Origin: Basidiobolus meristosporus CBS 931.73
Taxonomy: Eukaryota > Fungi > Basidiobolomycota
DNA: 64,000 nt
Reading direction: 5' to 3'
Assembly: GCA_002104905.1 (NCBI GenBank)
Contig: MCFE01000171.1
Coordinates: forward strand, 79,809-143,808
Positions 1 through 64,000 of this stretch are shown in pieces. A program made the position numbers and the translations under genes. Below the pieces are notes generated by a model, which was not told where the DNA came from, made no database searches, and saw only the letters and a list, made by a program, of their open reading frames with translations. Numbering within the stretch: the first letter of the stretch is position 1; each line of letters begins with the position of its first letter.

Positions 1-323
1 TGACGATAGTGACGAATGATGGCCAGAATATAAACAATAAATAGACAGATATGTAGTATATACAAAGTGGTTTTATTTTATGTAGTCTATGGGAAAGAAA
101 GGGTACGCATTGTTTAAACAATTAAGTATTTTGTGGGTATTCTAAGAGATGGATATCTAGGGAGAGGGTTAGGTTGGGTTGGGTTGGGTATTCTATCAAA
201 TTGTCCGAAATCCGTATCAATTTGTTCATTTCTATTTTGGTGGTCGTTATATACATAATGAACCTGCTCTTGAACAGAGAACAACGTTTCGCAACATAGA
301 CCCGATACACGCCGATTCACCCT

Positions 324-1199
324 TTACAAGGTGAGTCCAACGGACAACACGGAGAGCTGTCGACGGTCCTCACTATGGAGTACTCGGTTGATCTGAACAT
401 CCAAGCAAGGGATGTTGAGAGGTGGGAGTGGGCCCCATTGTGGTGGGCTGGGCGATCTCAGGCTCGGAAGCTCATACTCTCGCTGGAGGACAGGACTTGT
501 GGAGCTCAGCGGGCTCAATGAGCGAGGCTTTTCACTGGAGGAGGCGGATCTTGATGGAGCTTGGGAGTGAGTTTGCGAAAGCGGAGTACGCATGTAAGAG
601 GGCTTCTTGGAAAGACTGGGTGGGGTGAAGCTATCTTCGGCGGGCATGGCAAATCCTCCGTTGGGAGAAAACTCTTGAGTCATATCTGGGTACAGCCCCT
701 TGGGGATGGTGATGTGAGCAAACAATGGCTCTCTTGAGGGAGTGCGGAGGTTGCCGGAGGCAACATGGTGCTTGTTGTGGTAAGAAATAAGATGCAAGCG
801 GTGGCCATCAGCAGTAGTATAGCATAAGGATTGCTTGATCAAACCATCAGATTTGTATTGGAAGTGATCAGAGGACTGTTCCGGGTCAGAGCAGTAGCCA
901 TACATGGTAGGGGACTCGCTGACTTTGCCGGATTTGCGCTTGTTCTCTAATTCACGATAGGTAAGGAAGCAACCATGTACACGAGATGGGGACCAAGTAC
1001 GACCATCAGTCCATCTCTTCATACTGGCTTCTTCTTCCTCCCATACATACACCGATCCGGAGCGTAGGCTTCTGCGTTCTTTATCGCTCAATCGTCTTTG
1101 TACCCGACGAAGTTGGCCCAGTCTGCAGGCTTCAAATATTAGAAGTGCATCATGGACATTTTCGATATATCCATAGTAGGTTTCCATCGCTGTCATCAT
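324..1199 (-). CDS. Gti1/Pac2 (WOPR) family transcription factor, 291 aa, intronless
   Basis: N-terminus METYYGYIENVHDALLIFEACRLG...RSGSVYVWEE...KRWTDGRTWSPSRVHGCFLTYRE and second box GLIKQSLCYTTADGHRLHLISY match the WOPR domain; S/P-rich tail. Confidence 0.93.
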   Translation of the reverse strand: MMTAMETYYGYIENVHDALLIFEACRLGQLRRVQRRLSDKERRSLRSGSVYVWEEEEASMKRWTDGRTWSPSRVHGCFLTYRELENKRKSGKVSESPTMYGYCSDPEQSSDHFQYKSDGLIKQSLCYTTADGHRLHLISYHNKHHVASGNLRTPSREPLFAHITIPKGLYPDMTQEFSPNGGFAMPAEDSFTPPSLSKKPSYMRTPLSQTHSQAPSRSASSSEKPRSLSPLSSTSPVLQREYELPSLRSPSPPQWGPLPPLNIPCLDVQINRVLHSEDRRQLSVLSVGLTL

Positions 1200-3650
1200 C
1201 TATATAATATGTGTTGGTGAAAGAAGGACAGAAGCAATGAAGGTAAGTCGAGGGGAGTAAATGCTTCTATAATAAATAGGCGGGTTCTTCTTGTACGACC
1301 ATCGAGAAAGGTGGCTTTTATATAGCCACCAAGGAACGGTGAAACAATTCTACCTTCGATTTCAGTGTTGTCTGAGACCTACCAATAACATGCGCTCTTC
1401 CGAGTCATCCTGGAAATTGGATTTTCCTGAGAACTTGATTCGAAGCTTTAAGGACCAATTCCAGCGGCAATATATTGCTAAAAAGGTAAATCAGCATGTG
1501 GATTCTTGGCGGCTGTTGGTTACACGCTGCAAGGATTTCTAAGCTTAATTTTATTTGGTTACCCTGGATTTCAGGCTTTGTGCCTTCCTGTGGTAACGAA
1601 TCAAATCTTGTTCGTTCATCCAATGGTCTTATCCCGAGCTGAATCGCATTATTATATAACCGCAATTGATCTCAATCGGGCTGTTTATTGACCAATAGTT
1701 TCGATGATAATTGTGGTTACTCGCGCAGAAGTACCACGGAGAAACCGAAGATATATCAGTACCAGTTTGGCAGCACCTGTGAAACTTTTCTTACTAAATC
1801 TAGAACCTTTTCACCTCTCACTCTAGAAAGGAATTTTCACCTGTGACCATCAATGGTCAGTAAGCTTATATGTGCACCTAAACAAGTATAGATGGAAGCG
1901 TGCTGAGTATACATGATCAGGTTCCCCGACCAAAGAAATGAAAACAGAAGATCAATCAGTACAGATCAAGGTGGTTGCTGCTTAGGTTGCTGCTTCCTAC
2001 TATATTTATCATATCAAAGGGTGCCCTCCCGCCCTAGATGTATCCTTTTTCCCAGATCATTAGATTCCTTAGCTAGTATCTCTACCGAGTTTCCATCCGA
2101 TTCCCCTCCAGTCGGAGAAACGGATGCTTATCTGCGCATTTTTAAATCCATGCCCAGAATGGAAATTTATTCCTATGACAAGATTCAATGTTTCTTCAAT
2201 AATCTCCGCTGCCACATGTTTCACACTGTCCATCCAACATACTGTCATTTGCACTTGAACTTCATATTTCCACCACCTGTTTAATATCAACCCGGCTGCC
2301 AATGTGACCAACATGATCCGGAAAGCTCGCGTTTCGATTAAGCACGCTCAGCTTTATCATCCAGAGAACTTGCTCTTACCTAGGAGCAGCTTGGAATACT
2401 GAACTTTAAATCGGTTAGACCGGGCATGGCTCGCGTCGGATTGTAAGTTATCGTTTATTCAAATGCTGATAAACTCGCATCAATCTCTATCTAAACATCC
2501 TTATATGTCTTGGTGCGTTCGCACCATAGCCCTAAGGAATCGAGATACCCGCTTGATTCCGTGGAAATACCTTTACCAGGAAGATAAGATTTGTTTGGTG
2601 TTACACAAGTTACATAGGTTGAATGTTGACCATATCATGGGGCCTTGATATGTCCTAATTAGGTGATTTTGTCATGAGTTTACAAGCTTAATATTCTCAA
2701 ATCTCTACTGTAAGACGGATGTGAGAAGAATCATCTGTCTTTTTGGTCGTAACAAGCTTTTCTTTCAGGTACGTAGAGCAATACCTTACCGCGGTGTCAA
2801 AATTCCCACCGATTGTTGTATCTTCTCTCTCAACCCCCGGAATTACAAATCTTCTCTCGGGAAGAAGAGCTCCAAACCACACTAACCTCTTATGGGCCCT
2901 TTCCTTCGCCAATAACTTGGGTTGAAACCGAATTTTTGGCCATCCCTGATTGGTGTAAATAATCTTCAGCGGAAGGTCATCACTACTCGGCTCGGGACAG
3001 AAAATTTTTATCATAGCACTTCTAGATGATAAGATATGGCCAACTGGGGGATATCTTGACTTTACTAAGCCTAGACTTTGGCTTTTATTTTCACCCCGAT
3101 CCCGGTATGGCAATTGGTACCGAGGCCGACTTTACCCAAGGATTGCGGCGGGATGATTCCTACTCGTAATGGAAGTTCCCCCTGTTTACGGTTAGCTCGA
3201 AGCGGGAGAGGATATTTTTAAAAGATGTGGCTTGGTGGCTTGGTTAAATATAGACCAAAATAACCATTGATCCAAACAAACTTTGTTAAAAGTAAGCTCA
3301 AGCTGACGATATAACCAGTTGGTGGGCCGCCAAAATCCCTCACTCGCTTTTAAGAAATAATGCTTATTATGAACAAAGTGCTTCGATTTTAATGATCCTT
3401 TGGATGGGTTCGTAAATGTGTGCTCGTCACCACCACAGGTGTATTGCGAGTTAAGGAAACGTGATTAAACTTAAGCTGGATCATTACGACGCTACGGATA
3501 GCAACGGTGACTCATGGTCCCATTTTGTAGATGGATCCTTCTAAATTATATTCCACGAGTGTCACCCAGGATGGCCTACCAGCATGTTCTGAACACTCGC
3601 AAGGTATACTTGACCACAAATTTCTCTGTCAGCCTGGTTAGCTAAAATAG

Positions 3651-4616
3651 ATGCGGGAGGTAAACTGCATCTACATTTATGACACCTCGGACGAGGGAAG
3701 AATTCTGTATTGCTCCGAAAGCTCTGTGGACGTAACCGGATACGCCCTGGAGGAGGTCAGGGGGCAATCCGGGTACTCCTTCGTGGAGAGTGCGACCTCT
3801 CAAGTAATCCGAGAGGCTGGCTCAATCATTCGAGACGAGGATAATATGGCAACCGTTATGTACACCAATGTCAAACATAAAGATGGGGGCCTCGTTCCGA
3901 TCGAGGCGGTTACCGGTCGGTGTTACGATATCGTGGTGTCGGTGTTAACAAGGGCCGATAAGGGCGAGCCACAACTGCGAGGTAAGGTTGGTAAAAAATC
4001 AGGTGAAGTGCGCCGTTTAACCTCGCCCCCTATTTGGACAACTAGCGCGACATGCCACTTTGCAAAGAACGTTCACCCAGCAGTGCGATGGCACGATCAC
4101 CACCCAGGTACAGAGTGCGGTTTTCTACCTTTCTTCGTTAAAGCTGGCGGTAACGTACTCATCTTCAAGGAGAGTCCCATCGGGTATCCAAGTGAGAAAG
4201 TCTATGCCAAGCAACCCACGAAACCATCGCCCAATATCAAGCCTATCTATCCAGAGCCAGCGGCATGCATGATCGTAGATCGGTTCACCCGTCGACTGAC
4301 CATACAGTTCGCTACAAAATCCTGCGAATCTTTGCTCGGGGTGAATGCAAAGAAGTGTATTGGGCTGCCTTTTTTGAGCTACATCGATCTCGAGGAGGTT
4401 GACTCGGTGGTGAGCGATCTGGAGACGGCCAAAACCAACAATTCCGTGGCCCAAATCCATTTTTCCTTTCTGTCCCCACAATATCGGCAATCCCTACCTG
4501 TCCGGGCGGCCGTCTTTTGCGCCAACGATGGCATCATCATCAACGTTCGGCTGGCCAAGGATTGCCTGGAGAGGAACGAGAATCTGGTGTTTTTGAAATA
4601 CCTCCAGAAAAATTGA
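3651..4616 (+). CDS. Double PAS-domain protein (predicted exons 3651-3981, 4046-4107, 4170-4616; 279 aa)
   Basis: N-terminal PAS (ILYCSESSVDVTGYALEEVRG...KHKDGGLVPIE) and C-terminal PAS (EPAACMIVDRFTRRLTIQFATKSCESLLG); GT-AG introns of 64 and 62 nt restore a coherent protein (QLRARHATLQ...TTQ/ESPIGY). Confidence 0.8.
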   Translation: MREVNCIYIYDTSDEGRILYCSESSVDVTGYALEEVRGQSGYSFVESATSQVIREAGSIIRDEDNMATVMYTNVKHKDGGLVPIEAVTGRCYDIVVSVLTRADKGEPQLRGKVGKKSGEVRRLTSPPIWTTSATCHFAKNVHPAVRWHDHHPGTECGFLPFFVKAGGNVLIFKESPIGYPSEKVYAKQPTKPSPNIKPIYPEPAACMIVDRFTRRLTIQFATKSCESLLGVNAKKCIGLPFLSYIDLEEVDSVVSDLETAKTNNSVAQIHFSFLSPQYRQSLPVRAAVFCANDGIIINVRLAKDCLERNENLVFLKYLQKN

Positions 4617-4669
4617 TGCGTATGTGAATGGTGGGGCAAACTCGGGTTTATTCGATGGGTTGGGGAATA

Positions 4670-5579
4670 TTACAATGTATAAGCATCAAAGTAGCCAATG
4701 GCTCCGTTAGTAAACTTTCTTCTTCTCTCACTCTTCAAGTAGGCAGCAATGCGTGGGCGAAGTTTGAATGCGTGATAGAATTGGTGAAGGTTGGGGTAAA
4801 GCTCCTCCGACAAGGCGTTGGGATCCAACAGTAGGTTGTTGTCGACCATATCGAAGGCGCAGACGTCCGCGTAGGTGAAATCACTTCCGGCGAAGTATCC
4901 GGTGTTTCCGTTTTCTACAAGGAAGTACTCGAGAACCTTCATGTAATGAGGAATGGTCTCTTTGATATATTGATCCTTGAGGCTCTCCTAAACCGGGCAT
5001 GAGTGATGGGATCTTGGTGATTATATCTTTAGGCACTTACGAAATCGGGATTGTAGCAGAGGAAACTGAACTTTTGACGCCATTCATTCTACGTGGAGGG
5101 ACGAAAATGTGAGCGGTTGGCTAAGCCTGAGATGTACTTCGATGGTACTTACGGTGCTTTCGGCGACGATGTCTGCTTGGAGTATCTCCCTTTCGTTCTT
5201 ACCTTCCCCACCTGGAGGCCAGAGTTGGTTAATATGATGGCGCGTGGTTGACCCGACCAGATGCGCTTACCATGCTTGCGAGCCATGTATCTCAGGATGG
5301 CTTTGCTCTGTCTTATTTTGAGGTCTCCATGCCACACGATTGGCAGCTGCTCGAGGGGCTGCAAGGTGGGCTTTAGGGTCCACCAGACCTTTAAAGGATC
5401 TTCGAAGGTTTCGTCGGTATATGTGACTTCCTTCTCTTCTAGGAAGAGACGGAACTCTTCGGCGAGACCTCTGTAGAGAGGGCACGTAAGTAAGAAGGCT
5501 AGTATACCCAACAGAGAGAAGCGGTGACCTACCTGATGGGAAAATACAAGATGCGGTATTCGGCGGACGTGTTAGTCAT
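4670..5579 (-). CDS. Glutathione S-transferase (predicted exons 5579-5533, 5470-5271, 5211-5153, 5088-5041, 4987-4670; 223 aa)
   Basis: Spliced protein MTNTSAEYRILYFPIRGLAEEFRLFL...QLPIVWHGDLKIRQSKAILRYMARKHG...FLCYNPDFESLKDQY...FTYADVCAFD...RPRIAAYLKS; all four introns GT-AG and phases add up. Confidence 0.92.
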
Positions 5580-6342
5580 GCGGGCGGGTGGGTTGTAAGG
5601 TTAAGGAGTGGAAGTCGTCACCAAACTGTGAAGCTAAAAATGGTCGTGGTGGAGCTATTTGTATTTGGCCAAGTCGGTCCAGGAACTTCCAAATCCATGA
5701 TTTGATCCAGAATGTCCGGGTCGCCGTGGTCCGGTGATATTGGTTAGTTATTCTAAAACCAATGGTGACTTACACCAATGCTGTTTGCTATCACACTGTA
5801 TACCCAGTGATTCCCCACTATCACCCCCTCTGTTGCGTTCCCACTCTGCAGGCAGCTGGAATTCAAAATTTTCGTCGTTGAAAAATTTGATTTCCACTGA
5901 GCACGGATGCACTTCCCACTTTCGGCGTTCGTGCGCATTTCTCAGGCTAAATAAGTCAAGTTCCACGTGACACCGAGTGCAGGACTCAAGTAGGAGTGGC
6001 GTATGATACGCTAATATTGAATCATTTAGTGGCACAGAGCATTCATGTAAACAGATAATCTTGCTTTTGGTAACAGGAGCCGAATTCCATTCAAACCTTT
6101 ATTCAAGTGCATGGATGATGTCAAAGTTGAGTGGATTCGATGAAATTGTGGCGGGTGTATTACGTGCGGGGGAGGAGGATGTAAGGAATGCTATGATAGT
6201 GAGGTGTATCTAAATGGTAAGGTACCAGCACCTGACACACTTCTTGCCTCAATATTCTATTTGATGCAAGCTGTGATGGTTTGTGAGTGGGCGGAGTTCA
6301 GAAAGTATTAACAGTAGGTCGATCAAATGTACAGATGTTGGA

Positions 6343-8771
6343 TTATTGTAGGTTTGGGTTGAGCTTGCAGCTACATTGGCTCATTTGGGCCTCAAGGGCG
6401 GCAAGTCGTGCGCGTAGTGCATCATTCTCGTCTTGCAACCGACAAACTTCTTGCTCCAGCTGTGAGTAACGTGGGTCGCTCTGTTGAGAGCAGGAGTAGG
6501 TAGGGGGGAGGAACATGTCGAACTCCAATATTTCGTGTGCAGTGGGCCTCTTGGTGGGGTCTTCCGCCATTAACCAGAGAATCAGTGCTGATTCTTTGGG
6601 CCACTTGGCAAGAAAATCATCGGGGAGCACGCCAATTCGAAGATTTTGCAGCAGTTCAGCTCGTTCCATCAGGGTGGTGAATGGATGATATAGCTCAAAC
6701 AAGATGATTCCCAAGCTGTAAATATCTGCCTTTTGATCATACATCTGCGGAGGATCGGCAAGTTGCTCAGGAGAGGCATAGGTGATGGTGCCAACCTTCG
6801 ATGTGCGAGAGGAGCTGAAGTCACCATAGGAGCCAGGTTTGCGGAAGCTGGGTCGGGAGTCAAGGGCAACGAAGTCCTCCCTTCCCGTGACAAGTCCGAA
6901 ATCCCCAATTCTTGGAATCAGCATGTCTACATTGTGGATTAGAAAATCTGGATCCTCCGATGCATTGCTACAATCCAAGAAGATATTCATTGGCTTGAGA
7001 TCCCGATGAATCATATTCTGATCGTGGATATAGGCAACACCTTGGACGATTCCTCTGAACAGCTGTAGAATTGCCGCGGAGTCGATCACCACTGGAGTCG
7101 CATTCTGTGGATTGCCCATGGCTCGGTTGCGCGCTTCAATGTAATCGTGGAGCGTGCAATGGCATAGCTGCATTTGAATAAATAGGGTCAAATCGGAGCC
7201 TTGCAAGGACGGGGTGCTACCGGTGTTATGTTCCGTTACGATCTCGGGTTCACACACAGAATGCTCAACCGACGGAACAACTTGGGTTTCTTTGCCTAGC
7301 TGTGTGAGACTGTCGCTTGAGCTGTTTGACGTGGAGTTCTCGTCGTGGACAAACTCAACGTAGAGGCTCTGGCTTTCCTCGTCTGGAACCGTCTCCAGAG
7401 TGGAGTCAAACGTATCACTTTGATGGGACAGCGAGTCCGAATTTAGGGATGATCCGTCATCACATTCCTCCTCAAAATCCTCGTCACTTTCGATATCGTA
7501 TATGCCATTGCCGTTCTCGAGCCAAGATCCATAGTATCTAACTACATTTGGATGATCCAGTTTCGAGAGATATTTAATTTCTCGGAACGCTTTCTCGTGT
7601 CTTGTCTTGTCGGACTTGAGTCGGATCTTCTTGATGGCGTATACTGAACCATCCAACTTATTTTGGACCTGATTTTTGTCAGTATTAATGCACTACTCTG
7701 TAGCCCGAAAAGCCTAGTTTTCTTACCTTGAAAACCGTTCCAAAACCTCCTTTGCCCAGTTTGCACACCTCAATGAAGTCAGTTTCATATCGAGAGTTGT
7801 ACAACTCAAGGATATCGGTAAAGCTCATCTTTGCCAGTTTCGAGATCGTTCTTCTAACCGAAGGTGTGTGGTTGCTACTACGAAGAAAATGCCCCATTTA
7901 GCATGGCTGAATCAAGCATGTTCAGCTTATATCTGATACGTACTAGTTGCCAAGTTTCTCATGGAATCCACTGAAGTAGTCACCATTGTCGGTGTTTTTT
8001 TGATTGTTTAAATAGTCTATAGACATCACCCTCCGCAGCTGCTTGGGTTTCAACTCTTGCTGGAAATGCGAAAAAGCACCTTTAGTACTTACTTCCCGAT
8101 AACGCTTTGGGCATGCAAGGTTACCTTCATGGTGGCCATAGCCTGAACTACCAATTGCTTGAAAGTAGTCATGTAAGACGACCGTACGCCGGCCATTTTG
8201 TCAATATATTCTTCGTCGATAAGCTAAAGAAGACGACGATTAAACATTCGATACAATTTCTTGGATAAGATTCTATGGAATACATACGCCCATGCTACTC
8301 AAAGTCTTACATATCATAAAGAAGAGTTTCTGGTTATGCTGAGGTGATTGATCGTAGAGGGTACAAAAGTTCTCCAACAGAGAGACCAGCAAGAGTCTTG
8401 CTTGGCGTCGCTTACTCTCCTCCAGGCGTTTGGAATCCAACACTGCCTCGGGAGAGTAGCTAAAGGCACGACGAACGCCGTTTGTTTTAAGTTTGGGCTC
8501 TAGTGGGGTTGTGGTTTTAGTAAAACGACTAGACAGAGGAGTAGTGACAAGAAATAGGAGAATAGAAGGCACCTGAGGAATTTAAGAGTCTGCTCAGTAG
8601 CTTGCTCTTTGTGTTGGGCTTTATGTGAGGTTTTGGGGGATTATGACAGTTATTTTCTACAAAGTCGGTAAGCATGCTGTCCGAGTCCCAAACGGAATCT
8701 GACCAGTTCATGCTTGCTTCAAAACTGGCGGACTCAACAATGACTTCGGGATTGCTTGAAGACCAGTTCAT
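6343..8771 (-). CDS. HRI1: Heme-regulated-inhibitor (HRI)-type eIF2-alpha kinase, multi-exon
   Basis: HRI-like N-terminal motif RLLLVSLLENFC...KLFFMICKTLSSMG; RYETDFIEVCKLGKGGFGTVFKV; YAIKKI; long acidic kinase insert; LFIQMQLC, HRDLKPMNIF, IGDFGL, GTITYASPE. 5' exon boundaries are approximate. Confidence 0.88.
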
Positions 8772-8999
8772 AGTTGTCGGTACTGCGGAATAGGTAAGGG
8801 GTGGAGGAAAGGAGAATTTACAAGAGTTGATTAACGAGCGGATGGTATTGAATAATTTACAGTTGGCTGAGATGGTATATTTGATATTTTTACTACTTCA
8901 GTTCACCTAGCTAGACCAATGTTTTTTATACAAATATGGCTTGATCATTTGTGACAAGCAATAGTTGCATGGATAGATAATAGACTGGATTGGATATAC

Positions 9000-10616
9000 A
9001 TGAAGTAACACATGACTACCAGATCAATGCTGACTGCGGTCAGAGAATTTCGGTCCCTTCATCAGCAGACCAGATACTCCAACCCAGAACGCAAGATTGG
9101 TGAGAAACCTGCGAAACAATTATCCCAATTTCTCCAATTTCGAGAAAATCACTCAATCCAATTACCCTGAACTTTCAAATCTGGTTGCTCAGTGTGGACC
9201 AGAACAACCTGTGACTGAAATATGCTGAGACCTCCAATCAGCATCCTCATCACGCCTTCACTTGGCAAATCATTCGCCAGTAGGTTTAAGCAATCGACTT
9301 CAGCATTTAGGCAATAATTTATATATATCCAGCGCATAAAAGGAATCCCATCTCGTCGAATCAGCATGTTGGAACTAAGCCTTCGCTAATGCCCACCTTC
9401 GATCTCTTTATTTAGTGAGGCTCCGACTCTGGATCTAATGTTTATGCCAGCAAACGCGAAAGCTCAACAATGCTCAGTTTCTACCTTCTGCTACATACAT
9501 TGTTTCCTTGTACATGGCCTATGTGCTGGTGCCGGTGCTGATGCTGGCCAAGGGCTGATCTAGCCTGGGTGCAATTTTAATTGGCTTCACCCACGTGTAG
9601 ATACAATATAGATATGCCACGACGTCGGTTGGCCAGCGAGAATGGCTATATTTGAGTACATCAGTTGTGTTCATCATTGATTCGTATATAATCGTAAAAT
9701 CCCATTACCTGTTATGTACAGTCCCAAAATACCTCGGTTATGCTGAGCTTGGTGATTGATGCTTTCATAAAACGCCATTTAATATAGGCAGCGAAGTTTA
9801 CCAAACAATTGAATCCACGCGTGAGCCGGCCAGATGCATTCCAACAGTGGCTCACTGCATGTATCAATCCTCCTTGTTGAGGCCGAAATGAAGCGATGTG
9901 AGCATTGTTGCTAATTATAGAAGCATCAATCAGGGGCTTAGTCGCACGGTCCAACATTGGTGAATGCTAGTGTACAATACAGTGTCAGATGAGTGCATCA
10001 ATGATGTGTCCACTAGGGTTAAGAACGAGTTGGTATCAAGCAGATGGGCAACCCAGCAAAGGCGATTCCCACCACCTTGCCAAACGAGTCCATTTCAGAG
10101 TAGTGCTGGTGTGAGTATGCAAGCAATGAAAATCTAGGCTGGATTTGCCACCAGCCGAGTCCTGTACCATCTCTGCCCAATTAGCAAATTTGCCATAGAT
10201 TAAATCCTCGGGTGGCCTTAGTCCATTGAGAGATTGATTTGACTGGGACCTCACTGTGCACTTGACCTCTACCACGTTGATAGCCTGAATAATTCAAACG
10301 ATGCAGTCCTTTCCTTTACGCGAGAAATGACCTTTCCCAAAATAATCTGAGCAGATTTGCCACTTTGTTATGTTTTGTATTTGACAAAGGCTGTGGGGGC
10401 TCTCAGATTTCACATTTGCATTTGAATAGTTGGGCCTCATGCTCAGTGTTGGAACAAATCGGTAACACTATGTCCCATATGATTGTGCACTCACCAGCCT
10501 TTAAAATTCTCTTTGATCTATCACTTTTGCTATAAATGATTTTGCATGTATCAATACCATAAATCCCTGGACCTGGAGCAAGTTGACTACAGAGCCTGTA
10601 GGTACCATGAGAATAC
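9000..10616 (-). mobile_element. Degenerate non-LTR (LINE) reverse-transcriptase remnant
   Basis: Broken frames in the expected RT order: APGPGIYG (APGPDG), IISNNAHIASFRPQQG (Q-GFR), CLVNFAAYIKWRFM (LDF.KAYD..W.F), VDCLNLLAND (YADD region, decayed), IE...KLG; many stops; boundaries approximate. Confidence 0.5.
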
Positions 10617-11308
10617 TGTTGTAAGCGTTTTGGAGATATTGGAAGTGAATGGAAGAACGAGTAGATTATGTGGTTTTTACTAAATGATTTATTGAATGTC
10701 AAAGTAGTATGTATAATTTTACATAGTCTTAGCAAAACAATCAGATAAAATAGGTTCAGGAGGGTCCCATGAGCCTGTGTGCAAAGTCCGGAGCTGTTTA
10801 GATAACTTTGAGAAATTTTGTGCTCTGAGTACTTGATACTTCAATGAAAATATTTTAAGTAAATCCCAGCAAGGAATTTGGCCAGAAATCTCTGAGATAT
10901 GTAGACAAACATTCAAGTGACCAAGTTAGGTAGATAGTGAGGCATTATTACAAAACCTACAACACTCCCATTTAACTCAGTGCTCATATCAACTATTCCT
11001 GATTGTAATCTAAAATAAACAAATCTGTCTCTGGCTAATGGTTTGTGAATATGCTGGCAATCATTTCATCTGTTGGACAGTACGTTAAGTTTACTAGGCT
11101 ATTCCCTAAAGCTTCCCAGATCAAATGATTTCCAATATTGATGTGCGTAGTTCTAGCATGAAAAGAAGGATTTCTACCTATTTGTTTGCATCCTTGATTG
11201 TCTTAAAATGATATGGTATTGGTTCTTTGACATAGGCATCAATCTTGAAAGAGCTTTCTTAGCCACACTAATTCTTTTGTAACCTCACAGGCTGCCATTT
11301 ACTCTACC
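10617..11308 (-). mobile_element. Ty1/copia remnant: 3' LTR (10617-10964), PPT and decayed RNase H
   Basis: TG...CA LTR homologous to the 13099 LTR family; adjacent sequence homologous to RNase H end of copia A/B. Confidence 0.8.
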
Positions 11309-11829
11309 TATTGTGCATCTACATTTAAAACTTAGCCAATTTTACTCCATTAGAAAATCTGGTACCCTAACTGATTTTACCCAACCCAAACATAACTAAT
11401 CCCAGTTATGGTTTATTTTGTCACTTCTCAGAATCTATCATTAGCTGTTGCACCTGACCAATTCTTATGTGGTCATTATGTTATCAACTTATTTGCCAAG
11501 CCTTCCCAGGTGATTAGTCATCTGAGATCTATCCAACAACTTAGCAGTTACCATGACATCAGCTGATTGATGATGCAATTTTCATTTATCTTATGCACAT
11601 ATGATCACCCCAACAAATTTCAATTAGTCCAGTCTCTTGGCACTTACTAATTCAACTTGATCAGAAAAGTATAAATAAAATTTACTAAGCCTTTTGATTT
11701 AGTGTGTGTCTCAACAAAATCAGTATGGTGTCTCAGCAAAGATTAAGAATGCAACAATTCTGTTCTAGTTTCAACCCAAGCCTAGCATATCTAGCACTCT
11801 CAAGAACACCAAGCCTAGCCTGTATAGCA
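11309..11829 (+). repeat. Truncated LTR (family 4), homologous to 34168-34680
   Basis: Direct alignment by eye (acatttaaaa...ccattagaaaat...cccaaacataact...caagaacaccaagcctagcc); cut at right by the copia LTR at 11830. Confidence 0.7.
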
Positions 11830-13010
11830 TGTTGTGAGAGTCTTGGACATATTGCAAGTGATTAGGAGGACAAGTGGATTGTGTGGTTTTTACTTAATGA
11901 TTTATTGAATGTAAATGTAGTACTTATACTTTTACATGGTCATGAAATAGCAAGCACATACAATAGGCTTGAGAAGGTCCCAAGAACATGTGTGCAGTGT
12001 TTGGGGCTGTTTGGACAACTTTGAGAATTTTCATGTTCTGGGTACCTGGTATTTTGGTGAAGATATTCCAAGTAAATCCCAACAAGGAATTTGGTCAGCA
12101 TTCTCTAGGATCTTAAGGTAATGATCTAAGTGACCAAGTTAGGTAAGTATTTAGGTGGAATTACAAATTTTTACAACACTCCTGCTCAGCTAAATGTTCA
12201 TACTGACTAGTCCTAATTTTGACCTAAGATAATCAAGCTTGTCTCTAGCTAATGGTTTGGTAAATATGTCTGCAATCATTTCATCTGTAGGACAGTAAAC
12301 TAAGCTAACTAAGTTATTCTCTATAGCTTTGCATATGAAATGATGCCTAATATCTAAGTGCTTAGTTCTAGCATGAAAAGTTGGATTTCTATCTAATTGT
12401 ATACATCCTTAATTATCTTGAAATAATGTAATAGGCATATTTTGACATAAGCCTAAATCTTTAAAAAGCTTTCTTAGCCACATTGCTTCTTTTGTAGCTT
12501 CACCAGCTGACATATACTCTGCCTCTGTGGTGGAAAGTGCTATGGTTGGTTGCTTTCTTGAATTCCATGAAACTGCTTCATTGCAGTAAAGAAAGGTGTA
12601 TCCTGTGGTGGATCTTGTGTCTTCCAAATTTTGTCCCCAGTCAGCATCAGAGTATCCCACAACATGCTGTTCTGGATCCTTATAAGTGTATCTCAAGCAG
12701 ATATCAGCAGTTCCTTTCAGGTATCTAAAAACCTGCTCAACTGCTGCAATACAATCAGATCCATAGTTCTGATTATGCTGGCTGACAACTCCCACTGAGT
12801 ATGAGATATCTGGATGTGTTCCAAGCATGATATACATCAGACTGCCAACCATAGATTGATTAGGAAAGTCAGGGCTTTGAGATGGCACTAAGCTCTCTTG
12901 ACTTGGTTGAGTTTTGACAAAGTTAAAGCTTGTCTCCGTCAAGGTAGCTGCTGGTTTACAGTCTTCCATTTGATACTTCTTTAGTGTATCAAAAGCCAAA
13001 TAAAGAAATG
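11830..13010 (-). mobile_element. 5'-truncated Ty1/copia: 3' LTR 11830-12178 plus RT C-terminus/RNase H
   Basis: ORF 12409-13017 VGYSDADWG...[19 protein letters not shown]; LTR homologous to copia A. Confidence 0.88.
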
Positions 13011-13447
13011 AGTGCAATATTGGTTCTGAGATATTGTAGTAATGGAATACTTTCCACTACCACACTTCTTTACAGCAAAGATACTACACCCTCTACCTTG
13101 TTGTAAAAATTTGTATTTCCACCTAAATATTTACCTAACTTAGTCACTTAGATCATTACCTTCAAATCCTAGAAAATACTGAACAAATTCCTTGTTGGGA
13201 TTTACTTGGAATATTTTCACCAAAATACCAGGTACCCAGAACATGAAAATTCTCAAAGTTGTCCATACAGCCCCAAACTTTGCACACATGTTCTTGGGAC
13301 CTTCCTTAACCTATTCTACATGTTTGTTATGCCAAGACCAGGTAAAAGTATAAATACTACTTTTACAACCAATAAATCATTAAGTGAAAACCACATAATC
13401 TACTTGTTCTCCCAATCACTTCCAATATGTCCAAGACTCTTACAACA

Positions 13448-13459
13448 GGTTATGAGCCC
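13448..13459 (+). promoter_or_regulatory. Primer-binding site complementary to the anticodon arm of tRNA-iMet (Ty5/copia-type half-tRNA priming)
   Basis: GGTTATGAGCCC directly after LTR; same at 31953 and one-mismatch variant in copy B. Confidence 0.8.
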
Positions 13460-16400
13460 CAAGCTGTCACTCTCTGCAATGTCTACTACTGCTATTACTG
13501 GAATTTTTCCCTCTGCTGAAAAGTTGGATGGCTCTAACTACCAAGTGTGGAAGGTGAAGATGAAGATGCTGCTACAAGAAAGAGGCCTTTGGGATATTGT
13601 CATGGGAGAAGAATCCCCTCCTAAAAACGTGGGAGAGGAAGCCTTAAAGTACCAGAAGAAAGAACAAAGTGCCTTTAACTGCATTTGCCTTAATGTCAAG
13701 GACAAATTGCTAATTCAATGCTCAAGAGCAAAAACGGCAAAGAATGCCTGGAAGGCATTAGAAGACACATACCAGTCATGTTCAGCTGCCAAGAAAATGT
13801 ATCTGAGAAGAAAATTCTTTACTACAAAGATGCTGCCAGGAGAAGAAATGAAAAATCTAATTAACAGAATTACCCTGCTGGTAGATGAGATGGAATCTGT
13901 GGGCGTACCAACTACTGATGAGGATGTGATAGTTACCATCCTGAATAGCCTGACAGACGGGTTTCAGGGCCCTGTATCAGCCCTAGAGTCCAGAACTGAA
14001 GATTTGACCTTAAATTACGTATATGGAAGGCTCCTGGATGAAGAATTAAGAAAATCAAGCACCAATAAGAAGGAAGAAGAAAATGCTTTAATAAGCAATG
14101 ATAACCAACAAAGGAGGTACCCAAGACCCTACAAAGACAACAGCAACCTATTTTGCAACTACTGCAAAAGGAAAGGACACACATCAGACTGCTGTCTCAA
14201 AAAGAGAGATTATCAGCAAAAGAAGCCTGAATATGGAAATGCTGCAACAACTGAGGATAGACTATTCATATCTGCACTAAATATGACCACAAACAAGGAT
14301 TCTCAGACGTGGTATATTGACTCTGGAGCTTCTCAACACTTTACACACCAAAAAGAAATTTTTACCCAATATCAAGAAATTCCAATTAAGAAGGTTTTCA
14401 TGGGTGACAATAGAACACTTGATGCAGTGGGAGAAGGAACTATCCAAGTAAACCTTAGAAGCAGTGAAGGAAGCCATACACTGACCTTTAAAGAAGTACT
14501 CTATGTACCAGAAATAGCCAAGAACCTACTCTCTGTAAGCAAGGCCACAGCAGAAGGACTCAGTTTCAGTTTTGACAATTCTGGATGCAGGATCACTGAT
14601 CAAAATGGTGCTCATATTGCTTTGGGCATCAGAGATCAGAATCTATACAAGTTGACTTATATTCCATCATATCTGGAAGCCAATATAAGTAACTTAAATG
14701 AAGAAACACCAATGCTTTGGCACAGGAGATTTGAACACATCAATTTTGATTATTTGCGTAAAATGATCAAAGATCAGCTAATTTCTGGAGTGAAAATTGA
14801 TCTCCCAGCTAATTTGGAGCACTGTGAAGCCTGCATATATGGGAAACAAGCCAGACAACCGTTCAAGAGCTCTGGGTTAATCAAAACTAAGAAAAAATTA
14901 GATCTAATTCACTCAGATCTGTGTGGACCTATGCAAAATTTATCCTTAGGCAGGATGAAGCATTTAATCACTTTTATTGATGATTATACAAGATACACAT
15001 GGGTCTACTTCATGGAGAGAAAGGAAGAAGCTCTGTCTAAGCTCAGGGAGTTTAAAGCCATGGTGGAGAGAGAAACTGGTGAAAAAATCAAGAAAATATG
15101 CTCTGGCAATGGTGGAGAATATACCTCAAAACTCTTCATCCACTTCTGCAAAACTCATGGGATAAAGCAAGAGACTACTGTACCATACTCCCCACAGCAA
15201 AATGGAGTAGCAGAACAAGCTAACAGATCAATAATTGATATGGCAAGATCTATGATCCATGATCAAAAATTATCCTATGATTTTTGGGTGGAATCAGTTG
15301 CCACTGCTGTATATCTTAAAAATAGGAGTTATAACAGAATACTTTGTGATTCTACTCCACTTGAAGCATGGTATGGGTACAGACCAAGTGCAGAACATCT
15401 AAGAATATTTGGGTGTACAGCATATGCCAAAAAACTGGCCAGAAATCAGTCAATATTTGAGCCAAAAAGTGTAAAATGCATATTTTTGGGCTACTGCAAT
15501 GAGAGTAAGGCATACAGACTCTACAATACCAAAGCAAAGAAGCTTATCAAGTCCAGGGATGTGTTGTTTGATGAAAATTCAAAATTTTCACAAAAAATGA
15601 CATCAGATGATGACAAAAATTTGATCTCAAGTCCACCAATTGTCAGGATTGAATCAGAGCAAAACAATGAAAATTTTTTCACTCCAGAGGACTCTACAAC
15701 CGTGGTTCAGCCAGAATCAGTGCCCAGGAATATCCCAGAAGTGATCATTCCAGTATCAAATGCCCGGAGATCAAATGGGACAAGAAATAGCCCAAATTAC
15801 TATATCAATGAGGGTACAAACTTAGCCTATGCCTACTCAGTCCATATTGATGAACCCCAGACTGTAAAAGAGGCCCTAAATAGCACTCAGACAAAGTTTT
15901 GGAGATCTGCAATGACTGAGGAATATCAGGCCCTGATGGAAAATCAAACTTGGGACTCAGTCAAATTACCAATCAACCAAAAATCAATTGGATGCAGATG
16001 GGTCTTCAAGACAAAATACAAGGCTGATGGTACAATTGAAAGATACAAAGCAAGACTTGTAGCCAATGGATACTCTCAAACAAAAGGACTTGACTATACT
16101 GAGACCTTTGCACCAGTAGCCAAGTTTAATTCCATCAGATTAATATTGGCTATTGCAGCCAAATATAAGTTTTTTATTCATCAAATGGATGTAAAAACTG
16201 CATTTTTGAATGGAGAACTTGATGAGGATGTGTATATGGACCAGCCTGATGGGTTTGCTGACCAAGATAACCCCCATTTGGTCTGCAAGCTTAAAAAGTC
16301 ACTATATGGTCTCAAACAATCACCAAGAGCCTGGAATTGCAAGATAGATTCATATTTGGAATCTTTGAGTTTCAAAAGGAGTAATGCTGACTATAGTATA

Positions 16401-17423
16401 TACTATAAGCCAGATAGAGCAAATCCAGTTCTATTAGCTCTATATGTGGATGATCTTATTATAGCCGCCAATAACCTAGAAACATTGGAAGAGACTAAAT
16501 CCAGCCTTTCTAAGGAGTTCAAGATGTCTGATTTGGGAGAACTTAGTTACCACTTAGGGATTAAGTTCTCCATAGACAGAAGTACCCAGACTATTACCCT
16601 AAGCCAATCCAAGTATATTCAAGATATACTAAAGAAGTACAAAATGGAAGACTGTAAACCGGCAGCTACCCCAATGGAGACAAACCTTAACTTGGTCAAA
16701 ACTCAACCAAATCAAGAGAGCTTGGTGCCATCTGAAAGCCCTGACTTTCCTTATCAATCTATGGTCGGCAGTCTGATGTATATCATGCTTGGAACACGTC
16801 CAGATATCTCATATTCAGTGGGAGCTGTCAGCCAACATAATCAGAACTATGGATCTGATCATATTGCAGCAGTTAAGCGGATTTTTAAATACCTAAAAGG
16901 AACTGCTGATATTTGCTTAAGATACACTTATAAGGACTCAGAATAAGATCTTGTGGGATACTCTGATGCAGATTGGGGACAAAATTTGGAAGACAGAAGA
17001 TCCACCACAGGATACACCTTTCTTTACTGTAAAGGAGCAATTTCATGGAATTCAAGAAAGCAACCAACTGTAGCACTTTCTACTACAGAGGCAGAGTATA
17101 TGGCAGCCTGTGAAGCTACAAAAGAAGCAATGTGGTTAAGAAAGCTCTTTACAGATTTAGGCCTATGTCAAAAAATGCCTATTACTTTATTTCAAGATAA
17201 TCAAGGATGTATACAATTAGGTAGAAATCCAACTTTTCATGCTAGAACCAAGCACATAGATATTAGACATCATTTCATACGTGAAGCTATAGAGAATAAC
17301 TTAGTTAGCTTAGTTTACTGTCCTACAGATGAAATGATTGCAGACATATTTACCAAACCATTAGCTAGAGACAAGTTTGAATATCTTAGGTCAAAATTAG
17401 GACTAGTCAGTATGAACATTTAG
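13452..17423 (+). pseudogene. copia A gag-pol (Gag, Zn knuckle, PR, IN, RT, RNase H) with stop at 16944-16946 and integrase D->G
   Basis: WYIDSGAS, HSDLCGP, CSGNGGEY (B has RSDNGGEY), YVDDLII, YSDADW; TAA where copy B has CAG. Confidence 0.93.
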
Positions 17424-17788
17424 CTGTGTGGGAGTGTTGTAAAAATTCGTATTTCCACCTAAATATTCACCTAACTTAGTCACTTATATCATTACCTTCA
17501 AATCCTAGAAAATACTGACCAAATTCCTTGTCGGGATTTACTTGGAATATTTTCACCAAAATACCAGGTACCCAAAACATGAAAATTCTCAAAGTTGTCC
17601 AAACAGCCCCAAACTTTGCACTCATGTTCTTGGGACCTTCCTTAATCTATTCTATGTGTTTGTTATGCCAAGACCAGGTAAAAGTATAAATACTACTTTT
17701 ACAATCAATAAATCATTTAGTGAAAACCACATAATCTACTTGTTCTCCCAATCACTTCCAATATTGCCAAGACTCTTAAAACATACCT

Positions 17789-20100
17789 GGGATATTGATT
17801 GCTTTACATATATTATTGGCTCATCCTGTCTCATGACTAATTTGTGATATCTCTTGCCTATTGCATCTATCCTATCAGCCACTGAACCTAACTGCTCATT
17901 AATGCTTTGGTATGAGCCTGAGGAGTCCACATTACTACCTTCAGTGGGCACACTGTCAACATGGCCTTTTTTGGATGTAGCCCTGCTTGGTGCACTGAAT
18001 GTCAATGCAAGCTGTGGTCCAACCATTCTTCTACTGCTGTCAGCAGTGAGGCTTGATTGGGAGCCAGACAACTTTGCTGTATGTTTTGGCAGTATATATA
18101 TTGAAGTGAGTCAAACCAAAGTGCAGATAGTGTTACATATATGTGGGTATGTGGTGTCACAAGTTTTTTTATAATGCTTACTACAGCAGGTCATCATTGA
18201 ATCTTACATTCATATAGGTGCAATGTCTGAGATACATGACTGTCTTAAAGTCACATGAGTATCAACAAAGAAGTGATATAATAATGTTACATTCTTGAGT
18301 GTCAAGCTTTTTGCCCCATGGACAAGACTACCATGATTCAATGCTGTAAGAGAAGAGAAAAAAGACCATGTGGCTGTTGTAATAGGCCTCTCAGCCATGA
18401 AGCAGATAGACAGCATAGGCAGAATTACAAGGATCACAGCTAGTGTTTTCCCACACAAGTCATATTTGGCCATTCATCAGTCACCACTGTAGTAACTTTA
18501 TCTTTCTGGCCACTTGATACTTCTAAAATGGCACCTAGTTACACTTGACACCTTGTAGCAACTAAGTCTGGTGAGTTTGTGATGCCTTTAAGCTCAGCTC
18601 AGCCATTTGGATATGGCACACAAAGTGATAGCTTGCAAGAAGTAGGCTTACTGATAGATTGTAAGCCTATATCCCCTAGCAATAGTACCCTCCATTAGCC
18701 TGGCAAAATCCCAATATGCAATGAGATAACACCCATGGAAAAAATGCTGTCATGCAGCAGGCAACATATGACCAAGAGACTGTCCTGATAGCAGCATGTG
18801 TTAACAGTTGGCTTTCACATCAGAAAATGCCACCATTGCAAGGTGGCCAACCTGTGAGGAATCCACCACCATGGGAGAAAAACATTGGTAACACTCAGGA
18901 TAAATTCCAGTAATACTCCATCTAAAGAATCTCATGCAGTTCAACAAATATTGTAAAGCTATAAAGTACTGCACTCAGTATCAATCAAGTGCAAGAATTT
19001 CCCATATATTTGATGGCAAACACTACAAACAGCTTAGAAGCAATGGTGTCTTTGAAGGTATGAATGAACATGCCTTTGCCATTGCACTTGAAAGATTTTG
19101 ATTGTACAAGTGCTCTACCAACATGCAGCAATATAAATGCAAGGACTGGATGAACTGGACTTGTCTCTATTCATGTGGCTTTCTGAAGCCACTCCTACCA
19201 AGAGTACATTGGAAGCATTGGGAGTTATATGTGGACATTGTAGGCATATTGATCCAGTAGCAGATCACCAATCACAATTTGGCACATCTACAGCTTTTAT
19301 GCAAGGAGTTTGTGACAAGATTTGAGTGGCTATATTACAAGAATAAAGGTGAATGCGTAGATCTCTGCTGTTACTGTATCCATTCTCTACTTGATCTTGC
19401 TTGGTGTGTGGAGAATATTGAGTCTTGCTTCACCTTTTGGGAGTTTCCTCTAGAGCAGATGTGTGGGGACATAGGAAGACAAGTCAAGTTGCAAGAACTA
19501 CAAAATGCCAATCTCATCAAGAATTTGACCTTCAAGGCTGTCATGGATGTGATGAGTTGGTACACAGAGGACAGCCAGGAAGAGTTGGAAAATACTGAGG
19601 ACAGATGTGCACATGGAGACACCTTTACCTTTGGCATTAAGAAGTTAAGCAGCCCTAATGTGTAGGTAATCAGTTAAGTCATGTATGGTTGGGTTGGACA
19701 CAACAAGCAACTAACTTCTATTAAGACAACTTTACCAAAGTATGATGGGTTTCTCTTGGTCACAAGGCAATTTCTACACCATTCAATGAGTGAAATCACA
19801 AAATCTACTACAAGGCTCAGAAGTATGAGTTCATTTGGACATCTCTGCATATTTGCTCACTTCCAGGACTTCAAACAGATACACTACAAGATGATTCATT
19901 ATCAAGCAATAAACAAATTTGATAAGCATATATACTGGGAGTGAACTAAGCAGTTACAACACATTGCACATCATGCAAGTGAAGACAATTGGAAGTGGTT
20001 AGTGCATATTATAGGTAATGATTGTAAGAGTCTTGGCCAAGCCAGCCAGCCTTGTCCTGTGCTGAGACTCTATTAGCAGCTTTGTAGAAAATGTAATGCA
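17789..20100 (+). mobile_element. Degenerate CACTA/En-Spm (Tnp2-like) transposase remnant
   Basis: 19279-19665 EFVTRFEWLYY...CIHSLLDLAWCVENIESCFTFWEFPLEQMCGDIGRQVK resembles the fungal CACTA motif (IHALLH...W.F.MER.CG); termini not found, boundaries approximate. Confidence 0.6.
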
Positions 20101-23100
20101 CCCTGGTATTGGGGAACTCCCTGGGGTATACAAAGGACTTGGGGATGAAGTTGAAATTTGCGATGCCAGTATATTTTCCCTGTTTTATGGACCTTTACAA
20201 CCCAAAGATTATGAATTATTGTAATGGCTCATATCCACCTCAGTAAGCAGCATCAAAAATCAAGGTGGTTATGGAATCACATTGTTTTGTTAATCAATAC
20301 ATGGAGTAATCTGCCGAATTTATAGACACATTGACTACACCAGGAGGCGGTGGGAGTCTACAACTGTAAAAGGCTAGTTTATTTGTATTAGAATTATTAA
20401 TGGACTAGAGCTAGATCAACATCCGGATTGATTAATATACCTCCATGAATTAAAAACTCCTATTGGGCGATCAACTGGATCGCACTTGTCCGCCACAATT
20501 CTTGGAACACCATACCGGTACTCTACTTTCTACCACGGAAATATCAAAAACGTATCTTTCTTAACTTGTGATCGGTATTTGACGTTAACATGCTGTCACT
20601 TGCCGCAATTCCAAGAAATACGTAATAAAGCTACGATGATATCTTGAAATAGATTCGCACTTCTCGAAATCAGTTTCACAGTAAATTAATACCAACCATA
20701 CCTAATGCTTGCCGGATTTAAGGCTTGGTATTGAAAGTGGCATACCTCCTTGTATTTTGTTGTCACCTAGGACTTGCCATTTCCAACTTTAATGATGGCA
20801 AGCGTCTCCATATCTACAGAACAATATTAGTGGCCATCTTACTTTAGATATTCTAGGGTAAATATCCTTTACATAGGAATAAGAAATACCGAAGTATAGT
20901 TTGGCGGTCAGAAAAAACTTGGGCCACACTACTCTACAATTGTACAAAAGGCATGCAGGAACATAATACCCAATCCTGCGCTTCCCTTATCGGCAGTAGA
21001 GCCTGGCTTGGCTTAGAGTATGTGAGTAAGAGAACGGGATTCAGAGATGGAAAGAAATCCGAATTCAAAGGTGCTAAAATGATACCAATACGACCAAAAT
21101 AACTCCATTTCATGCTACTCTAATTCCGGACTGACCAACTTGTTGGCAAACCAGGAGCACTTCACTAGGTGTACCAGGCTTGTTGGAATCGCTGGATTAG
21201 CACCTGGTTATTCTTATATCGTGCCTTTAAAAACTGCCGGCTTCAGGTAAAATATGCCATTATCAATATATGTATGTCGTGGAGACAACCACGTTTCGGA
21301 CATGGCCTTCCACAAATTATTTATGTAGCATTACCAAGTACAAAAAACGCCTCTGCTTAAGAAGCCAAGCGAGAACACACTCTTAACAATTTCAGAACAC
21401 TTTCACGCCCCTACTCAATCGCCAGTAAACCAGCATTTATTGCATTACGTGCTTGAATAAACATTAGCCAATTTGTGCTGTGCAATATCTTTCTAAGCTT
21501 AGCCAGTCAAATACGTCGAATCAATTGCCTCTAGCCGGATGATTACAAAGCAGCAAAGAATACTAGCCAAGAATATGCGGATGTGGCCATCTGTTGCATC
21601 GATATGCGTTATAGAATCGCCAAGCAGAATGTCGTCTAGTAGTACAGGTGCTACCCAGCTGGATCCTCTCCTCATGTAGCAATGGGTGAAGATCAGGATT
21701 CATCCTCCATGTGCCCCATGCCCGATGGGCAGTGTTCATATCGATGATGCCATCCATATGCAAGCACCTGGTTTGAAGCTTGAATGTCTGGTATGTTGGT
21801 ATGCTTGTAAAGCACCCAGCTGATTCTTCAGGAAATCCGACCGTGCTCCAGATTGAATGGTCGCAAAGCCCAGTGTGCTACTGTCTCTGGATTCTGGCTG
21901 TCCCGTCTTGATTGCGAGTACTTTGCCAGTCAATGGTGTGCCCAGTCCAAACCTTGCACATAGCTATAGGCAGTACATCTCCTGTGTTGTAGGAACCAGT
22001 AACGGCCCAAGCAAAGTTTCGGCTAGGCCGGAGTGAGAGACACTCAGGCCACACTAATATACGTGGCCACCGGATTCAACACGAATTACAGCCAGCCTAT
22101 GTGCTATTATATCCCATTTACGGTGTCCATCAGAGCACCATCCCGATGTCACAGGTGCTCCAAATTAGCTGTCCTGCACTCAAAACTAATCCAGACACGT
22201 GACAATGATTGCCGTGGCCCGACCACATTGGCTTGGCTCTTTGTCGCAGCACCAACCCCAAGAGTAATCCATCCCCTCACCACCTAGGGGCACCAGGGTG
22301 GTCAGCAACGGCAATTGATACAGACTTTCTTATGGCTCAGGTTGGATATGTATGGTTCGTTCTATGTTGTCGAGGGTCTGAGGCTGGGTTGTCATGCAGG
22401 TTGATTGTAGTAGAGCTGTGCGTACTCGGACTCTACGTAGCCACCGGCTTCTGGACTAGGCTTGCACCATTCAACAAGTACGCATGCACAAAAAATCCGT
22501 TAGGAGTGACACATTGGCTTCAGCCATTCTTCTCAGGTCCTTTTGCACCCCCGTCGCAGCCGGTTTCATCCAATGTCACTCTCTGATCATCACAAACATC
22601 GGTAAGTTTGTTCTAGATTTGGGCTGAGCATCGCCGATACCGCACATGGTGATCTTGGACTGCCTTTACTGGATACAGTCCCAATGTGAGGGCGTTGGCC
22701 AACTTGCTTCGGAATTATTCAGGAGACTCGGCTGTTTGATGGTGATTGACCATCCGTGAAGTAGTCGGGCTAGTCTTGGGGTCAGAGACATTAGTTATAA
22801 TTAATGAGTGAAGGCTCGGAGCATCTCATTGACACGCCACTGTCCCCAGTTGGCAAATGGAGTGGGTGAGGTGGTCATTCATGGAAATGGTGCGTGCACT
22901 TGATGTGAGCCTCTGGTTATTGATGTAGCTTTATTTGGCTAGGCACCTGCTAAATCAATCATAGTACGGTCAACGGACATATTGCAGTGTCATCCTTGTG
23001 CAGGGACCATGGTAATCCTCATCCGGACAAGAATCAGAGGTTCCATGGCGTTTGACTGGTTGGCGAGCACATGGTGGAGTATTCTGCTCTGAAACTCTGC

Positions 23101-23640
23101 CATTTACTGCTCCAAGCTGTCTCGGAAGGCCTGAGATCAGACCGCCTAGCTTCATCAGCAACCTTGGAGAGTTTGGATCGTGTCTCAAGCAATGATGGGC
23201 AACTGAATGGGTTGAGAGCAAAGGGGCCTCCGAGGTGACTGATTGGCTGGACGGCTTATCTACATCAGGAATGGATCTTTGTTTGCATGATACGCTATCA
23301 GGTTTCCAGCAAACAAACCGGATCGTGCATTTGGGGATCCATTATCGACTGTCAAGGAGGCCGGTCCCGATTGAAACCACAATCAAGACGAAAAAAGGGA
23401 TATTGACCATAGGCACATCATGGATAGGTGATACTGGTGACACCCAAGTAGACGTTTTATTCTTTAGGGAGTGGACGGATGAATACAGATGGTTCGAGCA
23501 CGATTTATAAGCATGTCATCGCTATCGGTGCCGTCATTCATCACACATTTACTAGCAACTCTGCGATCATTTGGGTCCCGAGAGTCTACCTTCCTCTGGC
23601 ATTCTCTCTACACCACCAACAAAGCCTATCGACCCCACAC

Positions 23641-24327
23641 ATGGATATTCTGGATTTGATCAACCCTGTACAAGCAGCGGAGGAGCGGGTGTACTCGTGC
23701 CCCTGGGTTGGCTGCAAGAAGGCCTTCAAGAGAAGGGCGGATCTGCTAAGACATCACAGAATTCACACAAACGAGAGGTAATGCCGTCAAGCAGGGCAGT
23801 TCCGTTTCCAGCAGCTGATCCTGAGCTTTCTTCGTTTTGCAGGCCGTTCGTTTGTACCGAGTCTGGTTGCGGTCAAAGTTTTATACAGGTAGGTGAGCTA
23901 TAGGCCTGCATCAATCCATTGTACAACGACTGAGCTACCTTGCCATCAGAAATCCTCGCTGACCATCCACATGCGCACCCATTCTGGCGAGCGACCATTC
24001 CACTGCTCATGGGAGTGCTGTTCAAAATCGTTTAGTGACAGCAGCTCGCTCAGCCGTCATCGGCGAATCCATACAGGAGACCGTCCATACCAGTGCCACT
24101 ACTCTAGCTGCAGTAAGAGGTAATGTCTTTTTGGGAAGATCTAATCAATGTTCTGCATCTAATTCAAATCCGGTTGCGTATACAGTTTCCGCAAGAAATC
24201 CACCCTCTTGAAGCACTTCAGCATGGCCCACAAATCGGATGAGCCCGCTCTTGATAAATGTAACTCTTCCAGTGTGTTGAACTCAACAGGCTATCGCTTC
24301 GCCCCATTTTGCCGCACTTTCTGCTGA
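23641..24327 (+). CDS. Small four-finger C2H2 zinc-finger protein (exons 23641-23777, 23843-23888, 23950-24119, 24186-24327; 164 aa)
   Basis: [61 protein letters not shown]...HTGDRPYQC...KHFSMAH; three GT-AG introns with consistent phases. Confidence 0.9.
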
Positions 24328-24430
24328 ATGCCGACGATTTGCTGAACCTTGTAGTATATATCCAATTGTTACTTGGATCTCAAATAATTTTATCATGGTA
24401 CATATTTCAATGTATTAAGCATTTGCCAAG

Positions 24431-24840
24431 TGTTGTTAAAATTTGGTATTCCACCTAAATATTCAACTAGCTTAGTCACTTAGATCATTACCTACAAATC
24501 TCAGAAAATACTGTTCAAATTCCTTGCTGGGACTTACTTTGAATATTTTCACTAAAACATTGGGTACTCAGAACATGAAAATTCTCAGATTTGTACAAAT
24601 TGCCCCAAAGCCTGCACACATATTCTTGGGACCTTCCTTAACTTAGTCTACATGTTTGTTATGGCAAGACCATGTAAAAGTATAAATACTACTTTTACAT
24701 TCAATAAATCATTGATTAAACACCACATAATCCACTTGTTCTCCCAATCATTTCCAATATCTCCATGGCTCTTACAAAATAAAAAAGGCACTCAAGACCC
24801 TTTAAAGACAACAGCAACCTTTCTTGAAGCTACTGTAGAA
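24431..24840 (+). mobile_element. copia LTR fused to a short gag fragment (internal deletion)
   Basis: LTR homologous to 13099 family followed by aaaggcactcaagaccctttaaagacaacagcaacc, matching gag at ~14110. Confidence 0.75.
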
Positions 24841-25377
24841 TGAATGGATGCATATTGAACCTGTACTTCCTATGGGTGATTAGAAACAGAAAATGACTGA
24901 ATACTGAAATGTGGTACAATCTAGATGCAGTTGTTTGCAGTCTCTGTTCTTCCTCTTGCAGTTCACTTTCTAATTCCTCAAGGTACTCAGTTACCTACTA
25001 TCTGATACTTTAGAACTGTTGCCTTGATGAGTCCTATGTATAGTGCTCTTGGAAGCAACTTGGTCTGCATATACATAGCATAATATGTTAGTCATTTCAG
25101 GCAAAAACTCATTCAAAATCTCTTTTGTTCCCAAAGATGAGGCACAATTAGATCTGTCCAGCCCATACTATGCATATTGCATGCAGAAATGGTCTTGTAT
25201 GGCTTCTTCATCAAATCCCCTCACTCTCAGCTCATTGTTAATTTCTATACTTATCCTGTTGTATATCTTCTTACCTACATCTGCTGGCATCTTGATGTGG
25301 AACTCATACCACAGCTTTTTACTCAAATTCTTCTATCTCTGTCAGCTCTCTGAGATATCCAGTTCTGCTAGATTAAT

Positions 25378-26053
25378 CCCTAAGAAAAAAAACTGAAAAA
25401 AGGCCAGCAAAATACCATCATAGTATAGGCTGATTTCCAGGTTTCTCAAAATTGACAACTCTCAATACCTCTGTTCTGTTGTAATTATTGAATTGTCACC
25501 TAAATATTCATGCTAACTTAGTCACATAGATCTTATTCTGTGATTAGCATTCTGTCCTGACTAGATTTCTTGTCGGGATTTACTTAGAATATTTTCACCA
25601 AATTGTCAGGTACCCAGATTATTATTTTTCTCAAAGTCGTCCAAAAGACCCCAAACTTTGCACACATATTCTTGGGACCTTCCTTAACAAACTCTACACG
25701 TTTGTTTTCCTCTACTTTATCAAAAGTATAAATACCATACTTTTGATCAATAAATCTACAAGTGAATAACATGTAAATCTTCTAGTTCTCCACATCACTT
25801 CCAATACTCCTCAGAATATTGCAACATGTTCTAGGCTGATGTGCAGGCAAGCAAACAAGTTCTCCAGGAGGAGACTAGGCCCACTGGCATCCATCCCAAA
25901 TTTGGTAATTAGCTGCCCATTACTTCCATCAAAAAATGCATTTGAAATTTTGAATCCAAAACACCAGCTGAATACCAGCAAAATACCATTATAATACCAG
26001 CAGAATATTAGCTAAAAATCAGATGAATCTCAAGTTTGTGATTTTTCATAGGG
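25378..26053. mobile_element. ~320-bp MITE (termini CCCTAAGA / TCATAGGG, TSD AAT) containing a solo LTR
   Basis: AAT duplicated at 25375 and 26054; removal restores ORF2 colinearity; second copy at 38644-38961. Confidence 0.8.
25477..25826 (+). repeat. Solo LTR of copia C family, TSD TGTTC
   Basis: 350 bp, TG..CA, TGTTC on both sides; matches 31604-31952. Confidence 0.93.
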
Positions 26054-26892
26054 AATGAATAGTGCCTAAATATCTCTATGAAGGCTCATCATAGATGCCT
26101 GGGCCATACTGAAATCATTTGGCAAGAACTTGAATGGATCCAACATCAAATTTTCTGGTCAAGACCATGCTTGTAAGCTGGGGGATGGGCTTATCTGGAT
26201 TGTATTAAAGATGAGTTACAAATTGGTACAGGGACCATAGTGATGGATTTGGGATACTTATACACTAGTATATTGGCATCTACCTGGTCTTATATGAGAT
26301 ATAGATGAAAACATATGTGATTATGGAGTTTTCCATATATTATGCATGATTCATCTTGGACTGCTTTGACACAGATCATGTTGCATCAGTTGCAGATTTC
26401 CCATTTGCTTATATGCTTGTGAATAAATCATCAGTAAAAGCACCAAGGCATTGCTTGAGGATGATTCTTGTAACATAATGATGGTGTACATTGCAATTGA
26501 TAGAGATTTAATCACAATGCATGGAAGAGCAGATAAATTAAGCTGATTGTGCCAGACCAATATATATCATATGCCAACAACCACCTACCAGTCTTGAAAT
26601 GCCTACTCATCAGAATGGTCTTTTCTTATCAATCCCATCACTACCACAGAAGTCCCTTTTGATGTGTTAGAGTAGATATATACTAAGTACTGTGGATCAT
26701 CTACATCAATCTACTCAAGGGGATCCCTTGTTAAGCTTTTTGGCTATTGCTAGAACTATTGCCCTACAAGGTTTCATCCCACCATATCAAGGTGTTGTTC
26801 CACCATCCATGGCAACAAAGGTCCTATAAGCTTTCATTCCCAGCAGACAGCAATGGAGAACCACCTTGCAGCAGATATGAATGACTTAGTAC

Positions 26893-29800
26893 TGTTGTAA
26901 GAGTCTTGGAGATATTGGAAGTGATTTGGAGAACAAGTAGATTATGTGGTTTTCACTTAATGATTTATTGAATGTAAAAGTGGTATTTATACTTTTACCT
27001 GGTCTTGGCATTACAAACACATAGAAGAGGTTAAGGAAGGTCCCAAGAACATGTGTGCAAAGTTTGGGGCTGTTTGGACAACTTTGAGAATTTTCATGTT
27101 CTGGGTACCTGGTATTTTGGTGAAAATATTCTAAGTAAATCCTGACAAGGAATTTGGTCAGTATTTTCTAGGATTTGAAGGTAATGATATAAGTGACTAA
27201 GTTAGGTGAATATTTAGGTGGAAATACAAATTTTTACAACACTCCCACTCAGCTAAATGTTCATACTGACTAGTCCTAATTTTGACCTAAGATATTCAAA
27301 CTTGTCTCTAGCTAATGGTTTGGTAAATATGTCTGCAATCATTTCATCTGTAGGACAGTAAACTAAGCTAACTAAGTTATTCTCTATAGCTTCACGTATG
27401 AAATGATGTCTAATATCTATGTGCTTGGTTCTAGCATGAAAAGTTGGATTTCTACCTAATTGTATACATCCTTGATTATCTTGAAATAAAGTAATAGGCG
27501 TTTTTTGACATAGGCCTAAATCTGTAAAGAGCTTTCTTAGCCACATTGCTTCTTTTGTAGCTTCACAGGCTGCCATATACTCTGCCTCTGTAGTAGAAAG
27601 TGCTATGGTTGGTTGCTTTCTTGAATTCCATGAAATTGCTCCTTTACAGTAAAGAAAGGTGTATCCTGTGGTGGATCTTCTGTCTTCTAAATTTTGTCCC
27701 CAATCAGCATCAGAGTATCCCACAAGATCCTGTTCTGAATCCTTATAAGTGTATCTTAAGCAGATATCAGCAGTTCCTTTTAGGTATCTAAAAATCCGCT
27801 TAACTGCTACAATATGATCAGATCCATAATTCTGATTATGTTGGCTGACAACTCCCACTGAATATGAGATATCTGGACGTGTTCCAAGCATGATATACAT
27901 CAGACTGCCGACCATAGATTGATAAGGAAAGTCAGGGCTTTCAGATGGCACCAAGCTCTCTTGATTTGGTTGAGTTTTGACCAAGTTAAGGTTTGTCTCC
28001 ATTGGGGTAGCTGCCGGTTTACAGTCTTCCATTTTGTACTTCTTTAGTATATCTTGAATATACTTGGATTGGCTTAGGGTAATAGTCTGGGTACTTCTGT
28101 CTATGGAGAACTTAATCCCTAAGTAGTAACTAAGTTCTCCTAGATCGGACATCTTGAACTCCTTAGATAGGCTGGATTTAGTCTCTTCCAATGTTTCTAG
28201 GTTATTGGCGGCTATAATAAGATCATCCACATATAGAGCTAATAGAACTGGACTTGCTCTATCTGGCTTATAGTATATACTATAGTCAGCATTACTCCTT
28301 TTGAAACTCATAGATTCCAAATAAGAATCTATCTTGCAATTGCAGGCTCTTGGTGATTGTTTGAGACCATATAGTGACTTTTTAAGCTTGCAGACCAAAT
28401 GGGGGTTATTTTGGTCAACAAACCCATCAGGCTGGTCCATATACACGTCCTCATCAAGTTCTCCATTCAAAAATGCAGTTTTTACATCCATTTGATGAAT
28501 AAAAAACTTATATTTGGCTGCAATAGCCAATATTAATCTGATGGAATTAAACTTGGCTACCGGTGCAAAGGTCTCAGTATAGTCAAGTCCTTTTGTTTGA
28601 GAGTATCCTTTGGCTACAAGTCTTGCTTTGTATCTTTCAATTGTGCCATCAGCCTTGTATTTTGTCTTGAAGACCCATCAGCATCCAATTGATTTTTGGT
28701 TGATTGGTAATTTGACTAAGTCCCAAGTTTGATTTTCCATCAGGGCCTGATATTCCTCAGTCATTGCAGATCTCCAAAACTTCGTCTGAGGGCTATTTAG
28801 GGCCTCTTTTACAGTCTGGGGTTCATCAATATGGACTGAATAGGCATAGGCTAAGTTTGTACCCTCATTGATATAGTAATTTGGGCTATTTCTTGTCCGA
28901 TTTGATCTCCGGGCATTTGATACTGGAATGATCACTTCTGGGATATTCCTGGGCACTGATTCTGGCTGAACCATGGTTGTAGAGTCCTCTGGAGTGAAAA
29001 AATTCTCATTGTTTTGCTCTGATTCAATCCTGACAATTGGTGGACTTGAGATCAAATTTTTGTCATCATCTGATGTCATTTTTTGTGAAAATTTTGAATT
29101 TTCATCAAACAACACATCCCTGGACTTGATCAGCTTTTTTGCTTTGGTATTGTAGAGTCTGTATGCCTTACTCTCATTGCAGTAGCCCAAAAATATGCAT
29201 TTTACACTTTTTGGCTCAAATTTTGACTGATTTCCGGCCAGTTTTTTGGCATATGCTGTACACCCAAATATTCTTAGATGTTCTGCACTTGGTCTGTATC
29301 CATACCATGCTTCAAATGGAGTAGAAACACGAAGTATTCTGTTATAACTCCTATTTTTAAGATATACAGCAGTGGCAACTGATTCCGCCCAAAAATCATA
29401 GGATAATTTTTGATCATGGATTATAGATCTTGCCATATCAATTATTGATCTGTTAGCTCGTTCTGGTACTCCATTTTGCTGTGGGGAGTATGGTACAGTA
29501 GTCTCTTGCTTTATCCCATGAATTTTGCAGAAGTGGATGAAGAGTTTTGAGGTATATTCTCCACCATTGTCAGAGCGTATTTTCTTGATTTTTTCACCAG
29601 TTTCTCTCTCCACCATGGCTTTAAACTCCCTGAACTTAGACAGAGCTTCTTCCTTTCTCTCCGTGAAGTAGACCCATGTGTATCTTGTATGATCATCAAT
29701 AAAAGTGATTAAATACTTCATCCCACCTAAGGATAAATTTTGCATAGGTCCACACAGATCTGAGTGAATTAGATCTAATTTTTTCTTAGTTTTGATTAAC

Positions 29801-31576
29801 CCAGAGCTCTTGAACGGTTGTCTAGCTTGTTTCCCATATATGCAGGCTTCACAGTGCTCCAAAATAGCTGGTGGATCAATTTTCACTCCAGAAATTAGCT
29901 GATCTTTGATCATTTTACGCAAATAATCAAAATTGATGTGTCCAAATCTCCTGTGCCAAAGCATTGGTGTTTCTTCATTTAAGTTACTTATATTGGCTTC
30001 CAAATATGATGGAATATAAGTCAACTTGTATAGGTTCTGATCTCTGATGCCCGAAGCAATATGGGCACCATTTTGATCACTGATCCTGCATCCAGAATTG
30101 TCAAAACTGAAACTGAGTCCTTCTGCTGTGGCCTTGCTTACAGAGAGTAGGTTCTTGGCTATTTCTGGTACATAGAGTACTTCTTTAAAGGTCAGTGTAT
30201 GGCTTCCTTCACTGCTTCTTAGGTTTACTTGGATAGTTCCTTCTCCCACTGCATCAAGTGTTCTATTGTCACCCATGAAAACCTTCTTAATTGGAATTTC
30301 TTGATATTGGGTAAAAAGTTCTTTTTGGTGTGTAAAGTGTTGAGAAGCTCCAGAGTCAATATACCACGTCTGAGAATCCTTGTTTGTGGTCATATTTAGT
30401 GCAGATATGAATAGTCTATCTTCAGTTGTTGCAGCATTTCCATATTCAGGCTTCTTTTTCTGATAATCTCTCTTTTTGAAACACCGGTCTGATGTGTGTC
30501 CTTTCCTTTTGCAGTAGTTGCAAAATAGGTTGCTGTTGCCTTTGTAGGGTCTTGGGTACCTCCTTTGTTGGTTATCATTGCTTATTAAAGCATTTTCTTC
30601 TTCCTTCTTATTGGTGCTTGATTTTCTTAATTCTTCATCCAGGAGCCTTCCATATACGTAATTTAAGGTCAAATCTTCAGTTCTGGACTCTAGGGCTGAT
30701 ACAAGGCCCTGAAACTCGTCTGTCAGGCTATTCAGGATGGTAACTATCACATCCTCATCAGTAGTTGGTACGCCCACAGATTCCATCTCATCTACCAGCA
30801 GGGTAATTCTGTTAATTAGATTTTTCATTTCTTCTCCTGGCAGCATCTTTGTAGTAAAGAATTTTCTTCTCAGATACATTTTCTTGGCAGCTGAACATGA
30901 CTGGTAGGTGTCTTCTAATGCCTTCCAGGCATTCTTTGCCGTTTTTGCTCTTGAGCATTGAATTAGCAATTTGTCCTTGACATTAAGGCAAATGCAGTTA
31001 AAGGCACTTTGTTCTTTCTTCTGGTACTTTAAGGCTTCCTCTCCCACGTTTTTAGGAGGGCATTCTTCTCCCATGACAATATCCCAAAGGCCTCTTTCTT
31101 GTAGCAGCATCTTCATCTTCACCTTCCACACTTGGTAGTTAGAGCCATCCAACTTTTCAGCAGAGGGAAAAATTCCAGTAATAGCAGTAGTAGACATTGC
31201 AGAGAGTGGCAGCTTGGGGCTCATAATCTGTTGTAAGAGTCTTGGAGATATTGGAAGTGATTTGGAGAACAAGTAGATTATGTGGTTTTCACTTAATGAT
31301 TTATTGAATGTAAAAGTGGTATTTATACTTTTACCTGGTCTTAGCATTACAAACACGTAGAATAGATTAAGGAAGGTCCCAAGAACATGTGTGCAAAGTT
31401 TGGGGCTGTTTGGACAACTTTGAGAATATTCATGTTCTGGGTACCTGGTATTTTGGTGAAAATATTCTAAGTAAATCCTGACAAGGAATTTGGTCAGTAT
31501 TCTCTAGGTTTGAAGGTGATGATCTAAGTGACTAAGTTAGGTGAATATTTAGGTGGAAATACGAATTTTCACAACA
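26893..31576 (-). mobile_element. Full-length Ty1/copia element B (4684 bp), defective
   Basis: LTRs 26893-27241 and 31229-31576, TSD AGTAC; same family as A. Confidence 0.97.
27253..31224 (-). pseudogene. copia B gag-pol with one nonsense codon at the start of RT (28678-28680)
   Basis: KSIGC* where A has KSIGCRW; integrase DDE intact. Confidence 0.93.
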
Positions 31577-31603
31577 AGTACAAGATTCAAGTAGAGCATT
31601 TTG

Positions 31604-34600
31604 TGTTGTAATTATTGAGTTGTCACCTAAATATTCATGCTAACTTAGTCACATAGATCTTATACTGTGATTAGCATTCTGTCCTGACCAGATTTCTTGT
31701 CAGGATTTACTTAAAATATTTTCACCAAATTGTCAGGTACCCAGATTATTATTTTTCTCAAAGTTGTCCAAAAGACCCCAAACTTTGCACATATATTCTT
31801 GGGACCTTCCTTAACAAACTCTACATGCTTGCTTTCTCTACTCTATCAAAAGTATATATACTATACTTTTGATCAATAAATCTACAAGTGAACAACATGT
31901 AAATCCTTGTGTTCTCCACATCACTTCCAATACTCCTCAGAATATTTCAACAGGTTATGAGCCCCAAGCTTGCTGTCCTCTTGGTGTCTACTTTGCCTTG
32001 GATCCTTTTCTGCTAGTCAGGAGAAAGACTTTCTGCACTATTGTCCTGCCAAAGTTAAAGATGACTACTGCTGCTATAAGGACTATGTTCATGAGGATAT
32101 TGCTGTAGAGAAGAAGGCCATGACTTCAAAAGGCTCATTTGGTAACTACTCAAGCTGGTTATGAAGGAAAGTCTATCAAGTTGACATGTTAACATGTCAA
32201 GAAATATAGTATATTGGTGCTCTACCAATACTGAAGAAAATTGCATAATTCCAGCAATTGAGGGTCCAGATCTACAATGAAATATATTGCTATATGTATT
32301 CATAAGACCTCAATTGACTGCTAGAAAAGCTTTTGGATAGGATATTATCCTGAATTGCAAAAAAAAATAGATCATCATTGAATGATTGCTGGAGGAGGAT
32401 TTTACCAAATCTGTTGCTGCTCAAGACAAGGCTGAGAGTGCAAATACTGGAGCTGTTAACTGCCATTTTGGACTACCTATTAGTGGGAAAAGATCTCAGA
32501 AACAAGCCCCTCAGTTGTAAGGATCTTGATGATATACAATACATATATATCTACCTGGAGTACCAATATGTACTACACAATCCAATGGAAGAATGCTATA
32601 TTTGTATCAAGCGTTTTGATACTGAAACTAATGTACAAGGAGCCAAATATGGAGCTGTTAGATGTGCTATCCCTCAGTTTAAGTCTCAAAACAGTGGGAG
32701 AAAGTTTTATACAAATCTAGCAAAATCAACTCAAGAAGATTCTACCGCCAGCTAAAGGAGTGAAGCATATAATTGAAAGTCTGATTGGAGTATACAACTA
32801 AGCAACAGTTGGTAAGTACACAGCTAAGAGCCACTTAGAAGATAACATAGTATTTTATACTTGTTACATATATATATTTTATTACAGTGAGAGAAAACAC
32901 TTGGTGATATTCAACTTCTCTGAATCAGATCAGAAAAATTTTGATTAATCAAATCACTGCCAAGCTCCACAACTCAAGATGCTAATATATTACAGTCTGA
33001 TACCAAAGTAATGATGAAGCTAACTATTAAATGCAGTTAATTTGATCAAATCTGGTCAACTCTATCAAAAGTTATGACTGTTCTAAGTGGATGCTGATTT
33101 TGATTATTTCACTCTCAAAAAGTCAGATATTATGGAACAATGCTGTCATGGAGACTCTTGTGCTCAAAAACACCATGGTCCTACCTGCAAGGAAGTCCAG
33201 AACCACCCCACAAAAGGAATTATCCCTGGGCCATCTGCTGAAAAAGAAAAGAAGAAAAAATAGAAAATTTTACTACTGCAAACTATGGTACATCCCAAAT
33301 GGAGCCAAAACATATGTAGGACATATTTGGACTATCTGGCAATGCAAATATGCTCTATGGAGCCTCTTGTAAAAAGTTCTCAAGCCACAAATCCCAGAAG
33401 AGCCTTGAAACCTCAACAGGATCTGTCAGATTTTGTAGTATATATTGGAACAGATTATTTAATGCAGCAGTCTTGATGTCTGCTGTCTATGGAGCTGAAA
33501 GAAAAAGGTGTAAGGATCAACCAAGATGGTCTTTATGGATTCTGCAGACACTGAGAAGATAAGTTAGCCTTTCAAACCAACCTCAAGGCTGAAAATAACC
33601 ATCAGGAGAAAAAGGATAATCAAAGCCCTTGCTAAGCAGAATCTCACTTCTGATAAAACGCCAATCTCTATTCTACAAGCATATTCTGCTAAGACAAAAG
33701 CAGCTGTATCAGTCCAAATAAGTAGAAGCACTCTAAGAATAGCTACCAAACAACCTATGGTGTTGTCCAATACCAAACTGGGTAAATCAAGAAGCAAATG
33801 GACTTTGAATCTACCACAAATGAAGTAATCAGTCCTAAGAAAGTTATTGCTACTTAAAGAAGACAAAGATGACCATTCTAGATCATTTTTGTGGATCTGA
33901 ATCACTAAACAGATGTGATTCAAGTGGGAGCAGGCCATCCCAGCTTAGAGTGGAGCAAAAACCTTGTTTTTTTGGCCATGTTGGCATGTGCTGCTGTGCC
34001 AGGAAATGAGGATAATCCAGTTCAGGTGTAAATGACAAAACCTTAACTTGGCCCAATATAGGTCATTTCTTTTACCTCATACAGAGTCTATGTGTTGGAA
34101 GCAACTGTCCCTGAGCCAAATATGGACATACAGTGAAGTTGTGCAATTGAGTTAGACTTTTGCATGGTGTTGTGCCTCAACATTTAAAATTTGGCCAATT
34201 TCACTCCATTAGAAAATTTAGCACCCTAACTGATTTTCCCTAACCCAAACATAACTGATCCCTGTTATGATTTATTTTATCACTTCTCAGAATCTATTTT
34301 TAGCTGTCACACCTGATTGATTTTCATGTGGTCATTACGTACTCAAATGATCTGCTAAGCCTTTCCAAGTGATTAGTCATCTGAGATTTATCCAACCACT
34401 TAGCATTTGCCAAGACATCAGCTGATTAATGATGCAATTTTTCATTTATCTTATGCACCTATCAACACCCCAACAGATTTCAATTAGTCCAGTCTCTTGG
34501 TGCTTACTAATGCAACTCAATCAGAAAAGTATAAATAAAGTTTACTGAACCTTTTGGTTTAGTGTGTGTCTCAACACAATTAAGAATTCAACAAATCCAT

Positions 34601-35589
34601 TCTAGTTTCTACCCAAGCTTAGCATATCTAGCACTCTCAAGAACACCAAGCCTAGCCTGCATAGCAAACCTACTCTGTTACCTTTGTAGCCCAACTCAGC
34701 TATATATAAGACCAATATTAGACCAGAACCTCTCTGCTAATGTTTCTGACACTCTTGACAATTCTAAGATTCTGCACTTAGTTGTCACTTAGGTTCAGTT
34801 AACTCATTCAAGAGTTTTATTACACTTTTCTCTTGGATACAACACCAAGAAATAAGGAAACTCCAGATTTGTTGTAAATGACTAAACCTTAGTTTGACCA
34901 AAAGTGGGTCAATTTTGCTCAAATAAGAGGCATTAGATAGCCCAGAGGCTATATATTATTATTACAATCTGTCAATTAGACTCAGCGTATCTATCAAGTC
35001 CGTACAACTGATCAAAGTTGACAATTAGTATTATGATCAGATCATTCCAATCTTTAGGCATACCACCAAGTAGAGATACACATTGAATTCCAAGTTACTT
35101 GTTCAATTAGGTTGAACACAGGTGCATATACTGTTGGATAATATATTAGTCCAGTATGCAACACAGCTAAGTCTTATATGCTTATTACAGATTGCACACT
35201 CTCAATATGTATTTATTACTAATATTTTGTTGAGTGGGAGTGTTGTAATTGTTGAGTTGTCACCTAAATATTCATGCTAACTTAGTCACATAGATTTCAT
35301 ACTGTGATTAGCATTCTGTCCTGACCAGATTTCTTGTCAGGATTTACTTAGAATATTTTCACCAAATTGTCAGGTACCCAGATTATTATTTTTCTCAAAG
35401 TTGTCCAAAAGACCCCAAACTTTGCACATATATTCTTGGGACCTTCCTTAACAAACTCTTCACATTTGCTTTCTCTACTCTATCAAAGGTATAAATTCTA
35501 TACTTTTAATTAATAAATCTACAAGTGAATTACATGTAAATTCTTTAGTTCTCCACATCACTTTCAATACTCCTCAGAATATTGCAACA
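31604..35589 (+). mobile_element. Degenerate copia element C (LTR family 2)
   Basis: LTRs 31604-31952 and 35241-35589, TSD TTTTG, PBS GGTTATGAGCCC, PPT TGAGTGGGAG; interior decayed and shortened. Confidence 0.9.
34168..34844 (+). repeat. Probable solo LTR (family 4) nested in copia C
   Basis: TGTTG...CAACA ends, TATATAA box, homologous to 11309-11829; flanks CATGG/CCAAG are not a clean TSD. Confidence 0.5.
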
Positions 35590-36249
35590 TTTTGAAGCTC
35601 CACTAGACTTCCATATCCCAGAGTGCTCAGCAACTGGTTCCATACCAGGAGTATTTTGGAAACCTTGCCAGTTGGGAATGACAGACCTTCTGGAAGGCAA
35701 AGGCCCTTTTGTTCTGGCAAATACCAGGCACATTGTGTGAAGTTTCAAGCACTATCTGACATTGATGGTAACATTGAATGTTTTAGTGGCCATTTGCAGG
35801 AGGTGGGCCTGACAATGCACTCTGGGTAAAGAATCATCCAGAATGCAGTAGAGGGGAGAGATATCTGGCAGACTAAGCTTATGTTGGAGAGGATTGTTAG
35901 AGATTAGGATGTATTATAGCTCTTAGGAAGCCAAGGAATGGAGTGCCTAGCAGGAAGCAGAAGCCCTACAATGAGATATTTAATCATATAAAAGCAAGAG
36001 TAGAGCATACGTTTGGATATCTAGAGAGATTTAGCATATTAGCTGTCAGGAAAGTCATATACAGGAGAAAACAGCAGAATAGGTAAAATAGTTAGGATAC
36101 TTATTAATGCATAGTATATTCAAATAAGAATACATTCACTGAGAGAAATGTGTCTGGAGCATTATGAAGAGTAGATAATGCAAGAAAAGCACTGTTCTGA
36201 GCAGCATAAGTAAGATTGAGTAAAAACACCAGTAACTGTATCCAACACT

Positions 36250-38253
36250 GTAAGCAATGCATTCTGCATTTCAGTAATATCCCTATACCAATGATAAAGT
36301 TGAACATGAAGCATTTCAAGCTAATTGAGCCCTTTGATATAGCAGAGAAACTTGAAAAAATTAGCAAGATATTTCAGAGTATCTACTGCCCAAAGTCCTT
36401 CTCACAGGCTCCAATCCCCTATGAAAAATTATTGTGATGATCCTGTCAAAAGGCCATCACGGATTCTAAGTCCCAATAATGCTCATGAGTCAATCATAAT
36501 CTTCACTGGTACTCTATTGACTACTCCTTTCAAGTATAATAGCTTTCCTGAGTTTGAGGTTATTTTAGATAAGTATTCTTCTGTCATATAGAAGGTAAGT
36601 TCATGGTCTTCATGAAGTTCATCCCCCATATTACTATGCTCAAGGGCTTACATGTGGTTGAAGGCTCTTGCTGACTAGTGTCCGTTTCTTCTCTGAGAGT
36701 TGTACTATGAAATATGCCCTTGCTGGTGGCAATTAATGAAAAGTCCTTTCTTCTTACATTCTTCTGAAGTGGAATTCTTCTGTATAGTGTCTATTTCCAT
36801 TTACACTGCTTCTGATTTCTTCTTTCAAAGTGATTATAGCCTCTGTGATAAGTCACATCGCTGAGTCATAGTCAATAGACCCATGATGGCTTCTTCAGTG
36901 ATTTGAGGCCTTCAGTAATCAACTTCCTTGCAAGTATGTTCTTTCCACCCATCATCAAAGTATTCATCTTGATAAGGTAGCTGACCTGATCTGTTATGAA
37001 GCCACTGTAAATCTTCATTGGCTAAGTAAGAAACTGCATAATGCTGCTTGCTCTGTGGAGCAATTCCCTCAGCCTTAAAAGCTTCTTCAATCTAGAAGAG
37101 CCAAGTTCCCAGGACTCATTGACTTTATCATGATACTAGTTAACCTTCATGCTAAAGTTGCACTTCACAGGTTTTGCTGGTTCTAGGACTTGATAGTAAT
37201 TCCTTGTTGCAGCTAGCTAAGGATCTGGAGTAACTGCTGCTGTTGGGCCAGGATTTGCTGCATAGTATTCTTCCATTCTTGCATCTCTACATCTTGAATG
37301 AAGTTTCTTCTTTCTTCAGGGGAGATATTTCTGGTTATTGCTGCTATCTATGTTACCAGTCTTGATACAAGAGTTGTAGAGGTATAGGAAGTTTAGCTAG
37401 TACTGTATTTACTTAAACTTACACCAATGTTTATTGAGGTTCCAGTAGCTCCTGACATACATTCTGCCAGACCAATTGATGACTAATTTTATTTCCTGAA
37501 GTAGGTAGTGGCAGATGACTCATTTAATTACTTCATTATCCCTCAATTGGATCCTGCTTAATATATCAGTTGCTGTCTGATAAGTGTCATGATCACATGA
37601 CAACCATGAACACCCATGCCAAGTTTCAGCTTCCTAGCTCAGTTTGTAAGAGATTCCTTCTGGAACCTTCTACCACCTTCCAGAAAGTTCCTGACCATTG
37701 CAAACCATTGTTACACAATGGAACATTTCATGGAAGCTTCCCATTATATTTTTCATAGTCTAATGCCATATATGGAAATACCAGGCCACATGACTTGGTC
37801 ACACAATCAGGTGACCCAATCCATTTCCCCATCCTGTCTCAGTGCCTTGCCTTCTATATTATTATCCCCAGCACTGCTGCTGTGCCTCACCCCACAACCC
37901 CATTAGTATTAGCTAATATCTCTTGGCATCAGTATAGCCAAAAAGTATATATAGCCCTGTTCCCCCTTAAGTACTCTTCAGTCTGATAGACACAGGTCTT
38001 GAATAAGCAGCCTTGCCTTGGAAATCCACCTTGCCTTGTTGATCCACACCTAAGTCCTTTCCTGGTCCTGCCTTGCCTAGCTCTACTCTCCTGTGTTGTG
38101 TCTATTCATAACAATAAGTATTTACCAATGCATCTTCTAATCAATACTACTGACTTGATAGACATCCCTTACTTACTAATGGGCTAATCATAAAACCAAT
38201 TGATTTGACTAAGAACTCATGTAACGTAACAATTCAAGTGGTAGATCATGACA
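36250..38253 (-). mobile_element. Degenerate Ty3/gypsy remnant (5' LTR, gag, protease) related to the intact element at 59036
   Basis: Reverse complement aligns to 59036-60560 (LTR ends at 37351 and 38253; GKLLYL.G...MIDS region); left boundary approximate. Confidence 0.8.
37585..38113. repeat. Solo LTR (family 6, 529 bp) inserted in the gypsy remnant LTR
   Basis: TG...CA ends with ATAAG duplicated on both sides. Confidence 0.78.
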
Positions 38254-38643
38254 TGTTTGATGAGAATCCATCAAGTACCAAGCAAAGGCATGGGCATTCA
38301 TACCTTCAAAGTAGACCTTACTTCTTAGCTGTTTGTAACCTTTGTTATCAAATATATTGAAATATTTGCACTTGATTGATGCTAAGTGTGGTAATGTATA
38401 ATTTCACAATATTTGTCAGACTGTATGAGCTTCTTTAGATGGGGTATTATTGGAGTATAACTGGGGTGTGAGGGACATTTTCCTGCTATGGTGGTGGATT
38501 CCTTGCAAGTTGAACTTGTTGAAGTGGTGGCATCTTCTGATGTGAATGCCATGGAGTTATTAATACAGGCAGGGATCAGGATGGTCTCTGGGTCATATCT
38601 TGCTAGCTGCATAACAGTTGTCCATTAGGGCCATGCACATAGT

Positions 38644-38961
38644 CCCTATGAGAAATCTCAAGCTTGTAATTTATTGGGCTTTCAGCTAGTGTTCTGCTTG
38701 TATTCTATTGGTATTTTGCTGGTATTCAGCTGGTGTTTTTGGCTCAAAATTTCAAATGCAATATTTGAGGGAAGTAATGTGCAGCTAATTACCAAACTTG
38801 GTATGGATGCTAGTTAGCCTATTCTCCAGTGGAGACTTTGTTTGCTTGCCTGCCCATCAGCTAACAACAGAGATATTAAGAGTTACCAATTTGAGAAACT
38901 AGGAATTCAGCTGATATTATGACGGTATTTTGCTAGCCTTGCCTTAATTTTACTCTTAGGG
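38644..38961. mobile_element. 318-bp MITE (CCCTATGA / TCTTAGGG termini, TSD AGT)
   Basis: Reverse-complement homolog of 25378-26053 without the solo LTR; AGT on both sides. Confidence 0.82.
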
Positions 38962-40895
38962 AGTAAGATGCATCCCAAACAATTTTTGCAAGTGGTTGTA
39001 GTAATTCTTCAAGGCTCCCATTACCAATATTAATGGAAACACACCACTTTTCTAGCCACAACATCACATTACTCACAAACAGATGGATTACTGGGCTCAT
39101 TTGGCTCTATAAAGTGTCCTTGGCACTTTTTTCTACAGGTGTTGTCTCATTGCATCTTGCAATTTTGTTGGACTCAAGCAAGGTACTGTTGTTAGAGGAG
39201 ATAGGCTCACAATATATTAGTGAGTCTTCTTTTTCAGAGCTATTGCTCTTTCTGCCATATTCAGAAGGCTGAGGTGAGCCCAAAGGCACTACAGACTCAC
39301 ATGACTTAGTTTGCACACGGTGACAGGTACAGCTAGGTGCTGTTATATAAGTATCAAGTGGCTGGCAGGATGTAGTTGGTACAGAAGTACCTGATCAATT
39401 GTCAAACATGACTTGTGTGGCAAAACACTGGCTGTGAGCCTTTTAATACTTCCTATGCTGTCTGTGCCCTTCATGGCTGGAAGGCTTGTTACAATAGCCA
39501 CAATGTGTCAGCTTGTTCATAGTGCTGGATCAATCTAGCACTCTAAGGCACTATCTGGCACTATCCTTTTTATCACAATGCCAGTGGTAGGATATAGTTA
39601 CTGGTAACTATACTCAATCTTGCTTATGTTGCTCATATTAGTGCTTTCCTTGCTATATCTACTCTTCATATTAGACTTGTTCCATCATACCGTGCCAGGG
39701 CGCGTGGCGCAATCCGCGGTTGCAAAGAACGATCGGGCACGATATTATAGCTACCAGAAGGCAGGATTGTTCTTGGACAATTTTGCACTATGCGGGACAA
39801 TCTCGCACACTATGGCACAATCTGACACGATGAGGTTGGCGCGGATGATCGCGCCAACTCGTAATGCTTGCATCACATGCGCGATTGGATACCGCTATAA
39901 TGGCAGGTAAAATCCGGTATTTGGATATGTTTCTTTAATGTAAATGGAAATAAATGTGTATCACACTATAAACTACACTGATACTTACCATTTTGGTTAC
40001 CCTCACTCCAATTGGACGGTATCTCAGTGGTTAATTGGTCCAAAAGTATCCTGAAGCTGGCAGCCCCCAATTGGCTCATTGACTACTGAAAAAGCTACCT
40101 GATTTGCCATCAAATATCCCATTTTGCCCATTGAGCAAGTAAATCCCTGATCCTAGTGATTGGGCAAGGTGTCATAGCTAGCATGCAAGCGATCGTGTAG
40201 GTGCAAAACAGATCCAATAGCTGCACTGGTATTACAGATGACGTATATATATGCAGGGTGTTTATTTATAAGGGTTCTGTCTCAAATGTGAGACGACCTT
40301 GATATTACTTATATCAAAAATTTGATGATCACTGATTTGCGATGGCTCAATTCGGATCGCAAAAAAAAAGGGTTGTTGGGATCATTACGAATGTGAGTGA
40401 TTCAAAGCAATCGCATTATCTTCTCCTGGGTTTTTTTCTCACAGGGATTACTACTGAAGCATTTGGTAGTGACTCACTTTGCACACCTATACTACTTCCT
40501 GGCTGACTATCATCTTGGCTACTTGTGTATTTGTAGTCAGTATTTTGCCTCCTAGTTGATGAGTGCGATGCTGCAGCTTGGCCACGCTGAATCGCTCCAA
40601 CTGAACCAACTGAACCAACTGAACCGGCCTGTAGTGCCACGCACTGACGCGTTCTTTTACTTGCCAAGGGCTCCGGTGGTTGAGTCACTTCATGTTGGTC
40701 ATCATCAGTCAGTTCACCAGAAGTAACTCGCTGATGGTCAGGCAAAACAGCACACGCAGGCGCGCCTTGACGCGTTGAGATGGCCCTTGGCTGAGTTCGA
40801 TGTGATGCCGCATGTTGACGTGACTTGGTCCGCTCCAATGGACTTGTGTCTAACTGAGCAGTTTGGTGAGTTCTGGTAGTTTTGCTCTGAAGCGC

Positions 40896-41966
40896 TGTAG
40901 TGGGGTGACAGTGACACCCACTGACAAATGTGCTCATTCCCTTATTTTCTACTTCCCTATATCTCTACTACACTTATTTTAGTTTTATCCCATTTGTCTT
41001 ACCCAATCAGTACTATCCCATAAGCCGGTTGACTATCACACCTGCTTACCTTATTGCATAAGTTACCCCTCACTTTATGTAAGATTACTAGCTATAAGTA
41101 CTTCTAAATTAGGCAAGTACCCGCGCCAGTGCCCGTGACACATGATCAGCCCGTGTGACCATCCCTACCATTTCCATACCATATATGGTATCCCCATGTT
41201 ACACAGGTTTCAGAATACTGATTCCTGATTGGTTGGATGTGCTGTGCCTCTTAGAACCTTCCGGCACCTACTTAGAACATTCTTAGGTCATTCTGATGTC
41301 ATTAAGATTTCTATTGATATCCGGAACCTTCTGGAACACCATGATTAGTAATCACTTAGCCAGTAAGAAAAGTATATAAGGGAGGCTATCCCTCAACAAT
41401 AAATCATCATCCCTTTTATCAATATACCGACTTGTTGATTAGTGTGATCACTGCTACCTGCTGCTACCTGAACTTCCAACCCCAGACCACAGGACACTCC
41501 CAGGAAACCGCGCTGACAGCCAACTGACCTTGGAGGCACTACTTGTGAGGAATACTCAGAGTAGGTATCTTTTATTATATTTGGTTCTTTCCCAAGTTTG
41601 TTCTTGTACAGGCAAAGATACTTTTCTGTCTTTGTAACTATTGACCACAGCTGCATTCTTATCAAGTCCCTGCTGGTGGAGTTTACAGTTGTTTTGACTT
41701 TGGAAGCTTTAGTACATTGTCATCTCAAAGGACACTGAACCCAGCACATACTTTTGTTAAGACGCCAACTAAGTTGGGGATTGTAGCTCAATAGTTTTCC
41801 CTTGACAAGCTTGTGGCTTTATTCCCCTTCACATTAGATTAGAGACAGAACCCAAGTATTCCTAGCAAGCTTTTGCCAGAGGTTATCGCACCCAGTGAAC
41901 ACCCCACACACAAAACACTTGAGAAGTGTTGGACGTATCTCTCCCTTGGACTTATACACCACCACA
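40896..41966 (+). repeat. Solo LTR family 5 (1071 bp), TSD GCGC/GCAC
   Basis: TGTAGTGG...CCACCACA, TATATAA followed by AATAAA near 41370-41400. Confidence 0.92.
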
Positions 41967-42118
41967 GCACGCGCGTTGACCCGACGGGCGTTGACTCAAT
42001 GCGCGTTGACTTGACGCAGGGCGTTCTGGTAAAGGGTGTTGGCGTGGTCTGGACTGACATGCGCCGGCGAGCTGTGGTTGCAAGAGATGGTAGGGCATCC
42101 AGCGAGGCGTGCTGGCGC

Positions 42119-43190
42119 TGTGGTGGTGTATAGGTCTAAGGGAGAGATATGTCCAACACTTCTCAAGTGTTTTGTGTGTGGGGTGTTCACTGGGTGCGAT
42201 AACCTCTGGCAAAAGCTTGCTAGGAATACTTGGGTTCTGTCTCTAATCTAATGTGAAGGGGAATAAAGCCACAAGCTTGTCAAGGGAAAACTATTGAGCT
42301 ACAATTCCCAACTTAGTTGGCGTCTTAACAAAAGTATGTGCTGGGTTCAGCGTCCTTTGAGATGACAATGTACTAAAGCTTCCAAAGTCAAAACAACTGT
42401 AAACTCCACCAGCAGGGACTTGATAAGAATGCAGCTTTGGTCAATAGTTACAAAGACAGAAAAGTATCTTTGCCTGTACAAGAACAAACTTGGGAAAGAA
42501 TCAAATATAATAAAAGATACCTACTCTGAGTATTCCTCACAAGTAGTGCCTCCAAGGTCAGTTGGCTGTCAGCACGGTTTCCTGGGAGTGTCCTGTGGTC
42601 TAGGGTTGGAAGTTCAGGTAGCAGCAGGTAGCAGTGATCACACTAATCAACAAGTTGGTATATTGATAAAAGGGATGATGATTTATTGTTGAGGGATAGC
42701 CTCCCTTATATACTTTTCTTCACTGGCTAAGTGATTACTAATCATGGTGTTCCAGAAGGTTCCGGAGTTCAATAGAAATCTTAATGACATCAGAATGACC
42801 TAAGAATGTTCTAAGTAGGTGCCGGAAGGTTCTAAGAGGCACAGCACATCCAACCAATCAGGAATCAGTATTCTGAAACCTGTGTAACATGGGGATACCA
42901 TATATGGTATGGAAATGGTAGGGATGGTCACACGGGTTGATCATGTGTCACGGGTACTGGCGCGGGTACTTGCCTAATATAGAAGCACTTGTAACTAGTA
43001 ATCTTACATAAAGTGAGGGGTAACTTATGCAATAAGGTAAGCAGGTGTGATAGTCAACCGGCTTATGGGATAGTACTGATTGGGTAAGACAAATGGGATA
43101 AAACTAAAATAAGTGTAGTAGAGATATAGGGAAGTAGAAAATAAGGGAATGAGCACATCTGTTAGTGGGTGTCACTGTCACCCCACTACA
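42119..43190 (-). repeat. Solo LTR family 5 (1072 bp), inverted, TSD GCGC/GCGC
   Basis: Reverse complement of 40896-41966; GCGC at 42115 and 43191. Confidence 0.93.
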
Positions 43191-44197
43191 GCGCAATCTG
43201 GACAATGTTGCTCGCGGTCTGTATTCTGCCTCCTGAAGCTCACCATCTGATTCCTCAAGGTATTCACTTACCCTCTGTCTGATACTTTGGAGCTGTTGCC
43301 TGGATGAGTCCTGTGTATATTGCTCTCGGAAGCCACTTAGCTCTACTAATATATCACGTAGTACATTAGTCATTTGAGGCAAAAACTCATTCAAAATCTC
43401 TTTGGTTCCCAAAGTTGAGGCACGAACGGACGCATCCGGCCCGTACTGTGCAAATTGCGCGCAAAATTGTTCCCGCGCGGCTTCCTTGTCAAATCCCCTC
43501 ACTCTCAGCTCATTCTTGATTTCAATACTTGTCTTGTTATATATCTTTTTACATACATTGGCTGGCATCTTGATGTAGAACTCATGCCACAGCTTTCTAC
43601 TCAAATTCTTCCATCCTTGTCAACTCTCTGAGGTATCTAGTTCTGCTAGATTAATCAGTAGTGCCCAAATATCTGTATGAAGGCTCATCATAGACACTTG
43701 GGCCATACTAAAATCATTTGGCGAGAACTCGAACGGATCCAACATCGACTTTTCCGGTCCGAACCGCGCTTGTGAGCTGGGGGATGGGTTTTGTCTGGGT
43801 TGTACTAAAGATGAGTTGAGGCTTGGTATGGGGACCATAGCAACGGATTTGGATACTTATACAGCAGTATATTGGCATCAACCTGGTCTTATATGAAATA
43901 TATATGAAAACTAAAGTGATTGTTGAATTTTCCATATATTATGCATGATGCATCTCGGATTGCATTGACACGGATCAGATCACATCAATTGCAGATTTCC
44001 TATTTGATTATAGACCTATGATTAAAGCATCAATAAAAGTACCAAGGCATTGTTTGCGGATGATTTTTGCAACATAATGATGGGATACATGGCAATTGAT
44101 GGAGATTTAACCATAATGTGTTAAAAATCAGATAAATAACGCAGATCGCGCCAAATCAATTCAAACCGCCTCCATACAATCATCCATCAATTTTAAT

Positions 44198-45082
44198 ATG
44201 ACTTACTCATCTGAATGGTCTTTTCTCATCAATCCCATCACTACCACTGGATTTCCTTTTGACACACTGGAGGAGATCTATTCCAAGTACTGTGGACCAT
44301 CAACCCCAATCTACTCAAGGAGATCCCTTGTTAAGCTTCTCTGCAATTACAAGAACTATTGCCCTACAAGGTTTCATCCCACCATCCATGGCAACAAAAG
44401 TCCTAGAAGCTTTCATTCCCAGCAGACAGCAATGGAGAACCATCTTGCAGAGGGTATGAATGACTTAGAGCAAGCTTGGAATACTAGGTTCAGAAGCTCC
44501 AATAGACTTCCATATCCCAGAGTGTTCAGCAACAGGTTCCATATCAGGAGTATTTTGGATACCTTCCCAGTGAGGATTAACAGACCTTCTAGAGGGCAGA
44601 GGCACTTTTATTCTCGCAAGTACAAGGCACACTGTGTGAAGTTTCAAGCACTGTCTGACATTGAGGGTAACATCATCTGGTTTAGTGGGCCATTTGCTGG
44701 AAGTAGTCATGACAAAGCACTCTGGGTAGAGAATCATCCTGAATTCAGTAGAGGGGAGAAATGTATGGCAGACTTGGCCTATATAGGAGAGGATTGTCAG
44801 AGATTAGGATGTATTACAGCTTATAGGAAGCCAAGGAATGTTGTGCTTAGCAGGAAGCAGAAGCTCTACAATGAGATATTTAATCATTTCAGAGTAAGGG
44901 TAGAGCACACATTTGGATATCTGAAGAGATTCAGCATATTGGCAGGTAAATACAGAGGAAAGTCATATATAGGAGAAAACAGCAGAATAGGTAAAATAGT
45001 TAAGATACTTATCAATGCACAGTATGTTCATACAAGAAGACATCCACTGAGAGAAATGTGTCTGGAGCATTATGAAGAGTAA
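44198..45082 (+). CDS. DDE_Tnp_4 (PIF/Harbinger/ISL2-type) transposase, 294 aa, open frame; true start may lie upstream
   Basis: ILDTFPVRINRP, FYSRKYKAHCVKFQ, GSSHD, MADLAYIG, RVRVEHTFGYLKRFSIL. Confidence 0.9.
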   Translation: MTYSSEWSFLINPITTTGFPFDTLEEIYSKYCGPSTPIYSRRSLVKLLCNYKNYCPTRFHPTIHGNKSPRSFHSQQTAMENHLAEGMNDLEQAWNTRFRSSNRLPYPRVFSNRFHIRSILDTFPVRINRPSRGQRHFYSRKYKAHCVKFQALSDIEGNIIWFSGPFAGSSHDKALWVENHPEFSRGEKCMADLAYIGEDCQRLGCITAYRKPRNVVLSRKQKLYNEIFNHFRVRVEHTFGYLKRFSILAGKYRGKSYIGENSRIGKIVKILINAQYVHTRRHPLREMCLEHYEE

Positions 45083-45169
45083 ATAAAGCAAGGAAAGCAC
45101 TATTCTGAGCAACATAAGTAAGATTGAGTAAAATTACCAGTAACTGTATCATACCACTGGCATCATGGT

Positions 45170-45265
45170 AGAAATTATAGTGCCAGATAGTGCCGTAGAG
45201 TGCCAGATCGATCCGGCACTATAAACCGGCTGGCACTATGTGGCACTATCCAACGGAACAAGTCT
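45170..45265. promoter_or_regulatory. Subterminal AGTGCC/GGCACT repeat cluster (putative transposase-binding sites)
   Basis: Three AGTGCC followed by three inverted GGCACT next to the right TIR; also in H4, H5 and the fold-back MITE. Confidence 0.6.
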
Positions 45266-46569
45266 ATTGCTCCAGACACATTTCTCTGAGTGGATGTCTT
45301 CTTGTATGAATATACTGTGCATTAATAAGTATATTAGCTATTTTACCTATTCTGCTGTTTTCTCCCACATACAACTTTCCTCTGTATTTACCAGCCAATA
45401 TGCTGAATCTCTTCAGAAATCCAAATGTATGCTCTACCCTCACTCTGACATGATTAAATATTTCATTGTAGAGTGTCTGCTTCCTGCTATGCACACCATT
45501 CCTTGGCTTCCTATATGCTGTACTATATCCTAACCTCTGACAATCCTCTTCTATATGAGCTAAGTCTGCCATACATTTCTCCCCTTTGCCAAGTTCAGGA
45601 TGATTCTCTACCCAGAGTGCTTTGTCATGCCTACTTCCAGCAAATGGCCCACTAAACCAGATGATGTTACCCTCAATGTCAGACAGTGATTGAAACTTCA
45701 CAGTGTGCCTTGTACTTGCCAGAATAAAAGTGCCTCTGCCCTCTAGAAGTTCTGTTAATCCTCACTGGGAAGGTATCCAAAATACTCCTGATATGGAACC
45801 TGTTGCTGAACCCTCTGGGATGTGGAAGTCTATTGGAGCATCTGAGCCAAGTATTCCAAGCTTGCTCTAAGTCATTCATTCCTTCTGCAAGGTGGTTCTC
45901 CATTGCTGTCAGCTGGGAATGAAAGCTTCTAGGACTTTTGCTACCATGGATGGTGGGATGAAGCCTTGTGGGGCAATAGTTTCTGTAATAGCAGAGATGC
46001 TCAACAAGGGATCCCCTTATATAGATTGAGGTAGATGGTCCACTGTACTTGGTATAGGTCTCCTCTACTGTGTTGAAAGGAGATCCAGTGGTGGTGATGG
46101 GATTGATGAGAAAAGACCATTCAGATGAGTAAGTCATATCAAAATTGATAGGTGCTTGGGCTGAGGTGAATTCAATTAATTTGGGGCAATCAGCTTTATT
46201 TATCTGATTTCCATTCATTATGATTAAATATCCATCAACTGCCATGTATCCCATCATTAGGTTGCAAAAATCATCCTCAAACAATGACTTGGTACTTTTA
46301 TTGATGCTTTACTCTCAAGTTTATAATCAAATTGAAAATCTGCAATTGGTGTGATCCAATCTGTGCCAATGGAAACCCAGATGCATCATGCATTATATAA
46401 GGAAAACTCAGCAATCACATTAGTTTTCATTTATATTTCAAATAAGACCGGGTAGATGCCAATACAATACTGTATATGCATCCAAATTCATCACCATGGT
46501 CCCTATACCAAGTCTCAACTGATGTTTAGTACAACCCAGACAAAACACATCCCCAGCTCACAAGCACAG

Positions 46570-48714
46570 TGTAGTGGGGTCACAGTGACACCTACTGACA
46601 GATGTGCTCATTGCCATATTTTCTACTTCCCTATTTCTCTGCTACACTTATTTTAGTTTTATCCCATTTATCTTACCTGATCAGTACTTTCCCATAAGCC
46701 AGTTGACTATCACAGCTGCTTGCCTTATTGCATAAGTTATCCCTCACTTTATATAAGATTACTATGGGTAAGCAATTCTATATTTGGCAGGGACCCATGC
46801 CAGTTCCTGTGACACATGATCAACCCATTTCATCATCTCTACCATTTCTATACCATACATGGTATCCCTATGTTACACAGGTTTCAGAGTGCTGATTGCT
46901 GATTGGTTCAATATGCTGTGCCTCTTAGAACCTTCCAACACCTACTTAGAGCACTCTTAGCGTACTCAGATGTCATTAAGATTTTCATTGCCCTCCGGTG
47001 TAGTGGTGTATAGGTCCAAGGGAAAGATACGTCCAACACTTCTCAAGTGTTTTGTGTGTAGGATATTCACTGGGTGCAATAACCTCTGGCAAAAGCTTGC
47101 TAGGAATACTTTGGTTCTGTCTCTAATCTAATGTGATGGGGAATTAAGCCACAAGCTTGTCACAGGAAAACTATTGAGCTACAATCCCCAACTTAGTTGG
47201 CCTCTTAACAAAAGTATGTGCTGGGTTCAGCGTCTTTTGAGATGACAATGTACTAAAGCTTCCAAAGCCAAAACAACTGTAAACTCCACCAGCAGGGACT
47301 TGATAAGAATGCAGCTGTGGTCTATAGTTACAAAGACAGAGAAGTATCTTTGCCTGTTCAAGAACAAACTTGGGACAGAATCAAATATAATAAAAGATAC
47401 CTACTCTGAGTATTCCTCACAAGTAGTGCCTCTAAGGTCAGTTGGCTGTCAGCACAGTTTCCTGGGAGTGTCCTGTGGTCAGGGGTTGGAAGTTCAGGTA
47501 GCAGCAGGTAGCAGTGATGACACTAATCAACAAGTTGGTATATTGATAAAAGGGATGATGATTTATTGTAGAGGGATAGCCTCCCTTATATACTTTTCTC
47601 ACTGGCTAAGTGAATACTAATCACGGTGTTCCAGAAGGTTCCAGATATCAATAGAAATCTTAATGACATCAAAATGACCTAAGAATGTTCTAAGTAGGTG
47701 CCAGAAGGTTCTAAGAGGCACAGCACATCCAACCAATCAGGAATCAGTATTCTGAAACCTGTGTAACATGGGGATACCATATATGGTATGGAAATGCTAG
47801 GAATGGTGACACAGGTCGATCATGTGTCACAGGTACTGGCACGGGTACTTGCCTAATATAGAAGTACTTATAGCTAGTACTCTTACATAAAGTGAGGGGT
47901 AACTTATGCAATAAGGTAAGCAGGTGTGATAGTCAACCGGCTTATGGGATAGTACTGATTGGGTAAGACAAATGGGATAAAACTAAAATAAGTGTAGTAG
48001 AGATATAGGGAAGTAGAAAATAAGGGAATGAGCACATCTGTCAGTGGGTGTCACTGTCACCCCACTACACCAGAGCCATCTGGAACACCATGATTAGTAA
48101 TCTCTTAGCCAGTGAGGAAAGTATATAAGGGAGGCAATCCCTCAACAATAAATCATCATCCCTTTTATCAATATACCAACTTGTTGATTAGTGTCATCAC
48201 TGCTACCTGCTGCTACCTGAACTTCCAACCCCTGACCACAGGACACTCCCAGGAAACTGTGCTGACAGCCAACTGACCTTAGAGGCACTACTTGTGAGGA
48301 ATACTCAGAGTAGGTATCTTTTATTATATTTGATTCTTTGCCAAGTTTGTTCTTGAACAGGCAAAGATACTTCTCTGTCTTTGTAACTATAGACCACAGC
48401 TGCATTCTTATCAAGTCCCTGCTGGTGGAGCTTACAGTTGTTTTGACTTTGGAAGCTTTTGTACATTGTCATCTCAAAGGACGCTGAACCCAGCACATAC
48501 TTTTGTTAAGAGGCCAACTATGTTGGGGATTGTAGCTCAATAGTTTTCCTGTGACAAGCATGTGGCTTAATTCCCCATCACATTATATTAGAGACAGAAC
48601 CAAAGTATTCCTAGCAAGCTTTTGCCAGATGTTATTGCACCCAGTGAACACCCTACACACAAAACACTTGGAAGTGTTGGATGTATCTCTCTCTTGGACT
48701 TATACACAACCATA
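46570..48714 (+). repeat. Solo LTR family 5 in H3 ORF2, split by a nested copy; TSD ACAG/GTGG (inferred original GCGG)
   Basis: 429+641 bp = 1070 bp; empty site in H2 reads cacaagcGCGGttc. Confidence 0.85.
46999..48069 (-). repeat. Solo LTR family 5 nested in another copy of itself; TSD CCGG/CCAG
   Basis: 1071 bp; empty site in 40896 copy reads tatCCGGaacc. Confidence 0.9.
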
Positions 48715-51664
48715 GTGGTCTGGACCTGAGAAGTCATGTTGGATCAATTTGAGTTCTTACCAAATGATTTTGGTATGGCCCAAGTGCCTATGTTGAGCCT
48801 TCATATATATATATTTGGACACTACTCATTAAGCTAGCAGAACTAGATACCTCAGAGACTCAACAGGCATGGAAAAACCTCAGTGGAAAGCCTTGGCATG
48901 AGTTCTACATCAAGATGCCAGTGGATGTATGTAAGAAGATATAAAAAGAGAGTATTGAAATCAAGAATGAGCTGAGAGTGAGGGGATTTGATGAGGATGC
49001 CATGCAGGAACAACTTTACACGCAATTTGCCCAGCACAGGCCAGACAGATTGGTTTGTGCCTCTACTATGGGAACCAAAGAGATTTTGAATGAGTTTTTG
49101 CCTCGACTGACTAATGGATTATGTGATATATTAGTAGAGTTAAGTGGCCTCCAAGAGCAATACACACAGGACTCTTCCAGGCAACTGTTCCAGAGTATCA
49201 AACAGAGGGTAAGTGATTACCTTGAGGAATCAGAAGGTGAGCTTCAAGAGGAGGAATACAGACCGCAAGCAACAGCATCTTGATCACACCAGCATGCCTT
49301 GCTGGATTCCTTACCATCCCTTGCAACTTCAGTGTGCCAGTTCATGTTAGTCCAAACTATGCCAGCACCCTTCACAAGAGCACACCACATTGAGTCAACA
49401 CATGTCAGGTCAATAAACACGCTTCAGAGCAAAACCACCAGAGCTTGCCAAACTGGTAATTTAGACACAAGTCCATTGGAGCAAACCAAGTTACATTAGC
49501 AAGTGTCATCACATCAAACTCAGCCAAGGGCAATGCCAGGGCATCAAGTTGCACTTGCATGTGCTATTACACCTGACCATCAGCAAGTTTCTTCTGGTGA
49601 ACTGACTGGTGATGACCCACATGAAGTGCCTCCACCACCAGAGCCTTTGGTAAGTAAAAAGCACTTCAGCACATAGCACCACAGGCCAGCTTAGTGACAT
49701 TATCCCAAGCAATCAAGCATTGCCAAACTGCAGCATTGCACTTGTCAACTAAGAGGCAAAATACTTACTATAAGTACAGAAGTAGCCAAGAGGATAGTCA
49801 ACCAGTAGGTAACTTAGGTGTGCAAAGTGAATCCTTACCAAATACCTCAGTAGTAGTCCCTGTGAGAAAAAACCTAGGAGAAGATGATGTAATTGCATGG
49901 AATTAGTATTATTTGTCCTGATCTAAGCCATGTACTTTTGTTACAATACAAATGGAGCCATTGCAAATCAGTGATCACTAAATTTTTGATACAAGCAATA
50001 TCAAGATTGTCTCACATTTGAAAGAGAACCCCTATAAATAAACACCCTGCATATATATACATCATCTGTTACACCAGTGCAGCCATTTAATCTGTATTGC
50101 ACCTATTCAATTGGCTACATTATAGCTATGATACCTTGTCCAATCTTTAAGATCAGGGATTTATAGCTCAATGGGCAAAATAGGATATTTGATGGCAAAT
50201 CAGGTAGCTTGTTTAGTAGTCAATGAGCCAAATGGGGGCTGCCAGCTGCAGGATACTTTTGGACTAGTCAACCATGGAGATATCATCCAATTGGAGTGAT
50301 GGTAACCAAAATGGCAAGTATCAGTGTAGCTTATGTTATGATATGCATTTATTTACATTTACATTAGAGAAACATATTCAAATACTGTATTTTACCTACC
50401 ATATTAGCAATATCCACCTGTCCATGTGATGCAAACATTACAAGCTGGCACAATCATCTGTACCAACCTCATTGTGTAAGATTGCGCAATAATGTGTGAG
50501 AACATTGCACATGGTGCAAAATTGTACAAGAGCAATTCTGCCTACTGGTAGCTATAATATTGTGCCTGATTGTTCTTAGAGACTGCAGATTGCGCCACTT
50601 GCCCTGGCACAGTACAATAGAACAAGTCTAATGCTTTTATATCACTTTTCTGTCAATACCAATGCAATGTTAGAACAATCTTGTATTTGCAACATTGCAC
50701 CTAATAAGCCATTATAGTAAAACTTCTATTTTACCAGATTCTTAGGTGCTCCAAGTGTCTCCAAAGGCATATGGGTGTCTTTTGCACTATCCCAAAAAGC
50801 TCCTTGATGACAGGTCAGAGGAGTAACTGCTGATAGTAGGTGCAGCAAGTAATAGCCAATCAATAGAGGGAAAATGTCACTGATAGAAGGAATGATTTAT
50901 CAATGAGGGGTTGAGTTGCCTAAGATGCTTTTTCTGATTGCTAAGTAATTAGTAATGGCAAGGTTGTAGAGAATCCAGACATCAGTGAAAATCTTGATGA
51001 GATCACTCTGAGTTAAAAATACTCCCAGAGGGTCCTGGAAAGTGCTAAAAGGCACAGCACATCCTGCCAATTGTGGACCAGTAGTGCAAAGCCTGTGAAA
51101 CATAGAGATACCGCATGCTGTATTAAATGCTTGGGACAGTAAGACTGACTTAGGTGATGTATCATGGGTATTTATGCAGGTAGTTGCCTAATGTAGATAC
51201 ATATATGCATTAGAAAGCTGAATAACATCTGGGATAACTAATGCTAATAACTAAGCAGGGTTGACATCATATGGGCATAATGCTAATGGTATGGGCAGAG
51301 AAGAATGGAATCTCACTGATAAGAAAAAATATTGAAAAGTTCACCATGATAGCTGAATGGATAAGCTTGTTTGTGGGAAGTAAGTTTACCCTGCCACACT
51401 GCAAGCTGAACATAATGCTCAGACAGATGGGAATGTAGCAAACATAGTACCTTTAGTTGCAGACCAGCAAGTGGCTGCAATAACATGACCAGCACCCATA
51501 TTAGCAAGCATGTTGTTAGCTGATGCCAAAGCATTAATGAAGAAATTAAATGCAGTGGCTTTTAGGATAGATGTAACAGCCCAGGGAAGGCAGGATATAA
51601 TATAGCAACAGGGTAAGCAGATAAAATGTGTAATGCATTTACTATCCTAGGTAGAGAAAACATT

Positions 51665-52398
51665 AGACTTGTTCCGTTGGATAGTGCCACATTGAGCCAT
51701 GAGTGCCACATGATGCCATAGTGTGCCAGAGAGGCCAAGTGAGCCTATACTTGGCCACAGAGTGTGAAACATGTATCTGCATCTTCATGCAAAGCAGCCC
51801 CTGTGTTTCACCTATGATGCAGGAGAAAATCCATTTTTTGACGTTTTTTTGTGAATCAATGTTATGCAGGATGTGTAAGAGCACAGAAGAACTGAAGACA
51901 TGCATCAGGTACTCCATACCCATGGCACTCTGAATCTAGCTCCTGTGGCTTGTAACATGTCACAACAATGCATGGCACTATCTTGGTCCACTGGTACTAT
52001 CTGGCACTATATTTAATTATTAGCCCTAAAGTAAGATCTATACAAAGCACTTATAGTGCCAGATAGTACCAGTGGACCAAGATAGTGCCATGCATTGTTG
52101 TGACTTGTTACAAGCCACAGGAGCTAGATTCAGAGTGCCATGGGTATTAAGTACCAAATGCATATCTGCAATCCTTTTGTGCTCTTACACATCCTGCACA
52201 ACATTGACCTAAAAAAAAAGGTCAAAAAATGGATTTTCTCCAACACAATTGGTGAAACACAGGGGCTGCTTTGCATGAAGATGCAGATCTATGTTTCACA
52301 CACTGTGGCCAGGTAGAGGCTCACTTGGCCTCCCTGGCACACTATGGCATCATTTGGCACTCATGGCTCAATGTGGCACTATCCAACGGAACAAGTCT
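51665..52398. mobile_element. 734-bp fold-back MITE with PHIS right-end termini
   Basis: 347-bp inverted arms (51665-52011, 52052-52398), 40-bp spacer; ends AGACTTGTTCCGTTGGATAGTGCCACAT; flanks ATT/AAT. Confidence 0.9.
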
Positions 52399-53002
52399 AA
52401 TATCTTTGTTGCAAAGAAGGCACTCAAATTACTCAATGTTGCAGCCATAAATTCAGCCATTACCCTGTGTAATAGTAAAGATATATCTTACAGTATTTGA
52501 AGCACAAAACAGTGCCCAAAGACAAAACCCACTGAAGTTCCTATCACAGCATAGGAGGGAGAAACTGTGGTTTTTATACCAAAGCTGCAAAATCCAAAGA
52601 CATTTAAGATTTGTGAAGGTGTTGAGTGCAATGATGAAGAGTGGGCTTATATTCAAGAGGCTCTACAAAGTCTGTTCCACCATCACCTTAAGGCTGGCAT
52701 ACTATGGGACCATCAGGAACATAAGGCAAAGCAGAATGTGCTTGACTTATTCCATGAGCATTATTCTGGAATCAAACAAGCAAATAGATTTTGGGCCAGC
52801 ATTGATACACTTAGATAGTAGACTTGTTCTGTTGGATAGTGCAACATAGTGCCAGCCTGTTTATAGTGCCAGATCAATCCAGCACCCTAAGGCACTATCT
52901 GGCACTATAATTTCTACCATGATGCCAGTGGTATGATACAGTTACTGGTAATTTTACTCAATCTTACTTATGTTGCTCAGAATAGTGCTTTACTTGCCTT
53001 AT

Positions 53003-53887
53003 TTACTCTTCAAAATGCTCCAGACACATTTCTCTCAATGGATGTCTTCTTGTATGAGCATACTGTGCATTAATAAGTATCTTAACTATTTTACCTATTC
53101 AGCTGTTTTCACCTATATATGACTTTCCTCTGCATTTACCTGCCAATATGCTGAATCTCTTCAGATATCCAAATGTGTGCTCTACCCTCACTCTGAAATG
53201 ATTAAATATCTCATTGTAGAGCTTCTGCTTCCTGCTAAGCACACCATTGCTTGGCTTCCTATACGCTGTAATACATCCTAATCTCTGACAATCCTCTCCT
53301 GTATAGGCTAAGTCTGCCATACATTTCTCCCCTCTACAGAATTCAGGATGATTCTCTACCCAGAGTGCTTAGTCATGCCTATTTCAAGCAAATGGCCCAC
53401 TAAACCAGATGATGTTACCCTCAATGTCAGACAGTGCTTGAAACTTCACACAGTGTGCCTTGTACTTGCCTGAATAAAAGTGCCTCTGCCCTCTAGAAGT
53501 TCTGTTAATCCTCACTGGGAAGGTACCCAAAATACTCCTGATATGGAACCTGTTGCTGAACACTCTGGGATATGGAGGTCTATTGGAGCTTCTGAACCTA
53601 GTATTCTGAGCTTGCTCTAAGTCATTCATACACTCTGCAAGGTGGTTCTCCATTGCTGTCAGCTGGGAATGACAGCTTCTAGGACATTTGTTACCATGGA
53701 TGGTGGGATGAAACCTTGTAGGGCAATAGTTCTTGTAATAGCAGAGAAGCTTGACAAGGGTTCTCCTTGAGTAGATTGGGGTTGATGGTCCGCAGTACTT
53801 GGAATAGATCTCCTCTAGTGTGTCAAAAGGAAATTCAGTGGTAGTGATGGGATTGGTGAGAAAAGACCATTCAGATGAGTAAGTCAT
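53003..53887 (-). pseudogene. H4 transposase with two nonsense codons
   Basis: Same 885-nt length as H2; GPFA* and GENS* stops. Confidence 0.88.
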
Positions 53888-54246
53888 ATTAAAATTGGTG
53901 GATGATTGGATGGAGGCAGTTTGAATCAATTTAGCACAATCTGCGTTATTTATCTGATTTTTAATGTATTATGATTAAATCTTCATCAATTGCCATGGAT
54001 CTTATTGTTATGTTGCAAAAATCATCCGCAAACAATGCCTTGGTACTTTTGGTGATGCTTTACTCATAGGTCTATAATCAAATAGGAAATCTGCAATTGA
54101 TGTGATCTGATCCATGTCAATGCAATCCAAGATGCATCATGCATAATATACGGAAAATTTAACAATCACATTAGTTTTCATATATATTTCATATAAGACA
54201 AGGTTGATGCCAATATACTGCTGTATAAGTTTCCAAATCTGTTGCT

Positions 54247-55496
54247 ATGGTCCCCATACCAAGTCTCAACTCATCTTTAGTACAGCCCAGACACAACCCA
54301 TCCCCCAGCTCACAAGCATGGTCTGGACCGGAAAAGTTAATGTTGGATCTGTTTGAGTTCTTGCCAAATTATATTAGTATGGCCCAAGTGTCTATGATGA
54401 GCCTTCACACAGATATTTGGGCACTACTGATTAATCTAGCAGAAATAGATACCTCAGAGAGTTGACAAAGATGGAAGAATCTGAGTAGAAAGCTGTGGCA
54501 TGAGTTCCACATCAAGATGCCAGCCAATGTATGTAAGAAGATATATAACAAGACAAGTATTGAAATCAAGAATGCGCTGACAGTGAGGGGATTTGATGAA
54601 GAAGCCATGCAGGAACAATTTCACATGCAATTTGCATGGTACGGGACAGACACGTCCATTTGTGCCTCAACTTTGGGAACCAAAGAGATTTTGTATGAGT
54701 TTTTGCCTGAAATGACTAATGTACTACGTGATATAATAGTAGAGCTAAGTGGCTTCCAAGAGCAATATACACAGGACTCATCCAGGCAACAGCTTCAGAG
54801 TATCAGATAGAGGCTAAGTGAATACCTTGACAAATCATATGGTGAGCTTCAGGAGGAAGAATACAGACCGCAAGCAACATTGTCCTGATGGTGTCAGCAT
54901 GCCTTGCTGAATTCCTTACCATCTCTTTCAACTACAGCATGCCAGTGCACGTCAGTCCAGACTATGCCAACACCTGTTACCAGAACGCCCCACATTGGGT
55001 CAACATGCGTCAGGTCAATGCACACACTTCAGAGCAAAACTACCAGAACTTGCCAAACTGCTCATTTACACACATAAGTCCATTGGAGCAGACCAAGTTA
55101 TGTTAACATGCAGCATCACATCAAACTCAGCCAAGGGCCATCTCAACACGTCAAGTTGCACCTGCATGTGCCTTTTTGCCTGACCATCAGCAAGCTACTT
55201 CTGGTGAACTGACTGATGAAGACCAACATGAAGTGCCTCAACCACTAGAGCCCTTGGCAAGTAAAATTACACATCAGCGCATGGGACTCCAGGCAGGTTC
55301 AGTTGGTTCAGGTGGAGCAATTCAGCATGGCCAAGCTGCAGCATTGCACTCATCAACTAGGAGGCAAAATACTGACTACTAATACACAAGTAGCCAAGAT
55401 GATAGTCAGCCAGGAAGTAGTATAGGTGTGCAAAGTGAGTCACTTCCAAATGCTTCAGTAATAATCCCTGTGAGAAAGAAACCCAGGAGAAGATAA
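54247..55496 (+). pseudogene. H4 ORF2 (no LTR insertions; stops and indels)
   Basis: Colinear with reconstructed H2 ORF2 from MVPIPS to PVRKKPRRR*. Confidence 0.82.
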
Positions 55497-56006
55497 TGCA
55501 ATTGCTTTGAATTGCTATTATTTGTAAAGATCCCATCATCCCATTTTTTTTGCAATCCAAATTGAGCCATTGCAAATCAGTGATCATCAAATTTTTGATA
55601 TAAGTAATATCAAGGTTGTCTCACATCTGAGACTGAACCCCTATAAATAAACACCCTGCATATATATATCATCTGTAATACCAGTGCAGCTATTGGATCT
55701 GTGTTGCACCTACCTGATTGCTTGCGTGCTAGTTATGACACCTTGTCCAATCACTAGGATCAGGGATTTACTTGCTCAATGGGCAAAATGGGATATTTGT
55801 CAGCAAATCACGTAGCTTGTTTAGTAATCAATGAGCCAATTGGGGGCTGCCAGCTTCAGGATACTTTTGACCCAATTAACCACTGCGATACCGTCCAATT
55901 GGAGTGATGGTAACCAAAATGGTAAGTTTCAGTATAGTTTATAGTGTGATACACATTTATTTCCATTTACATTAGAGAAACATATCCAAATACTGTATTT
56001 TACCTA

Positions 56007-56497
56007 CCATATTCGCAATATCCACCTGTCCATGTGATGCAAACATTACAAGCTGGCACAATCATCTGTACCAACCTCATTGTGTAAGATTGTGCAATAA
56101 TGTGTGAGAACATCCCACATGGTGCAAAATTGTACAAGAGCAATTCTGCCTACTGGTAGCTATAATATTGTGCCTGATTGTTCTTAGAGACTGCAGATTG
56201 CGCCACTTGCCCTGGCACAGTACAATAGAACAAGTCTAATGCTTTTATATTACTTTTCTGTCAGTACCAATGCAATGTTAGAACAATCTTGTATTTGCAA
56301 CATTGCACCTGATAAGCCATTATAGTAAAAACTTCTATTTTACCAGATTCTTAGGTGTTCCAAGTGTCTCCAAAGGCATATGGGTGTCTTTTGCACTATC
56401 CCAAAAAGCTCGTTGATGACAGGTCAGAGGAGTAACTGCTGATAGTAGGTGCAGCAAGTAATAGCTAATCAATAGAGGGAAAATGTTACTGATAGTA
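56007..56497. repeat. Near-identical duplicate of 50401-50889 (H3 left end plus ~260 bp of its flank)
   Basis: Direct alignment including sequence beyond the TIR. Confidence 0.88.
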
Positions 56498-56807
56498 GGG
56501 AACAAGTTGCAAACCTGTCCAAGAACAATCCTGCTTTCTAGTAGCTACAATATTGCACCCAATTGTTCTTTACAACCACGGATGGTGCTGCATGCCCTGG
56601 CACAGTACAATGGAACAATTCTAGTATCTCTGGACAAACATTAACTATCAAAGGCTGAAGAACAAGGGTACCATGACAAAAACCAGTGGCTTCCTCCTGA
56701 GCCTATTGAAGTAGGGGGGAGAACTCTAAAGCAGCATCAAAGAAACATCTGGTAGCTAGAAGAGTGCCAATAAGGGACAAGCTGAAAGACAGATGTACCA
56801 GCACAAC

Positions 56808-57357
56808 ACTTTTAATATACCAACTTGTTGACTAGTGTGATCACTGCTACCTGTTGCTATCTGAGCTTCCAACCCCAGATCACAGGACACTCCCAGGAAA
56901 CCACACTGACAGCCAACAGACCTTGGAAGCACTACTTGTGAGGAATACTCAGAGAATGTATCTTTTATTATATTTGATTTGTTCCCAAGTTTGTTCTTGT
57001 ACAGGCAATGATACTTTTCTGTCTTTGTAACTATTGACCACAACTGCATTCTTATCAAGTCCCTGCTGGTGGAGTTTACAATTCCTTTGGCTTTGGAATC
57101 TTAGTACACTGTCATCTCAAAGGATACTAAACCCAGCACATACTTTGTTAGGAGGCCAACTAAGTTGGGGATTGTAGCTCAATAGTTTTCCCTTGACAAG
57201 CATGTGGCTTAATTCCCCATCACATTAGATTAGAGACAGAACCCAAGTATTCCTAGCAATCTTTTGCCAGAGGTTATTGCACCCAGTGAATGCCCCACAC
57301 AAAAAACACTTGGGAAGTGTTGCACATATCTCACCCTTGGACCTATACACCACCACA
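56808..57357 (+). repeat. 5'-truncated LTR family 5
   Basis: Matches 3' half of 40896-41966, ends CACCACCACA; start approximate. Confidence 0.85.
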
Positions 57358-59403
57358 CTGTAAGCCTGGAACAAACTGAATCCCAGAATAGCCAAGAATA
57401 ATTACCTACAAGAAAACAGCTGTTTTCACTAAAGTTGGAAGCACAGCTAGTTGAACTACACTCTAGCAAGGTAAATCAGTGTGTAAAGAAAGGCAAGGTG
57501 TCTATTGCAGCCTCAACTTCCTCCATTGTTGACAGAGTGAAGATCGCACTGACAGACAAGGCTATAACATCAAGAACTCAAAAGACAATCCAAAGACCTC
57601 AGTGCAATTTTGGACATTAATAGGCACATCAAGAGGTTGCAGCACTTCTTCAAGAGCAGTGCTCAAGAAAGTGCACTCAAATATTGCAAGGATTTCTTGC
57701 AAAGACTGGAAGATGAGGTGCTATACCCTGCAGTGCCAGCTGAAGACCAGGATGTGTGGGAACCAGTGAATGAACAGTGGCATAAGACATTGGGTTCCAG
57801 CTGGATTGATGGAAACAGAGTGTAACAGCCAAAATACTTATTGAGTGAAGGATTTTAATGGAGTTACTTTTTGAGTGTGAGGTTGCACATAATGTTAGTG
57901 TAGGGTATAATGACTTGTATAGGTTAATAGAACTGGTAATTGAGATACAACAGAAATTTTGATGGAAATGAACCAATGAGTATGCATAAAAAGTAACAAA
58001 ATTGGCTGAATCAGGTGTTACAAAGTTAGAAAAAAATCTAATAGCCAACCAATAGAACAGATGTCAAAGGTGATCCTGGATCTGTGATCTGAATGTGAGA
58101 CATTTGGCCAAGAACCTGTTGCAATTTAAGAAGTGATTTGGATACAAAGAACTAATAGCTGAACTGTTGTTTATACATAAAGTTGATCAGTATATATACC
58201 TTTGTAGAGGTAATACAGCTAAGCTGTAACACTGAGTAAGGAGGGTTTCTTAACATTCAGGAGCATTCTGTAACAGTTTCAGGGTAAGTACATAATAGAC
58301 TTGTTCCGTTGGATAGTGCCACATAGTGCCAGCCTGTTTATGGTGCCAGATTGATCTGGCACTATATGGCACTATCTGGCACTATAATTTCTACCATGAT
58401 GCCAGTGGTATGATATAGTTACTGGTAATTTTACTCAATCTTACTTATGTTGCTCAGAATAGTGCTTTCCTTGCTTTATTTACTCTTCATAATGCTCCAG
58501 ACACATTTCTCTCAGTGGATGTCTTCTTGTATGAGCATACTGTGCATTAATAAGAATCTTAACTATTTTACCCATTGAGCTGTTTTCACCTATATATGAC
58601 TTTCCTCTGTATTTACCTGCCAATATGCTGAATCTCTTCAGATATCCAAATGTGTGCTCTACCCTCACTCTGAAATGATTAAATATCTCATTGTAGAGCT
58701 TCTGCTTCCTGCTAAGCACACCATTGCTTGGCTTCCTATACGCTGTAATACATCCTAATCTCTGACAATCCTCTCCTGTATAGGCTAAGTCTGCCATACA
58801 TTTCTCCCCTCTACAGAATTCAGGATGATTCTCTACCCAGAGTGCTTAGTCATGCCTATTTCAAGCAAATGGCCCACTAAACCAGATGATGTTACCCTCA
58901 ATGTCAGACAGTGCTTGAAACTTCACACAGTGTGCCTTGTACTTGCCTGAATAAAAGTGCCACTGCCCTCTAGAAGTTCTGTTAATCCTCACTGGGAAGG
59001 TATCCAAAATACTCTTGATATGGAACCTGTTGCTGTGTTATGATCTGCCGCTTGAATGTTTAAGTTAGATCAGTTTTAGTCAAATCAATTAGTATATGTT
59101 TAGGTTATCAGTATATCAGGTTTATCTATGAAATCAGTAGCATTAGTCAGCAAATGAATCAGCAGATCCTTATCAGACAGAAATAGATATATTAAGTAGG
59201 ATCTTATTGGGTGATGATGATGCAATCAAATGAGTCATCAGCCACAACCTACATTAGGAATTACAATTAGTCAGCAATTGATCTGGCAAAATGTATATAA
59301 GGAGCTGCTGGAACCTCAATAAAAATCAGTTCAAGTTTTAGTGAATACAATACTAGCTAAACTCCCTATTCCTCTACAACTCTAATACCAAGACTTGTAA
59401 CAT

Positions 59404-59414
59404 TGGTAGCAGCG
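59404..59414 (+). promoter_or_regulatory. gypsy PBS, probably complementary to the 3' end of tRNA-iMet
   Basis: TGG-T-AGCAGCG implies a tRNA ending CGCTGCT-A-CCA, i.e. an A1:U72 acceptor stem typical of initiator tRNA. Confidence 0.7.
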
Positions 59415-59460
59415 ATAACCAGAAACCTCCCTCCTGAAGAAAGAAGAAACCACCCTCAAG

Positions 59461-62400
59461 ATGTCGGACAATCAAGAATGGAAGAATGCCATGCAGCAAA
59501 TCCTGGCCCAACAGCAACAGTTACTCCAGATCCTCAGCCAACAGCAACAAGGAATGACTACCATGGCTCAGAGTCAGCAAAGCCCTGTCAAGAGCAACTT
59601 TAGTGTGAAAGTCAACCGGTACCATGGCAGAGTCAATGAAAACCTGGGAACTTGGCTCTTTCAGATTGAAGAAGCTTTTAAAGCTAAAGGAATTGCTCCA
59701 GAAAGCAAGTTGCATTATGCAGCTTCTTACCTGGCAGATGCAGCTTTACAGTGGTACCACAACAAGATCAGGTCAGCCACTATGGTGGGATGCTCTACAA
59801 TCTCTACCTGGGATGAGTTTGTGTCGGAAATTCAGGATGCTTTTGAACCTCCACACCAGCAGACACTACTAAGAAGGAAGTTAAAGACACTCAGACAGAA
59901 AGGAATGGTGCAAGAATACATCTATGAGTACAGATGTCTACTTGGACAAATTGAAAGAATGGACCCCTTGGATCAAGTTGAATACTTTATTGATGGGTTG
60001 AAAGAAAGTACTCGCAAGGAAGTCAATTACCAAAGACCTCAGACTATTGAAGAAGCCATCAAGATTGCCATTGACTATGACTCAGCTATGTTTGGAGTTG
60101 GGAAGCCTACAGTGACTAATCAGAAAGGCTATAATCATTATGAAAGAAGACAATCAGAAGTAGTACCAATGGAAATAGACGCTATGCAGAAGAATCCCTC
60201 CTCAGAAGAATGCAAGAAGAGAGGACTTTGCTTCAATTGCCACCAGCAGGGACATATTGCAAAGTACTGCCCTCAGAGAAGAAATGGACACCAGCCAACA
60301 AGAACCTTCAACCATATTGAGTCCCATGAGCACAGTAATGTGGACGATGAGCTTGAAGAAGACTTGGAACTCACCTTCCATATGACAGAAGAGTACTTGT
60401 CCCAAATGACTTCGAACTCAGGGAAGTTATTGTACTTGAATGGAGTAATCAATGGAGTACCTGCCAAGATCATGATTGACTCAGGAGCATCGCATGAGTA
60501 CATGTCAGAGCAATTTGCTTTGAAAGCTGGAATCAACTCGGAACCTACCAAATCAACTTCAGTCTCCACAGCTGATGGGAACTCCCACATAATCAACCGT
60601 ATCACCCAGCCAGTAAGAATGAAGATCAATGACGATGAAGAAGACCTACAGGCTTATATATTTGGGAACTGCAAGTTTGACCTTGTACTTGGGAAAACCT
60701 GGCTATTTTGTTGTAATCCATCAATCAACTGGAGAACCCATGCTACTCAGATCCAAAAAGACAACAAGACCTATGAGCTATTACCTGCCAGGCTGGATTT
60801 CAACTTGGTCAATTCCAGTGTGTGTGAGACAAGAGAACTTAGCAAGACCCAGTTCTGTAGAGCACTTAGAAAAGGTACCCAGATGTTCCTCATGGCGGTA
60901 TTACAGGAGGATTTCTCTACCCCAGCACCCCAGCAGGTCCAGACTCTCTTGAAGAAATATTCAGACGTGTTTCCAGATGAGCTTGTAAGCCTACCACCAG
61001 TCAGAGATGTGGATCATGCCATTGACACAGGAGATAGCCCTCCAGTGAGCAAGACACCTTACAGAATGAGTCCATTGGAATTGGAGGAAATGAAGAGACA
61101 AATTGATCAGCTATTGGAGCAAGGATACATCAGGCCCAGCAAGTCACCCTGGGGAGCACCAGTGCTTTTTGTGAAAAAGAAGGATGGAACACTTAGGATG
61201 TGCATTGACTACAGAGCCCTGAACTCAGTTACCGTCAAGAATAAGTACCCCATACCTTGGATTGATGAGCTTTTGGACCAACTTAATGGAGCCACTATTT
61301 TCAGCAAGATTGACCTCATGTCAGGATACAACCAGATTAGGGTGAAACCAGAAGATATCCCTAAGACAGCATTCAGGACCAGATATGGACATTACAAGTA
61401 CTTAGTCATGAGTTTTGGCCTCACCAATGCCCCTGCAACATTCATGACGCTGATGCAGACTGTCTTTCAGGAGTACTTAGACAAGTTTGTGATAATCTAC
61501 CTGGATGACATATTGATATACAGCAAGACAGAAAAGGATCACATGGTACACATTGAAAAGGTCTTGAAGAAACTAAGAGAGAACAAGCTATATGGCAAGC
61601 TAGCCAAGTGTGAATTCTTCAAGGAACACGTAGAATATCTGGGACACATAGTGACTAGCACAGGAGTAACCTTAGACCCCAAGAAGGTGGAAGTAATCAA
61701 GAATTTGAAGCAGCCGCATAGCATATCAGAACTCAGATCCTTCCTTGGAATGGTTTCCTATTATCGGAGATTTGTCAAGTCATTTGCAAGTATTGCAGCC
61801 CCTTTAACTGATATCCTCAAGAAAGACAATACCTACAAGTGGGACATAGCTTGTGAGACTGCCTTCCAGATGCTAAAGAATGAACTTGCTAAGTTGCCAA
61901 GCTTAAGAATACCAGACTTCAGAAAAGAGTTCACTCTATGCACAGATGCTTCAGATTATGCAATTGGTGGAGTGCTGAGCCAAGAACACGAGGGAAAGGA
62001 CTACCCTGTTGCCTTTGAATCCAAGAAACTGAACTCAGCGGAACAAAACTATCCAGTCCATGAGAAGGAGATGCTTGCTATAATACACTGTTTGAAAACA
62101 TGGAGATGCTATATTGAAGGAGTCAAATGCACTGTGAAGACTGATCATGCCTCCCTCAAGTATATATTTATTCAGAAGGTACTCTCTAGAAGAATGACAA
62201 GATGGAGTGAATACATTCAGCAATTTGACCTGGAGATTGTCTACTGTCCTGGAAAAAACAACACAGTTGCTGATGCCTTATCAAGATTAGATCAAGTTGC
62301 ACAACTCAACTTGGTGCATGAATCAGACTGGCCTAGCCTATTACCAAAGTACTTGGAGGACCAAGCCATTCCTAATGAGGTGGATGAAGATATCAAGAAG

Positions 62401-63597
62401 ATAATCCGTGATGAAGCCAGCAAATTTGTTGTACAGAATGAAACACTCTACCGAATTGTTGATGGAAGCCCTATTGCCTATTGTCCTTATGTTGCTTGCC
62501 TGGATTTAATACATAAGCTACACAATGGATATGGACATCCTGGGATTGAAGGAACCTATAGCCTTGTAAAAGCCAGAGCATGGCGGCCCAGAATGAAACA
62601 AGACATTGAGAAGCTAGTAAAAACATGCCCTAACTGCCAAATCAATCAAGGCCAGCCACAAAGAATTGCCGAACTCTTCCCTTTGGAGCCTGTAAGACCA
62701 TTTGAGAGATGGGGAATTGACTTTATTGGAAGACTGCCAACTACCAGGAAATGCAACCGTTGGATCCTAGTAGCAATTGACCATGGCACTAAATGGCCTG
62801 TTGCTAAAGCTGTACCAATAGCCAGTGAACAAGAAGTTGCAAGTTTCATTTACCATGAGATCCTGATAAAGTTTGGATGCCCTGTGGAGATCTTATCTGA
62901 TAGAGGTGCAAACTTTATGGCAAAGACATTGGAGGCTTACCTGGAAATGCAGCAGATCAGACACTTGAAAACCTCAGCATATCACCCCAGAACTAATGGA
63001 GTCACTGAGCGGTTCAATGGATTATTTGGAAAAATGCTGACCAAGTATGCAAATGGAGTTGTCAGTAGATGGGATGAGTATATAGACCAAGCACTCTTTG
63101 CATGCAGAGTCAGAGTACACAACACCACCCAGCAATCACCATTTTACTTAGTTTATGGATGTGAACCAAGGATTCCAGGAGATCTCACACAACCAAAACT
63201 TACAGACACCTTAGAAGATGGACTCAGTCAGCCAAGTAGACACCAGCAACTGGAACAAAGACGTCAAGAGGCACAGACCAAAGTATCTCAAAGCGCAGAA
63301 AAGATGAAGCAGAGATTTGATAAGACTATAGCACCAGAAGCATTGACAGTTGGGAACTTTGTATTGCTAAGAAACAACACTCGGAAGAAGTTTGAGCCAC
63401 AATGGACAGGACCATTCAAGATCATCAGAGAATGTCCATTTGCAACTTACCAACTGGTGGACAAACAAGGTAATATCCGGGAAGACTTAGTGCATAGGGA
63501 CAGACTCAAGCTTGCAAGACTTGCTGATAATACTGAACCATCAAGATATTGGTATCACAAGAAAAGAGATTCAGGAGAACCCTCTCAACTTTGGTAG
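59461..63597 (+). CDS. gypsy Gag-Pol polyprotein, single frame, 1378 aa
   Basis: Gag, [14 protein letters not shown] knuckle, MIDSGAS protease, [17 protein letters not shown] RNase H, HHCC and D-D-E integrase, GPF motif; no chromodomain seen. Confidence 0.96.
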
Positions 63598-64000
63598 GGG
63601 AGAATGTTATGATCTGCCGCTTGAATGTTTAAGTTAGATCAGTTTTAGTCAAATCAATTAGTATATGTTTAGGTTATCAGTATATCAGTATTATCTATGA
63701 AATCAGTAGCATTAGTCAGCAAATGAATCAGCAGATCCTTATCTGACAGAAATAGATATATTAAGTAGGATCTTATTGGGTGATGATGATGCAATCAAAT
63801 GAGTCATCAGCCACAACCTACATTAGGAATTACAATTAGTCAGCAATTGATCTGGCAAAATGTATATAAGGAGCTGCTGGAACCTCAATAAAAATCAGTT
63901 CAAGTTTTAGTGAATACAATACTAGCTAAACTCCCTATTCCTCTACAACTCTTGATACCAAGACTTGTAACAGCTGAACACTCTGGGATATGGAAGTCTA

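Follow-up and report, generated by a model that had tools for sequence, protein, structure and literature searches.

A probable Pangu/Harbinger2 DNA transposon family with A-N-T target site duplications in the fungus Basidiobolus meristosporus

Results

A 64,000-nucleotide stretch of the Basidiobolus meristosporus CBS 931.73 assembly (contig MCFE01000171.1, positions 79,809 to 143,808 of the forward strand; hereafter the window, numbered from its first letter) contains a cut-and-paste DNA transposon family that falls in the PHIS (PIF/Harbinger-ISL2EU-Spy) superfamily and, judged by its diagnostic features, probably belongs to the group Pangu (Harbinger2 in Repbase). It would be a new family within this already described group. 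The full element is about 3.42 kb long (copies of 3418-3442 bp) and has 11-bp inverted termini, AGACTTGTTCC.

Copies in the window

The initial annotation had listed five copies of an element of about 3.4 kb and five were found (H-A, H-B, H-C, H-D and H-E), of which two are full-length, one is near-full-length and split by later insertions, and two are fragmentary. The window also has an end fragment of 120 bp and a foldback derivative of 734 bp.

39673..45265, + strand: copy H-A, full-length, inserted in the older H-C; 3442 bp without two nested solo LTRs
52820..56237, - strand: copy H-B, full length of 3418 bp, both genes broken; flanks AGT...AAT
48716..50629, - strand: copy H-C, left part, family positions 1-1922; truncated at 48716 by LTR sequences
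45269..46566, - strand: copy H-C, middle part, family positions 1923-3225; adjoins the H-A insertion
39505..39669, - strand: copy H-C, piece to the right of H-A, without the last ~30 bp and the right terminus; another repeat adjoins
58297..59035, - strand: copy H-D, right-end fragment of 739 bp; flank AAT
24930-25378, 26054-26889 and 35594-36242 (span 24930..36242), + strand: copy H-E, internal pieces with retrotransposon insertions between them
56502..56622, - strand: left-end fragment of 120 bp, 77-80% identical to the family; terminus AGAATTGTTCC, flank AGT
51665..52398: foldback non-autonomous derivative of 734 bp, arms of ~355 bp that are 92% complementary; flanks ATT...AAT

None of the copies in the window is autonomous. 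In H-A the transposase frame is open but ORF2 is broken by two solo LTRs and a stop codon; the remaining copies have decayed, chiefly by CpG-to-TpG/CpA change, and no termini were found in the three pieces of H-E. The foldback derivative has the family's right-end terminus at each of its two ends, and 19 Logan contigs branch into its sequence (51665-52398).

The two solo LTRs within H-A are foreign to the transposon:

40896..41966, + strand: nested solo LTR 1 (TG...CA); flanks GCGC/GCAC
42119..43190, - strand: nested solo LTR 2, in the opposite orientation to LTR 1; flanks GCGC/GCGC

The nesting shows the order of events: H-C was inserted, H-A then entered H-C, two LTR retrotransposons subsequently entered H-A and these were reduced to solo LTRs. 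The past activity proposed for the family is supported by the presence of one copy nested in another, by the non-autonomous derivatives and by about 17,700 Logan contigs from one run that map to one copy. The family is very abundant in this TE-rich fungal genome. The window also holds a Gti1/Pac2 (WOPR) gene, in keeping with a fungal host; the Atlas clusters closest to this gene are basidiomycete, which is no more than a lead.

Termini and target site duplications

The ends of H-A and its flanking duplications are as follows.

39670..39672: target site duplication, left copy, ATT (read from the flank; its length of 3 bp from paralogous empty sites)
39673..39683, + strand: left terminal inverted repeat, AGACTTGTTCC (from a motif search)
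45255..45265, - strand: right terminal inverted repeat, reading GGAACAAGTCT on the + strand
45266..45268: target site duplication, right copy, ATT (read from the flank)

With at most one mismatch, the terminal motif occurs nine times in the window against 1.1 expected, and every occurrence is an element terminus. All nine termini, eight of them independent, are flanked by A-N-T, the trinucleotides observed at family ends being ATT, AAT, AGT and ACT. Given an A-N-T frequency of 0.087 in the window, the probability that eight of eight independent ends are so flanked by chance is about 3×10−9.

The clean ATT/ATT pair claimed for one copy (labelled H2 at that stage) holds for H-A, at 39670-39672 and 45266-45268. 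In the orientation of H-C the occupied site reads GGAGC-AAT-[H-A]-AAT-ATGAAG, and the same site without the insert reads GGAGC-ATT-ATGAAG in H-A, H-D and H-E and GGAGC-ATT-TTGAAG in H-B. Comparison of the H-C site with these paralogous empty sites thus shows that the insert consists of the element plus 3 bp. The second claimed pair, AGT/AGT, did not hold up: the AGT at 52817-52819 lies at the right end of H-B, whose left terminus (56237) adjoins AAT, and the second AGT (56623-56625) flanks the separate 120-bp left-end fragment (77-80% similar), 385 bp further out. The pair is valid only if this outer end fragment is counted as the partner end. AAT had been given as the flank of all remaining ends and is indeed present there, but not alone, as ATT is found too. 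The middle base differs between the two flanks in the foldback derivative (ATT/AAT) and in H-B (AGT/AAT), and such mismatches in old copies may be due to later mutation.

The composition of the duplication was also examined beyond the window. In two Logan runs, 29 and 23 contigs lose their match just outside the right terminus, with a flank consensus of A-[T/A] before the fitted T (A-W-T).

H-B and H-C are 97-99% identical over 260 bp of flank and the element's first ~280 bp (71-90% in the remainder) and are therefore not independent. This shared block would fit an origin of the copies from one locus by segmental duplication or gene conversion instead of by transposition, to which we give virtually no chance, and which is already contradicted by the data: the flanks at the other ends are unrelated, H-A lies within H-C with a 3-bp duplication, the same terminus is joined to different flanks in dozens of contigs, and the foldback derivatives have only the termini in common.

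Gene layout, transposase and ORF2

The genes and subterminal repeats of H-A are listed below.

40416..43838, - strand: ORF2, putative partner gene, 423 codons, ATG at 43838; broken up by both solo LTRs and a TGA at 43620-43622
43839..44197: spacer between the divergent genes, 359 bp
44198..45082, + strand: transposase ORF, 294 aa, intact, single exon; DDE triad D121/D192/E236
45179..45249: subterminal repeats, with (A)TAGTGCC in three direct copies spaced ~10 bp apart and, after these, GGCACTAT in three inverted copies

The two genes had been described as head-to-head and about 360 bp apart, and the distance between the ATG of ORF2 (43838, - strand) and that of the transposase (44198, + strand) is 359 bp; this spacer is presumed to be a bidirectional promoter. 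The AGTGCC repeats, described earlier as palindromic, lie within the last ~90 bp of the element as three direct copies of the ATAGTGCC type followed by the three inverted copies; clusters of this 8-bp motif adjoin the element ends. They are kept in the related locus L001, where the neighbouring 3' UTR is not, and are presumed to be protein-binding sites.

The transposase matches Pfam DDE_Tnp_4 (E = 1.3×10−23), with no other domain above threshold, and the 294-aa protein P0001 end to end. Among 16 relatives D121, D192 and N225 were invariant and E236 nearly so. A word search gave only 19 relatives, none of which is named. The related elements L003, L004, L006, L007/L008 and L009 have the same layout with a divergent upstream ORF2 without Pfam match. 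L003 has a perfect 10-bp TIR and the duplication ATT/ATT, L009 the TIR AGAGTTGTGCACCA with flanks ATT and AAT, and L007 the TIR AGAGATGTGCG with an ATT-type flank; one end of L008 is flanked by CAT, counter to the A-N-T rule.

The N-terminal half of ORF2 is predicted to be helical and the C-terminal half is of low complexity with a basic end, KKPRRR. Searched in pieces (the stop codon splits the window copies), ORF2 had no Pfam match, including Myb, SANT and MADF. A search of 1.84 billion representatives likewise gave no hit for ORF2. It showed no detectable homology to the ORF2 of related elements (BLASTP; hhalign E = 0.39). A single-sequence fold reached a pLDDT of 48, too poor to use, and for the ORF2 of a related element the resemblances to winged-helix/trihelix DNA-binding domains (Z 4.0-5.6) were below noise. 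We infer the partner role of ORF2 from its position only.

Placement within the PHIS superfamily

Han et al. 2015 (PMC4482050) separated the groups of the PHIS superfamily according to the base composition of their target duplications. In this scheme the Pangu duplication is 5'-ANT-3', the TIRs are 11-40 bp and mostly begin with AG or GG, autonomous elements measure about 3487 bp, and a DDE transposase without further domains is accompanied by a second ORF without known motif (PMC4482050). The assignment of an ANT duplication to Pangu in the initial annotation is thus correct, and Harbinger2 of Repbase is the same group (Kojima 2025, PMC12730594). The family described here has an ANT 3-bp duplication, a perfect 11-bp TIR starting with AG, a length of 3418-3442 bp, a DDE_Tnp_4 transposase without extra domain, a second, motif-less ORF of ~400 aa, and a fungal host. 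The Pangu-like placement is therefore supported, as each descriptor of Han et al. 2015 (PMC4482050) is found.

The other half of the earlier proposal, an undescribed PHIS lineage, is not needed. A separate lineage outside the Pangu/Harbinger2 clade that reached the A-N-T target independently is in our judgement improbable. The unusually short transposase of 294 aa, the small number of relatives, all unnamed, and an ORF2 without relative among the representatives searched speak for such a lineage. Against it, the groups are set by duplication composition and all other Pangu descriptors are present too (PMC4482050), and the Pangu elements of Table S3, basidiomycetes included, already range from 216 to 334 aa in their transposase and from 170 to 592 aa in their motif-less ORF2 (PMC4482050). 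Known fungal members include Pangu_Tmes (3280 bp, ORFs of 322/398 aa), Pangu-1/2_MLP, Pangu-1/2/3_Tmel and Pangu_Tsti (PMC4482050). Compared by description, no single family of Table S3 matches in sizes and TIR length. The present family differs from the known Pangu families in that its transposase is among the shorter ones, in its extreme abundance in this genome and in a transposase ORF that is nearly CpG-free.

Canonical PIF/Harbinger elements (Harbinger3_DR, PIF, Ping/Pong) belong to the same superfamily and DDE fold family and likewise have two genes and MITE derivatives. Both genes are required for transposition there and the partner protein binds subterminal repeated motifs (PMC9710019); subterminal repeats are present in the family here. 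The canonical duplication is TAA/TTA and the partner a Myb/SANT/MADF protein, whereas here the duplication is ANT and no such partner was detected by Pfam; the canonical transposases usually measure 400-500 aa and carry an HTH at the N terminus, against 294 aa here. That the family is nevertheless canonical, with a TWA duplication, a Myb/SANT partner and ends misdrawn by one base, would agree with the shared Pfam domain, the two-gene layout and the weak, below-noise winged-helix/trihelix resemblance of the related ORF2. We consider it highly improbable, given that a boundary shift of 1-2 bases breaks the direct repeat in H-A (TTA versus TAT) and fails for L003 as well, and that Myb, SANT and MADF were unmatched in every ORF2 piece.

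ISL2EU, Spy and Nuwa, like the Pangu-type family here, have a DDE_Tnp_4-type transposase. ISL2EU (2-bp AT duplication, a transposase with THAP and an ORF2 that encodes a YqaJ nuclease) was rejected, since neither H-A nor L003 can be read with a 2-bp duplication; THAP and YqaJ had no Pfam match in the element proteins. Spy, which has one gene and inserts between AAA and TTT without duplication, was rejected on the 3-bp duplication given by the empty sites and on the two genes, and Nuwa I and II (CWG or C|TNA|G duplication, Myb partner) on the A-N-T flanks and the lack of a Pfam Myb match in any piece of ORF2. The DDE core is distantly similar to that of bacterial IS5, whose relatives have the same ANT target according to Han et al. 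(PMC4482050). The likeness is weak (NCBIfam IS5_4, E = 3×10−13; plasmid IS5 elements are about 30% identical), and IS5 membership was rejected because the best score of 49.6 bits lies below the cut-off of 140 and IS5 elements are prokaryotic, ~1 kb long and have one gene without a partner ORF, unlike the two-gene eukaryotic element described here.

CpG content

The transposase ORF contains 1 CpG in 885 bp, where its amino acid sequence and host codon usage would predict 50 ± 5, and 27 of its 28 Arg codons are AGA or AGG. The CpG-poor tract (44168-45193) covers the transposase ORF and about 110 bp downstream. ORF2 is CpG-rich; ORF2, the spacer and the ends are so in young copies and have lost CpG with age. 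The same split is found in L001, whose transposase is 61% identical at the protein level, which may point to long-term selection and not to the decay of one copy.

Discussion

In Harbinger3_DR a 9-bp subterminal motif is recognised by the partner protein, which also carries the transposase to the nucleus (PMC9710019). By likeness to this system, the subterminal repeats here would be bound by the partner, by the transposase or by both. The DDE site would then cleave at the element termini, and a 3-nt staggered cut at 5'-A-N-T-3' would receive the element, repair giving rise to the 3-bp duplication. The function of ORF2 and the identity of the repeat-binding protein are likewise suggested by this analogy, and the basic KKPRRR tail would fit a role of ORF2 in nuclear import.

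The main value of these findings lies in annotation, in that an abundant family can be filed as Pangu/Harbinger2 and not as 'unknown' or as classic Harbinger. The window provides a clean reference for termini, target, gene models and a foldback derivative. To our knowledge there has so far been no functional study of the Pangu group, and an intact short transposase together with conserved 8-bp subterminal repeats and a motif-less putative partner makes a defined system for the partner's role.

We suggest, tentatively and with considerable doubt, that this Pangu sublineage has a built-in answer to CpG methylation, in which the transposase region is kept almost CpG-free. If so, the transposase gene would possibly not be silenced or mutated via CpG methylation or, alternatively, the CpG-rich ORF2 would be the methylation-sensitive switch of the element. 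A CpG-free transposase beside a CpG-rich partner may be of interest to specialists in transposon silencing.

Copies of the element

Self-comparison of the window revealed a repeat-dense region spanning from about 24 kb to the window end. Using the uninterrupted copy at 52819-56240 as reference, the following members of the two-gene transposon family were recognized.

Members of the element family in the window
39673-45265, plus orientation: H-A, 5593 bp
52820-56237, minus orientation: H-B, 3418 bp
50629-48716, 46566-45269 and 39669-39505, minus orientation: H-C, three pieces
58297-59035: H-D, fragment of the right end
24930-25378, 26054-26889 and 35594-36242: H-E, three internal pieces
56502-56622: left-end fragment, 120 bp
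51665-52398: foldback non-autonomous derivative, 734 bp with arms of about 355 bp

The terminus motif AGACTTGTTCC (at most one mismatch) was found nine times in the window compared to 1.1 expected occurrences, and all nine were element termini. A tenth candidate, AGGCTTGTTAC at 39482 as the right end of H-C with a non-ANT flank, was rejected since a copy of an unrelated repeat (18364-18420) contains the same sequence. Both arms of the foldback derivative open with right-end sequence of the family and, given that 19 Logan contigs branch at 52854 into its sequence, the foldback represents a family in its own right.

H-B and H-C share 97-99% identity over a 540-bp block (55960-56499 and 50350-50890, respectively) consisting of 260 bp of flank and the first approximately 280 bp of the element, whereas the identity drops to 71-90% outside the block. 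This difference indicates recent copying of the block between the two loci and points to a transfer that may have occurred by gene conversion or template switching. The sequence at 52567-52818, into which the right end of H-B is inserted, is itself a repeat carrying an 83-aa ORF with no Pfam match, and 37-44 Logan contigs diverge after 52804.

An LTR retrotransposon of copia type is also present twice in the window (13165-17783 and 26893-31511), as copies that are 98% alike and inverted in orientation; one of them has an open gag-pol frame of 1246 aa (13206-16946) that includes RVT_2, rve and gag domains. The repeat-poor left end, where the CpG observed/expected ratio is 0.82 compared to 0.32 for the whole window, carries three host genes.

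Host genes at the left end
324-1199: Gti1/Pac2 (WOPR) regulator
3651-4616: PAS-domain protein
6343-7656: protein kinase

The Gti1/Pac2 gene marks the host as a fungus; its nearest Atlas clusters are basidiomycete, an observation that serves as a lead only.

Target site duplication

The triplets preceding the nine termini, read inward, were ATT (five), AAT (two), AGT (one) and ACT (one), i.e. all nine were A-N-T. Since the left flank is common to H-B and H-C the number of independent ends is eight, and as A-N-T occurs in the window at a frequency of 0.087, the probability that all eight would show it by chance is about 3×10−9. H-A is flanked by ATT on both the left and the right, in agreement with the clean ATT/ATT pair reported in the initial annotation. 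The clean AGT/AGT pair reported there was not upheld: AGT adjoins the right end of H-B (52820) but AAT follows its left terminus at 56237, and the second AGT (56623-56625) adjoins the separate left-end fragment and not H-B. The foldback derivative is flanked by ATT and AAT, which differ in the middle base.

Because H-A is inserted within H-C, the other copies could be used as empty sites. In the orientation of H-C, the empty site reads GGAGC-ATT-ATGAAG in H-A, H-D and H-E and GGAGC-ATT-TTGAAG in H-B, and the occupied site reads GGAGC-AAT-(H-A)-AAT-ATGAAG. Comparison of occupied and empty sites shows that insertion lengthened the site by the element and exactly three further bases. At its middle position the target has A on both sides in H-C and T in its paralogues, a difference that one earlier substitution in H-C would explain. 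Other boundaries were considered in which the terminus would be TAGAC (2-bp AT duplication) or GACTTG (TWA duplication), or in which the duplication would be 5 bp long and TANTA-like. All were rejected, since moving the boundary by one or two bases in this way leaves no direct repeat in H-A or in L003, a complete related element.

The target site was also examined genome-wide using Logan contigs from two runs of one sample that were placed on H-B at a likeness of at least 85%. About 17,700 of 1.76 million contigs were placed, with around 80-100 contig variants per position, indicating that the family is very abundant. Just outside 52819, at the right terminus, the sequence becomes unlike in 29 contigs of one run and 23 of the other, and the low agreement among these flanks (0.39-0.41) indicates many distinct insertion sites. 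The flank consensus is A followed by T/A before a still-fitting T, that is A-W-T. Among RNA runs, none contained the stretch.

Structure of H-A and its two genes

The length of H-A is due to two solo LTRs inserted in opposite orientation, both located within ORF2, the divergent partner gene of the transposase.

Features of H-A
40896-41966: solo LTR 1, flanks GCGC/GCAC
42119-43190: solo LTR 2, flanks GCGC/GCGC
44198-45082, plus strand: transposase gene, open, 294 codons
43838 (ATG) to 40416, minus strand: ORF2, 423-codon frame

The LTRs belong to one family, are 98% alike and 148 bp apart and jointly resemble a 2.3-kb palindrome; each is flanked by a 4-bp duplication of GCGC type, and further copies of this LTR family are present at 46570-48712 and 56814-57357. 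When both LTRs are removed, each with one flank copy, H-A becomes 3442 bp long and colinear with H-B. The start codons of the two genes are separated by 359 bp, confirming the head-to-head arrangement with a spacing of about 360 bp that had been noted initially. The sole stop inside the ORF2 frame of H-A is a TGA at 43620-43622, which is also present in H-B. An intron as explanation of this TGA was rejected, given that H-C has CAA at the same codon and its frame continues, so that no intron is required. The final approximately 90 bp of the element contain three direct (A)TAGTGCC repeats with a spacing of about 10 bp followed by three inverted GGCACTAT repeats, and single repeat units are also found directly inside both element termini.

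The transposase matched Pfam DDE_Tnp_4 (1.3×10−23), with no other domain above threshold, and gave a weak match to the NCBIfam IS5 models (49.6 bits, cut-off 140); over the catalytic core its identity to IS5-type genes of bacterial plasmids is about 30%. It aligns end-to-end, at 61% identity, with the Logan assembly protein P0001, which is also 294 aa long, indicating that the ORF is complete and consists of a single exon. Comparison with 16 relatives showed that D121, D192 and N225 never vary and that E236 is almost invariant. An exact-sequence look-up of the transposase and three host proteins returned no record. ORF2 is predicted to be helical in its N-terminal half and is of low complexity in its C-terminal half, with KKPRRR at the end, and no Pfam match was obtained. 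The longest ORF2 piece encoded in the window (141 aa) had no match among 1.84 billion representative proteins, an Atlas feature search gave weak, unrelated rows only, and single-sequence structure prediction of the piece (pLDDT 48) was too poor for use.

Related elements

A word search with the transposase alone gave two matches and an alignment-based search gave 19 relatives. Where the contigs were long enough for the layout to be read, a gene with no Pfam match was located upstream of the transposase and pointing away from it (L003, L004, L006, L007/L008 and L009). L003 (255-3281 of an ENA metagenome contig) has a perfect 10-bp terminal inverted repeat (TIR), AACGTTGGAC, an ATT/ATT duplication and the following partner gene.

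669-1682, minus strand: ORF2 of L003, 337 aa, no Pfam match

The TIR is AGAGTTGTGCACCA in L009, which is flanked by ATT and AAT, and AGAGATGTGCG in L007, which has a flank of ATT type; L008, a near-identical twin of L007, has CAT at the other end. A search for convincing termini in L004 found none, and of two metagenome scans for fuller relatives the first gave no contigs and the second gave five short contigs without ends.

The ORF2s of L003, L004, L006 and L009 belong together in a small orphan family (P0020-P0026), to which the window ORF2 had no BLASTP match and an hhalign E-value of 0.39. For a model of the N-domain of these related proteins (pLDDT 68) Foldseek returned no match at E≤0.001, and the top VIA-align rows were winged-helix/trihelix DNA-binding domains with Z-scores of 4.0-5.6, which is noise level.

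The ATAGTGCC/GGCACTAT array of the window element recurs at the 3′ end of the related locus L001. The array is kept next to a 3′ UTR that is itself not conserved, which speaks for these subterminal repeats as putative binding sites. In Harbinger3_DR nuclear entry of the transposase requires the partner protein, which also binds a 9-bp subterminal motif (PMC9710019), and by analogy corresponding roles may be proposed for ORF2 and the subterminal repeats.

Comparison with known groups

Han et al. (2015, PMC4482050) sort the PHIS superfamily according to which bases are duplicated at the target. The Pangu group, which corresponds to Harbinger2 in Repbase (Kojima 2025, PMC12730594), duplicates 5′-ANT-3′, as paralogous empty sites confirm; its TIRs measure 11-40 bp and usually start with AG or GG, its autonomous elements average 3487 bp, and they encode a DDE transposase that lacks further domains along with a second ORF devoid of known motifs (PMC4482050). 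The assignment of an ANT duplication to Pangu in the initial annotation is thus borne out by Han et al. (2015). Pangu hosts include, among others, two ascomycetes and three basidiomycetes, with families of comparable sizes in Tremella, Melampsora, Puccinia, Tuber and Talaromyces (PMC4482050, Table S3). The window element matches every one of these Pangu descriptors. Its target duplication departs from that of classic Harbinger, and it lacks the hallmarks by which ISL2EU, Nuwa and Spy are recognised. The element is a real, well-delimited transposon family that, from these diagnostic features, is most probably of the Pangu/Harbinger2 type.

CpG depletion of the transposase gene

The number of CpGs in the transposase ORF is 0-2 in each of the five copies, giving observed/expected ratios of 0.00-0.05. 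For ORF2 the number of CpGs is 58 in H-A (0.76) compared to 11, 4 and 0 in older copies, and the youngest copy is rich in CpG in ORF2, in the spacer and at the ends, regions where CpG declines with age. The CpG-poor tract of H-A (44168-45193, one CpG) consists of the transposase ORF and about 110 bp downstream. Synonymous resampling based on the codon usage of three neighbouring host genes gave an expectation of 50 ± 5 CpGs and never fewer than 34 across 2000 trials, compared to the single CpG observed, and 27 of the 28 arginine codons in the transposase are AGA or AGG. The same split is seen in L001 (173-1176; 61% protein identity), with one CpG in the ORF and ratios of 0.5-1.0 in the flanks; in more distant relatives CpG is normal or high in both genes. 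Plain decay of the master lineage does not account for this pattern, given that CpG is retained at ORF2 and the ends of young copies. The CpG-poor transposase is one compositional feature of this family that is worth following.
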